Shown: positions 1-64,000 of the stretch, in pieces
How positions within the stretch are numbered: position 1 is the first letter of the stretch
Layout of the letters: each line of letters begins with the position of its first letter
NCBI GenBank assembly: GCA_046563655.1
Contig: CM102285.1
Coordinates: 15,004,001-15,068,000 of the forward strand
Length of the DNA: 64,000 bases
Reading direction: 5' to 3'
Source of the DNA: Yuukianura sp. NJ FZ-2021
Lineage: Eukaryota
Translations under genes and position numbers: made by a program
Notes under the pieces: model-generated
Database searches by the model: none
Seen by the model: the letters and a program-made list of their open reading frames with translations, nothing else
Told to the model about the DNA's origin: nothing

Positions 1-3000
1 ACTCCACCGAACTCCCGATTCTGTACACCCCAGATCCTACACAATTCAATCAAAAAAGTTTCAAAAACTAAAATTTTGAAAACTTTTAAAAATTAAAATT
101 TTGGATTCTGACCAATGACAATGACATGGTAGCCTGGAAACGTAATGTCGTGGTCACTTGCACTGTAGGTCAAGTAGAGATAGTTGGTCGTTGCTGGCCA
201 CTCCGCTGCTACTGTGTCAATTTGCTTCACAAATGGAAACACACCTAAGAATGTCAAAATTTCGAAAATTTCAAAATTTCAATTTTTTGAAAACTTTTTT
301 TTTAATGGTAGGTGTTACCATATCGTTCTCTGACTGATCTGACGTTGAGTTCAGTGCTTTTGACACACAGAGCGATTTGTTTGTCTGAAAATCCGAGTTG
401 CTTGGCTTCCACCAGAATGTCTTTGGTCAGTTCCTCTGTGCAAAGTTTCTCCAGCTCAATTTGAAACTGGACAACATTTTTCATCTTGTGCAAAAACCAG
501 CGATCAATCTTCGTCAGTTCAAAGAGTCTGTCGATTGTGTAGCCTGACTTGAGCGCTGCAGCCAGCACATAAATTCTTGTGTCTGTCGGATGTTTCAATT
601 CCTACAAAAACAGAACCAATTTCAGAATTCAAAATTTCAAAATCTTGATTTTTTTTTTTCAAAAAGTGTTACCTCGTCACATGCCGCTTGTGAATTGGGA
701 TCGAATCCAAGTATGTTTTCGTCTGTCATGCGCAGAGCCTTTTGCAGTGTCTCTTCAAACCTTCGTCCAATTGCCATCACTTCCCCAACACTTTTCATTG
801 AACTCCCAATCTAAAAGTTGAAAAAAAAAAATTCAAAAAAGTTCAAAATTTAGAAAATCCTTTCGTTTTTGATACCTTTGTGCTAACTCCAGAGAACTTG
901 TGGAAGTCCCAATGCGGAACCTTGACTACACAGTAGTCCAGACTTGGTTCAAAGCAGGCCGTTGTGCATCCAGTAACGGAGTTGCGCAGTTCGACCAGCG
1001 ATTTCCCCAGCGCAAGTTTCGCGGCGACATAAGCCAAGGGGTAGCCAGTGGCCTTGGATGCCAACGCAGAACTTCTGGACAGTCGAGCATTGACCTCTAT
1101 GATGTAAAACTCATCTGAAGTGGGACAAAGAGCATATTGGATGTTACACTCTCCAACAATGTCCAAGTGACGAATCACTAAAAACAAAAAACACAATTTC
1201 AATTTCATTTTTTCAAAAAGTTGAAAAAAGGACATCATGATAAAAGACAATGCGCAAAGGGAACCTTTGAGTGCAGTGGCACGAAGCATAAAATAATCTT
1301 TGTTGTTTAGTGTCTGACTTGGAGCTACGACAATCGATTCTCCCGTGTGAATTCCCAGCGGATCCACATTTTCCATGTTACAAACCTAAAAAAAAACAAC
1401 AAAATTTTGAATTTCAAAATACTTTCAATCTGAAATTTTGATTTTTTTTTGAAAACTTACAGTAACGCAGTTATCGTAAGCATCTCGTACAACTTCGTAC
1501 TCCACTTCCTTCCAGCCCTTCATCGACTTGTCGATTATCAATTGACTTGACGTCGCCAGCGCTTGTACTGCCAGCGATTTCAGCTGATCTCGGTTATCAG
1601 CAAATCCAGATCCAAGGCCACCAAGACAAAACGCTGCTCTCACTAACACTGGATAGCCCAAACCCTCTGCAGCTTCCAGCGCCTGAAATTCAAAATTTCA
1701 AAAAAACTCAAAATATCAAAAATTTCAAAATTACTATAAAGTCCTTTTCTTACTTCTTCCACCGTACAAGCGATTGCACTCGGCGCAACTTTTTCTCCGA
1801 CTTCTTTCACTTTTTGTCCAAAGAGATTCCGATCCTCCGAAACAACAATCGAATTGATGGAAGTTCCCAGCACGCGGACTTTGTATTTTTCAAAAACCCC
1901 GCGTCTGTCTAGCTCAATTCCACAATTTAAGGCAGTTTGACCTCCAAAGGTCAACAGCACTCCGTCTGGCCTCTCATCATGAATCACTTGCTCAACATAG
2001 TCGGGCATGATTGGCAGAAAATAGACTTTATCTGCCAGGCCTTTAGACGTTTGCACCGTTGCGATGTTAGGATTGATCAAAACTGTTTGAATTTTCTCTT
2101 CTCTGAGAGCCTTGATGGCTTGCGATCCAGAATAGTCGAATTCCCCTGCTTGGCCAATGGACAGCCCACCTAAAATTTCAGAATTTTCATTTCAGAACTT
2201 CCATTTCAGAATTTTCATTTCAGAATTTTCCTTACCGGAACCAAGAATGAGGACTTTCTTGGGCACGATTTGATACTCTGCAATTTTTTCAGGATGGGGA
2301 GATGTTTTAGCAATATGCGAAGTAATTGAATGACGGAAGGAGTGGACAAGGCTTTTGTTTTTCTGGTTGTTAACATTGTCCAGGAAAATGTCAAACAGAA
2401 ATTCCAGGTCTTCTGGACCAGCAGTATGCTCTGGATGGAACTGGACGCTGGAATTTCAAAAACACTCCAAATTCTAAAATTTTTCAAATTTTTCAATTTT
2501 AAAAATTTTAAAATAGTTTACCTAAAGAAAGGGAGGGAGTTGTGGACGAGGCCTTCGTTGGAATGGTCATTGGCATTGGTAAAAAGTGGAGCCCAGTCAC
2601 ATGGAATGCTGTCCGTGTCAACAGCAAAACCGTGATTTTGTGAAGTCGTGAAGCAGCGTTGAGTTCCTTCATGGATACACGGTTGGTTGTGGCCACGGTT
2701 TCCATATCTAAAAAAACGAAATTTTAAGAATTTTGTCAAAATGTCAACATTTTTTTTTAAAATTGTGTTTGAACAATGACTCACTTCATTTTGTAGGTGA
2801 CACATCCAGCAGCGAGAGCTAGTAGTTGATGGCCCATGCAGATTCCGAAGATGGGTTTTGGATTTGGGGCTGCCATGTAAGTCCTGAGGTTGGAAATGGT
2901 TTCGTGACAGAGTGCAGGGTCTCCTGGTCCATTGCTGATGAAGAGACCATCGAAAGTGGTGGGGTCAATGGGGTGGTTCCAAGGAACCACTTGGACACAG

Positions 3001-4127
3001 GCACCACGGGACAGGAAACAACGCAGTTGGTTGTACTTCAAACCAAGGTCAAGCACCGTGATCCGCGGTGACCCCGATGCATTGTACACCGTCGGTTTCT
3101 ACAAAGAAAACACAAAAAAAATCTGGAGTTCTCAAATTCTGGAATGAAAATTCTGAAATTCAGAAAATCTGAAACGAAAATTCCTAAATTAAGAAAGGAA
3201 ACTTCTGGAATGAAAATTCTGTAATTCTAAGATGAAAAATCGGAAAAATGATCAAATGAACATTCTGAAATGGAGTTCTGAAATTCTGAAACGAAAATTC
3301 TGAAATTGTGAAATGTTTTGTTGTTGTGTGACCTTGACGGAGACGATTGCCGGAAGATTGGTGAGATTAGGATCTACGAATCCCGGATCCAGTCCACCCT
3401 TGACGACGACCTTGCCTAGGATGGTTCCTTGGTTGCGGATGATCTTCGTGAGTTGTCTCGTGTCGACTCCGTAGATGCCAGGCACATTGTGCTCCTCCAT
3501 CCACGTCGACAAAGTTTTGAACGCTCGCCAATGACTCGGTTCCGCACAGACTTCTCCCACGATCAGCCCTGCAGCCCAGATCCTCTCAGACTCAAAGCAT
3601 CTTTTATAAAAAGAGAAACTAATTAGTCCCGCTTTACAAAAGAAACAATGTGATCCTTGATTCTGAATGGATCTAAAATAAACACTCTTTTCAAAAACTT
3701 CTTTTCAACTTTTTTAAAAAAGAGTGTCAAAGACAAGACCTTGGTGTTCAAAGTCACTTCCGTTGCCAGAAAAAGCACGAGTTACCTCGGTATGCCGAAC
3801 GAATCTTTTTCATCAGACGGTATTCCGTAGTTACCGATGAGCGGGTAGGTCAAGACCAGAATTTGTTCGCAGTAAGATGGATCTGTCAAGGACTCTGCAT
3901 ATCCCACCATCCCTGTTTGAAAAACTGAAAACCAAAACAAAATTTTCAAAAAAATTGATTTTCATTTTGAAAATTTTTCAAAATTTTGGCTCCTCACCGA
4001 TCTCTCCCGGCACAGACTTGTGCGCCCCGAAAACGAATCCTTTGAACTCCGTTCCATCTTCCAAAATCAAACTTCCTGGAACCTCGTTCTCCCTTCCGAA
4101 ACTGCTAGAAATTGAATAAGCAACCAT
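1..4127 (-). CDS. CAD: CAD multifunctional pyrimidine biosynthesis protein, 5' part (glutamine amidotransferase plus N-terminal carbamoyl-phosphate synthetase); continues beyond position 1
   Basis: ATG at 4127 ([30 protein letters not shown]). About 13 exons joined by GT-AG introns give [29 protein letters not shown] (catalytic Cys kept), [50 protein letters not shown] and [35 protein letters not shown] is CAD-type rather than mitochondrial CPS1-type. The DHOase and ATCase domains lie outside the window, so the full fusion is inferred. Confidence 0.9.
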
Positions 4128-6229
4128 TGCTGGAATGCTGGATACTGGCAGTTATTCGAATGCTGGAATGCTGGATACTGCTCAAATGCTGGATGCTTGG
4201 AATGAAGCTCAAGATCAAGACTACTGGAATGAAGCTGGTTCTGGATGACACTGATCCAGATATTAGTTAGGATTTTAGTTTAGCAGGAGGATGCTGGTGG
4301 AAATGTGTCTAGAAAATCAAAGAACAAAAAATCATGAAAGCTCTAATTATTGCGGCAACCACAAATCATATCAAAGTCTATGACTATTCCATTATGTACA
4401 CAGACTGTCTTTGTCTTTATGGAGTAACTTGAATCTTGAAGTGATAAAATTATGACAGCCAAGCAAGATTCAAGATCCTCTCAAATTTTATGTTTCACTT
4501 TTAAGCGTCGGACACACAAAATGAGACCTCTTTGTCTCGTTTTTTAGACTTTTAATTTACAAGGTTATCAAAAGTCAAAGTTGAACTTTAATTTTCAGAT
4601 TTTTCTGCTTACGAAACACAAATCTAAAAGTGAAGTGTTAAAAGTGAAATACGGAAGCATTTGCATATGCTGGAAGTATAAAACTCCTTTGACGTAAGAC
4701 CTCCCGAAAGTTGTAAATCAAAATGACAGAAACACAGAAACTTAAAAGTACATTTTCGTCAGCGCATCTCGAGACGCGATGAGATGAGTCGTCGGTTTTT
4801 AAAACGGGAGATAAAAAGGGCATGGAAAGTTTGGAGATTTTGAAAACAGTGGCCATTTATAAACACAGTGACGCCTGACAGTCCCACTGGCGACAGTTTG
4901 TTTAAAGTGATTAGAGACACGATAGAGAGCAAGTCAAACGTAAGACAAGTGTCATCAATTTGCTCTCTCCCTGTTTTAATTACTCTGTAATTTTGGAAAG
5001 TTTGTAATTTGGGGAATTCTGACTTACGAACAGCTTCTGAAGAAGTGGAAGATGAGGATAAGCACTAGATAACATGCGTTTCTCAGTAAATTCAGAAGCA
5101 CTTGGAGCAACAATTGGTCCAATACTACAGAATTTTCAAACCGAAAAAAAAACAATGGGAAGCTGACAAGATGCGAGATACTACAGTAAAACAACAAAAA
5201 TCACTCAACATTTAACACAAATCAAACACAGAAATAGCATTTTAAGGGCCTTGTGGCAATTTTACTCACGGCATTTGGGAAGAGGGCCCTTCTCTTTTTA
5301 AGTGTTCCCTTCCTCCAAGGTATTTATTGTCCACAAAGAGTTAAGGTTGGACAGGAGTCAGGCGAAGGGCTCCTCGTTCCTGTCGAGTAACTTGTCCTGA
5401 AACAATACATGAAGGTTAGAAACGTTTTATGGTTTCGCTAAAAGCGGACACACTTGGTGTCAATTTGACACTGTCAACGTTCCTAGCAAGGGCTACGTAC
5501 CCTTGAGTACCCCCGGCAAAACATGAAATGACAAAGGGAAAATCAATCGAATTTATAACTACTGTGACCGTAAACGTTTGACTTGACACGTCAAAGGTCA
5601 AAGTTTGACGTATACTTTCACCGTTGAGAGAGACTGAGACCAAAACTTCCTTACCGTTACAGATTAACGTCCACAGCTTGTCAGTATCGTCGTCCTCCGT
5701 TCAAGTGGCGACTATTTTTTTAGTACTGACGATGAGTACATCAGCAGTGGACAAATGGAAGTGACCTTGTCAATTTTTCGTGTTTTCTTTTGACATTTTT
5801 GTGTTTCTTTTGTGTTTTGATTTGCTTCCGGTCAGTTTTCACTTTTGAATTTTTGGATTCCCGCCGTTTGTTGTTTGGTGGTTGGACATTGACATTTGAC
5901 CCAGTTTACGTTTTCACGGTCACTTTATGCCTAAAAAGGTCAACATTCTTTATGGTTGTTACAAATTTAACGATGTGACGACTCCATATGATGACAGAGA
6001 GTCAGTTTCAATTGTTTTCATTGATAGTGGACGTTGACAAAGACTTTCCTTATCCAAAGTAGCAAACCAACTTCTTTCTCCGCGGTTTTCAAAGCCAAAC
6101 TATCTCTTGTAACTCTCCACAAATTACGTGCACATAAAAAAGGGGAGGAATAAATTCTAAGATTATTTAACGAACAATTAAATAAAAATATACTGTGAAT
6201 TTCAAATAAAATTGAAGAAGTTTAGATAT

Positions 6230-6482
6230 TTCAGAGACTTAGGTAGATTTCATCAAGAAGAAATTCTAGGTATTCATGAGACTTAGCTAGATTTCATAAA
6301 AGCAGAAATTTTAGGTATTCCTGACACAGCTAGATTTCATAAAGCAGAAATTTTATTTTAGGTATTCCTGCAACTTAGCTAAACTTCATAAAGCAGAAAT
6401 TTTAGGTATTTCTGAAACTTAGCTAGATTTCATAAAGCAGAAATTTTAGGTATTCCTGAGACTTGCTTAGGTAGATTTCATA
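6230..6482. repeat. Minisatellite, ~40-bp unit, about 6 copies
   Basis: Repeated (ga)gacttagctagatttcataaagcagaaattttaggtattcct with small indels. Confidence 0.9.
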
Positions 6483-7351
6483 ATATTTCATAGTATTTCA
6501 TCATTTAATTTCATAGTATATATTCACTTTAAAAGTGTAAAGCAAGCAACAATACGATAAAAGAAACCACTGTATTCAAAAACCACATGATGTTATTTCT
6601 GTTGTTTTCAAAGTACTCACAGCTGATTTTTTTCGTTTCCCCCCAGAATTGAGTATTTGATGAGTGCGTAATCCTGGAACGGCTGTCGGGGGAATATCCT
6701 ATTTGATTTGGAATGGAAACTTTCCTGTGCTATTCCCAGTCTCAGTCGGTTGTTGAAGTCGTGGATCGTGGTAGTGCTCATTTGTGACACCAAAAGTGTA
6801 TCCAACCACCCACCCTATAACCAGTACTAACTAATTAACTCCAACACAATTACTCCTTGGGGATCACACATTCTTCACTCCTTCATCTGGTAAGTACTGG
6901 CCACTAAAGTGTTAATTGAGTCCTCATTCAACCTATCTCTTTTAATCTCAACAGTTGTCGCCCAGTCACTCGTCCAACAGCTACAGTCGACAGTCGTCAT
7001 GGATAGTGTGTGCTGGATTTTAGAATTACTTTAACACGAAGTGTCAACCTTATCCAGAATCCCAGTTAATCATTCATTGTCTCCTGCCTGCCACAGTTCA
7101 GTTCCTCTCATCAGCTGGCCCAGAGAACACGGAAGTTTCAGAGCCTGACTCACAGTTCACCAACACCTACGCACACAACAACATTCATTTCCTACTCATC
7201 TCATCTCGTCGTTTTCAGATCGTCTGTGCCAAAGGTCAAACGTTTTCAGTTCGTCAAAGGTCAACAGTGTGTCATTGTTGTGGTGTATCTTCTGATTACT
7301 GGCCATCCAGTACCATCAGTACTACTCTAACACTGTTCCTTCGTAACTAGT

Positions 7352-10300
7352 ATGACTGCAATTGGAAATACGGATCTCAATGAACAGAAGACTACTTTGG
7401 ATGACAACTTTATACATTCGCAAGACGATGAGGAAGACTCGGACGATGAGATTCTAGAAGAGAGTCCTTGTGGACGATGGGTCAAGCGCCGAGAGCAGGT
7501 CACTTCCTTCTTCATTATCAATTACTTTTATCAATTACTCACTAAGGTTATGCGCATCACTTCAAGTTAATTGCACTTTGACAGTTGAGTTTAATTTATT
7601 CCATTGAAACAGGGCAGGGTTCGAGCATCATTGACACAAATCATACTCAAATTCAAAGGTCATCTCGCGCAATACTTGACCTTTTGCAAGGTTCTTTCTG
7701 CTTTTAGCCTAGGAGGATTTAGATAAAGATGGAATCAATTTAACACACTAAACTAATCTCAAATTATTCCAACACACGTAACAATTTCCTCATATTGTCC
7801 AATTCTGCTTAATTTATGGCACTCACTTGTATGTACTTTTGAGCTCTACTGTCATTGGCGTAAAGGATCCTAAAACAGTTGGCAATTTGGGGTTCATGGG
7901 TTCAATCCCTGCAGTCGGCATGAGGAAATTTTTTAAAGCAGCGTCGAGATGGTTTGATGGCAGGATTTGTGCATTTTTAGAATTTGGCCTTCGGTGTTAG
8001 TTGTGATGTTAATGAAGCCTCACCTAAAGCGTAGTACCTAATTAACTTATTAAACAGCCTCATAGAGCATTTTTCATTTCTACAAAAAATTATTCACTTT
8101 TACTACGTCAGCAGTAGGTGTTTAATGCCAAAGTGCGCAATTTTGGTTTTCTGTTTCTGCAAATTCCTTGGCAAATCTCAGAAACTGTTGTAGTTTTTAG
8201 TCATTTGAGTGTGTGGACAGTTTGTGTGATGTCTAGGTCTGATTCTACTTAATTATTAAAGTTTGCGGTTAAGTCCAAATCCGGTTTTAGCCAGTTTTTT
8301 CTCATGGGTTATTTAATTCGTGCAATTGAACATTAACTTAACATTAGTTCCAGATGCGATAAAAATGAAAAACAAAACGAGCGTTTGCCGCGTACTTACT
8401 GCGGATTTTAATTCCGGCCAGAATCAGTTTTTAAATGGGCCATTCCGCAGAAACGACATTTTGAAATCGACATTCCAGAAAATTCTGGAAATGTTGCAAA
8501 AACTAAAGTTTAGCAACAGCGTTCTACACTTTTGGTTTATAAATGATTATCTGCGTGTTTAGACTTTTTTGTTTTTGTTTTTTAAGACAAATTGGTCTAA
8601 ATGACAATTTCCGACTGTTTTTTAATTTGCGTGAAGGTCATTTCTACAATTTGGCATAAAAAGCTTAAAAACAATTCAACTGTCGAGGGAGAGTCTTTTA
8701 AATTGCGTGTTTGTGGGTTCGAGTCTACCCTGGTCCAAGTTTTATTTTAGAAATAAGTGACATTGACTTTGCATGTTTCTTTTTTGGCATTTAATAAGTC
8801 TGAAACAAGAGTTTAATAGTAAACTGTTGTCTCTGTGGGATAATGGAATCCATTTGATCCAATTTAGAACAACAAAGAAAGTACACACGAAGAAGTGAAA
8901 TGAAGTACGCCCTTCTCCATGCTTTTTAGCTCTTGGCGGCACTTTTCAACATCAAGGTTTTTTTAATTTTTAGATTGCAGATTTTGGCATTCTGTTCGTG
9001 CAGAACGGTTTGCGGTTAAAATTGGATTCAATTTTTGCAAGGTTGAGTCCCATATGCGTGCCCATGCATTTTATGTTGCACCAAAAAAGAAAAGCACTTC
9101 ATTTTTATGGAAATTTACAATGACGAGAGAATTTGAAGTTTTGAGAGGTGAAAGTTGAAGTGATTTTTTTTTGAAATGTTCAAAATCCACTTCAATTTTT
9201 AGTTTTGAATTTTGAATTGGTTATTTTAGGCTCAGAAAAGAGCCAAGGTTGAACGTTTTAAAAATGTGTGTCATCCGCAATCTGGCGAGAGTTGTGTCAC
9301 TCACATTGTGTCATTTTGTCAACTGATTAAAAATCGTGAGTAAAATCCCATGTTACTACACTAAAAACCAAAAGTTGTGAAACAGAAATCGAAAAATCGA
9401 TTGTTTTTGCGGATAATCGAATTTGGCTAAAATTGCCCACAAGTTTATTTGCTAACCAGTTTAGACCTTGGTATGTTTTTGGCGACTTTCAAGGAGAAAG
9501 TAAACACGAAGTTTTGGTTTGTTAAAAACCAAAAGTAGGTTAATATCTGATTGATTGGTTTAGAAAGGTGAAAAATTGGAACACATAACAAATGAAATGA
9601 ACAAAGGAACAGTTAACAAAATTAACTTTTCAATTTTCCAAATTGGCACAGCTTTTTTTAGGTTATGGTTTGGCTATTTTTGGTTTATCTAAGAAAAAGT
9701 ATTTCAATATCTCGTGGTTTGACATAGATGTGCAATTTGCGATTTTTTCTGTTTGCGTAAAGTGAAAGTTTGAATGACTTTCGTTCCTGGAACTAAAAAT
9801 GTGGTGGGAGTAACTATGTTAGTTTTTGGGTTTTTTTGTGAAAAAAAGTTTTCGGGATTTTTGTACTATGAGGAAATGCAAATTGAGGAAATGAGAAAAT
9901 ATGTGTAGTGTTTTGTTGGATTTGGCAAAAATTCATTGAGAAATGAGAAGTTGAAAAAAGCGGTAGAAATGGAGGGAGTAACTATGTCTATTTTTGTTTA
10001 GGCGGAACAGGAAAAGCTTCTGAACATATTTTTTACGTTAACAAAATATTTTGATTCAAAGAATACACTTCCGCACCCACACTTCACTTCACTAATTCTT
10101 TCAATTTTTTTTGAATTTTGTTTATTCAAGCTGCTGAATGTCACTGCCTCCCTCTCACTGTTAAAATATTTACATTCTGTTAAGTGACGATTCAGTTTTC
10201 TTTTTTACTCACCAAGGTTTTACTTTTTACATTTTTTTTATTCTTTAGAGTTTTTCCTTTGACATTTTTACTCCAAGAGTTTTTACTTTTTATGCATGCT

Positions 10301-13300
10301 GCGCTTGTAACGGTTTTTTAATTTTGAAGACGAAAGTTAGTGCGTTTTCGTTTTGTCTGGAGTAAAAAATTATGTGAGTTGAAATGTTGAAAATCGCTTC
10401 ATCTTGTTACTGTTTGAGCTGAAAATGTGACATCTTCTGTGTCAGTTGCATTGACTTTTGTAAAATTGGCTCAAGACTTTGACAATGATTGAACGTAAAC
10501 GAAAACAAGATTTGTTGCTCTTTTTTTTCTGTTTTGTTGTGACTAAACAATGGAGAATTTAAAACAAAGTCTCGAGAGATTGATTTAAAGTTTGATATTA
10601 ATTGAGTAATTAATTAACATTTTGTTTACAAAATATCCCTCCAACTTTCAATTTCTGAAAGTGATTGATGGTTTGTGTTTACAAAAGACATTGTTTGCAG
10701 TTGCTTGTCTCCATTGTGTAATTTGTGTCAGACATTTCCGCCGAGTCTGACTTTTAGAGTGCCCTGGGACCGAATTCATCGCATGAAACTAATTTTTAGG
10801 AGTTAGTGAACTTTGTCTACACTTTTTTTATTAGTTTAACTTTTTTTATTGCATCCTGCACTGCATTGGGAAATCTTGTGACTCATCTCATTTTGCTTTT
10901 GTTGTGTCTTGTAAGAAAGTGAAAGCGCAAGCGAACAGCGATTTTTTGAGATGAGAATGCAATGAACTTTGCTAAAAAGTGGGATTCAAAATTTGAGCTT
11001 TTGAGCATCGCTAGAACTGAACTTGTGTTTTAGTTCTCACGGAGTGAGAATTTGATGAAATGGGATTCCGTGTCAGAAGTTTGTCTGGAATTAAGCAAGG
11101 ACGGCCAAAATTGGTTTTTGTGTCGAGTCAGGGGAGCACTGGAACGAAGGTTTTCTGCAATTCAAAGGTTTAGACATACCCACTTTTAGAAATTTAGTTT
11201 AGGACTTGATGCTATAGTGTTTGAAATGGTTAGTTTTTAGACAAAAGTGCAATTTAGGAAGGTAGGGCTTCGTTTTCCAGACTGTTCTGGAAAATGCATT
11301 TGGGTGTGCTAAATGTCTGTTTGGTGGTGATTCATCCAAAGTCCACGGGGTTTTTCACATGATGCGCGTCTTGTGGGTTTCCATTGATTTTTTGTCCACG
11401 AGAAGCCAGACGAAAATAGTAAAAGTGTTTGTGCTGTACGGAGGTTTTAGTTTTTGCACAAAGCAGAAAGTGCAGAGACTGAGCTGATCTTGCGCTACCC
11501 CAAAAGATGCCAGTGACCTTTGGCAGAAGCAGAAAATGCATTTCCAATGGAGAAAAAAACAGAAGGGAAAATAGACAGAGAGTTGCAAAAATTTGTCAGT
11601 GTAGACAAAATACTTTTAGAGAAATTTGATGATTCGGAATTTTTTGGAGAAGATGAAAGTGGTCGAAAAAAAAGGAATGATGAAAGATGAAAAATATTTA
11701 GCTGAGATTTTAGCAAATTTTGAGTTAGACAAATGGTATTTCCCAAGTCAGTGGGAAATACTGGGAAATTCCGAGATTTATGGGAAATATTGGGAAATAG
11801 TGGAATTTTTATGGGAAATATTGGGAAATAGCGGAATTTTTATGGGAAATATTGGGAAATACCAAGATTGAGGGGGAAAATTGGAAAATAGCGGAATTTT
11901 TGTGGGAAATACTCAGAAATACCGGGATTTATGGGAAATATTGAATTTTTTTTAGCGGTTCGCAATGGATAATGATGGAAAGACGGTTGTTAGAACGGTG
12001 TTTTGACTTTGGAAACTGTTTTTTGTTGTTTTAGGTGGACCAACGAGATGTGCCTGGGATCGATGCGGCCTACTTGGCCATGGACACGGAGGAGGGCGTG
12101 GAAGTGGTGTGGAATGAAATCCTGTTTTCGGAAAGAAAGACGCTGAAAGCGCAAGAAGAGAAGATCTGCCTCGTGTTTGACAACTTGACACAGTTGGAAC
12201 ACCCCAACATTGTCAAGTTCCACAAGTACTGGATAGAGATGCAGGCGGAGAAGCCCAGGGTGAGACTAATCAACAGACTAATTACTTAAGTGGATTCAAG
12301 TTGAGGATTTTAGCCTTTGATCTGTCTTTTAGGTTGTCTTCATAACGGAGTACATGTCTTCCGGATCGCTCAAGCAGTTTCTGAAGCGCACGAAGAAAAA
12401 CGGCAAGAAGCTCCCGCATGCGGCTTGGAAAAGATGGTGCACGCAAATCCTGTCTGCCTTGAGGTAACAACGCAAAAATTTACGAAAATCAAAAAAAAAA
12501 AAATCGAGAAAAAAAAAGTTCCAGAATTTACAAAGATTTTGGAGGGTGTTGCTCTCTGATTTTTTAGGAGATGACCGCGCGTCTTCGTAAGATTTGAAAT
12601 TTTGATCTTGTGTTTTGATCGATTAGTGATGCAATTCTGTGGTTTAGTGGGGTGCAGAAAGATGAAATTAGCTGGAGGCGAAAAAGCAGAGTGAATTTGA
12701 ATTTTAAATGCAATTTTGTTTATGATTTGCAGCTACTTGCACTCTTGTTGTCCTCCAATCATCCATGGGAATTTGACTTGTGATACGATATTTATTCAGC
12801 ACAATGGACTCGTCAAGATTGGTTCAGGTCAGTCTTCTTTCCAAAAAAAAAGTTCAATGAAAAAGTTCAATTGTTTTTGAAACGGACATGAAAATGGTTT
12901 ATGGCGAAGTGAGGCAGAGGCATTTTGAGTTTGTGCCAAAATTGGCCCGGCCTCTGCCACATAAAATTCCTCATGACTCAAGTTGAGAATTGTGAATTGG
13001 AAGTTGAGAGTTTAAAATTTATGTGGGTGCCTAAATGATTTTTTTAGTGTGACTAATGTGGACTGTCGTCTTTGATTTGTTTTGTGTTCCACAGTGGCTC
13101 CAGATGCGATTCATCACCATGTTAAGTCATGTCGGGATAACATCAAGAATTTGCACTTTGTCGCTCCAGAGTATGGAAGTAAGTCGCCACAATTCCTTCA
13201 TGTTCAGAATTTCTCGAAAAAGGTCCATGCCACTGTTCCGAATGAATTTCTCCGAAGCGAAATGCTCCGAATGGATTGCTACGAAAGCAGGTTACTTCAA

Positions 13301-15783
13301 ATGGCGAATTACTCATGAATTGCTTCGAAGAGAAATGATCCGAATGAAATGCTACGAAAAGAATTGCTCCGAAAATGGTTTCATTTGCTAAACCTAACCT
13401 GGCGTGATGATTCATAACGAACCTACAGTGTGATCTTATAGTTGTTAGCCTGAACCACGTTAATGCAGGATAATTTAATTTCGGAGCAATTGGTTTCGAA
13501 GGAATTCATTCGGAGGATTTGGCTTCCGAACAATGGCGTGCTATCCTAAAAAATGAGTAGCTCAAGGAAGGATTTTGAGTGCGGTCCAAGTTGGCGCCAA
13601 ATTAAGATTTTGGCGAATGAAACAGATTGACTGTTCTGTCCTTGGCTCCAACGTACGACTTTTCTCTTGTGATCCTTGAAGATGAAGCGTTGACCCCTCG
13701 AAGTTGAGGTTTTTCTGACTTATCTGCAGAATCGTCACATTCTGCGAAACCTCAACTTCAGACTGCTTGGTGTCATTCAAAAGATGAGGGTTTCCCTGAT
13801 GGATAAAAATAGGAGTTCAAAGGAAGGTGAATGGAGTCGTGTCACCTTCTTGGCTACCGCAATCGTCAGTCACTTTAAGATTTAAGATTTATTCGCGTTT
13901 TGGGATTGGGGAAACAAGCATTCTTTTTTAATTGTTCTGCGATTTTGTCGGTTTTTGCCGTTTTTGACTTAATTTTTGCAGTTTGTGACTAATTTTGACT
14001 GAATCTTTGTAGGTGACTCCCCTGCTGTGAGTTCTGCTGCGGACATCTTCTCCTTTGGAATGTGTGCTCTGGAGATGGCAGCACTCGAGATTCAGGGAAA
14101 TGGTGACTCTGGGACACTAGTGACAGAGGACCATATCAACCGCACAATCGAGTCACTCGAACCCACCGACAGTCCAATCAACGACTTTGTCCGGAAGTGC
14201 ATCCAGAGTGATCCTGGCAAAAGACCGACTGCCAGAGAACTACTCTTTCACACTGTCCTCTTCGAAGTCCCGTCTCTCAAACTCCTGGCGGCCCATGCCT
14301 TAGTCAATAGTACAGGTACGGAAACAATTTTTGAAAAAGATTTCCTTTTAGGTTAGGTTACATTTTGAATTTTCGTTTTTGGTTTCAGGCAACATTTCTG
14401 AGACGATGACGGTAGAAGTGCTGCAGAGGCATTACGACCCTGAAATTGTGGTTGCTGAGGTTGTGCGACATCGGAGGCGGTCGGAAGGCGAAGTGACGTC
14501 GGACGACACTGTGTCGCCACCGCTAGATCCCTTTGTCCGATTTCCTTATAGGATAGGAGATGTGCCAGTGACGGAGAAACTGGAGAAGTTTGTGGAAGAT
14601 GTCAAGTGAGTTGGGGAATACTGCCAGCATTATGCTGAAAGTGCTGGCGGAAGTTTCTAATTTGAACTTGGAGTAGGAGTGGGGTGTGTAATTGGTTTGT
14701 TTTTGTGTGTTAGGTATGGAATCTACCCGCTGAACTGTTTTGAGCTTCCTGCGTCCTACCCAGTTCCGACACGTCAACTGGCGTCGAGTCCCGAAGTGGT
14801 TGACAGTGTGAAGTCCACGAGTCCAGAGCCAATGGACGTGGAGACGAGGCGTGTTGTGAACATGATGTGCAACGTGAAGCCGAGGGAAGAAGGCCCTGGA
14901 TTGCTCGTACTACATTTTCTCTTTTCCTTGCCCCCTCCTCCCCCCGGGGACAAGTTGTCCACTAATGTCAAACTAATGATCAAATGTTTAGTAAATGTAA
15001 CAAGTGCTTTTGTAATTTCTGTTAACTGCCCTTCCAGGTCCCCCCAAAGTAGTTTGAGTAGGAGAAAAGTACTCATGAGACTTCTGTTGGTTTCTGTTGT
15101 GTAGATGACAATTCTGGTGAGAATGGATGATAAGCCGATGTTCATGAACCGCCAGTTGTCCTGTGTTGTTAACGAGACTGATACCGCCTTTGAGTTAGCC
15201 ACCGAACTAGTCTACTATGGATTTATTCACGAGGCAATCACACAATACAACAACAAACCAAATTATACGACACGCAACCACCAACCACTTTCCAAATTTT
15301 GAAAACCAGGATTTCCTAAGATGAAAACCGTCATTTTAAAAACGAAAATCAACATTTTGAACATTACGTAAAGTTTTGATTGTAAAAACTGACTGAGTTT
15401 ATCGACATATTGAAAACCTAAAGTACGTTGTTGACAATGTGTTTATCAACAGAGATGTTAACTATAAGAAACGTCAAGTTTGGAAAAGCTTGACGTTTGA
15501 CGTGATGGTGGTTGTGGTTTGTACTTTGACGGAATACTGCTTAGAACCTCTGAGTTTGCCCAGTGGTTGGTTAGGCTAACTTAACCTAACATTTTCCATT
15601 AAACATGTAGTGATGGTGACTGATTTTTGAACTTGTCAGGCGGATCGTGATAAATTGGGGAATTTGATAGAGGAGTCCCTGTACAACAGGATCAGCGACG
15701 CAGACACTCCACAACCTCAGACGCTCAACGGCGGGTACCCTTCGCTCACTTCTCCTGCAGGGGGGGTCCCTTCGTACAGCTAA
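7352..15783 (+). CDS. NRBP1: Nuclear receptor-binding protein (NRBP/Madm) pseudokinase
   Basis: Exons 7352-7498, 12035-12259, 12333-12463, 12733-12827, 13095-13178, 14013-14315, 14389-14605, 14714-14906, 15105-15233, 15640-15783. Motifs: EILEESPCGRW, AYLAMDTEEGVEVVWNE, ITEYMSSGSLKQFL, HGNLTCDTIFIQHNGLVKIGS (no HRD or DFG), FGMCALEMAALEI. The last intron is GC-AG. Confidence 0.93.
11752..11942. repeat. Minisatellite, ~31-bp unit, in NRBP intron 1
   Basis: Repeated gggaaatattgggaaatagcggaatttttat and variants. Confidence 0.85.
13222..13546. mobile_element. MITE-like element with internally repetitive terminal inverted repeats, in an NRBP intron
   Basis: The left end atgccactgttccgaatgaatttctccgaagcgaaatgctccgaa is an imperfect reverse complement of the right end ttcggagcaattggtttcgaaggaattcattcgg...ccgaacaatggcgt. 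It has ~15-bp subrepeats, a central aacctaacct and no recognisable coding content. Confidence 0.7.
15270..15520. mobile_element. Degenerate inverted-repeat (MITE-like) element in the last NRBP intron
   Basis: caaccaccaaccactttccaaa at the left versus tttggaaaag...gtgatggtggttg at the right. Confidence 0.4.
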
Positions 15784-16651
15784 CAAAGGGACAGGCCTAG
15801 ACCCCTTAGCAACACTCAGATGACATCGAACACACGCTACTTCCTCCTCCTAGGCCTTACAAGCTTACTAAGCTCCTGTTCCTCCAAGCCAAGGGCCCTC
15901 GTCACCCCAAGTCACCTCTGTTATGGGCCCTCGTCACTCCAAGGCCCTTACAAGGTCAAAGGGCTCATCTCTGACCCCTCAAGGTCAAAGAAACGCCGCA
16001 ACTTGGGAGATGGTGAATCAAAATGACTGAAAACTCGTATCAATTTTTAAGTTTAATTGTAACTCTCGGCAAAGTTAAATAATTAGTTTTAAATTTAAGC
16101 TAAAAGCTCAGCAGAAGGAGGAAATGGCGGGAGGTTTAGCAAAAATTACGACATAGCTTTTGCCTCGCCAAAAAATGTCGTCATCCGTCGCTCCTTTTAA
16201 AAATTTGAAAAAGATTGCAACTTTTTTGTTTTTGTAAAAGCTGAAGCTTTTTAGCTGTTTAAAAAATTGAAATTGCTTTCTTTGTCTACTTATTTGACAA
16301 TTTAGACACCCATTCATTTCTAAATTCCTACAAGTGTAATTTGACCTCAGAGGTCAAAGTTAAGTTATTGCTAAGTGCTAAGTTCAAGAAACGCCAAAGA
16401 CTATGTCATCATCGTCACTCTCGTCAAAGAGATCAAAAGAATCAAGAAAAGATGTGAAGATTGAAGATGCTAATTTGTAACTTTATAGTTTGTCACTTAC
16501 TGGACTTAAAAAGAGTGGGATTTTTAAATAAAACGTTTATTTACGTATTACATTGACGCTTTTACAAAAAAAAAATGCAAGTGAAATAAAAGTGACAAGG
16601 AATTTGGAAAAAATTGAATTTTTGTCGTTGAGTTTTATTTTTATCTTCTTT

Positions 16652-16986
16652 GGAGCGTAGCAGGTGAAATGGTCAAAACAATTTGATCAAAAAGCGAAAA
16701 GGTCAAAAAGTGAAAAGGGAAAAAGTGAAAGGGTCAACCGCAGCTTTCTTGGATAGATAAAATATTTCTTCCACCTGCAACAATTAGGTGAAAGTATCCA
16801 ATGTATCCAGCCATTTCTTCCGGATAAAACCGGATGAAATATATTATCCACTGGATGAAACGTAAGAAAAAGTGGATATCCAACAAGACTTGGTAAACAA
16901 TTAGGCTAGATTTTCTGTTAATTTTCTCACTTTTTGACCTTTTCGCTTTTTGACCAAATTGTTTTTGACCAAATTACATGTAACCC
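16652..16986. mobile_element. MITE-like element with ~60-bp TIRs and a second repeat nested inside
   Basis: tggtcaaaacaatttgatcaaaaagcgaaaaggtcaaaaagtga versus tcactttttgaccttttcgctttttgaccaaattgtttttgacca. The core 16749-16886 resembles 28873-29064. Confidence 0.7.
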
Positions 16987-17022
16987 TTTGTAGCTTAGGA
17001 TAATGTTAGGCTAAGCTAACTG

Positions 17023-19685
17023 CTACTGTACTGCTGGACGTCTAAACTGCTGAGGTTGTGGTTGATACTGGACGGGACGTGCTGCCAGTAGTCCGCCGAG
17101 TCGCTGCTGCTGTTGCCCGGTCACTTCCGGTTCCTCTTCGTCATCGTCCGGTTGACCTCGTTTGTTGGGGTCACAGGGGTTACCACTTTGATACTCGTAC
17201 TCTCTCTTCACTCCGTCGGGGTCAACATAACCATACTTCCCACGCACAACACAGTCAACGCCTAACGTCTCTTCCTGTTCAAAAAAATGTTTTTAAAATT
17301 GACAAGTTTCATCCTTTCAGTTTCAGCAGAGTCACTAAACATAACTTACTTTGAAACTCCCATCTTCGTTTGTGTATCCCCAAGACGTTGACCCATCGTC
17401 GTTGGTTCGCATGTACCTTAGTAGTTTCAAAAAAGTGGAAATTTTTGAATGTAAAAACCGAATTTTGACTTTTCAAAAATTTTCGAAATTTTGAAATCGG
17501 AAACTCACCTGTCAAGAGTTTTGACTGGAGGTGGCGTGGAACCTTGACGGTCAGCAGTGACAAGTCGAGAATCTTGACCCAGCCTGACGGGTTGCTGCGG
17601 TTGCTGTAGCTGCAGAGGGCGCTGAATCGGTTGCTGCAGAACCGGTTGCTGCGGTTGTACCGGTCTTCGGATTTGCTGCTGTAAAGCCAATCAGAATCAA
17701 GGAAATCAGATCTAAGCCAATCAGATTCAAGCTTTAAAAAGTTAAGCTCCGCCCCTTACCAGTTGTGGCTGTGCAACTTGGAACCTAGGTGGACCAACAG
17801 GAGTCAAATTCTCTTGTTGTTGCGGAGTTGCAAGTCGGAGTGGACTGCGTTGCGGAATTGGTCTTGGGCTGGTCGCAACTTCAAGTTGCTGCAACTGCAA
17901 AACTGGACGAACTTGCGGTTGCGGCTGACCACGAAACTGTTGTTGCTGAACCGGCGCAGGCGCAGGAGATCCATCTTCGTACTCATCTTCATATTCGTCT
18001 TCTTCCGTTGACGCTTGAGTTGTTGCTGGTTTTACCCCAAGGGGAATCGGTTGAGGTCGACCGACTAGAGCAGCATTTGGAGTTGCTGGAAAAGTATTTT
18101 GACGCTGAATATAAGTTGGTTGAAGTTGCTGCGGTTGTGCTTGGTACTGCAGTTGACCTTGTGGTTGACCTTGAAACTGCGGACCAAAGGCTAACTGCTG
18201 ACTGAAAGTTGGAATTTGATTGGTTGCTGGAGCAACTGGACGCAGACCGCCGCCCAATTGGATTGACCGCAAAGGTTGCTGCTGAGCAACAGTGCAACCC
18301 AGACAGCACAAAATCACTGCCGCGTATAAATTAATCTGAAAATTGAAACACAAACATAAACTTCATTTTAGATTGCTGGTTCAATCCGGTTCAATCAATG
18401 GAACACGAAAAAAAAAATTACGGCGATGTTCGAATTCAAATTGAAACATTGAAAGTTCAAAAAATTCTTGTTCTTATGCTATTCAATTTCAAAATTTCAA
18501 AAATTTCCCACTATGTGGGGTTTCATTGTTGGCCATCTTTGGATTACGATTGCGAATAAAGGCATGAATTGTTTTCCATCAAACAACTAAACTTTACAAT
18601 TTCAATTCTTTGAAAACTGCAACTTTTTTGCAAACTGAAGTTATTACGATGTGAATAAACTCTCTCTCTTCTTTTTTATGAGTTTGCTCTAAACTTTCTA
18701 GTTGCTCATCCTGTTTAAATTGAAACCATTCACATCGTCATTCCTTCATGCTAACTCATTCATCCAGATCATAAACCATTAGGTAATTGTAGTTTGACTA
18801 AAATTAGAAAAGTGAAAACTACACTTGAAGTGAAAGGTCAAAGGTCAAATCACCCTAATATTTCATCTACACATATCCTAACTTAATGAATTAGGTTAAT
18901 AGCCTAAATGACCTTAACAATATGACTAACAAAGCTAGTGTCAGGTAATTAATCATGAAATTGTGCATAAATTGTTTGGAGTTGTGCTGGCAGGGCCGTA
19001 TGGTGTGAATTGATTTGTGATTGGTCAACGGAGTGCCAAATCAGGGAGTGAGGAACCCAATTACTCAACTCCAACTTAATGTCCAACATTATGCTTTGGG
19101 CGTGAGACCATTGTTATCCACACCACGATTTATTGCACAACTAACGTTTGAATCAATTGCAATCATCACAACACCTCACTCCAATTTACTCATTTCCACA
19201 TCACTCACACATACTAAACAAAGAACTAACGTTGTACCAGAATTGTACCAGAATACGAGAAACGAGACATTTGGCACGGTCTGGTTAAGCCGCTTTTAAG
19301 GTGTAAATCACCGAGTTAACCAGAGTTGATCCAATTTAATTTAATTAACACCGCTGCTAAATTAAACTTAAATGTTAAGCATTTTGGGGGTAAATAGGCG
19401 GAAATGGAATTGAGACGCCGAGGTGTGAAAAGGAATCGACTAACCCTGTGGCATCATTCGGCACTCAGCCACAACTAAACAAAAATTCCATAACTTTATA
19501 CACTTGCAGCAACTTCCTCCTTGCTACAACATTAGCATTTAGATTTTAAACTATTTCAACTAAAAATTTGACTTAAATTAACACAAAATCAACACATTTC
19601 CGACTCCCAGTTTGCACAATATTAAAAAAAGGATTGTTTTTAATTTTAAAAAAACACCGAATCAGCTTACCTTTGGAAGTCTCAT
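17023..19685 (-). CDS. Secreted Gln/Pro-rich cuticular protein with a chitin-binding R&R-like domain
   Basis: Exons 19685-19671, 18335-17760, 17678-17509, 17416-17350, 17274-17023 are phase-consistent. Signal peptide MRLPKINLYAAVILCCLGCTVA. C-terminal domain NDDGSTSWGYTNEDGSFKEETLGVDCVVRGKYGYVDPDGVKREYEY matches the G-x-Y-x-Y-x-D-P-D-G...Y pattern. Confidence 0.8.
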
Positions 19686-20634
19686 TTTTGGAAAATTTTT
19701 TCGAAAAGTCAAACACAGGCCAAACACAAATTGCAGAAGAAAAGAACGATACAATTCAAAAATTTGCAAGTTGAAAATTTTTGTAAGTTCTAAACACTGT
19801 TTTGAAAGAAATAAAACAATAAACTTTAGTTGTGTACTTTTCGTTAGCTCAGAATTAATTTAGAAAAAATTGAAACGGCGTTTAACTTCCGCAAATGTAA
19901 ATTTTTAGTTGACTTTTTGACAGAGTGACAGTGACTGTGCGATGGAAAGTAAAAGTGAAGGGAGTTGGAATGACTTTATATGAAGCCTTGAGCAAGGGTC
20001 CCCTGCCCCACCCTCTCCCCACTCTTCTTAGTCTGGGTGGGACTCTGCCCCACGCCCCACTATAATTCCCACCTCAGCAATCCAACACTCCCCCAGTGGC
20101 TTAATTAACAAAGGTAATGAGAAGTGTTCCCACATGACATGAATTACTTTTAAATAGGTGAATTACTTTGAATTACTTGTGGTCATAAAACACTGACTGC
20201 TTGTGTGTCCATGGTCAACTACTTCACGAAATGCAGTCAAGGGGAGGTGTCACAAATGTCACCTACACCAAAAAATTATTAACAAAACTAATCAACTCCT
20301 GGCTTCTGATCTTCATGACACAACTTGCTCTAGTTTTGATCAAAACATTTTTGATCAAAATGTCTCAAAAAATATGAAATTACGAAAAGAAATTCACATT
20401 TCTTACAATTTTACGCATTTACTCCACTCAACCAAAAAGATTTCGACATTAAAGAAAAAAAACTAAGAAATCTAAACCAAAGTTCCGAGCTAATCTTTGA
20501 CGTAGGACAATCTTTGGATCATTTTAAATTACATGTATAAATACCTAAAGTATTTGGCATTACGAAACAGTGAGATTTACAACGAAACGGATATTTTGAA
20601 AAACGTTTTTCAAACGTTCCAAAAACTTTTTTTT

Positions 20635-23016
20635 TTACATTTGCATAGGAGAAGCGTCTGTCTGCTTGTTGGCCTTTGGTGGCTGAGAGTTTGGTGGATC
20701 GCTGGGACCGTAGAAGATGAGTTCCGGAATTTGGCCTCCTTGAACTCCAGTGCCGTTCGTGCTTTCAGCGGAGCACTGGAACTGGAAAGTGACATTCCCA
20801 ACTGTCACGTCAGTCATTCCTTCTTGGCCAAAATAGCTCAGGTCCATTCCGTCCAGCACGGCAGAGGCAGTGTAGTACGTGTCAGGGTCAATCTGTCAAC
20901 AGGAAATTCAAAATTTCAGTTTTGGTTATACAAAATTCCTCAAAAAGGTCAAAGGTCAAGTTGATGTTGCATTGACCTGGACTGGCTGACGGAAGTAGAC
21001 GTGGAATGTGTTGCTGGATCCATCAGAGAAGAACTCCGTGTCATTGTCAGTCAGAATTTGACCTTGTTTTTTGAGTTCAATGTGCACGGTGTACGTGGCA
21101 GCTCCGTTCGAAGATCCGTACAGGCCAAATCCAACAATAAAAATTCTACGGTCCACTGAAAATTGAATACTGTCACACCGTCCACGGTATCTCCACTGAT
21201 TGCAACGGTACGCCGACGACTGGAATCGATGGCACACCTTACATACAGAGACAAAAACTTTTGAAACTCAAATTTTTTGTTTTCAAAAACATATTTTGAA
21301 AATGTTTTCAAAAAACATGAATTTTGACTCACTTGAGATTTGAGTCCAGTTCTTGGCGAGGTTAGGCAGTTGAGTTTTGGTTTGTTCGTTGCAGTGAAGT
21401 GCAGAAAAATGTCATGAGATTCAGCAAGTGAAAAAATTGCAAGTTGAGCAGGGCCGTCAGCAAATTCCTTGAGATCCATCATCGGAACTCGAATCAGTTG
21501 AAGTGCATTGCCTGTTGGGAAAATTAACTAATTAATTATGCAATTATCAATTGAAACATCACGTGACAATTTTTGACTTTGTACCTAAAGCTGCTCTGAG
21601 ATTGGTTGCTACTGGTTCAAGTTCACGCCGCTCGCACTCTGCCGTGGCCCATGCAATGGCGGCATTAAAAACGTGAAGTTCTTTGCAATTCAGGGTCTCT
21701 CGAGACAAAATTGTCGTGAGCGTGTCGTAGTCAATTTCCAAAAATCCATCCGAGACCAGAGCAATTTCTCCCTAAAACATCAAAATTCAAAGTTTCAAAA
21801 ATTCATTCATTTTCAAAAACTAAAATTTGAGAACCGTCAATTACTTGTGCGTCAATGACTTCCCAGCACCGTTGCATCAGTTCAAACTCGTCAAAGATTC
21901 TGGCTTGACAGAGGAGCAAACAAGCGTTGTAGGCTGTCAAACTCGCTTCTAGAAACTGGACACATGCTTTGGCAAGTTGTGGAATCATGTACTTTTTGGC
22001 AACGTGAAGCGTAGGCAGCACCGAATCTTCGTCAAGGTCAATTTCATCCCCATACAGATACCTAAAATAAAAAAAAACACAAAAATAAAAAACTGTTGAC
22101 TTATAAACCAACATTTTGAAAAAATTAAACTCACTTCAACATTTTTAAAAACGCTGGCGGTTCGACATCCGGCACCACGACTTCCTCCACAGTTTCAGCC
22201 AAATCTCCAAAGAACATTGCGTAGAACACGGAGCTTCCGATGCCCAGCACATACTTGTGTGCTGGATACTTGACCGACTCTGTTCCATTGCAACTCACCA
22301 CAAAATGAATGTCCGCCATCAGTTCGTTGTTGCACATTGCAGAGTTCCTCTCACGAATTCCATTCTTGCTCGTCTGCCAATCCTCCGTACTGTTTTGACT
22401 TGCTTGTTGCAAGCGATACTGGGCCGACTGTGATTCGTTTCTGAGGCAGTTCGGTCCAGCGTAGACGTCGGATCTTGCAGCGATTCCTGGAGAAGGCTGG
22501 AACTGATTGACCGGAAATGAACCTGGAGAAGGACAAATTGGAGCTGGAACTGCTGGAGAAGCGATTCGGGGAGAAGTGATTGGGGAGGTGGGGAGACTGT
22601 GTGGCTGCGTCACGTGGACTTGGTTAACGCTCATTCCGTTTCCGCCAATTCCTGATCCTGCAAATCCGAATGTGGAAACTGAAGTTAGCAAATCTAGAAG
22701 TGTTTCTTCCTCTTCGTCTGAATCGCTCTTTGATTTAGAATCTAAGAGTGCAAGGAAGTAAGGTGTGGACAAACAAAACAAAAACAACTTGTCAGCACAC
22801 TCCACAGACACAAATGAAAATTAAATACAATGTTAAAAGCAAAAAATGAGAGAGGGTTGGGCTGTGCCAGCTTCCGTGAGTGGATTCTGGTGCTATTTAA
22901 TGCTAAAAACTGGCACAATTGAATGCAAAATGAGGAGAAACGGAAAAAAGAGTATAAAATTTACCGCAGCCATAAAGCTCTTCCAGTGAAGATGACAAAA
23001 CTAAAAGGTCGAGCAT
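20635..23016 (-). CDS. BTB-BACK-PHR protein (BTBD3/BTBD6/lute family); start codon uncertain (23016 or 22634)
   Basis: RERNSAMCNNELMADIHFVV..YPAHKYVLGIGSSVFYAMF (BTB); LSRETLNCKELHVFNAAIAWA (BACK); RSNQWRY-like RCNQWRYRGRCDSIQFSVDRRIFIVGFGLYGS and STNGTGVQGGQIPELIFY (PHR). GT-AG introns are phase-consistent. Confidence 0.88.
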
Positions 23017-24344
23017 ACTCAAATTGTGGAACTGAAACTCAAACAGCTTAAAAGTTTACAAAAGATCAAGTTTGAAGCTAAAACTAAGATAAGTGATTGG
23101 AGATAGTGTGCTCGACAATGTATTAACTATTTAGTATGTTGTATTTTCTGAGAAACTCAAAGTTAACTTTAGCGTAGGTTCATTTTCTGGATGAGGCTGA
23201 CGAGGTGACGAACGTGATCAGCACAATCAAACTTTTAAAAGCAGTTCTTGTTTTAAGCATCGACAAAAGATACGAGTCAGTCAGCCAGCACAAACTCATA
23301 ATAAGAAAGGCTATGATTAAAGCAGGATGAATGCAAGTACACAAACATACACACATACTACATACATGTTGATGTTTAGTTAGTAGTCCGCTCTTACCAC
23401 TTATACAGTAAGTGCATGACTAAATTAAGCCATTATGTTTATATTGGCTAATTAACACCAGGAAGGGAACAGACCTAAATTAGAATACTGATACTGAATA
23501 TTTGTTTTGTGTCGCTTACTTTTAAAGGCTGCAATTACTTGGCCATCAGCTGTAATAGGAGCGTCCCAGTCGTGTACTATGTTGTCACTGCCAGAGGTCC
23601 GTCCAGCAGAGCACACTGATCTGTTCAATGTAAACATGTCACCGACCAACGTCACTCGTCCACAAATCCTTCAATCCTGACAACATCAACAAAAAATTAA
23701 ATGAGAAAGATGAGCCATTACACTGGAAGATTGCATCTTCACACCAGAATACTACTGTAAACAGAAGTAACCAAGATCAATTCCAGCAAAAAAGTAAACA
23801 AATCTATGCTGTATGTTAAGAAACGAAAGTAAATGTTGTAACACTTACCTCGGTGCATCTGCTACTCACAAAGTTGACCTTTGACCTTTAGCACTTACTG
23901 AGCAGAGCAATGATTACAAATTCGTTTGTTGTTTTTGTGAAAAGTGAAAGTAACGAATGAATGAAAACATAACGGTTTTTCCTGCTTGGTCACTTTTTTT
24001 ACTTTCTTTTTCTTTCACTCACTTTTTTAAATTCAAAACATTTGAAATTCCCGCCCACTTTTTTCGGCGTTTTGATCAAGTCAATCTATGTAGTATTTAA
24101 TGTCTAATCTGCTCCAGGCTACATTTTTTTCTAAATTTTTAAAAAACAGATGATCTTCCAAATTGTTTACGATTTTTGTAAGACATAAGTTGTACAGGTC
24201 AGTTTTCAGTTGACATCGTTTGGGGTCAAAAGGTCACATCGCCACGTTCCAAGAACGTTTGTGATCTTCGGAAGATTAACTGAAAATTAGGAAAAATTAC
24301 CTAGTTACAACTGGGAGTATTTTCTTCCACAATAAATTAAAACT

Positions 24345-25594
24345 ATGGGCATAAAATTAATTGAAAGTGGTTCTTCCAGGACACTATGGCTCCGTATACT
24401 AATCGTTGTCACTGGAATGTTAGTCATGTCAACACTGACAGCTAATGCAGCAATTGCTGGTCACACACATAGACATACTAGTGTCAATCGAGAACGAGAG
24501 GAAGATGGAGCCTTTGCACCTCGAAGTGCTTCGCACTATGGCAACAGTGACAAGAAGACTGGATCTGGCCATGACCTTGACCATAACTTGGAATTTGACC
24601 ACGAAGCAATCCTTGGCAGTACGAAAGAGGCAGAGGAATTTGATAACTTACCGCCAGAAGAGGCCAAGAGGCGACTCAAGATCTTGATAGACAAGATGGA
24701 CTTGGATAAGAACGGACTCATTGAAAAGGCAGAACTCAAAGCTTGGATCATGAGATCATTTACGTAAGAACTTCGATTGATCAATTACTTTGTGATTCGT
24801 GCTAATATGGTATAACTTTAGGATGTTGTCTGAAGAAGAAACGCAGGAACGATTTGAAGAAGCGGATGAGAACAGTGACGGTCGTGTGTCCTGGAAGGAG
24901 TACGTAGAAGAAACGTTTGGAGTTGATGCTGATGAAACTGCGATTCCTATGGAGAGTCTAGAAGAGGCCAAGGTAACCACATCAATTAATTGAAAATGTA
25001 ACGATTAATGTAAGTCCGATTGTTTCCTTTTCCTTCAGATGTTAGCAGATGACAAAGCTCTGTTTGCTGGAGCAGACAAGAACAAAGATGGATTCCTGGA
25101 TTTGAAAGAGTACTTGCCCTTTACCCACCCGGAAGAAGATCCAGAAATGCTGCCAATCGTTCTCAAACAAACACTGGATGAAAAAGACTTAAATGGAGAT
25201 GGACAGATTGACTTCAAAGAATACATTGGAGATCGTGGAAAGGACAAGACACAAGAGTGGCTGATCGATGAAAAAGCCAAGTTTGACATGGAACATGACA
25301 AAGATGGAGATGGACTCCTCAGTCGCCAGGAAATTTTGTCCTGGATTTTACCTAGCAACGAGTAACGTAACCATTATAATTTGTATGATTAACTCAATTA
25401 CTAATTGGACAATGATATTTAGAGAAATTGCTGAAGATGAAGTGAGACATCTCTTTGCTGCATCAGATGACGACCATAGTATGACTCTAACCTATAACGA
25501 AATTCTGGATCATCATGACGTTTTCGTGGGAAGTGAAGCAACTGACTACGGAGACCATCTACACTACATGGACAGATTCACTGACGAACTCTAG
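24345..25594 (+). CDS. CREC-family EF-hand ER protein, reticulocalbin-2-like
   Basis: Four exons. Signal peptide, FDHEAILG, multiple EF-hand loops (DLDKNGLIEKAE, DENSDGRVSWKE, DKNKDGFLDLKE, DLNGDGQIDFKE, DKDGDGLLSRQE), FVGSEATDYG and a C-terminal TDEL ER-retrieval-like signal. Confidence 0.9.
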
Positions 25595-25857
25595 TTTTCG
25601 TCACTTATTTGTACTGGACAAGTATTGGACAAGCAGTATTCGTCCATAGTGCCATGCCAGTCATCAAATCGCTTATCAATTTTCGACTTTCAGAACAAAA
25701 TCCAACTCGGTAAACTCCTCTTCCTAAAGTATTTCAGTCACAATCTAGCGTATTATTTAGACTTCAGTTTTATTGATACTCAATTAATAATAATATAATT
25801 AAACTAGAAAAAAAATAATTATGTTCATTAGCATCACCACCGGACTAATACGTGTGT

Positions 25858-28476
25858 TCAAACCGATTTTTTAAACAAGTTTCGAAAATCGTCATTGGAC
25901 AACGGTTTCTTGAACTCAGCGCTGGTGGTATTACTGTTCGAGGTACTAGAAGATGCTGCGGCAGTACTTTCTGTAGAAGGTGGCTGATGCACTTGGAGAG
26001 ATCGTGGCACAAAAGTTTTCGGTGGTCGTCGTTGCGTCTTCTTTTCAAACTTCGGCGGTTTGGGCCTTACGAAAGTAGAACCTCGACTTTCACCGTCGTC
26101 CTGACGCTGATCGCTGGAATTCGGTTTGGGTTGATTGAACTTCTTGATTTTTGGATCTTTGGCGCCATCTTGTTGCCCGGAATCAGTTCTCGGCCTCTTC
26201 CCTTTGCCTTTCTGGAATTTATTCTTAGTCTTGTCCTTCTTCGCTGCAATCGCTTGGACATTAGCTTCGTAGTTTTTGGCTAAGAATTCTCCTATTTTGT
26301 CCTCTGCGTGTTTCAGCATCTTCGGGTCACCGAAGTCCCGCTCAAAGTTGAGCCACAGTTCAGATACAACGTCCAGCCCATCTGACATTACACTCATGGC
26401 CTTCTCCAAACACTTTCGAGTTGAATGGACTTCGCCGTATCGCTGCTCCAGTTGGAAAAATTGGATCCACAATTTGAACTGCTGGCCATAGCCTTTGTGA
26501 AGTGCTTGGTACCAAAGTTTCCTGGACTTGGTCATGGATTTTGTCACGTGAGCTTGGAGTCGAATTCCATACAGAAGAAGTTCACCAATGTAATCTCGCG
26601 GTTCTGGAGTAACTTTAAAAAAAAAAAAGAGTTAAAAAAAGTTAACCGTCAATTAATTTAAGAACTGTAATGATAAATTGGTGTTTTACGTAGGACCAAG
26701 TGCTCCTCAGCTGTGGACAGCGTTTTCATGAACAGTTGGATATCAGCATCTACTGGATCCTGGAACTTTATTCTTCTGCGCAGAAACTGGACGTACTTCA
26801 ACCACAAACTTCCAGCTTGATCTCCAGTTCCACAATACTCCAATCCCCGCTCGAATATGGCTAAATTATCAGAGAAGACTTTTTTAATGTATGAATTTCT
26901 TGAAATGAGAGGTTCGGGGCTCACAGGGCTAAGACAAAGTGAAAAATATTGTGGAAAAATATTAGAATTGAGTAGGATTCGAACCCAAGACTCACTTCAA
27001 TACGGTAAGTGCTCTAACCTTTGAGCTATCGGGCTCCTCTTCGACTATTCCAGGACGAACTTAATTACCAAGGTATTTAAGTTAAAAAAGTTAAAATTTT
27101 TCTTAATTACCTCTGACTTTGTCTTTGACATCTTCGTTGTCACTGTTGAACTTTTCAGTTTCCAGCATCCACTGAGCCCAAATGGAAACATCCCAAGGAC
27201 AATTGCGCGTAGCTCGTTCAGCTACTTCCAGCACTACTGAACCGATTTGCAGAGAATTTGAAGCATAAGTTAAGTATTCCAGCCACAGAGAACTGTCGAG
27301 GGCGTTGTCACAAACTGCTCGTTCGAACAGACCTACAAAAAGAAAATGTATCAAAAAAAAATTTTCCAAAAAAATCTTACGTTTTTTATATTTTCAGTTT
27401 TCATGGGACATACAGACTATCCTGGCTGGATTGCTTTTGTCGCTTTTCTCAAATTCGATGTACTCCCTGTACGCTGCAGCGCTGTTTCCAGCTTCACTCT
27501 GAAAAAAAAACATAAAGTTGTCCTGAATCAGAAAAGTACATTTTTTCAATGAAATTTTTTGTGTTGTGTTTGTGTAGTGTAGTACTTACCAGTTTCGTCT
27601 CCCAGACTTCCAAAGTTTTAAGCTTTTGACCAGCATTTTTGTAGTTCCGTTCTGTAGCTTCATCGATATCAAAAATATCTTTGACACTTTCATAAGTCTT
27701 TTCCATTCCAACCAGAGGAACTCCCAGTTGACGAAAGGACAGTGACATACAGCGCAGTTTCTGTTCTTCAGTGCACTCACTGTCTGAAGCTAAAAGTTCC
27801 AGTTCAAACTCCCTGTAAGCATCCCAAAGAACAATTCCTTGAGTAACGTGAAGCCCAACTGCAGCAAGAGCTCGTTCAGCCACGACTCGACATTCGATGA
27901 TCTTCTCTGGGCCCATTTCACGTAAGAACTGAATGTACTCCAGCCAAATCTTGACCGCTAGAACGAAAAAATAGGAACAGTTGAGAAACAATTCGGAAAT
28001 GACAACGATATTTTTGTGTTACACTGATAGTCCTTGACAGCCATCTCGAAAAGGTTGATGATGTCTGACTTCCCGCTGAGATCAGACACGAGGTTGGATT
28101 CGTCGTGTATCCAAGCTAACCAAAGTTCTGGAGTGAGTGGATACAGTTTGCTTAAGGTTCCTCGAGTTGTCCGCAGTTCTTTCAGTTCTCCCATACTTCT
28201 CAGTATTTCTATTTTCTCAACAAGCAGCTCGTAAGAATTGGGTTGATTACTGATCTATTGAATAGAAATACGTGTCAGAGTAAGAAATGATAGATCAGAA
28301 ATGTAAAAGTTAAGTGGACCAACCTGTTCATTTATCGTATCGAGTTTTCTACGCATGGCTTCGTCTTGTTCGTCCATTTCTATGTCTTCTTCATCGGATG
28401 AACTTGAAGAACAATCTGACCCGCTGTTGGATACGTCGTCTTCCCCTGGTATCGGCTGATCATCTTCATCTTCCAT
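25858..28476 (-). CDS. SART3: SART3/p110/Prp24-like U4/U6 recycling factor, 661 aa, apparently lacking RRMs
   Basis: Exons 28476-28324, 28254-28023, 27957-27590, 27498-27414, 27332-27111, 26860-26690, 26612-25858 total 1986 nt in frame. Acidic N-terminus; HAT repeats (YPLTPELWLAWI, ERALAAVGLHVTQGIVLWDAYREFE, ERATRNCPW); C-terminal LSm-interaction motif SNDDFRNLF. Confidence 0.88.
26966..27036 (-). pseudogene. tRNA-derived remnant (SINE head or tRNA pseudogene) in a SART3 intron
   Basis: The minus strand reads gagcccgaTAGCTCAAAGGttagagc...GGTTCGAATCCtac, with A and B boxes at tRNA spacing, but the acceptor and anticodon stems do not pair convincingly. Confidence 0.55.
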
Positions 28477-28872
28477 TCTTACAATGTGGTTGTGTAAACT
28501 GAAGTTCAGTTAAAGACAAAAACAAAATTAGGGAAGAGTTAAACATGATTTAATTTATAATCCAAATATGTATGTTAAATCAATGAGTTAATTGTTCTTA
28601 CCACAGTCGCGAGCCAGGCCAGACATTAATCAGTTAAATTCAAAAATTCAATTAACGGCACTTTGTTTATCGGTGTGGTCGTGGTGTGCGTCCGGGTTTT
28701 TGTTTTGCTAATTTGCATAAATTCGAATGAGTTCAAAAATTCAAACCGACAAAGTTCCCGCCAGTGAAGAAAAATCGAAGCCTTTAAGTATATTTGTCGG
28801 TTGACGTAAACCCAGATTGCACTTGTTGTAATCATATCCTATACTATAACTGTAAAACTATCATACGGATAG

Positions 28873-29064
28873 GTGTTGCTGGATGGATAAAATATTTCGC
28901 CCACTCTCTTCGGAAGTAGTGGATATATTCTTATTTTATTGGTTTCTTTCTGACAAAACTTAATTTCTTCCATCGAAGGCTAGATTTTATCCGGATTTGG
29001 TTTTATCCATTTATCCAGTAGATGTAACCTGGGTGAAATGCAAAGTAGTGGATATCCATCAACA
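28873..29064. mobile_element. Short MITE-like element between SART3 and U1-70K
   Basis: Ends gtgttgctggatggata and tatccatcaacac are imperfect inverted repeats. It shares ggat(a/g)gataaaatatttc and agtggatatcca with 16749-16886. Confidence 0.55.
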
Positions 29065-29554
29065 CTATACACTAGGTAGTTACAATGCTTTCTCACTTTA
29101 AAAGACGTACATCTTGTGGTTTATGTAGCTAGTGTGACCCTACATCGGGTGGATACCGATACCGGATGGATAAAAGCTTTGGCGCCAGCATTTACATTGT
29201 GCGATTACAAGGAATGCAATTTGAGCTTACACTTACCTACTGATCCGTGTCGATCCGATACCGAAGTAAGGTTTACGGTAGGCGGCACCTATAGTAGACA
29301 CGGCATCAGGGGGATCTTTTTGTTTCTCATTCTCAATTTTCAATTCAATTGAATTTATTTAACATCGTTTTTACGTTTTCCTCAGTGTAATTACTTTTTA
29401 AAAGTTAAGTCATCGTCGATTAGTGAATCCTGGCTACAACTAACCATCAGGAAAGGACAGGGAAAGAGCTGATCAACGTTACTGCGTTTCTACATCGACC
29501 ATTCGATCAGCTGACTGGGTTAATTAACTTCATAAGAGATCATAGAAGATAAAG

Positions 29555-32425
29555 ATGACCCAGTTCCTTCCGCCCAATCTGCTCGCCCTCTTTGCAGCCA
29601 GAGACCCCATTCCATACCTCCCTCCTGTCCAACGCCTGAGCCACGAGAAACGAACAACAGGATACACTGGAGTCAGTGACTATCTCGACTACTTTGAGGT
29701 ATTTCAACCGTTTACTCTTACTAAATACTTGATTCTTACTTTGATTAATCACTCAAATTACTTTTCAGACTGGTCCACCACCACCCCGAGAAAAGTATGA
29801 AACGAAAGAAGAGAGACTGGAAAGGAGGCGACGGGAGAAGCAGGAACAAGTGACGTATAAACTGGAACAGGAAATTGCCATGTGTAAGCGGATGGATTTC
29901 GATTAATAATTAAGCAGAGATACGCGAGCTATTAATGTAACTTTTGTTACTTTGCAGGGGACCCTGCTGCCAATGAGAAGGCAACATCAGATCCTTTCAG
30001 AACGATATTCGTCGGAAGAGTTGTAAGTTACTCATCATCTCATCCGTAATCGGTCCAGTTCATACTTTATAATAATCGTTCTTCGTTTTCCAGAACTATG
30101 ATACTACTGAGAGCAAGCTCAAGAGAGAATTTGAAGCGTACGGAGATATCAAGAAGGTATCCAAGTCTATCTGGCGATTCGATAACTAGTTACTTACTTT
30201 ACATTCAAAATCCAGTCTGATACTATTTTGATTTTTAGATTGTCATTGTGAAGGACAAGAAAACGTCAAAGCCACGAGGGTATGCATTTGTGGAATACGA
30301 ACATGAGAGAGACATGCACTGTAAGTATATCCCAAAAGTACTGCCAGTATCCAGTATCATTTGTCTTTCAGCTCAACTCACAAATGTCCCAATACTTCCC
30401 TCCACTAGCAACTTCATAGCTAAAAGATGCGCATTTCAGTTCTTCTCCACCTTTTACAAATTCATCAGCGCATATTTTCATAGTAGTTTAAATCATTAGC
30501 CGCGCCCAACTTGGTTCGCTCAGGTAAAAACCATGAGGTAAAAATAGCGAAAATGTTGCGGTTAAAAGGTAAAAATTGTTTCATTGTGGATCCGTCACTC
30601 TGCAAACAAGGCGAAAAATAACGGTAATCGATTGACTTGTGTGTGGAAGGTAAAAATGGTAAACACTTTTCAATTTTTCGTTTTTTGAAATATTTTGGCA
30701 GAGGGGTAACTGCCGTGTTTTAACTTTTAACTTTTAGTAAAAGTTTCGTTGAGCTTGGTAAGCCAACAAACTTTTTTTTAACTTTGTGCGTTCAACGTTT
30801 TCTTGAATTCCTTTCTCGGGTAAGTCAGAGAAAAAGCCGAAGTCACTTTCCGAGACAATCCGAATTTAAATTTTCCACAAAAGTAAGTAAGTGTTAAGGG
30901 TAAGTTGGTAAGTTTCAAATTAACTGAACCAACAGAAAAACGGTTTAAAAACAAACATAGCATAGGGTGTCCCCACTTCCATTTTTCATAGTTAATTTCT
31001 TAAAAATTTCCAAAATTGAATGATTGATCCAACTTTTCCTCTGCCGTTATAGGTTACCATCCATAAGACACAACTTCACCCGTGCGAGCTAGTAATTTTC
31101 GGTAGGTTGATGTCAAAACAAACAGAAAAATCGGGTTTTCTAAAATTAGAGTTTTTTTTTTAAGTTTCATTTCAGGGGCTTTTGAAACTTACCTCTTCAA
31201 AAGTTCCTGAGCTTTCTATTATTCTTTTGGAGTTTTAAAAAAAACTTGAAAGTTTTTGGAAAAAGTTAGAAAAGTTAATGCCAAACATGTTTGGAAAATG
31301 GAAACCATATTGGAACCTTAACGTTTTTTGGTAGAACCTTTTGCTTGGTTCATGCGCGTACAATTTATACTGACGAAAAAGATGCGCATAGATTCGGAGC
31401 CTTTTTGTTTCGTATAATTTGATTTTGGCCTAATTTCATTTTTGTACTTTTAGCTGCCTACAAACATGCTGATGGGAAGAAGGTCGACGGAAAACGAATT
31501 TTAGTGGACGTGGAACGTGGCCGAACTGTCAAGGGATGGCTACCAAGACGATTAGGTAAGTGAGATTAATCGATTAATACCATGAATTAATCGATTAACG
31601 ACATTTTAAAATAGTGAAATGATGACTTTACCGTATTTTGAATTTTAGGTGGTGGTTTGGGCGGAACTCGACGAGGAGGTCCAGACGTCAACGTCAAAAT
31701 CTCAGGACGCGAAGATCCAGATCGAGAGCGGTTCCGGGACGAAAAGAGCCGTGATGACCGTCGCGAGAGCAGGAGAGACCGTGACAGATCCAAGGATCGG
31801 AACGGTTCGATCGACCGAGATCGGAGGGACCGCCGTCGTGAAGATCGTGTTGCTCGGAATCCCGACCGTGATCGAGACAGAGAGCGACCGCGTGAGCGTG
31901 ACAAAGACAAGGAGAGCAGGAAGCGTCGTCGATCACGTTCGAGAGACAGAGTTCCAGAGGAAGAGGAGGAGAGGTCAAGGAAGAGGTCACGGTCACGTGA
32001 GAAGAAAAGACACAGGGATCGATCCAAGGACAAGGAGAAGAAGAGGGACAGAAGAGACAAGGATCGAGACCGGTAAACAGTCACTTTTCGCAATTTTCAA
32101 AAAAAATATTTTGTAAAAAATTCTGGTTTTGACTAATTTTTAATTTTTTGACTTTTTGCAGCGATCGAAGTGACAGAAAAGAACGGAAGGTGAAGACGGA
32201 AAAGAATTTTAAAGACGATGACGACGAGTTGAACGAAAACGGTTCTCACGTTCGAATCAAACAGGAACCAATGGATGACGGTAGTTTTGAAAAACTATTT
32301 ACAAAAACATTTTGACTTTTTTTTTCTGAAATTTTGATTTTGCAGAGTACGGAGGCTATGACGATGGATACAATGACTATGGCCATGGAGGTGACGAACC
32401 TTACGTGAAGCAGGAGGGGGAGTAA
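29555..32425 (+). CDS. SNRNP70: U1 snRNP 70 kDa protein
   Basis: Exons 29555-29698, 29769-29883, 29958-30022, 30094-30156, 30239-30320, 31454-31555, 31649-32072, 32162-32280, 32346-32425. [25 protein letters not shown] with [45 protein letters not shown] and an RD/RS-rich tail. Confidence 0.97.
30372..30913 (+). promoter_or_regulatory. Putative stop-containing cryptic exon plus donor-site cluster in the long U1-70K intron
   Basis: Acceptor ttgtctttcag ending at 30371, in-frame TAG at 30497-30499, and about 13 GTAA donor-like motifs between 30524 and 30913. Confidence 0.65.
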
Positions 32426-32519
32426 ATAAGATTCTTGATTTAGCCAACATCTTTTGTAAGTTTTAGTAAGTTGAGTGCAGGATTTCAAACAAATGATGTT
32501 TAAAAAACAAAAGATATCG

Positions 32520-32617
32520 GTACACTTTTTTCCAATTTCACAACATTTCGTTTGCTGTTGTCAATTTTTAATCGATTCTCCCATAAATTCTAATGCTAAA
32601 GGAAGAAAAATATAATT
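32520..32617 (+). repeat. Direct repeat copy 1 (~100 bp), left of the unassigned gene
   Basis: gtacactttttt(t)ccaatttc(a/t)caacatttcgtt...ttgtcaatttttaatcgatt...gaaaaatataa recurs at 33861-33962. Confidence 0.85.
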
Positions 32618-32854
32618 TATCTTGTGGCATTGTATTCTTGCTTCTATATAATGGTTGATGTGTTTGAAAATGAAGGGCGGGAAACCATATTCACAATTCA
32701 GAACAGTTTTTTCTCTTGTCTTCCTTTCCTTCTCCTTTTTTTGACTTTGACATTTATTGCGAAAGCTCACTCACGAACATTTGGATAACAGTTATCCGAT
32801 AACTGTACAACTTGTGTCACAAAAGTCCCATTTCTTGCATCTGATTTAAATAAA

Positions 32855-33697
32855 ATGGATAGTAGTCACCTTTACTCGTCTGGCCTGTCGGTGGACCTTC
32901 TGGAGAGCTTTAGACAACTTTGCGACGAGAGAAGAAATAAGCGACAACGGGTAATCATGGCGGCCGAAGCCGAAGCTCAGCAGGAAATTGAACCTACATT
33001 GTTTCTCTTGAGAGACCTCAAGATCCGGGGAGTAGATTTGTCACATGCTCTACGCGGATCTTATACCAAGTTTTTAGCAATCGTTGAGAGGGATGGATGT
33101 ACGGGTGAGAACGTCATTAAGTTCTACAAGGGGAGAGAAGATCTTTCAGCCCTCAGGTCGAATCTGCGAAAACCTCGATATATTCCGAAGGGGTAAACGA
33201 GAGCGGAATGTCGCTTCACTAAAGTGAATAATATTTAAACTGAAGAATGAGATGACGTAATGGTATTAAATATGGTTACAGGATCAATCATTCATGGTAC
33301 TACATCAAGCGATCGACAGTTGTGGAGGAGGAGGAGTTCATGATGCTCAGTTCGGATACTGAAGGAAAAGATATCAAGACACTTATGTATTCTATTGTCA
33401 TCACTGATGCCGATCACACCTCGGCACAACTGGTATTTGATGATCTGGGTGAAAAGAGCAAAGTTGCAGCCCTGCTCCGTGAGAAGGTCATCCAGGCTCA
33501 ACGAGAACCGTAAGCGTGAAACATTTGCACGAGTCAAGGCATATTAAGTAGCACTTTTGTAAATTCCTTTATTCAATTTGAGCAGAATGAGCAGTGGTGA
33601 GGAGGCAGGAGATTCCGAGGGAGGATCTGATGCTGGGAGTGAAGTTTCAAGTGCCAATTCTTCAATGTCGCCGCCACCTCCACCAGTTACTCCATGA
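32855..33697 (+). CDS. Hypothetical 225-aa protein, three exons, no family recognised
   Basis: Exons 32855-33192, 33282-33509, 33586-33697 splice in frame through GT-AG introns (678 nt). The start context is aaaATGg, and a GGCGGGAA motif lies at 32676. The C-terminus is Ser/Gly/acidic and ends SPPPPPVTP. Confidence 0.65.
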
Positions 33698-33860
33698 CAA
33701 CTTCCCGCTTCAGCTCAATGATGATAAATCTTCTACTCTATTTCTAGGCAAAATACTCCTTTATTACCTTCGGTTGTGTGTGTGTGTCTTCATCCCCTAC
33801 GTAAATAAGTCTGATTAGTGGTCACTTACAACTTTTTCGAATTTCAAGGTCAGTTAAAAA

Positions 33861-33962
33861 GTACACTTTTTTTCCAATTTCTCAACATTTCGTTGTTTTT
33901 TTTGTCAATTTTTTAATCGATTTCCCCAAAAGTTGTAATCCTAAGTGGAAAAAATATAAATT
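33861..33962 (+). repeat. Direct repeat copy 2 (~100 bp), right of the unassigned gene
   Basis: Diverged copy of 32520-32617 in the same orientation. Confidence 0.85.
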
Positions 33963-34117
33963 CAAACTGTCTTAGATCTGAGTCTAGTCACTTCACTCGA
34001 AACGAGCGAAAAAATTTAGCAATTCACATGAAATTTTGGAAGTTTCAAAAGTTCAGTGCGTTTCAAAAGTTTTGCAAAACTTTTATTCAAAAGTTGCAAA
34101 ATTTTGAAACATTTTTT

Positions 34118-37100
34118 TTACAAGTGTGATTTAGTTTCGTGGCGATAGAAGTTGATTTTGGTTTCGGAATTGAAGTGATGCGTGTCATGTCCAATGCCAT
34201 TGTGACTTCCAGCGTTGCGCAGACCATCGCGAATCATGTTACCAAAATCCACGTGAACTTGTGAAAAGTTCTTGATCGCTCGTTCCTGGATAAAGGTCTC
34301 TGTATTTTTTAAACTTGCCACAATATTGTCAACCAATCGCTGCCTCTCTTCTGGTTTCAGCACCTTCGTCCAGAAAATCGTCACTTGAGAGAAGTTGTCT
34401 TCATCTGCCGAGTCGTACCGGTCCACTTCTCCACTCAAATGAAACTTTCCGACTTGTGCTTCACGACTTTCCTCCGAACCGCTGAACGAACTTGGAAAAT
34501 AGTTTGGAGCTCCGCCCCTTTGTGGACCATGTGCTGCCCAAAGCAGTCTCGAAGTATTGTTGACCTCAATTGATTTCTGCGGAGAGTTGACCGGGAGATT
34601 AGCAAAGGCCGGGCCAAGTCGATGTCTCTGAGTGTCCAAGTAGGAGAAGAGGCGACCTTGAAGCATCTTGTCCGGCGACGGCTCGATTCCTGGCACGAGA
34701 TTGGCTGGAGAAAAAGCCAGGGCCTCAACATCATTGTGGTAGTTCGTTGGATTTCGATTGAGAACCAACTTTTAAAAAAATTAAATTAAAACTTCGAGTT
34801 ATATTGCACAACCTGGTGTGGAGAAAGTTTTTTTTTGTTTACGAACCTTGCCCACGGGGAGTAACGGAAAGTCTCCTTGTGGCCAAACTTTAGTGAGGTC
34901 AAATGGATTGAATTTGACCTTTTGTGCTTGGTCAAAGGTCATGACCTGAAGAAACATTGTCCAGGATGGGAAGTTTCCAGTGGCAATGGCATTGTAGAGG
35001 TCATGGAGAGAGTAGTCTGGATCATCAGCTGATAGGCGATGAGCAACATCAGCTGGGAGGTTTCGGATGCCCTGATTGGTCCGCATGTGGAACTTGCAGT
35101 AAACCGGTTCGCCTGAGGCGTTGACCATTTTGAATGTATGACTTCCATAACCGTGCATGTGACGAAAACCGTCCGGAATTCCACGGTCGGAGAACAAAAA
35201 GCAAAACTGGTGAGTCGTTTCGGGTCGCAGAGTTTGAAAATCCCAGACCATGTTGGGATCCTGTGAAAACGCAAGTTAGCCGAATCTCAACCCAGTTTCA
35301 ACTCAGTTTTTTTTTGTGTTTTAACATAGTTTTAACTTAAGTTAATTTTCGTTTTAACCTTACTTTGAGATGTGTTTGTGGATTTCGTTTTTGCGTGTGG
35401 ATGAAACTGGGGAAGAGGATTGGATCCCGAATGAAGAAAATGGGTGTGTTATTTCCAACGAGATCCCAGTTACCGTCTTCCGTGTAAAACTTGGTAGCGA
35501 ATCCACGCGGATCTCGAACGGTATCCGCCGAACCGGATTCTCCACCTACAGTTGAAAACCGTACCGCAATTGGAGTTTTCGTTCCGAGCCGAAACACCTT
35601 GGCTTTCGTGTACTTGGAAATGTCATGAGTCGGTTCGAAGTAACCGAAGGCTCCAGCACCCTTCGCATGGACAACCTGCAGAAAACGAACGCACTCTTCT
35701 AAACGGTCTAAAATTTCGAAGATTTTATGAAATTTTAAACTTTTTTTCTTCAATTTACTCTCTCCGGAATTCTTTCACGGTCGAAGTGTGCCAAGTGCTC
35801 GACGAGATTTGTGTCCTGCAACAGGATTGGTCCACGCGGTCCGACCGTCAAGGACTTTGTAACTGTAGGAACTTTGGCTCCAAATGCATTCACTACTGCT
35901 CCGTGTTTCTAAAAAAAAATCAAAAAATTGACATTTTTTGAAAAACAACTTCGAAAAAGTTTTGTAAGAAATTATGTATTTGTGACCTCGTTACGTAACT
36001 TCTTGATTGTCACAATTACGAAAGGTCACAGAAGGTCAACTTATCTTTGAGTCAAAGTCAGCTTCAAAACTTAGTATTACTTAACATCTACATTAAAATC
36101 ATGCTTAGGTAAGCAAGTACACAGAGAAAGGTCAGCAAGGTCAGCATTCACATCGCATTTCATAACTGTCAACTGCGTACTTAAAATTTTCCGAAATTAC
36201 GAAATTCTTCTAGAACATTTTCAAAAAAACGCAATTTGGTGTTAAATGTTTCACTTCTGCTAAACATCCACACCATTTTATTTATTAAGTATCGTCAGAT
36301 ACTTTTAGGGATCGTAATGTCCGTCTGTCCGTCCGTCCGTCTGTCCGTCCGTCTGTCCGTCCGTCTGTCCGTCTGTCCGGCCGTCCGTATACTAGCCACA
36401 ACATCTCTGGAACCGCTGGACCGATTTTCAATCTGTCTTTACAGATGAACTTGACATTGTCCAGGGATGATTTATCGGTGTCCAGCTTGACCGGAAGTTG
36501 TCCAGGTTCGGGTCAAAGGTCAAGGTCAAATACATTTTTGACGGAAATCGGGAAAGTCACCCTTATAAAAGTTGTACGTCTCATCGAGACGAACAACTTT
36601 TGTATAAGTGACCTTGACCTCTGACCCGGGGCTCTGGAGATATAGGCCTTACAAGTTGCATTATGGCGAGGCTCATGCAATTCGCGTCTATAACTCCAGA
36701 ACCACTGGACCGATTTTCAATCTGTCTTCGCGGTTGCGGTTCACATGTACCAGGGGTGTATAATCAGTGTCCAGCTTGACCGGAAGTTGTCCAGGTCCGG
36801 GCCAAAGGTCAAGGTCAAGTACTCTATTGACGGAAATCGGAAAAATTACCTCTACAAAAGTTGTGTATCCCATTGTGCTGAACAACTTTTGTAAAGATGA
36901 CCTTGAGCTTTGATCTACGTTTCCAGAGATACAGACGATAGAAGTTGCAAAATGGCGTCCCTCGTCCTAGTCGGGGAAGCATGACCTACTTTATGTTTTC
37001 TCCCGAGTCTGTCTGTCTGTCTGTCTGTCCGTCTGCCTGTCTGCACAATAGTGTCAAAGGTCAAGGTTATGCTTTCTTTACAATACGGAAACGGATGGAC

Positions 37101-37583
37101 AGACTCAGAAGCGGTTTGGGGGTATCCGATTTTGATCACTTCGAGTGACCTCTAACAGGGTCAACGCTCACGGTCCTCGTTTTTTTCTACAATTCGGAAA
37201 CGAATGGACCGATGCGGAAATGGTTTCCGGGGATGGATGTTTGACGACGCGAGGACTAAAATTCCGAATGTTTTTGACCTCAAGTGACCTCTAACCATAT
37301 CAGAGGTCTAGTCAACAATATCCTGCGCGGGAACTTTCTATAACTGATCTGACGATACTTATTTACATCGTCTTTGCAAGAAGTTTATTTATTTTTCCAT
37401 CTTGCTAAATTTGAACAACTACTCACAGTTCATTCAGCAAGCTGATTTTCGAATTTAGTAAAAATTCTTACAATTTTCAAAATTTGAAAATCGAAATTTC
37501 ATTTTTTTTTTAAATGAAATTTGTCTTACCGAGTGGAGTTGTTTCCAGTCCTTCAGTTGCTCAGCTGCTTTGTCTTGATTCAT
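34118..37583 (-). CDS. Cat: Monofunctional heme catalase, 526 aa
   Basis: Exons 37583-37530, 35908-35759, 35675-35364, 35260-34847, 34768-34118. [20 protein letters not shown] (distal His), [36 protein letters not shown] (proximal Tyr) and a PTS1-like C-terminal SHL. Confidence 0.96.
36281..37390 (+). mobile_element. Non-autonomous Helentron-associated (DINE-1/HINE-like) element in catalase intron 1
   Basis: Perfect 15-bp subterminal inverted repeats taagtatcgtcagat (36286-36300) and atctgacgatactta (37347-37361). Also a 5' hairpin aagtatc-gtca-gatactt, a (GTCY)n microsatellite at ~36319-36388, an internal ~289-bp tandem duplication and T-rich flanks. Confidence 0.75.
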
Positions 37584-38074
37584 TTTTATCACTCAAAACT
37601 TTCCTTAGTACACTGATCACTTCCTTCTGTAAATAATTAACTAAATTTTCAAACACAAAACTAAAATTTCGAAAATTTCAGTTTCAATTTTCTAAAAGTT
37701 TCTCCTTTGGAGAGTTGAATCTAACCAGTTTCGACTGAAGGTTGAAACTAAATTGAGAAATTCTTATCTGCGTCTACTTTTGCTGGGCTTCCAGCAGATG
37801 AATTGCTCTCCACCCATAAAGATTTTTGTTTGTGCGCTTGTTCCAAAAATTCTGAAAAGCAAACTAAATGTTTCAGTAACTAAAAACTAAGTTATTGTAA
37901 TTGGCATAATTAAATCGAAGTATTTAAATTTAAATCTGGGACGCAAGAGTGAAAGAAATCAAATTTAATCTGTTCATGACGGATAAATTTTCGAAACGAA
38001 GTTTGAATAAGTTTTTGAACGGCGTAAAACTACAACATCGCTAACTTTTGACCTCGAATGGTTGAAAGTCTTAA

Positions 38075-41000
38075 TTAAAATTTTAGCAAGTTTGGTGGCA
38101 TTGTTTGTTTCGAGAAAAACGCGTCGACATCGTCATCTGACGGATCCTCACTCCCACGTGACACTGTCCCCAATCGCTGTTGACTCGAATTCAGCCGCTG
38201 CGTAGACGCCGATTTCCCAAACGACGAATTTTCACGACTCGCGGATTTACCAAACGACGAATTTTCACGGCTTGCCGTCAATGGATTTGTACCGCCTCCA
38301 CTAATCAACCTTCCCCCAATTCCGATTGGTGTAGAAACGTCACGTGACGCTGATAACTTTCCGCTTGACGCAGTTCCAGACCCTGGAAGCAGCGTATTGG
38401 ATAAGCCCCGCCCCCCAGCAGCCTCCATTGGTCCATTTCGAAAGCCACGCCCACTTCCATCTTTAGCGCTTCTGTTAAAGGGACTTTCGATTCTCACTTC
38501 AGGAAATCGCTGCGGTGGTGTAGAAACTGCAGGAGGGCTGAAATATTGGAAAATTCACGTATTGAATTTCAAAAAATTTGAGTTTCTTCAAATTTTACTT
38601 GTTTGGAGCATTTTGTCCAGAATTTTGTCCACTTCGTTTCCCTTGTGTCCTTCCCTCCAGTTTTTTCAACTCTTCGACATACATTTTTCCGTCTTTGTTT
38701 CCAGTTTCTTTTGAAATTCGGATGAGTTGCTGGAGAGCCTGGATATTTTCTGGAAACTGCTGATGAACTTTTTGGTAACTCTCGAAAGCAAGCGCAGTAT
38801 TTCCGATTTTCTTGTAGCAAGTTGCAATTGCCAGGAGCCATTTTGGATCCAGAGGTCGAAGGTCATTGCACTGCTTGTAGAAAATAATCGCACGTTCTGG
38901 AACGTTCACGTCGCTCATCATGTACGACGCAATCCATTCTATAACATCTACATTCGCTGGATTGCACTTGTACGACTACAAAAATAAAAAATCGGAGTAA
39001 TCGGATTTCAAAGTAAGTCGATTTCTGAGTATTCCGTTTTTCAAAGTATAGTCTATTTCTAAGTAATCCATATTTCAAAGCATTGACTCCTAAAGCACTA
39101 GATTTCTCAATGTAACGATTTCAGAGAAATCGATTTTCCAAAGGGATTTCTGAGTAATCGATTTTTTCTTACGTCGTAGTAGTACTGATACGCTTGTCTT
39201 CTGTCCCCATCTCTCTCATATAACACAGCCATTTTGGTCAGAATTCCGTCATCAGTGGGAGAGAGTGCGAGGGCCTTCAAGTACCACTCCATGGCCACTT
39301 CGATTTCTCCCATCAACTCATGCGTACGACCGATTTGGTAGAGCACATGCGCATGGTTCCTCACGAGGCCAAGGATTTTGTGAAAGTAATCGAGCGATTC
39401 TTCAAAAAATCGAAGTTTTTGACTCATGAGTCCAAGGTTGTAGAGAGCTTCGACTGAAGATGAGTCCATGGACACTGCTTCCAAGTACAATTGCTTTGCT
39501 CTCTCGATTTCACCACGCGCAGCCATGCAGTTCCCTAAATTCACCATTGCGCAGGAGTTGTAGTAATCGGCAACTTTGGCTGCCTCGCCGTACTTTTCTG
39601 CTTGGTCCAAGTCTCCTTGCTGGAGGTCAATAAAAATGTCAAGGTCAAAAGAGGTCAAAGGTCAAGGTCAAAAAGTGGAAAACTTGCCAAGTAGAAGAGA
39701 AATGACAAATTGGTTGCCGCTGCTGTTGCCACTTTGGTTTCTTTCTTTTCAAACGATTTCAAAATTTCAATTGCTTCTCCCAGTTCGCGTTGTTTGAGAA
39801 AAACCAAGGCTTTGCTGATCTGAAAAATTCAAAAAATTTCAAAAATTTTGAATTTCTTTTTTTTTTCAAAATTCGAAATTTTTTTTTCGAAAAATTAACC
39901 TCGAGTGCATGTGCCAGTGGAGCATGACGTGAAGACTTGATGGCTTCCGTGACCCAGTGGTATCCTTCCGTAAAAGTAGTTTCGATAAACGGAGCGATTA
40001 AGCGCGCTGCACTCAAAACGCAGCGTTCAGCGTAAGTTCGTCTCTCTTTTTCCAATTTCCATAATTTATCATTCTTCAAAACTTCCACCAGCAGTTGCGA
40101 TACTGGATCATCCTAAAATTTAAAATTTCAGAATTTTTTTCAAATTCAAATTTTTTGTTTTTCAAAAATGTGAAAATTTTGTGTGTCCTTACTGAAATCG
40201 GTGTGTATTTGTCTTCGTCGTCGACTTCCAACGGAACTTGGAGGAGTTCCTGGAAACTTTGTTTCGTTTTCTGCTGATCTCCAGCCATGAAATTGGCCAC
40301 CACAAGATGAAGTCCTGTTTTGAAACTTGGTTTTTCTGTCATGATGTACTCAAAACTGGCAGCAGCATCTTCGGGATGACTGATTTTGAGAAAAACTAAA
40401 CCCATGTTGTGCATCAACTTGAGTCTTAAAGATCGATTGCTGTTGGCCAACTGATCCATGGCCATTCGGTACATTTTGATTGCACGCGTCGGCTGATTCT
40501 GCTTCAAGTAAATATTCCCCATGTTGATCTTCACTTTTGCACCGTGGACCAAAAACTTGTTTTTCGTAATCGAGTGGTAAGTACTCAGAGCCTAAAAGTC
40601 AGCAAAGGTCAAAGGTCAACTCAAAGTTCAGTTGCATTGTTTCTTTTACCTCAGTGTACATCTCACAAGCTTCGTACTGATTTGCCAGGTTGAAAAGGAC
40701 CTAAACCAAGATTTTCAAAAAACGATTTTTAGGTTTTAAAAAACGTTTTTTAAGTTAATTAGTTTTTTTTAGATTGCAGTTGTTTTTTTTTACTGAAAAT
40801 GAAATGTCCCAGTCGTGACCTTCGAGTAGACTGGCTTGTTCGCGAAGTTTCATGAGTGACCTCTCCTTTTGCTGAGCGTCCTTGGCATGTTCAAGGGCCT
40901 TCTGGAAGTGCCCTTTGCAATTGGCCAACACAGATTCCTCAATTATCACGCTGATCTTCTCCTCGATCTGCTTAATCTTCGACTCCGGTCTGGAATTAAT

Positions 41001-41879
41001 TAATTTACACTTAATTAATGTCAATTATCTGGTTTCAGTAAAATGTAAATTAAAATATTAAAATAAAATTTAAAAATTAAATTGATGCCCAGCTCTGCGT
41101 TGGGTGACGCGGGAGTTGTGTACCGTATCGTTTTGTCAAACCGCTCCATGATTTCCGGTTCCGATACAACACAGCTGATTACTAAAATCTGAATTTGAAT
41201 CACTAAATTAACAATTAAATTTAAAATTAACAGTTAACGCTTACGAATCGTCTGTTTTGACATCGATACTTGGAGTAGCAGTTTTGAGACTTTGGTTCAA
41301 GGGGTCAAATCGTTGGTTTCTGGAAGTTGTGTATCCAGCTCCACGAACTGCTGTCATTGGTCGATTGAGTCCTCCGGATTCTCCGCCTATTCCCGTAATC
41401 GGTCGAGCAGTGCCCCCTCTCGTCCCAATTCCACTGCGCCCTCCGGCTGTTCCAGTCGCAGTCCTCACGTCGTCACGCATAAACTAAAGGTCAGAGGTCA
41501 AAAGGACACTCACGGTCATGTACTCGAATTTGATGGGCTTTGATTGTTTTATAGAAACGTTTGATTGATTTATAGAAACGTTTCTTACTCCAGCGGAAGT
41601 TCCAAGACGAGACCCCATTGCTGTCCTTCCTCGACTTGTAACCAGCACCTTTGTAAGAACAATTTATACTCATCGTTTGGTTTGGCTCATCTGAGAATGT
41701 CATTAACATTTTAATTATTTTGAGCAGAATCTTACCGGACGGCGTTCAGCAACACTCCTGGCAGAATTCTGAAAGTTTTCATCAAACTCCAAGTTGTCTG
41801 TATTCAGTGCTGAAGGGAATTCGTTGTAGCCAGAGTACAAGTCATCGTCGGAATCCTCAACGTTCCTGTTTCGTCTCAT
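38075..41879 (-). CDS. IFT88: Intraflagellar transport protein 88 (TPR protein; nompB/polaris)
   Basis: N-terminus DSDDDLYSGYNE...RRP, RPMTAVRGAGYT, FDPLNQ, VLFNLANQY, KINMGNIYLKQ, AATNLSFL, EALYNLGL, HQQFPENIQAL. About 10 exons; intron 39620-39687 is GC-AG. Confidence 0.93.
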
Positions 41880-42279
41880 TTTCTTCGGTTTGGTCCAAAA
41901 TTGAAAGATTCTAACTTTTTAAAGTCAAATGAGCAGCCTTTTTCTTATAGTATAGAAAAAACAGCCCAAACACCAAACATCTAAACACTTCTGGAACCTG
42001 GAATCCAAAAGCTCCGGACTAAATTCGCGAATTGGATCAAAATTCCTACAACGTTGTAGAAAAAATCGATCACGATCGATTTCACAGGTAAACCACGACA
42101 ATTTATTTACTTATTCATATAACTCCTCCAAGCCAGATCTAATCGATATGATTTGTTGTGCATTTGAGTTACCTTGATGAATCAATACACAGCTGAGATC
42201 ATGCGCCTTAGCATTAATTTGAGTAATTTGGTTTTTCCTACAGCTACTAAGGAAGAGAATCATCCAAGTTTAAATTGAA

Positions 42280-42780
42280 ATGGCAGGACCAGCACTTCGT
42301 CGTCTGATGACCGAGTACAAGCAGTTGAGCATCAATCCTCCCGAAGGAATCCTCGCTGGCCCAGTTACTGAAGAAAACTTCTTCGAATGGGACGCTCTCA
42401 TCACGGGTCCAGAAGGAACTTGTTTCGATGGCGGCATTTTTCCAGCCAAACTCCGCTTCCCCACTGACTACCCGCTTAGTCCACCTCAGATGATATTCAA
42501 GTGCAACATGTTCCATCCCAATGTTTATCCGGACGGGAGAGTCTGCATTTCCATTCTGCATGCTCCTGGAGACGATCCAACTGGATATGAATCTCGTGCT
42601 GAAAGATGGAGTCCTGTTCAGTCGGTAGAGAAGATCCTACTGTCTGTCGTTAGTCTTTTGGCGGAACCGAACGACGAAAGTCCAGCAAATGTGGATGCGG
42701 CAAAGATGTGGCGTGAGAATCGGGCGGAATTTAACGCAAGAGCGGCCAAGTTGGTTCGTGAAACTTTGGATATTCCTTGA
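42280..42780 (+). CDS. UBE2G2: Ubiquitin-conjugating enzyme E2 G2 (Ubc7), intronless CDS
   Basis: [39 protein letters not shown] (catalytic Cys plus acidic loop), [14 protein letters not shown]. Probable 5'UTR intron at 42088-42243. Confidence 0.96.
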
Positions 42781-42915
42781 AATTGTGTTTGAAATTTACT
42801 AAATTAAGTTCATTATTTAAAAAATACTGGGAATTATGTGAAAAAGGTAAGGGAACTAATTAAATCGATACTAAATTGGTTACTTGTCATATTGTCTTCG
42901 CTTAGCAATTAGTTT

Positions 42916-43708
42916 TCAACTTTCGCCGAGGTCGACGTCGGTCGGACGTTGTACTGCTTTTGAGTAGATGAAATACGGCCGTCCTTCGGATTTTGCCGGA
43001 CTTGTTTCGTCGATATCGTAACTGCGGATTCATAGATCAGTTGAGATCACTTTTAGTTTTAATTCCAACTAATTAAGATGTTTGCAATTAGTCGTACCCG
43101 ATCTTTTTGTAAAACCGAATTGCGCCTGTGTTTTCCTTCAACACGGTGAGGACTACAAGAGGACGATTTGATACTGAAGCTATCCTTTCCAGAATTTGCA
43201 TTAACCACGATCCCACTCCGTTGCTTCTCACGTTGACCTCAAGTTGGAGTTCATAACTAAAAATTTAAACAAAATTACCGTTGACACTTTTTAAATTCTA
43301 AACTTTAAAGTGCCTTACCAATACACAACTTGTCTGCCGTAGTCTTTGACATTCCGGAAGTGAACAAATGCCACTGGAAGTTCAGTTCCATCTTTGTCAG
43401 TGTTAAAAACGATGATAAATCGGGCTTGTCTTGCTGTCAGTTCCTTCAGTTTCTCCTTTGGTTTCCATCCCCATTCACAGGCTTCATACCTTTCACAATT
43501 TTAATAGTGATTAATCAATTACTTTTGGTTTAATTAAGTTTAATTGTTTAGTTGCCTACATTGTTCGCATGTTGTTTTCCAGTAAGGTGAAGGCCCAATT
43601 CAGCAATTCTTGGGGTAAATTTCTGGAGTCGAAGAATTTAACTCCAAATGTTGACCCTTTCGATGTAAATGTGTGTAGTGGTCCAATGTAATCCAAGTAT
43701 CTCTGCAT
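42916..43708 (-). CDS. NAA40: N-alpha-acetyltransferase 40 (NatD), 194 aa; absent from the ORF track
   Basis: Exons 43708-43560, 43489-43319, 43256-43098, 43021-42916 (585 nt). Translation includes [77 protein letters not shown] and YDIDETSP. Confidence 0.88.
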
Positions 43709-45881
43709 TTTGAGTTTTGACTGGAGATGTTGTAAATTGAGATGGTACTGGTCGTCTACTGGATGTTTTGTAAACGTTTAATTTAATCGTTAAAAATAAA
43801 ATAGTAATAAATCAATTTACAAATTAGGAAAATCTCGGATAAAATGTCAAAATCTGTAAATTCTTTCATGACCCAGGATCATGTGTCGATTGGAATAAGG
43901 TTTAACGACTGTCATTGTAACCACGCAATTTAGCCACTCCGCCATCTTAGTGGCTATTTAATAGATACACTGTACGGCATCTTATGTTGCCACTTAAAGT
44001 TATTCTAGATTACGGTGGCTACTTAAGTTGCCACTAACGCATTGCCTTTACAAATTAAGTGGCTACCTACATTGGAGACTTTTAATGGTCATTATTCCTT
44101 ACTTCAACAATGTGTTATTGTCCTGCTCCGAATTCCCGCCATTTCTTTACTTTGAATTTTGAATTTTTGTTGAGTGAGACTGTTTTAAGTTCACCTGATC
44201 TTTTTTCATTTGTCATTTCATTTCAATCTTAATTTGTTTTCATTTGTTTGTGTAGTCAAAATCAAATTAGCATTTTAATTAAACTAATTAATTACCGTCT
44301 GAGGATAGTTTTGAAAGAGTGACGGATTCATTGACCTCGCTAACGGTTGTGTGTCTGTGTTCGTCGTCTGAGGTACGGTGCAGGGTGCAGTGCAGTGCAG
44401 TGCAACTGATTGTACAAGCAAAAAATTGGCTAAATCGATCCGTGTTCCGCAAAAAAATACAAGGCCATTTTCATGACTAATTGAATCAAATCAATAACAA
44501 AAGCATCAAGTTCAGGCAGTTGACAACTCATCAGTGATGGATAGGGACGATTAACCCTCGTTTCAAGGAACTGGAAGGTGGGTTTCTGGGTTTAGATTTT
44601 CTAACCTCTAACTTTGATTTGTTGAAATCAATTGAAAAGGTCAAAGTTTTCTCACTAGAATAGCAATGAATTTAGGAAACCCATTAATTAACTGAGCTCA
44701 AGTAAGGTCAAGAGACGTAAACTGGTTTTAACTAACTCTTGTTTAGGCTAATCGAATAACTGTTGACCGCAAAAACTGCACTCTCATTCCTCCAACTAAT
44801 TGTGAAAGAAACAACAAATTCACTGTTAAGTCGAGTTAAGTACTTCTGCGGCTATCTACCCATGTTATAAATCGGTATTAATTAAATTTAAACTCACTTT
44901 TTATGACATTTAACCTTAACTTGCATTGCGGTTGAGTTCAGTATGAGTATTTAAAGCTTAAATCACAAATCAGTGTAGGCTTAGCTCTAATTACCCTGGT
45001 TTTCCGCTCTATTTAATAACTTTTCACCTTTACTAAAAATTCCAGGAACTGCAATTAGCTTTTTTGGAGGTGCGAAGTGGCAGAAGGCACAAGCAACTGA
45101 TACTCCAGTAAATCTATCAGAAGATCCAAGGTCAACGCTAAATCTCACACGATTTCCAATGTTATACGTTTGCGTCATCATTCCATCTCCCACTGAAAAG
45201 CTCAAATGTCATTTCCAAATCTCTTTAACTAACTACTAGGTTAGCAATAGTTTAACTGTAAAGAACTCAGATGCAGATTATGATAATGACCCCACTTATG
45301 AATTATGGAGTTCCAACCAAGGATTTACCACCAAATCCAGAATCAGAAGTGAATCAGTCGCTCTGAAACCGCAGTCTGTTGTCAGTGTTTTAGCAGACAA
45401 GTTCAGTATAACTGAACTTCAGTTGTGAATGTCAAGCTTACATCTGATCTGTGTGTTCTTTTGATTGGTGGTTTGATTAAGAAGGTGGTTTAGATTCAGA
45501 TTGCATCCAAAACCGCATGTGCTAAGCAGTTACAAGGTCTTTAAGTTTATCATTGACTAACGAACACTCTTGACTAACAACTTTTGATTTCTGTTTCCAG
45601 ATTCCTTGGAAGCCACTTCAGAAGAAGCTTGATTGACAGTGGAATGGTGCACAAGAGTGAATGAACACTTTATTCTCCAGTTGGGATTGGAATCTCCTAT
45701 CATCCACGAAAACACGAACAGTCAATTGACCTTACAGAAGTAAATCAAGAAGTGCTCACAGTTCAACTTAATTTTAACCTCCCAAACTTATCTTTCACTC
45801 CTGTTAAGAGGTTAATTTTAATCAGGGGAGCTTGTGCGAGCTGATCTCTGAGTTTTTACTTCATCTTCTTCTTGAATTGCA

Positions 45882-51129
<5,248 letters not shown>

Positions 51130-52245
51130 ACTAAAGTCACGTCATGCTACATTCTCAACTTTTTTAAAAAGAAAGTTGAGTTTCGAAAATTTGCAACTTT
51201 GGAAGCATTGAAGCGATTTTTGTCAACGGCAGCACTCATTCAGCCGATTTTCTTCCCCGTGATTTGTACATCGGAATTATTCGGTTTTACTTAAAATTTT
51301 GAAAAAAGCGATTTTGGCCGGGTAAGCTATGAATGCTCAATCTCGGATTTTAATACGAAAAGGCTACAATTTCTTTATTTTAGTATTTGAAACGCATAAG
51401 TTTTTTTGTAGCTTTATGAAAATTTAAAAGCGAAACCGATGAAGCATGCCTGCAGCCCAACGTCTGCTAACTATTGTATCTTGCATGTGACTTAGCGAGT
51501 TAATTTTAATTTGGGCTTAACGTTGTAATGTAAATTGAGGTGGCATCGTCTAAACTAAAGTTATAGGAGATGATGACACGTTTATTAGTGTAATTTTTAC
51601 TGTTGCATTTACTTAATTTAGTTGTTAATTTAAATTCAAAATTTATTGTGGATAGCGTCCTTATTTATTCCAGTTGTTGTACTAAAAACTCTTGTTCAAA
51701 TTCTATTCTACTCCTCTGATTCACTTGAACGTCGATCTTTTAAGTTTTTGTGAAGCAATCAAGTCAAATAAATCCAATGCAGCTGCGTAATGTTCAAGAT
51801 AGTGTGTTGTAATTTGTTCTGATTGTTGTGTTCTTCCTATAATTATTTTTTGCACATTTAAATATGTTTTAGATAATTTAGTTTAGTTTTTCATATTTAA
51901 AAAATGCTCTTGTCCAAACATTTTTTGCTATTGTTTCAACTTTTCAAAGTGATATTAAGCCTTGAGACTTTAGAAACGTAATGGCGGGAATCTGAAATTT
52001 CAAATTTGACAACCTGCAAAAGTGCCAAAAAGTCTGGAGAAATAAAAAGTTGGTGACGTGTTTTTGCCAGTTTGATTTGTTTTGGTCTTTTGGTTTTCAT
52101 TTGTAACCAAATGAGTTGTACCGGTAATTGTTTAGCGTGATTAATTAATTGATCTAGTCAGATAATTAATTGGTTTCAGTTGAAGAGTAAAGTGTTGAGA
52201 GTTAATTTGGAGACTGGAGATTCTGGAATTTCTGTAGCGGTCAAG

Positions 52246-55200
52246 ATGCAATGGCCGTCGAAGACTCTCGTTTTTAGCGGAATCTTCATCGCCTACATGC
52301 TGCACTCCATTTACTCCATCGTTGATTTATTCATTCCACCCAAATGTCACGACTCTGTCTGTCTCAATTCATTCTTGTCAACTAAACCCAAACTCCAACT
52401 CCTCCTCTTCACTACAACTGTCCCCAGACTGGAACAGTACAGACAGCTTGATCTCATCTCCACTTGGTCACCACTAAACTACGATGAAGTTACAGTTAGG
52501 TAAGGTCAGCTAAGTTTTATATGTCATAAGGAAAGTGTTGGCTAAAAAGTTGTTGCTGCTTTTGTTGTTGCAGAAACATCACGGTTCCTATTCCAGCCGC
52601 CACTAGACGCAACGGATCATTGTATTTGCATGCATTTGTTACTGAACAACCACGATCACCATCCGAAGATTGGACAAGAACTGTCCAGCAGCAGACGACG
52701 ATGGCCGCCAGCATTCCATTAACGCTCTTTCTTGTCCCAGAAGCTCAAACGTTCAACCTCCTCAACGATGACAAGTCGAAATCGGCTGAGGTTGTTTTAA
52801 ACAGTTCGAAATTTTGAAAGTGAAGTCCAGCATTTTGAAAAGTTATCTCTTTTTTGTTGTAGTCGGAAACAACGTCCAAAGAAAGTGAAACCAAAAAGGA
52901 AAAAGCGGTGACTCATATCACAAAGTATCTGCGACTGACGATGCTAACAGATTTGCATCCTTTGCCTCGTCATGACCTCCCGCATGATATTTATCACCTC
53001 CTTCGGTGAGTTTAGTTTTTATTTTCAGTACTTTTTTTCTATTTACTTTTGTTTGTTTATAAAATATATTTTATTTTGCAGAATCATTCGATCAGACATG
53101 TACTTGCCACCAGTCAAGTTTGATAAATTCTCCAACCGCCTGCGGGATTTCTACAAAGTAAACAAAACCGAACGCGAGTTTACTTTGTCACTGGAGTTCT
53201 CGTCTGAATCCATTGGGAAAATACGGTACGCCTTCAGCGATCCCAAAACTCAACGTATTCGAAACGTAAACGTTTCCAAAACGTCAACGTTTTCGGAAAG
53301 TCACAGTGTTTTGGTTTTAGTCATGATTTTTTTGTACAGCTTGGGTGCCCAACTTGAAGGTGCAATGGAAACCATGCGAACTTTTGGATTTTCTGACAAG
53401 GACTTGGACGAAGTGAAAGCAATTTTTGCCGATACGAACATGTACCTCCTCGGCCTTACGATGTTTGTCGCTTCAATTCATGTAAAAAACAAAAAACTTG
53501 GAAAGCCTGTTTGAAAAGTTTCAGAATTTTGAAATTTTGAAAATTTCAGCTCTTGTTCGACTTTCTCGCTTTCAAAAACGACATTCGTTACTGGAAACAC
53601 CGAAAAACTACAGTGGGACTGTCAACACGAACGATTCTGTGGAGATGCTTCAGTCAAATTGTGATTTTTCTGTACTTGCTGGAGGAAAAGTCCAGTTTGC
53701 TCATAACTGTTCCCGGAGGAATTGGTGTTATCATTGAGGTAAACCTCCTCCTCCTCCTCCTGGAGGAAGAGTATTCCTCCTCCTGAAGGAGGAGGAGTAG
53801 GAACACCCTTGTTGTTGACAATCGGTCTCCCTTTGTCCTCATCCGGAGGAAGTCAAAAAGACTTTGTGCTTGACATTTATTTACTTTTTGTCAGATTTGG
53901 AAAGTTACGAAGGCTTTCAAGATGAAAGTAGAATTGTCACGGGGGTTCCTGCCTCGAATCCACTTTGGGTCTTTCTCAGAGTCGGAGAAAGCGACGAACT
54001 TGCATGACGTGGAAAGTATGCGCTACCTCTCATACCTCTTCTACCCGCTTATCACGGCTGGAGCTGTCTACTCCCTTCTGTACACACCGCACAAGAGGTA
54101 AAACACGATCTTTTATCATTCTGAGTCAACTTAGGCTAAGCAAACGTTGGTAAGGTTAATCTAACCAGAAAAAGAGCAAAGCATCTCCATCCTTCAGGCC
54201 ATAAAACACCCAAATTCCGGGGAAATCGGGGTTTTTGTTTTGGTGAAAAAAGAGAAAGTCGGAGAATTTTCTGTTGCTGAAACAGAAAGAAACCCGGAGC
54301 TTCTTTGTTGATGCAGACTGGATGTTTTTTGTTGATGAAAGCCGGAATTTTTCTGTTGACGAAAAAAAAAACGAAAACCGGAGTTTCTCTTTTGATAAAA
54401 AAAAACGGGAGTTTTTCTGTTGATGAAAAACTGGAGTTTTTCAATTGATGAAAAAAGAGTGAATCCCAGTTTCTCTCTTTTTTCTTTACGGAGAGAAAAA
54501 TTGTGAGACTTTGACGTGAAATATGGTGGTGTTTTAATGAAATGAGGAGAGATGAAGATGCTGTTGAGATGAGGATGCTGGATGCTGTTGGGATGAAGAT
54601 GCTGGATGTTGTTGGTGTGAATAAGTGTAGATTTGATTAAAGACGGAGGATGAGATTCGTCGCGGGTATTAATTAAAAGAGGAATGAGTTTGCTAATGGT
54701 TTTGTTTACTTTTTAGTTGGTACCAGTGGGCCCTGCAGAGCACTGTGAATGGCGTGTATGCTTTTGGATTTCTGTTCATGCTCCCGCAACTCTTTGTAAA
54801 TTACCGTCTCAAGTCAGTGGCTCATCTTCCCTGGAGAGCATTTATGTACAAAGTAAGAACCATTAACTTCAAAAGCGTTCAGCGTAAAGCGCAATCGCTG
54901 ATTTGAAAGTGCTGGAAATGACGCTGCTGTTTATGACTGGAGTGTTTTTGTTCCAGGCCTTCAACACTTTCATTGATGATCTCTTTGCATTCATTATCAC
55001 CATGCCAACGGCCCATCGACTCGCCTGTTTCCGAGACGACATTGTTTTTGTCATCTACCTCTACCAAAGATGGTCACTTTCCAAAAAAATCAAAATTTTG
55101 AAAAGTGTGCAATCTTCATCGTTTTTTATGTTTTTTAGGTTATACCCAGTGGACAAGAAGAGACTGGATGCTGGCGGAGAATTTGAAATGGAAATGTCAG

Positions 55201-55253
55201 ATGAAGAACCGTCAACGAGTGATGCAGTTGCAATTTCAAAAAAGAAAAACTGA
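52246..55253 (+). CDS. CLPTM1L: CLPTM1-like ER membrane protein (lipid scramblase family)
   Basis: TRRNGSLYLHAF, FGFSDKDLDEVKAIFADTNMYLL, FDFLAFKNDI, YAFGFLFMLPQLFVNYRLKSVAHLPWRAFMYKAFNTFIDDLFAFIITMPTAHRLACFRDD, YQRWLYPVDK. GT-AG introns. Confidence 0.93.
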
Positions 55254-56083
55254 AATTATGAAAATCATACCAAAATCATTCAACAGTTTAGATTCAACTT
55301 TTAGCTTTAAATTTTCAAATATCGTGTTTTTTGTTGTAGAAATAAGCACCGAAACTGTTGATTTCGAACAAATTACGCAACTGAATTTACTTAAATCTAA
55401 TTAGTCACTGTGTTAATTAAGATTTGGAGATTCATTAAAATTCTAATGATAATTTTCATTTATTTTTCACGTAAAAGCTTACACTGGTCATCATAACTTA
55501 TTTTTTAGCACAGCTTTTTTCAAAATGGAGATTAATCTTGCGTTTTGAAATTCCCGGTTTCCAAAAAATCTCCGCTTTAGTCTAAAGACTAATGTTAATT
55601 AGGTACAACTAAATAGTCTATAAGTGATATTTCTTAATTAACATTTCGCACCTTCGAAATTAGTAATTAACACCTCTAAAATTGTGTTTTTAGTAAAATA
55701 CTGGACTTTCTCTCTAGTTTACAATTAATTCTTATTAGTTGTAAGGAAGATTGATTACAATTTCTAAAAAAAATGCTTTTTATAGTAATTTCTAAAAGCG
55801 TCAGTTTTCTTTTTAGGTCAAACCAAAAGAGTTTAGGTCACTTCACTTTTTCGCTTTCTAAAAATTTTCATAAAATTTTGATCTGATGACCTTTTCTTAA
55901 CAAAATGTTAGCACTAATGGATGACGATCGGCTTCTAAAAGTTTTTCCGGATTTAATTCGAGTTACGCTTAAGATAATTGCTAATTAGTTTAAAGTTAAT
56001 TAAAATTTAAAATTAATTGTTCCTTTCTTTTGATCTTTGCGTAATCTTTTTGATTGTTTGATTTTGCACAATCACAAGCAAAG

Positions 56084-57839
56084 ATGACGCTGAGGTCCAC
56101 TTTCACCAAAACTTTCTCCGTCTGTTCCGAATTTTCAGGTAAATTTTTTTTGTCAAAATTTTGAAAACTTTTTTTTGGAAGATGTTTTCTTTGTTTTATT
56201 CTTTTTTGGTTAATTGATCTTGATTTGTTAAGTTACTCCCTCTGCGACTGCCAGGCTGAGTTCCGTCTCTCTCTAAAATCAACAAAAACTCATTGTATTT
56301 CTCCAGTCAAAAGGGGGGGGGGCTTCAATAGGGGGGAGGGGGTTCGATAAGGGGGGTGAGGAAAAGGGAGACTTCAATAGAAGGTGGGGGGGGGGTTGAA
56401 TGAAGGGGGGGGGGCTGGAGTGAAAGTCATTAGCCCTTGACTAAGAAGATTTGGATTGTGGAAGAAAGCGCTGGGCTGGAAGACACCGACAGCACAATCA
56501 GATTACATTCGGAGGATAATCTTCCAGCGCTGTGTGTTCTCCAGCACATTTCCAGCGCTAATTGGTTTACTTCCAGCTCAAAACCAATTCCAGCGTTAAG
56601 GAATTAAGGAGCTCCATGGTCGTCTTTGACCATGCACACTCCAACAGCCTCACTAACGGCTAAGACCAACCTTAACTAATCCGATTTACTACCTTCGACA
56701 CCACTAATTTTCCAGGGTTATGTCATAACATCATTACATTTTCAAAAACTTTGACCTCTGACCTCAACAAACCAAAATCTCCGTTTTGTACTCCCATTTT
56801 CAGTTTTTCAAAAAAATTTTTGCAAAATTGTTACCCTGGGTGACAGACGGAGGGCGAAGGTCAGCAACAATATTTTAAAAATTGCAAATTGCAAAACTGG
56901 AAATGGAAATGGCCAGCGAGCGTTGCAATTTTTTGAAACTGCTGTCCTTGGATCTTGATCGCTGCAATTTGGCGCTTCTAGAATTTTGAATTCCAGTGTT
57001 TTTGAAAGGTCAAAGGTCAATGGAGGCTCTTGGACGGGTTTGCGGAGAAGTGGTGACGAAGTGTCGAGACACCGTGAGTGCCGTGTCTTCTGCTACCAGA
57101 TTTCCTACATGGATTTTGATGGCCATTGGAGCATTTGTGGTCATTTTGGCCGTTTTGTTCGGAAATCGTCATTGTCCAGGCAACCTGGACAGAACTTGTC
57201 TTCCCGACGTAGCTCTGGAGTCACTAGGAGGAATGATCGTGTCTACTCGGAATGCCGAACCGGTCGAACCGAAGATTCGGACCACTTTTTTCGGAATTCC
57301 GATCCGAACTCATCAAGTACCGGCGCCCGAAACGATCATCCGGTACGGCGAACTCGTACCGGGAAACTGCTGGGGGTTCAAAGGGAGTCAGGGAGCGGTA
57401 ACCGTGCAATTGATTAAACCAACCAGAATCAGTGGATTTCACCTCGAGCACATTCCGGTCAACCTTGACCCTTACGGGGAACTCGGATCGGCGCCAAAAC
57501 AATTTCAAATTTGGGTAAATCTTCAATTATTTCAAAATTTCAAAATTTGAAAATCATTTCTGTTTTAAGGGAATTCGTGAATCCCGGTGTGGGAAAATCG
57601 GCGACCGACAATTACTTGGAAATTACACGTTCGTCCCGCGCTCAACTCCACTTCAATATTTTCCGGCCGAATTCGGTTGGGAGGAGCAATTCGGTCAAGT
57701 GGAACTTGAGGTGCTGAGTAACCATGGCGACAGTGTCACTTGTATCTACAGATTCCGTGTCCATGGCGACATTAAACAACTCCCGAGTGAAGACAATGAT
57801 GATGCTGTCAAGGTCACGCCGTTTGAATCTTGTCAATGA
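56084..57839 (+). CDS. Short SUN-domain membrane protein (~276 aa); first exon tentative, alternative ATG at 57020
   Basis: Exons 56084-56138, 57009-57514, 57570-57839 are in frame. TM segment WILMAIGAFVVILAVLF; SUN motifs DVALESLGG, FFGIPI, PGNCWGFKGSQG, LEHIP, SAPKQFQIWG, LEVLSNHG..TCIYRFRVHG. Confidence 0.85.
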
Positions 57840-58959
57840 CTTTTATGTACTACTTTCATCCAACTTTTCAAGTGTTTTTCAACAAAATATTTCCAAAAAA
57901 TAACAAAAATGGCAGTTTTTTTCATTTTTCGAAAGTAAAATTGAAAGGTGACAGTGACAAATTTTTTGGCGCCATTTTTTTATGGGTGTGGAAGCTCTTT
58001 GGTCCGCCGTTTAATTTCCGGTTTTTTGAAAACCCAATTTCAAAACATGTCATTTTAGGGAAATTGCAAAATTTTCTCCCAAAATAGCACACACACCTCT
58101 TTTCCCTCTTTTCATCGGTTATCATATCAGGAGTAATTTCGCAAAAGCCGCTCACTTTTCACTTACTTCCGTTGCTAAGCAACCTACTTTTTTTTAAGCC
58201 GAAAAAGTTTTGGTTTGAAATTTCCCGCTCTTCATCCTGCCTATTTGAAAGAAAACGACTAAAACCGAATCCGGGAGAATTAAATTTCAATCGCTTTTCA
58301 GAAAATTTTGAATTGTATAAGTGTAAGTCACGCCAAGAACTTTCACTTTAATTAAAACTTTAATTGAGTTAATTAAGTGCTCTTGATTACCTTTTCTCAA
58401 AAGTAATAACTCCACTTTCTCTTTGATATTGACGTGACCTTTGACCTTTTGACCCAAATTTCAAAAAAATTATGAAACATTGCCATATTTCGGAAGAAAT
58501 TAAGCCTATTTTTAGAATAGTCGGAAAGAGGAGAAAGTGCGGCGAAGTGAAAGTTAATTAAGAACCTATTGCCGCTTTACGTTAACTTTTAATAAGTTGA
58601 CTCTGCAAAGAGGGGGGGGGGCGGATGGGGGGGGAGGAGGGGTTCGAGATGAGGGGGGGGGGCTTTTCAGAATGAAAGCCTTCCAAGTGGTTTTCAATGT
58701 TTCGCCAGGAGGCGGGGTTTCTTTAGCTAGCTAAGCACCATGGTGGTTTGATTGAATTATGACAAAAGTTGTTTCCGCTTCTGGACAAAAGTTTTTGAAT
58801 GAAGCTGGAGAAAGTGAAGGTGTGAAAAAGTGTTCCGCAGGACTTTCACCAGCAAAAAAAAAGTTGAAAAATAAAACGACAAAAGTTGGCACCCTAATTT
58901 GAACACTTTCTTTCAATCTTCCAAAGATTAAGAAACTTTTTACAAAGTCAAATATCAGC

Positions 58960-61900
58960 TCACTCATTTTTCTTCGTTTTGACCTTTGACCTCGGAAAGT
59001 CAAAGGTCAAACAAAGTTCAAGGGCAAATGACTCTAGAGCGGTAAAACTGAATGAAGAATTTTGAAAATTTGTTAATTTTTTGTGAAAAATCCTGATTTA
59101 TCAATTTCTGTTGACAAATCTTAAAAATTTGGAAAAGTCAATTTTGAAAAAAAAATCTGTGTTTCTCTTACCCGCAGCAATCATTTTCCACTTGGCCTTG
59201 TTTTCCTGTAAGTGGTTGAGCCATGGACGTGTGTTTGCGCTGGTCTGGACATGCGCATGGTCCGTCTGGAGTGGAAACGAGGACGTCCGTCCACCGTCCG
59301 TCAGCATTTTGACTTCCGTCTTTCGTTCAGCAGTGCCAGCACTGGAACAGCCACTCACATGCGTGTCTGACTCTGCTCTGCGTCCATGTCTCAGTGGCTT
59401 GACCTTGTGAATTGGAGTCGTTTGACCTTTGAGGTTGGCCACGGTGACCTCTGAGTCCTCCCTGACCAAGTAGTCCATGAGTTCCCCCAGCACAGCCATA
59501 CTTGGTTCCACGATGTACTCGATGAAGCTGATCTGTGACTCTGGCACCAACACACTCGATCTGTCGCAGAGCGGACTAAAAGGGAGGCCGAGCTTCGCTT
59601 CCTCGTCACCTTGCAGAAAAAATTCATCCAGGATGTGATCCGCCAGCTTCTTGTGAATCCGCCATGGTTTCCCCGGGTGACTGATATCCGCACAGTGCAG
59701 AATCAGACACATAGCGGTCGTTGTCGTCTTCGGATTGGCTACAGCAGTTCTACGAAAAAAAGTAATTACAACCTTGAATTACTTGAATGAATTATAATTA
59801 CTTGAATTACTTAAAGCCAGTTACTTGAATTATTTGTGATTGCTTGAGTTAATTGTAATTAGTTGTAGCTACTTGAATTACTTAAACTACTTGTAATTAC
59901 CTGAATTACTTGAATTAATTGTAATTAACAGGGTAAGTACGTTTTGAATTATAGTTGGTAGAAAGTTGGTTACAGCAGTAGTACAAAGCAAGTAATCACA
60001 ACCTTGTATTACTTGAATTAGCTATAATTACTTGTAATTAGCAGAGTAATTCATTTCAGACTGACCTGCTCTCCTTTAGCATTGAGCGAACAGTTTTGAG
60101 TTGCGTAAAGTGACTGGACATGTCAGTGGACAGGACCATTTCAATTACTAAGTTACGAAACTCTCTGTAGTCGTCTGGCTTCAAGTGGCACAAGATGTTC
60201 TTCTCATCATCTTTCAGCAGTCTAGAGTTAAGAAAAATTCAAAATTTTCAAAATTCTAGTTTTGAAAAAAGTAGTTTTTGGAAGTTTTTGTTGGAAAACT
60301 TTGTATACAGAGGATCTGTAGGATCGATTGGTTCATTGATTATAGAAAAATCTTTGTTAAGAAAATGCCAGAAATAGGATTTCGACATTTTGAACATATT
60401 TTGGAAATGTCGAATAACAAAAACAACAGTTTTCTCCGGTCTAATTGCTTTTGTGATTTGGAAAATAACAATTTTGAACTTTCATTTTCCAGAATTTCAA
60501 AAGTTCGACTAACTTCTTGAATTTACTAATTAAAATGGGAGTAATTGTTAATTAGTGCCGCTGGCTTTCACTTCTAATTATTCCTTTCCGAGTCATTAAA
60601 AAATCAAAGTCATTTCAAAATTCGAAACCGAAGATCGTCAAAAAGAGAAAACTATTTTTGGAGAAAGTTTGATTTTGATGAAGTTTTTTTTCTTTTTGAA
60701 AATATAGACTTGATGGAAATGGACAGTTGCGTGTGACAAGTGGTGTCCAGCTGGAAGGAGTCCAGTTGTGTGACACAACTTGTGTCCAGCCCTGTCTCCA
60801 GCGATTCTTCCAGCCACTGCACACTTTCACTTTCCAGCTCCAGCGCTTCCAGCGAAATCGCTGGAAGTACGAATGTTCCTGGAACAGCGCTTTCCTGACA
60901 CAAATCCTCCTGGACACACTCGTACTCTCTTGTCCTCTAAATTACAAAAGCTCAGCTTTTCATGTCACTCATAAACAGTCACACGGATTGCTCTCAAAAC
61001 AGTCACAATCAAAACAACTTTCAAAAAATTTTCACAAAATTTCAAAAAAACGAAAACGAAAAACTACAACAAAGCAATTCAATTTGAAAATAAAAAGAAA
61101 AACAGAATCATAGTCAAAGTTTCAAATAAAAATGAAAACATTATTTCTTGAGTGAAGGAAAGAGTGTACGGTGAACTAGTGAAAAAGTCTCCTAAAAATT
61201 ATTTTAACAAAATGTTTTTTTTTGTGAGTGGCTTTGAACCAAACCTCAAATTTTTAAGAAAATCGACATTTTCGTTCCACTTTGAATCAGTTTTTGAACA
61301 TTTTTAGAAAAAGTGCTTGTTTTTTTGTGAAATGTTTAAAGATGAGAGTCCTTATTTGCGTATTGACTGACTACTGAGGACACTCTGTCAACAGCTGAGA
61401 ATTGAATATTCACGAAGTGCCTGGTAGTGGAAAGTGACAGTGAATAAGTGATAGCATCTCACTTCAACTTCAAAAAAAAAACACTGTACATCTACTACAA
61501 AACGATTTTCACTTTTTCACCAACTTTTTTTGAAAAAACTTTTTTTTTGAAAGTTTGAAATTGAAGGAGAGTGACTCACTTGAAGGCAGCACTGACATGA
61601 TGATTCTCGAGCACTGCTCTGTCGTTGTAGAGCAGAGCAAGGTCTGTGCCCACGTTGACATGGAAGTTATTGGTCCTACCCGTGTGTTCATAGTCGTGGA
61701 TTACAGCAGCAAACAACAGGGCAAAGATCTCCAAATCAGTCAAAACGTTCTGCAAAAACAGCAAAAAATTAAATTTGACTTTTTACTTCTTCCAACTTCT
61801 TAGGGCAAAGATTTCCAAATCAGTCACACAGCAAAAAATCTTAATTTGACTTTTGACTTTTTCCAATTTCCTAGGGCAAAGATCTCCAAATCAGTCAAAA

Positions 61901-63110
61901 CCTTCTGCAAAAACAGCAAAAAAAATATCATTTTGACCTTTCACTTTTCCAAATGCTTTGACCTTTGGAGAAAAATGAGGTCAAACTAATAGGAGTAAAC
62001 TCAGAAGAAACATGGTGAGCTTATGAGTGTTTTTATTAATAAAGACAGACTTCTTGTCTTTTCACTTTATTATGGATGTACAGCATGATCCAAAAGTAAG
62101 ATAGTTTTGTTTTGAAAGTATCATGGGGTAGTTTTGTGCTAAAAAGTGGAAACGTGTTGAAAGTCTTGTACTTTTGTGAAGTATGAGCAAATGATTGTAG
62201 TGGGATTTACGACTTTCTCTTGAACTACAGAAACTGCTTGACTTTCACCCTCAACCGCAAAATCCAATAAAAATCAACAGCATTTGGCACAAGCAGAGAA
62301 AGCATCTGCTTCCTCCGCCAATAAAAATTTCTACTTCCTTTCAAAACCAAAAATTTGAAATTGACTTTTCAAAATTTCGAAATTTATAAACACAACGAAC
62401 GGTTTTTCAATTTTGAGAAAAAAAAACTTCCGGAAAAGCAAGACGCGTTTTAAAAAATTTACTTGAGCCACACCGAGGAAACTTTTATTAAAAAAATAAG
62501 TTTTCTGATGAAGATTTTTGGTTTCTTTTTCAGTGGCGTTGCTTTTGACAATAATTTCATGCAAATTTTTTTAGTTTCTTCTAAAAATTCATTAAAATTG
62601 TGCAGTGACTTTGGAAATGTGAAAGGTCAAAGGTCACCCGGATGACCTTTTGGCGGGAAAATTGAAAAGAGACTAAGAATTGATGTGCTTTTGAGATTGG
62701 AGTAACGATAGGACACGAGTAATGGCCGTGCCATTAGGTTGTTGAATGACTACGACTTTTTGTTATCTTCTCAAAAAGTGAAAGTGAAAGTGGCGGAAGT
62801 GAAATTCCAAAGTGCGGTGAAATTTAAAAAATGAAAGTTTTTTTGAACTTACGACGACGCCAGAAGATCCGATGAAGAAGTGGAGACTCTGCGTGACGTC
62901 TGCTGCATGAATGTCATTGTGATATGGATTCTTTTTAAACGTGTAACCAAACTCTACTGCTGAAATAAAATTGTCCAATTTGGCCAAATTGATTTTGAAC
63001 TTTTGGAGAATTCCGTATCGGCTAAATAAGTCTTTCACGACGTACTTGAGACTGTGACTATTCGACTTTTCATGCAGTTTGAAAATATCAAAGTGCCAGT
63101 TGCTGATTTC
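58960..63110 (-). CDS. PDE1: Class I cyclic nucleotide phosphodiesterase, PDE1-like catalytic domain; 5' exons and last exon unresolved
   Basis: Exons 63110-62853, 61749-61580, 60221-60066, 59749-59172. NPYHNDIHAADV, IHDYEHTGRTNNFH, LYNDRAVLENHH, VLSTDMSSHF, HCADISHP, EFFLQGD..LGLPFSPLCDR, SQISFI. The stop at 58960 assumes an acceptor near 59034 and is tentative. Confidence 0.85.
59760..60052. repeat. Low-complexity short tandem repeat filling a PDE1 intron
   Basis: Many copies of aattacttg / ttgaatt / gtaatt. Confidence 0.8.
60739..60920. mobile_element. Inverted-repeat element with ccagc/gctgg subrepeats; related sequence at ~56460-56600
   Basis: Ends agtggtgtccag and ctggacacact. Recurrent ttccagcgct motifs also occur at 56467-56596. 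Confidence 0.45.
61718..61950 (-). repeat. Tandem triplication of a PDE1 splice acceptor and exon start
   Basis: agggcaaagat(c/t)tccaaatcagtca...cagcaaaaaa...tttgac...ttccaa occurs three times (61718, 61802, 61873). The first copy is the real exon start. Confidence 0.9.
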
Positions 63111-64000
63111 CTGTTAAAAACAAACAAAACTTTTAACTTTCTCCAAAAAAAAAGTTTTTTGAAACTTTCTTTTTGAAATTTGAATATTCAAGGAACATGA
63201 AACGTGCTTGTCTGTCATTGTTTCAACTTTGTGCTTCTTTGAACATCCGATTTTCATCTGAGCATGACACGGTCCCATTATTTTTCAATTTGACTTTCAC
63301 TTTTTACAAAAAAATATAAAAATAAAAGTTGTGTTCGCTTCCTTGCGCTTCCGAAGCGGAAAAGTACTTAAGAAGGAAATTACTTTCTTTTTTCGGAAAA
63401 TCCTCTTCAAAATTTCACAATCTGATGGAAATTCAACTACTTTAAAAATAAAACTACTTTTTGAAATTCAACTCACAATTTTGAGAAAAGCGTCTTAAAA
63501 TCCCTCCATTGAGGTTAAATGTGCATAAAATAAATTTTGGGGAGAAAAGAAGCGGTTGGATTTGATTGTCTTCTTGAGCTCCCGCCTAATTTTTTTTCTT
63601 TGAGTTTTGTGCTTTCTCTTTTTTGGTTTTTGAAGTGATTCCAAAAACATTTGGACTCTCTGAGAGTACTTTTTTGGACGTTTGTAGGATTTTGAAGATG
63701 AAAATTTAAAGAAAAACATGAGGATTCCTGAGATGACGGCAGAAGAGCCCTTGACAGTCAAAAGCACAAAAGCAAAATTCCTTCCGCCAAATGAAAAACA
63801 AATTCTTCTGGACGAAGACTCAAAAGAACACTTTCTCCAAACGAATTTTTTCATTCGAAATTTCAATTTCACGTTTTTCCTTTTCGAGAAACACGTTTCG
63901 AGTTTTTTGGTAGGCTGACAAAAAAATCTAATCTTACTAAAGTGAAAGTCCAAGTAAATCGAAATTAGACAAGTTTTTGATAATTTTGTTGTACTTCCCC

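Follow-up and report, generated by a model that had tools for sequence, protein, structure and literature searches.

A predicted SART3 homolog without RRMs that keeps its HAT domain and LSm-interaction tail in a springtail-like arthropod

Known SART3/Prp24 proteins and the window gene

SART3/Prp24 is regarded as the chaperone that binds U6 snRNA in spliceosome recycling, and its RRMs are thought to be necessary. In human SART3, also called p110 or Tip110 (963 aa), a HAT domain is followed by a basic region and a C-terminal LSm motif (order from PMC2173746). Cajal-body targeting requires the HAT domain, which also suffices for it, and contact with LSm is made through the C-terminal 10 residues (PMC2173746); the HAT domain also dimerises and binds Prp3 (PMC5855946). 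In vitro work cited in PMC5855946 found the RRMs to be necessary and the tail dispensable for recycling, and LSm2-8 alone is reported there to recycle U4/U6. The same review describes the tail as common to all homologs, and every homolog that it discusses is described with two to four RRMs.

Within the window, by which we mean the whole 64-kb stretch of DNA analysed, a seven-exon gene on the minus strand (28476..25858) is predicted from sequence to encode a 661-aa SART3 homolog. It follows the human order of HAT domain, basic region and LSm motif, and its last HAT repeats match those of human SART3 at E 7e-10 (5ctr, 5ctq). However, the human protein has two RRMs between NLS and tail that bind U6 snRNA and that recycling in vitro requires (PMC5855946, PMC2173746), whereas the window protein has none. 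In this respect it resembles laboratory constructs of human SART3 that keep the HAT domain and NLS and lack the RRMs (HAT+NLS, deltaCT10-deltaRRM; Stanek et al. 2003, PMC2173746), and constructs of the HAT+NLS type still reach Cajal bodies in HeLa cells (PMC2173746). Unlike the window protein, which keeps the LSm motif directly behind its linker, these constructs lack that motif as well and are dominant-negative on LSm4 (PMC2173746). Yeast Prp24 has the conserved LSm-binding peptide at its C-terminus too (the SNFFL box; PMC5855946), yet shows the opposite reduction: the S. cerevisiae protein consists of four RRMs without HAT repeats, and the window protein is all HAT without an RRM.

The nearest named relative by path length is SART3 of the springtail Allacma fusca (P0142, 877 aa, deposited as 'unnamed protein product'); HAT-domain identity in this comparison was highest for the metagenome gene L002 (47%). 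The Allacma protein shares a basic linker ending in F-K/V-x-P, the segment RKPPTAFVPRSLQVHK and a C-terminal ..N.DF..F.K pattern, and it differs in having two RRMs (RRM_1 in two stretches, E 1.9e-35). Judged by titles and the openings of abstracts, the literature offered no description of an RRM-less SART3 and nothing on SART3 in Collembola. A conserved natural protein with the tail kept and the RRMs gone would separate protein tethering from RNA binding in SART3.

Gene model, HAT domain and linker

Splice-site inspection found GT-AG borders at all seven exons, and the frame is open across them (all features below lie on the minus strand). Exon 1 (28324..28476), recognised from its ORF and splice sites, begins with the start codon at 28476-28474, has an in-frame stop upstream of that ATG and encodes in 51 codons an acidic Ser/Asp/Glu-rich N-terminus; a corresponding acidic N-terminus is present in L001, a metagenome contig that encodes the ortholog P0001. 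The first HAT repeats lie in exon 2 (28023..28254), which was matched by tblastn with Allacma SART3 residues 77-149 and is 74% identical to L001. Pfam HAT matches were obtained in five of the seven exons, and exon 3 (27590..27957) alone exceeds its cut-off (HAT_PRP39_N, 29.3 bits against 27.7); this exon of HAT repeats shares 73% identity with L001, 52% with L002 and 46% with Allacma. Exon 4 (27414..27498) is a short HAT-linking exon defined by its GT-AG borders and frame continuity, with 73% identity to L001, and exon 5 (27111..27332) carries HAT repeats with weak Pfam HAT matches and a tblastn match to Allacma residues 277-374.

Exon 6 (26690..26860), which encodes a HAT repeat, has two possible acceptors. 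The one at 26879/26878 is in frame and would give 6 extra residues; we favour that at 26861/26860 because the junction of the ortholog L001 (R-G-V-FERAL, compared with R-A-I-FERGL in the window) matches this choice. A 667-aa model built on the acceptor at 26878 was accordingly replaced by one of 661 aa, the length given in the first-pass annotation, which follows from an exon 6 start at 26860.

Exon 7 (25858..26612) holds the last HAT repeats, the basic linker, the LSm tail and the stop. The minus-strand frame is open over 25858..26631, with an AG acceptor at 26613/26612 and the stop at 25860-25858, so that ORF and splice sites agree with the earlier description of this exon as one frame running from HAT to tail. 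Its 250-aa translation passes through WIQFFQLEQRYG, WLNFERDFG, a Lys-rich stretch and PKPPK...FVPRSLQ to SNDDFRNLF, and it gives weak Pfam HAT matches. The last of these motifs had been called terminal; the motif is there, but KKSV follows it before the stop. A possible poly(A) signal, AATAAA, lies ~85 nt past the stop (25769..25774) as a consensus match.

The last HAT helices (26227..26601) correspond to exon-7 residues 4-128, which the AlphaFold model folds into helices, with block pLDDT of 83-96 over residues 11-120. Searched against the PDB with phmmer, residues 16-131 matched the last HAT repeats of human SART3 (HAT-C; 5ctr_A 206-321, E 7e-10), and the best four chains were all SART3 (E 7e-10 to 8e-9). 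We therefore set aside identity as CRNKL1/Clf1, SYF1, PRP39, CstF-77 or PRP6: Suppressor-of-forked, crooked-neck and SYF1 chains appeared only at 1e-7 or weaker. In tblastn the gene covers Allacma SART3 residues 77-547 continuously, and the protein thus has the HAT domain expected of the SART3 family.

The HAT helices are followed by a Lys/Arg-rich linker (26032..26226, exon-7 residues 129-193) that is predicted to be disordered: AlphaFold gives it no secondary structure, with pLDDT mostly below 50, and no Pfam family matched these residues. Compared with L001 the linker has a pN of 0.31 and in-frame indels only. Its composition appears NLS-like.

The missing RRMs and the LSm tail

None of the seven exon translations gave a match to an RRM family in Pfam at E≤10. 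We also scanned 145 of the 156 ORFs of at least 45 aa that overlap 19.0-34.0 kb, leaving out 11 at 18894-19859; only one of these 145, which cover 19.9-34.1 kb, matched RRM_1, an ORF of the adjacent U1-70K gene. When three RRM-bearing SART3 proteins (P0002, P0003, P0014) were searched against the whole 64-kb window by tblastn at E≤0.01, their matches were confined to the HAT and tail regions of this gene. The AlphaFold model of exon 7 contains no strands and is unstructured between residue 128 and a short helix at 239-247. The first-pass annotation had seen no RRM in the last exon, and Pfam, tblastn with RRM-bearing relatives and AlphaFold bear this out; the protein thus departs from the SART3 family in lacking its two or more U6-binding RRMs. 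The window contains no tRNA and no Rfam family at gathering score.

These searches also bear on a split gene, in which the RRM pair would now be encoded separately and its product would associate in trans with the HAT-tail protein on the U6 snRNP. The one argument for such an arrangement is a general one, namely that RRM binding to U6 is regarded as a necessity (PMC5855946); nothing in the data points to it directly. Against it, no SART3-type RRM coding sequence was detected in the 64-kb window (tblastn E≤0.01), neither as extra exons nor as the stand-alone gene whose presence the annotation had proposed to check, and unrelated genes occupy both flanks, in the window as in L001. A split-off RRM protein would moreover lack the usual LSm anchor, since the tail sits on the HAT protein. 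We regard a split as improbable.

The deletion junction can be placed at 26011..26073 from motif positions and alignment, where FVRPKPP and RRPPKTF are separated by 7 residues. In Allacma SART3, 222 residues lie between the matching motifs FKIPAIP and RKPPTAF, with RRM_1 matches up to 744-812 included. The difference argues that ~215 residues were cut out in frame, long ago, inside a springtail clade, and it supports the original suggestion that roughly 200 aa containing both RRMs had been cleanly removed. Directly behind the linker lies a conserved segment, RRPPKTFVPRSLQVHQ (25984..26031), that is common to RRM-bearing springtail SART3, where it follows the RRMs; its equivalents are RKPPTAFVPRSLQVHK in Allacma and RKPQKSFIPRSLQVQH in P0001.

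The LSm-interaction motif (25873..25908, exon-7 residues 235-246, ...PLSNDDFRNLFK...) was recognised by Pfam as Lsm_interact (PF05391) with 22.7 bits, where the cut-off is 21.4 (E 7e-5), a marginal match, and AlphaFold predicts a short helix at residues 239-247. In the ortholog P0001 the same model scores 16.9 bits, under the cut-off. Because canonical Allacma SART3 itself gives no Lsm_interact match at E≤1, this model is an insensitive test either way. SN.DFRNLFKK is common to the window protein and P0001, and the C-terminal LSm motif of the family (PF05391, CT10 / SNFFL box) is thus present, if marginally by score.

Conservation, descent and function

Nothing was found in favour of an artefact (an assembly deletion or a mis-joined contig) or a dying gene (a pseudogene), and either seems to us extremely improbable. 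A 6999-nt contig from run X1 spans 25700-28700, and a 728-nt contig from run X4, which comes from another study under another organism label, covers 25783-26507 and differs by 1 substitution and a 3-nt insertion that keeps the frame. Because contigs of two separate studies bridge the junction, an assembly deletion, which the annotation had asked to be checked, is refuted. The architecture and its surroundings are also repeated in a second species. P0001 has the same RRM-less architecture, at 65% identity in one aligned stretch (2-248), and L001 shares with the window equal intron phases at the last two junctions and the same synteny, with U1-70K head-to-head and a calumenin-like gene tail-to-tail. 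The frame is open in seven exons, indels relative to L001 and in run X4 are all in-frame, and over 587 aligned codons pN is 0.18 against a pS of 0.82, which is saturated, so that dN/dS is not computable as a number. Judged from these comparisons, the gene is intact and under purifying selection, not decaying.

In a tree of the HAT domain (477 columns, 20 rows) the window gene and L001 pair at 100/100 and fall in a 100/100 clade with the RRM-bearing SART3 of Allacma fusca and L002. The HAT-C region gave the same clade of window, L001, Allacma and L002 at 100/99. The gene thus groups with SART3 orthologs. A long stem precedes the RRM-less pair, with 0.76 changes per column in the HAT tree and 1.0 in the HAT-C tree.

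This long stem could reflect a diverged paralog, with a canonical HAT-RRM-RRM SART3 elsewhere recycling U6 and the RRM-less copy sub- or neo-functionalised. Such a copy might act as a competitor for LSm2-8, Prp3 or Cajal-body sites, or as a deubiquitinase targeting factor. Several observations are consistent with this. RRMs are reported as required in vitro for recycling (PMC5855946), and engineered human SART3 minus C-terminal parts is dominant-negative on LSm4 localisation (PMC2173746). The metagenome that yielded L001 also contains RRM-bearing SART3 genes (L002, L003), and GC and GC3 there do not discriminate L001 from L002 and L003 as one organism or several. Run X2, at low depth, contains a 315-nt contig ~92% identical to 26150-26464. 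However, the topology (L002,(Allacma,(window,L001))) requires no duplication, and no RRM-bearing sister lies at short distance from the RRM-less pair, the nearest outside row, P0005, being a 160-aa fragment without a visible RRM. Moreover, a single Allacma SART3 was present among the search matches, the U1-70K and calumenin neighbours are absent from L002, and the HAT domain is under strong purifying selection. We consider a paralog plausible but doubtful, and we hold similar reservations about a canonical SART3 copy also existing in the genome. On sequence evidence, the gene tree and conserved synteny lean towards an orthologous adaptor, and we slightly favour the RRM-less gene being the only SART3 of its lineage.

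We therefore prefer, at a probability of about 60%, to read the gene as an intact, selected descendant of SART3/p110 (Prp24 family) in a springtail-like arthropod, in which an old in-frame RRM deletion left a protein-only bridge. The deletion would have removed ~215 codons, comprising the pre-RRM linker and both RRMs, and would have started within the exon of the last HAT repeats and ended within the final exon, taking with it three introns between linker and RRMs, to judge from a relative's gene. What would remain is the acidic N-terminus, the full HAT domain, the basic NLS-like linker, the PP..FVPRSLQVH segment and the LSm-interaction helix.

The direct grip on U6 snRNA would thereby be lost, and the C-terminal helix probably tethers the protein to the U6 snRNP via the LSm2-8 ring. 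In human SART3 the HAT contacts include USP4/USP15, and the window HAT domain could supply contacts of the human type: self-association, Prp3 of the U4 snRNP, Cajal-body targeting and USP4/USP15. Such a protein-only bridge might bring the U6 and U4 snRNPs together. Since RRMs are reported as required for recycling in vitro, an RRM-less protein should be a poor recycling factor by itself, and RNA chaperoning may fall to LSm2-8, Prp3 or another factor. It is tempting to speculate that this springtail-like hexapod lineage has long run its spliceosome on an RRM-less SART3 without a canonical copy, using a protein-only tether and leaving the chaperone step to LSm2-8, Prp3 or an unknown factor, although we hold this extension only tentatively.

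If the gene is the sole copy, it would challenge the indispensability of direct U6 binding, point to a compensating factor and amount to a natural experiment in which the SART3/Prp24 RRMs are dispensable in vivo. A paralogous copy would be of interest as a natural competitor at LSm2-8, Prp3 and Cajal-body sites and would open a way into non-splicing roles, e.g., deubiquitinase targeting.

An exhaustive search found 139 relatives of the last exon. Pfam was run on 56 representatives, made up of the best 40 and 16 chosen as HAT-only-looking or unmatched by a crude RNP1 pattern; for the other 83, the RNP1 pattern and a reading of the last 30 residues were the only criteria. Three proteins were considered as parallels and rejected: P0026 (721 aa) has HAT repeats and a Gly/Gln-rich end without the tail, P0285 (673 aa) ends within the basic linker, and the end of P0286 (Mytilus, 969 aa) is a repeated, mis-modelled stretch. 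Among the 56 representatives scanned with Pfam, P0001 is the only one that joins HAT-C to the tail without an RRM_1 match.

Gene model and content of the last exon

The window is compact animal DNA (GC ~0.39–0.40, short GT-AG introns). The predicted transcript of its SART3-like gene runs on the minus strand from an ATG at 28476 to a stop at 25860–25858 in seven exons (28476–28324, 28254–28023, 27957–27590, 27498–27414, 27332–27111, 26860–26690 and 26612–25858). We chose the acceptor of exon 6 by comparison with L001, an orthologous locus on a metagenome contig: an acceptor at 26878 gave a 667-aa model that we rejected, as the ortholog argues for an in-frame acceptor lying 18 nt downstream, and the resulting 661 aa match the length in the first-pass annotation. 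The last exon is indeed a single open frame, and all the motifs listed in that annotation are present in its translation. SNDDFRNLF, however, is not quite terminal as described, since KKSV follows it before the stop.

We ran Pfam on each of the seven exon translations separately. None matched an RRM family at E≤10, and HAT-type matches, mostly under their cut-offs, appeared in five exons. Residues 16–131 of the last exon (250 aa) align with the last HAT repeats of human SART3 (5ctr_A 206–321, E 7e-10), and all four top chains in this phmmer search of PDB sequences are SART3. When the exon is modelled with AlphaFold (8-row alignment, mean pLDDT 67.5), six helices cover residues 4–128, with pLDDT of 83–96 in the block at 11–120; residues 129–238 show no secondary structure and mostly pLDDT under 50, a short helix follows in the tail region at 239–247, and there is no strand anywhere. 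Because the ~110-residue linker is unstructured and no strand is modelled, the prediction indicates that an RRM cannot be concealed there. Domain search and structure prediction thus bear out the earlier claim that this exon lacks an RRM.

Lsm_interact (PF05391) matches residues 235–246 of the exon at 22.7 bits (cut-off 21.4). The same model falls below threshold in the ortholog P0001 (16.9 bits) and gives no match at E≤1 in P0142, the canonical SART3 of the springtail Allacma fusca, so it is a weak test either way. We regard the match as marginal and LSm2–8 binding by the tail as a prediction.

RRMs near the gene and among its relatives

We scanned by Pfam 145 of the 156 stop-to-stop ORFs of at least 45 aa that overlap 19.0–34.0 kb. 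Only one matched RRM_1 (30239–30496, plus strand), and it is part of the neighbouring U1-70K-like gene, whose U1snRNP70_N domain lies at 29546–29903. A tblastn check for an RRM gene, run within the 64-kb window at E≤0.01, found no SART3-type RRM: the RRM parts of three relatives (P0002, P0003 and P0014) had no match anywhere, and these proteins matched solely the HAT exons and tail of the window gene. Downstream, a convergent EF-hand calumenin-like gene (24336–25594; ORF translation and Pfam), whose product ends in DEL, stops at ~25594, so there is no space for extra exons beyond the SART3-like stop.

With the last exon as query, an exhaustive phmmer search gave 139 representatives at E≤1e-3. 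The best, P0001 (261 aa, 65% identity in a single stretch at 2–248), passes from the last HAT repeats through a basic linker to FIPRSLQV and SNSDFRNLFKK with no RRM. Among the 56 representatives scanned with Pfam, it alone couples the last HAT repeats to the tail without an RRM_1 match, and every other tail-bearing protein has at least one; the remaining 83 were checked for a rough RNP1 pattern and by inspection of their C-termini. The second-best relative, P0002 (561 aa), is a fragment of a canonical SART3 and carries two RRMs; in the tail, its segment PPTAFVPRSLQVHK differs little from the window's PPKTFVPRSLQVHQ. Its closest named relative is P0142 (877 aa, 77% identity), which also heads the exon-3 profile search (E 7e-37, 46% identity; next match 1e-26). 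Of the springtails, only Allacma fusca appears by name among the SART3 relatives listed, although these do include insects, molluscs and frogs; SART3 proteins of other springtails may be absent from the collection searched, or may fail to rank because they have diverged too far or lack RRMs.

Age and origin of the RRM-less form

Our metagenome contig scan yielded three loci. L001 (3987 nt), the contig of P0001, codes for the entire gene at 66–74% identity per exon, and its intron phases agree with the window's at the last two junctions. It is flanked as in the window by a U1-70K N-terminus upstream, head-to-head, and a calumenin-like C-terminus downstream, tail-to-tail. With these shared neighbours, it is an ortholog from another species. 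In an alignment of 587 codons, pS (0.82) is past saturation, against a pN of 0.18 (HAT part 0.16, linker 0.31, tail 0.24), and all linker length differences are in frame. These values indicate that the RRM-less architecture arose long ago and is maintained by purifying selection. The same metagenome also gave L002 and L003, canonical genes in which the exon with the last HAT repeats continues into RRM1 and at least three introns precede the tail exon. Lsm_interact matches the L002 tail at E 1e-9, and the neighbours of L002 are unlike those of the window and L001.

In a maximum-likelihood tree of 477 HAT columns and 20 rows (for the window, L001 and L002, tblastn segments were assembled along P0142 coordinates), the window and L001 form a pair with 100/100 support on a long stem (0.76), inside a 100/100 clade with Allacma and L002; within that clade, Allacma joins the pair with weak support (80/68). 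A tree of the last HAT repeats (20 rows, 142 columns) recovers the same wider clade (11 rows, 100/99), and the nearest row outside the pair is P0005, a 160-aa fragment (85/85). No duplication would be needed to explain this topology.

Allacma has 222 residues between FKIPAIP and RKPPTAF, including RRM_1 stretches and the AISNPPP end of RRM2, whereas the window has 7 between FVRPKPP and RRPPKTF. Therefore ~215 residues are gone, in support of the proposed clean removal of ~200 aa. If the ancestor resembled L002, three introns were lost along with the RRMs, which suggests a single genomic deletion.

An assembly deletion is a competing explanation, against which the public data argue: the stretch is present in five runs from two studies, and contigs from two of them bridge the junction. 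In one run (X1), which may be the source sample, a 6999-nt contig covers all of 25700–28700. In another (X4), from a different study and under a different organism label, a 728-nt contig spans 25783–26507 and bridges the entire region between the last HAT helices and the tail; it differs by one substitution and by 3 nt inserted in frame behind 26034. The disordered linker accepts changes in length yet keeps frame. Two further runs, X2 and X3, carry G>A at 26062 within the linker, which we read as synonymous. X2 also has a second contig over 26150–26464 (315 nt, 25 substitutions and 2 gaps), which does not reach the deletion junction. Its depth is 22, whereas the main contig has ~260, and it may stem from contamination by a relative, from a paralogous fragment at low copy number or from a divergent haplotype if the sample was pooled.

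Proposed function and surroundings

The earlier observation of an RRM-less SART3 homolog is confirmed: the protein descends from SART3, lacks the RRMs that the family criterion asks for and is most aptly described as an RRM-less SART3 derivative. PMC2173746 reports that in human cells the HAT domain and NLS are necessary and sufficient for Cajal-body targeting, that the last ten residues of SART3 mediate LSm contact, and that constructs without them lower LSm4 in Cajal bodies. The HAT domain also forms dimers and contacts the U4 snRNP protein Prp3 (PMC5855946). These protein-contact modules are exactly what the window protein retains. The simplest interpretation is a protein-only bridge, in which the tail would dock on the LSm2–8 ring of the U6 snRNP, the HAT domain would contact Prp3, Cajal-body partners and possibly deubiquitinases, and another factor would perform RNA remodelling. 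U4/U6 recycling by LSm2–8 alone has been reported (PMC5855946). The same paper states that efficient recycling in vitro needs the HAT domain and RRMs, not the tail; this is the main argument against sufficiency of an RRM-less protein, and it makes a canonical second SART3 copy elsewhere in the genome a serious rival.

Our search of titles and abstract openings, including SART3 with Collembola, found no prior description of an RRM-less SART3.

The SART3-like and U1-70K-like genes stand head-to-head ~1.1 kb apart (28476–29555), a pair kept in L001 (~224–834), and a common bidirectional promoter region may serve these two snRNP genes. Intron 5 holds a tRNA-like fragment at 26970–27030 (minus strand; Rfam tRNA 23.1 bits, gathering score 29, E 0.032), where ARAGORN called no tRNA. 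Positions 26999–27031 recur with different flanks in other contigs of X1–X3, and the L001 counterpart of the intron is much shorter; the fragment looks like a dispersed tRNA-derived repeat.

Elsewhere, ORF translation and/or Pfam place a putative BTB-BACK-PHR protein at 20638–22820. From ORF translations, we take the remaining genes to be a CAD-like carbamoyl-phosphate synthase (300–3700), a catalase (34121–35774), a TPR protein (38598–40591), a ubiquitin-conjugating enzyme (42274–42777), a P-type Ca-ATPase (46677–50077) and a phosphodiesterase (59104–63113). Gene density is ~1 per 5 kb.

Follow-up and report, generated by a model that had tools for sequence, protein, structure and literature searches.

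A candidate U1 snRNP-responsive cassette in the long intron of a springtail U1-70K gene

The U1-70K protein determines how much functional U1 snRNP the cell has, and thereby influences which 5' splice sites are chosen and how well transcripts throughout the genome are protected from premature polyadenylation. Within the 64-kb stretch of springtail DNA analysed here (the window), the gene encoding U1-70K contains one long intron in which sequences resembling 5' splice sites follow one another on the sense strand, and the question raised by this locus is whether that intron senses the very particle to which the encoded protein belongs. Such a switch is described for vertebrates: intron 7 of SNRNP70 harbors an alternative 3' splice site that brings in a PTC when it is used and that is activated by downstream cryptic 5' sites (PMC3798272), these sites binding U1 snRNP in a U1C-dependent manner (PMC3798272; Rosel-Hillgartner et al., 2013). 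In each of these elements (PTC-giving acceptor, cryptic 5' sites, U1C) the text of that paper agrees with the vertebrate mechanism as the original prediction for this locus had described it.

The long intron and its array of donor-like sites

The host gene encodes U1-70K and lies on the plus strand (29555..32425), where its nine exons, when joined, form an open frame of 397 codons followed by TAA (Table 1). The Pfam profile U1snRNP70_N matches exons 1 and 2, the former with 59.9 bits against a cut-off of 23, while RRM_1 matches exon 5 with 27.6 bits; exon 1 is 69-94% identical to its relatives, and named U1-70K relatives are among the matches. Introns 1 to 8 measure 70, 74, 71, 82, 1133, 93, 89, and 65 nt, such that intron 5 is the sole long intron of the gene, and the lengths originally predicted (1133 nt, with all others at about 65-95 nt) agree with those found (1133 nt against 65-93 nt, n = 7).

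Table 1. Features of the springtail U1-70K gene and of its fifth intron (positions within the window)
Feature	Coordinates	Strand	Remarks
Exons 1-3	29555-29698, 29769-29883, 29958-30022	+	
Exons 4-6	30094-30156, 30239-30320, 31454-31555	+	
Exons 7-9	31649-32072, 32162-32280, 32346-32425	+	
Intron 5	30321..31453	+	1133 nt, phase 1; interrupts the RRM at DMH-S/AYK
Best acceptor-like site 5' of the array	30355..30371	+	tatcatttgtctttcag; predicted from sequence
Candidate poison-exon start	30372..30499	+	reads S-QLTNV..LNH, then TAG (translation)
Further acceptor-like AGs	30402..30483	+	30408, 30439, 30483; the latter two by eye
Array of 13 donor-like sites	30523..30913	+	11 with GGTAA; motif scan
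Donor-poor 3' half of intron 5	30914..31453	+	constitutive acceptor ttgtacttttag at its end

From 5' to 3', the array proceeds from sites of the GTAAAA type through GTAAGC to five copies of GTAAGT, and its 13 members match 7, 6, 6, 5, 6, 5, 6, and 6 and then 8, 7, 7, 7, and 7 of the nine consensus positions, the weakest being those at 30624 and 30659 (5/9 each). The original prediction had listed 13 donor-like sites on the sense strand between 30524 and 30908, the last five reading gtaagt, and every one of its coordinates proved correct; its description of the array as running from weak to strong likewise fits the match scores, whereas a functional relevance of this order is not supported by any result. 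By contrast with the array, the 3' half of the intron holds just two 6/9 donor-like sites, at 31092 and 31102. Folding of the segment 30890-31210 yields a z-score of -0.32, and a long-range pairing of the last donor is absent from the minimum-energy fold.

The pentamer GGTAA occurs 11 times in sense orientation between 30523 and 30911 and only twice in antisense orientation in the entire intron. On either strand of the whole 64-kb window, no other 400-nt stretch contains more than two copies, which places the array above the background of the window, and 300 dinucleotide-preserving shuffles of intron 5 gave a mean of 1.4 and a maximum of 5. When a looser measure is used, namely a match to CAGGTAAGT in at least seven of nine positions, the intron contains six sense sites and one antisense site, where the background of the window is 0.72 per kb on each strand. 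By this measure one other place in the window is equally dense, a 9-nt tandem repeat within an intron of a phosphodiesterase gene on the minus strand. The window itself thus illustrates that a donor-like cluster can come from a plain tandem repeat.

Upstream of the array, the acceptor-like sequence ttgtctttcag, followed by C, ends at 30371, and its pyrimidine content resembles that of the real acceptors of the gene. Use of this predicted acceptor would yield the reading ..DMHS-QLTNV..LNH and then TAG at 30497-30499, in agreement with the original prediction, and translation of a transcript retaining all of intron 5 follows the same frame to the same TAG. The first sub-intron defined by the candidate acceptor would measure 51 nt, as compared with at least 65 nt for the other introns of the gene. 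The acceptor-like sites at 30408, 30439, and 30483 may be used as readily as that at 30371; use of 30408 would also lead to a stop (computed), as would use of 30439 (hand reading).

Inserts at the same junction in relatives

For comparison, 80 cDNA-like metagenome contigs (loci) encoding U1-70K were taken as relatives. Fifty-three have a normal junction, 26 carry an insert or diverge directly after ..MH, and one ends at ..MH; removal of the duplicates L013 and L014 reduces the 26 to 24 distinct inserts with a combined length of 20,362 nt. These inserts take the form either of a retained intron or of an internal acceptor followed by a retained downstream intron. Specifically, 15 begin at the exon-5 donor, in contigs in which residues 1-156 are contiguous, while nine start without GT, and seven of these nine end in AG before exon 6, which means that splicing had reached an internal acceptor and left the intron downstream of it in place. 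An in-frame stop is present in 23 of the 24. Pairs from the same species that differ by the insert alone (L008, L010, and L011 vs. L054; L064 vs. L049; L071 vs. L073), together with the contiguity of residues 1-156, argue that the insert-bearing contigs are transcript isoforms, with the caveat that assembled metatranscriptome contigs may contain unspliced nuclear precursors and chimeras. At the protein level, 19 of 65 database proteins with the motif E[YF]E.E..MH diverge immediately after ..MH, and 16 database proteins terminate 0-45 residues past it; the first residue of their tails is Y, F, or S and not C, consistent with an alternative exon having been spliced in.

Donor-like sites in these inserts show a marked strand preference. 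Across the 24 inserts, sites matching in at least seven of nine positions number 73 in sense against 7 in antisense orientation (binomial p 6e-15), and GGTAAR is found 69 times against 5, while the control, which accompanied an earlier tally of 21 inserts, gave 82 vs. 78 sites across 134 kb of the loci outside the inserts. Locus by locus (n = 24), the sense strand is in excess in 19, equal in four, and lower in one; among the five without a sense excess is the ant-like L030, which possesses the conserved element described below and yet has no further strong site in 1 kb. A conserved, sense-specific excess of donor-like sites at this junction supports a role in U1 binding.

The conserved element consists of GGTTTGTAT, 0-6 nt, and GGTAAG, and is found in eight distinct relatives, including aphid-, ant-, and leafhopper-like ones, beginning 60-83 nt past the internal acceptor in five of the eight. 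Compared by eye, its sequence agrees with that of the vertebrate sites B and C shown in Figure S2A of PMC3798272. Homology to vertebrate intron 7 is thereby supported indirectly, through the B/C-like element that relatives appear to carry at the DMH/(S)AYK junction. In an aphid-like pair, the internal acceptor of L028 is absent from the 1113 nt of retained intron in L023, which implies that the first sub-intron exceeds 1113 nt there. A hydrozoan-like contig contains nine GGTAAR, eight of them GGTAAG, downstream of an internal acceptor.

Among the springtails, the Orchesella-like contig L001 (91% to Orchesella dallaii) has an insert of 1339 nt with nine sense sites and one antisense site, and like the window it combines an enlarged array with absence of the GGTTTGTAT..GGTAAG element. 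Its insert lacks a terminal AG, and both this contig and the springtail-like protein P0001 read through the exon-5 donor, as in retention rather than use of an early acceptor. In the window intron, the GGTTTGTAT..GGTAAG block finds no match at up to two substitutions, its nearest look-alike being CTTGTGTGTGGAAGGTAAAA at 30636, and blastn of the window intron against the inserts of the relatives returned matches of only 11-15 nt, mostly donor motifs, and no alignment; the homology of the array is therefore argued from position and motif content. Together, the contigs indicate that this one junction bears internal acceptors, stop codons, and donor copies in sense orientation whether the transcript is insect-, springtail-, or hydrozoan-like.

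A proposed feedback mechanism and its alternatives

The springtail locus shares with vertebrate exon 7a the gene, a long intron within the RRM-coding part, and a stop-introducing internal 3' splice site (a candidate site in the springtail) followed by a cluster of cryptic 5' sites; in the exon-7a sequence published in a figure of PMC3798272, our own reading from a phase-1 junction arrives at TGA. By analogy, the proposed feedback logic of the springtail, operating through U1 snRNP occupancy, would be alike. The two differ in architecture. In vertebrates, three to four sites (A-D) lie no more than about 85 nt from the acceptor and belong to a block whose conservation extends from fish to human; sites B and C of this block hold the motif GGTTTGTAT..GGTAAGA, which insect-like relatives share. 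The window has 13 sites over 390 nt, starting 152 nt past the best acceptor-like site, and no conserved block. Because the block with sites B and C is absent, the springtail cassette is classed as a variant that would work alike, and not as a member of the family at the level of sequence. U1C dependence and NMD are demonstrated in vertebrates; for the springtail both are proposed by analogy. In a related description of the vertebrate intron, Parra et al. (RNA 2020, PMC7373989) report a decoy exon of 60/72 nt in SNRNP70 intron 7 and call it conserved "from fish to mammals". This non-coding internal exon promotes retention of the intron sequence downstream of it, and the same form is seen in the contigs of seven relatives; the springtail intron differs from it in offering many candidate 5' sites.

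We consider it probable that intron 5 corresponds, in an arthropod, to intron 7 of vertebrate SNRNP70 and that it senses U1 snRNP in a negative-feedback loop. Intact U1 snRNP, when plentiful, would occupy the pseudo-5' splice sites at 30523-30913, and the occupied array would activate an internal acceptor upstream (30371 or a neighbor) by exon definition or, alternatively or additionally, stall removal of the remaining intron. The non-productive RNAs would stop soon after DMH(S), within the RRM, such that no working U1-70K could arise from them, and would presumably undergo decay or fail to leave the nucleus. Scarcity of U1 snRNP would leave the sites empty, exon 5 would be joined to exon 6, and output of U1-70K would rise. 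The sensor as originally predicted is borne out with regard to the position of the intron, the stops, and the sense-strand excess of sites (73 vs. 7 in 24 relatives); the U1 feedback itself, and with it U1 binding, dependence on the level of U1-70K or U1C, decay of the products, and acceptor choice in the springtail, we infer.

Other explanations of the array deserve consideration. Suppression of polyadenylation is an established role of U1, and the array might bind U1 snRNP constitutively, either preventing transcripts from being cleaved and polyadenylated prematurely within a long intron or aiding the definition and removal of that intron. Such a role would suit sense-specific sites in an intron that, alone among those of the gene, is long, and the absence of AATAAA and ATTAAA from intron 5, where about two would be expected by our own estimate from base composition, offers nothing that would favor regulated intronic polyadenylation. 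That same absence, however, leaves little to protect, and the feature follows one junction of one gene across taxa in the company of internal acceptors and stops; moreover, blocking the decoy 5' site alters retention of SNRNP70 intron 7 in human cells (PMC7373989). We therefore regard constitutive binding as unlikely. It is less likely still that local duplication or slippage simply left the cluster behind in an AT-rich intron, as a neutral feature with no function. Two short duplications do exist in intron 5 (GGTAAGTT twice, and AAGGTAAAAAT.GT twice, 81 nt apart), and the tandem 9-mer of the phosphodiesterase intron reaches a similar density of loose donor matches, but the 13 sites have different flanks and an irregular spacing of 4-63 nt, and a strand-specific excess recurs in 19 of 24 other taxa, in introns that resist alignment with that of the window. 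Tandem Repeats Finder detected no tandem array in intron 5, and a plain tandem repeat was rejected as the source of the U1-70K cluster.

Recursive splicing, known from introns of many kb, would make the sites steps in the stepwise removal of intron 5, and at 30524 an acceptor-like cag does immediately precede GTAAAA. This juxtaposition is found at one site of the array only, with a poor pyrimidine tract, in an intron of just 1.1 kb, and the transcripts of relatives display retention and stops instead of seamless removal, all of which makes recursive splicing very improbable. The intron might, finally, owe its length to something else embedded in it, be it a non-coding RNA gene, the remnant of a transposon, or a gene on the opposite strand, with the donor motifs incidental, and its 3' half (30914-31453), which carries a 15-bp hairpin and repeats, is otherwise unexplained. 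Against this stand a chance-level best Rfam match across 29000-33000 (E 0.81), the absence of any frame open for more than 86 codons on either strand, and the lack of a second copy of the array elsewhere in the 64-kb window, and an embedded element has accordingly the faintest claim on the data. With no Rfam match above chance, no second copy in the window, and no long frame, an embedded gene or RNA in intron 5 was rejected.

Possible age and significance of the proposed U1-70K cassette

The negative-feedback sensor proposed here has parallels in other systems. Golovkin and Reddy reportedly found in 1996 that retention of intron 6 in plant U1-70K gives rise to a truncated protein; the plant gene resembles the springtail gene in that its RRM part harbors a long intron, regulated as is proposed for the springtail, and in its truncated product, which for the springtail is predicted. 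The Discussion of PMC8211703, a comparative paper, notes truncated transcripts of plant U1-70Ks and places the truncating splice sites "specifically in vertebrates". In PMC3798272 the feedback loop is described as conserved among vertebrates. The genes for U11-48K and U11/U12-65K contain a splicing enhancer that binds the U11 snRNP (Verbeeren et al., 2010, as related in PMC3798272). There, the encoded protein is part of the very snRNP that tandem copies of a 5' splice site recruit, and an upstream 3' site is activated; the enhancer sites are of the U12 type, belong to the minor spliceosome, and are bound by U11, in contrast to the U2-type sites of the window, all of which are GTAAG or GTAAA and not tandem U12-type sequences. 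An ultraconserved pseudo-5' splice site in ENOX1/Enox is described as a binding site for U1 snRNP that modulates the use of an alternative exon in its vicinity (PMC13100119, Nat Commun 2026). Like the members of the array, it is an intronic, never-spliced copy of a 5' splice site, conserved in its case from insects to humans; unlike the array, it is a single 9-nt silencer site in an unrelated gene. SNRNP70 is named once in the searched supplements of PMC13100119, among vertebrate-conserved sites. The literature searched, with subscription journals outside its coverage, yielded no paper on an invertebrate U1-70K cassette.

Taken together, the springtail array is most likely a variant of the known exon-7a/decoy-exon autoregulation of U1-70K, which would make that autoregulation older than published accounts state. 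It is also possible, though we would stop short of calling it probable, that the cassette, rather than being a vertebrate invention, is a U1 snRNP homeostat already present before cnidarians and bilaterians diverged and kept at one intron position throughout, with the B/C element preserved in insects and replaced or extended by 9-13 pseudo-donors in springtails and, independently, in a hydrozoan-like lineage. If this is true, the many sites of a long array could allow a graded reading of how concentrated U1 snRNP is, as opposed to a three-site switch. The recurrence of these features at one junction makes the loop testable in invertebrates with small genomes, and natural variants with 3 to 13 sites may serve to test how the number, strength, and order of sites set the response.

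Organization of the U1-70K gene and its long intron

The nine exons of the U1-70K gene join into a single open frame (Table). Exon 1 alone matches the Pfam family U1snRNP70_N at 59.9 bits (cut-off 23), with the profile continuing into exon 2, and RRM_1 is found in exon 5; for exon 1, relatives in the database carry source names reading U1 small nuclear ribonucleoprotein 70 kDa, and the springtail Allacma is among the best named of these. One intron had been noted to exceed the rest in length, and this was borne out, the other seven spanning 65-93 nt. This intron, intron 5, lies within the RRM and interrupts the serine codon that separates ..EHERDMH from AYKHADGKK.

On pyrimidine content, the top acceptor candidate of intron 5 is ttgtctttcag, ending at 30371; joining 30372 to exon 5 translates as S-QLTNV...LNH, followed by TAG at 30497. 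Because 51 nt lie between the donor and this acceptor, full retention of the intron keeps the same frame and reaches the same TAG. Position 30408 is also acceptor-like, and its use meets a stop, while 30439 and 30483 are acceptor-like on visual reading. When the sequence was re-read, the acceptor, stop codon and donor-like sites of the original prediction were all correctly placed.

Several further features were observed. Upstream of U1-70K lies a divergent HAT-repeat gene, one exon of which matches the Pfam PRP39 N-terminal HAT repeat at 32 bits (cut-off 27.7) and which we presume to be closer to SART3; whether PRP39 or SART3, it is a second splicing-factor gene head to head with U1-70K, approximately 1 kb apart. 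Within intron 5, the last decoy donor (GGTAAGTTTCAAA) and a downstream TTTGAAACTTACC form a perfect inverted repeat of 13 nt, whose downstream arm presumably includes the sequence of the U1 5' end; this pairing is absent from the minimum-energy fold of 30890-31210. A hairpin present in minimum-energy and centroid folds alike (15-nt arms, 87% complementary) displays, in its 9-nt loop, ACUUACCUC, which is complementary to GGTAAGT-type sites. The two copies of a perfect 13-nt direct repeat, AAAAGATGCGCAT, have 955 nt between them, one just 5' of acceptor-like tttcag (30439) and the other some 65 nt upstream of the real acceptor, and could also pair, since their core, ATGCGCAT, is a GCGC-centred palindrome. 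Lastly, ATTAATCGATTAA, its own inverted repeat, occurs twice in intron 6, 21 nt apart, and the related TAATCGATTGAC lies within the intron 5 array.

Table. Positions of features within the window.
Feature	Positions	Strand	Description
HAT-repeat gene	27494-28509	-	divergent neighbour
U1-70K gene	29555-32425	+	nine exons, 397 codons
Intron 5 of U1-70K	30321-31453	+	1133 nt
Donor-like array	30524-30908	+	13 sites, by sequence match
Inverted repeat, GGTAAGTTTCAAA/TTTGAAACTTACC	30907-30919 / 31181-31193
Hairpin with loop ACUUACCUC	31172-31210
Direct repeat, AAAAGATGCGCAT	30422-30434 and 31377-31389
ATTAATCGATTAA copies	31565-31598		intron 6
TAATCGATTGAC	30625-30636
CAAGTAATT tandem repeat	59773-59928	-	phosphodiesterase intron

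Donor-like sites in intron 5 and in the transcripts of relatives

Sites 1-8 of the array read GTAAAA, GTAATC, GTAAAC, GTAACT or GTAAGC, and sites 9-13 read GTAAGT. Donor density lies above background, as anticipated: GGTAA occurs in 11 sense copies within less than 400 nt of intron 5 versus two antisense copies in the entire intron, reaches at most two in any 400 nt elsewhere in the 64-kb window, on either strand, and averages 1.4 (maximum 5) in dinucleotide-preserving shuffles of the intron. Scored by matches to the nine positions of CAGGTAAGT (strong, at least 7/9; looser, 6/9), intron 5 holds six strong sense sites versus one antisense, where the window background is 0.72 per kb on each strand.

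The same junction is variable in relatives. Among 120 listed relatives of exon 1, 65 contain the motif E[YF]E.E..MH; this is followed by (S/A)AYK or STYK in 46 and by immediate divergence in 19, of which 16 end within 0-45 residues. Tails of CKY or CE indicate retention, as the donor GTAAGT/GTGAGT encodes them, and a retention-type tail is found in P0001, a springtail-like protein with 94% identity to exon 1 of the window. Other tails begin with Y (moths, YPAV..), F (beetles, FRAAGN and FELQATK; leafhopper, FWGRR) or S (SWWPLP..IGLYVW), which GT cannot give, thus indicating splicing to another exon.

A profile of the relatives' proteins recovered 80 metagenome loci, nearly all cDNA-like, with residues 1-156 (five exons in the window) contiguous. 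The junction is normal in 53 and falls at a contig end in one, and in 26 ..MH is followed immediately by an insert or divergence; removal of L013 and L014 as duplicates of L012 left 24 inserts, among which only L023 and L028 share sequence, and there in the exon only. Fifteen inserts start with GT, hence the donor was not used. Seven of the other nine reach AG directly before exon 6; here an internal acceptor is used and the remainder of the intron is kept, the same form as reported for human SNRNP70. Same-species contigs differ by the insert alone (L008/L010/L011 vs L054; L064 vs L049; L071 vs L073), so the inserts mark isoforms, and 23 of the 24 carry an in-frame stop. As a separate observation, L025 and L027 encode the same peptide around the junction and differ by a 58-nt insert that lacks a GT start, causes a frameshift and has TAG as its last bases ahead of exon 6; it resembles a short alternative 3' extension, not a long retained intron.

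Over the 24 inserts (20,362 nt), there are 73 strong sites on the sense strand and 7 on the antisense strand (binomial p 6e-15), and GGTAAR counts are 69 versus 5, with sense sites more numerous in 19 loci, equal in four and fewer in one; an earlier tally outside 21 inserts (134 kb of coding and UTR sequence) gave 82 versus 78. Intron 5 of the window and the inserts show no alignment beyond donor motifs: motif content and strand are conserved, not sequence.

A conserved element and the springtail difference

Among the inserts searched, GGTTTGTAT followed after 0-6 nt by GGTAAG is present in eight distinct relatives: L009 (leafhopper-like, 95% to Homalodisca), L028 (aphid-like, 97%), L030 (ant-like, 93%), L012, L056, L059, L069 and, more loosely, L077. 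In five it starts 60-83 nt past the internal acceptor. By eye, this element matches the vertebrate stretch with regulatory sites B and C (GGGTTTGTAT..GGGTAAGAT) in Figure S2A of PMC3798272, the acceptor distance being similar, and we take the cassette as probably homologous between insects and vertebrates. In L073, whose closest named relatives are Hydractinia (67%) and Hydra (65%), an internal acceptor is used, followed by nine GGTAAR copies (eight GGTAAG and one GGTAAA), mostly about 20-25 nt apart.

No copy of this element was found in intron 5 of the window, the nearest look-alike being CTTGTGTGTGGAAGGTAAAA at 30636. It is also absent from the 1339-nt insert (L001:946-2284) of L001, a contig with 91% identity to Orchesella dallaii U1-70K, which holds nine sense versus one antisense strong sites. 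Judged from these sequences, two springtail lineages have in common a long intron that carries an enlarged array and no canonical block. Early internal acceptor use was seen in neither of the two springtail-like relatives; the donor is read through in both. The L001 insert ends in ..GGTGTTGC directly before the exon 6 codons, without AG, so either exon 6 was joined here to an internal donor, or the contig is misassembled or chimeric.

The array as a probable switch, and the proposed age of the loop

In human, mouse and zebrafish, the internal U1-70K splice site requires clustered cryptic 5' splice sites (A, B and C) just downstream, which bind U1 snRNP additively, and it is turned off upon U1C depletion, according to Rosel-Hillgartner et al. 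(PMC3798272). Parra et al. (PMC7373989) describe the same SNRNP70 element as a 60/72-nt decoy exon, blocking of whose 5' splice site lowers retention from ~35% to ~9%. In the springtail, U1 snRNP would sit on the intron 5 array, and its occupancy would define, together with an upstream acceptor, a non-coding exon, or stall removal of the downstream intron, or both, giving products that end within the RRM and would be lost; with U1 snRNP scarce, exon 5 would be joined straight to exon 6. We consider such an occupancy-driven switch of U1-70K probable. The original prediction of a U1-snRNP-level sensor is partly supported: the anatomy, its statistics, conservation at the junction and the relatives' isoforms are directly observed, and its presumed parts are the binding of U1, a dependence on dose, decay of the products and the choice of acceptor in this animal.

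Constitutive U1 sites that protect or aid a long intron would be an unlikely explanation of the array. At the looser 6/9 threshold, an equally dense spot exists within a phosphodiesterase intron (flanking exon, Pfam PDEase_I, 88.6 bits), where a degenerate 9-nt tandem repeat of ~16 copies (sense unit CAAGTAATT) gives 12 sites of at least 6/9 per 400 nt, as many loose donor matches as the U1-70K array; density alone can therefore arise by slippage. No tandem repeat was found in the U1-70K donor cluster, and we regard its origin as a neutral slippage product as unlikely. Recursive splicing is a very improbable reading, and an embedded element scarcely credible, the donor cluster having no second copy across the window and no match among Rfam families.

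A full-text literature search turned up no account of such a cassette in invertebrates, and SNRNP70 occurs once, among vertebrate-conserved sites, in the searchable supplements to an animal-wide screen of pseudo-5' splice sites published in 2026 (PMC13100119). The Discussion of one paper places the truncating splice sites "specifically in vertebrates" (PMC8211703), thereby denying a greater age that the other literature found leaves unstated: the U1-70K loop appears to have been in place before cnidarians and bilaterians diverged.
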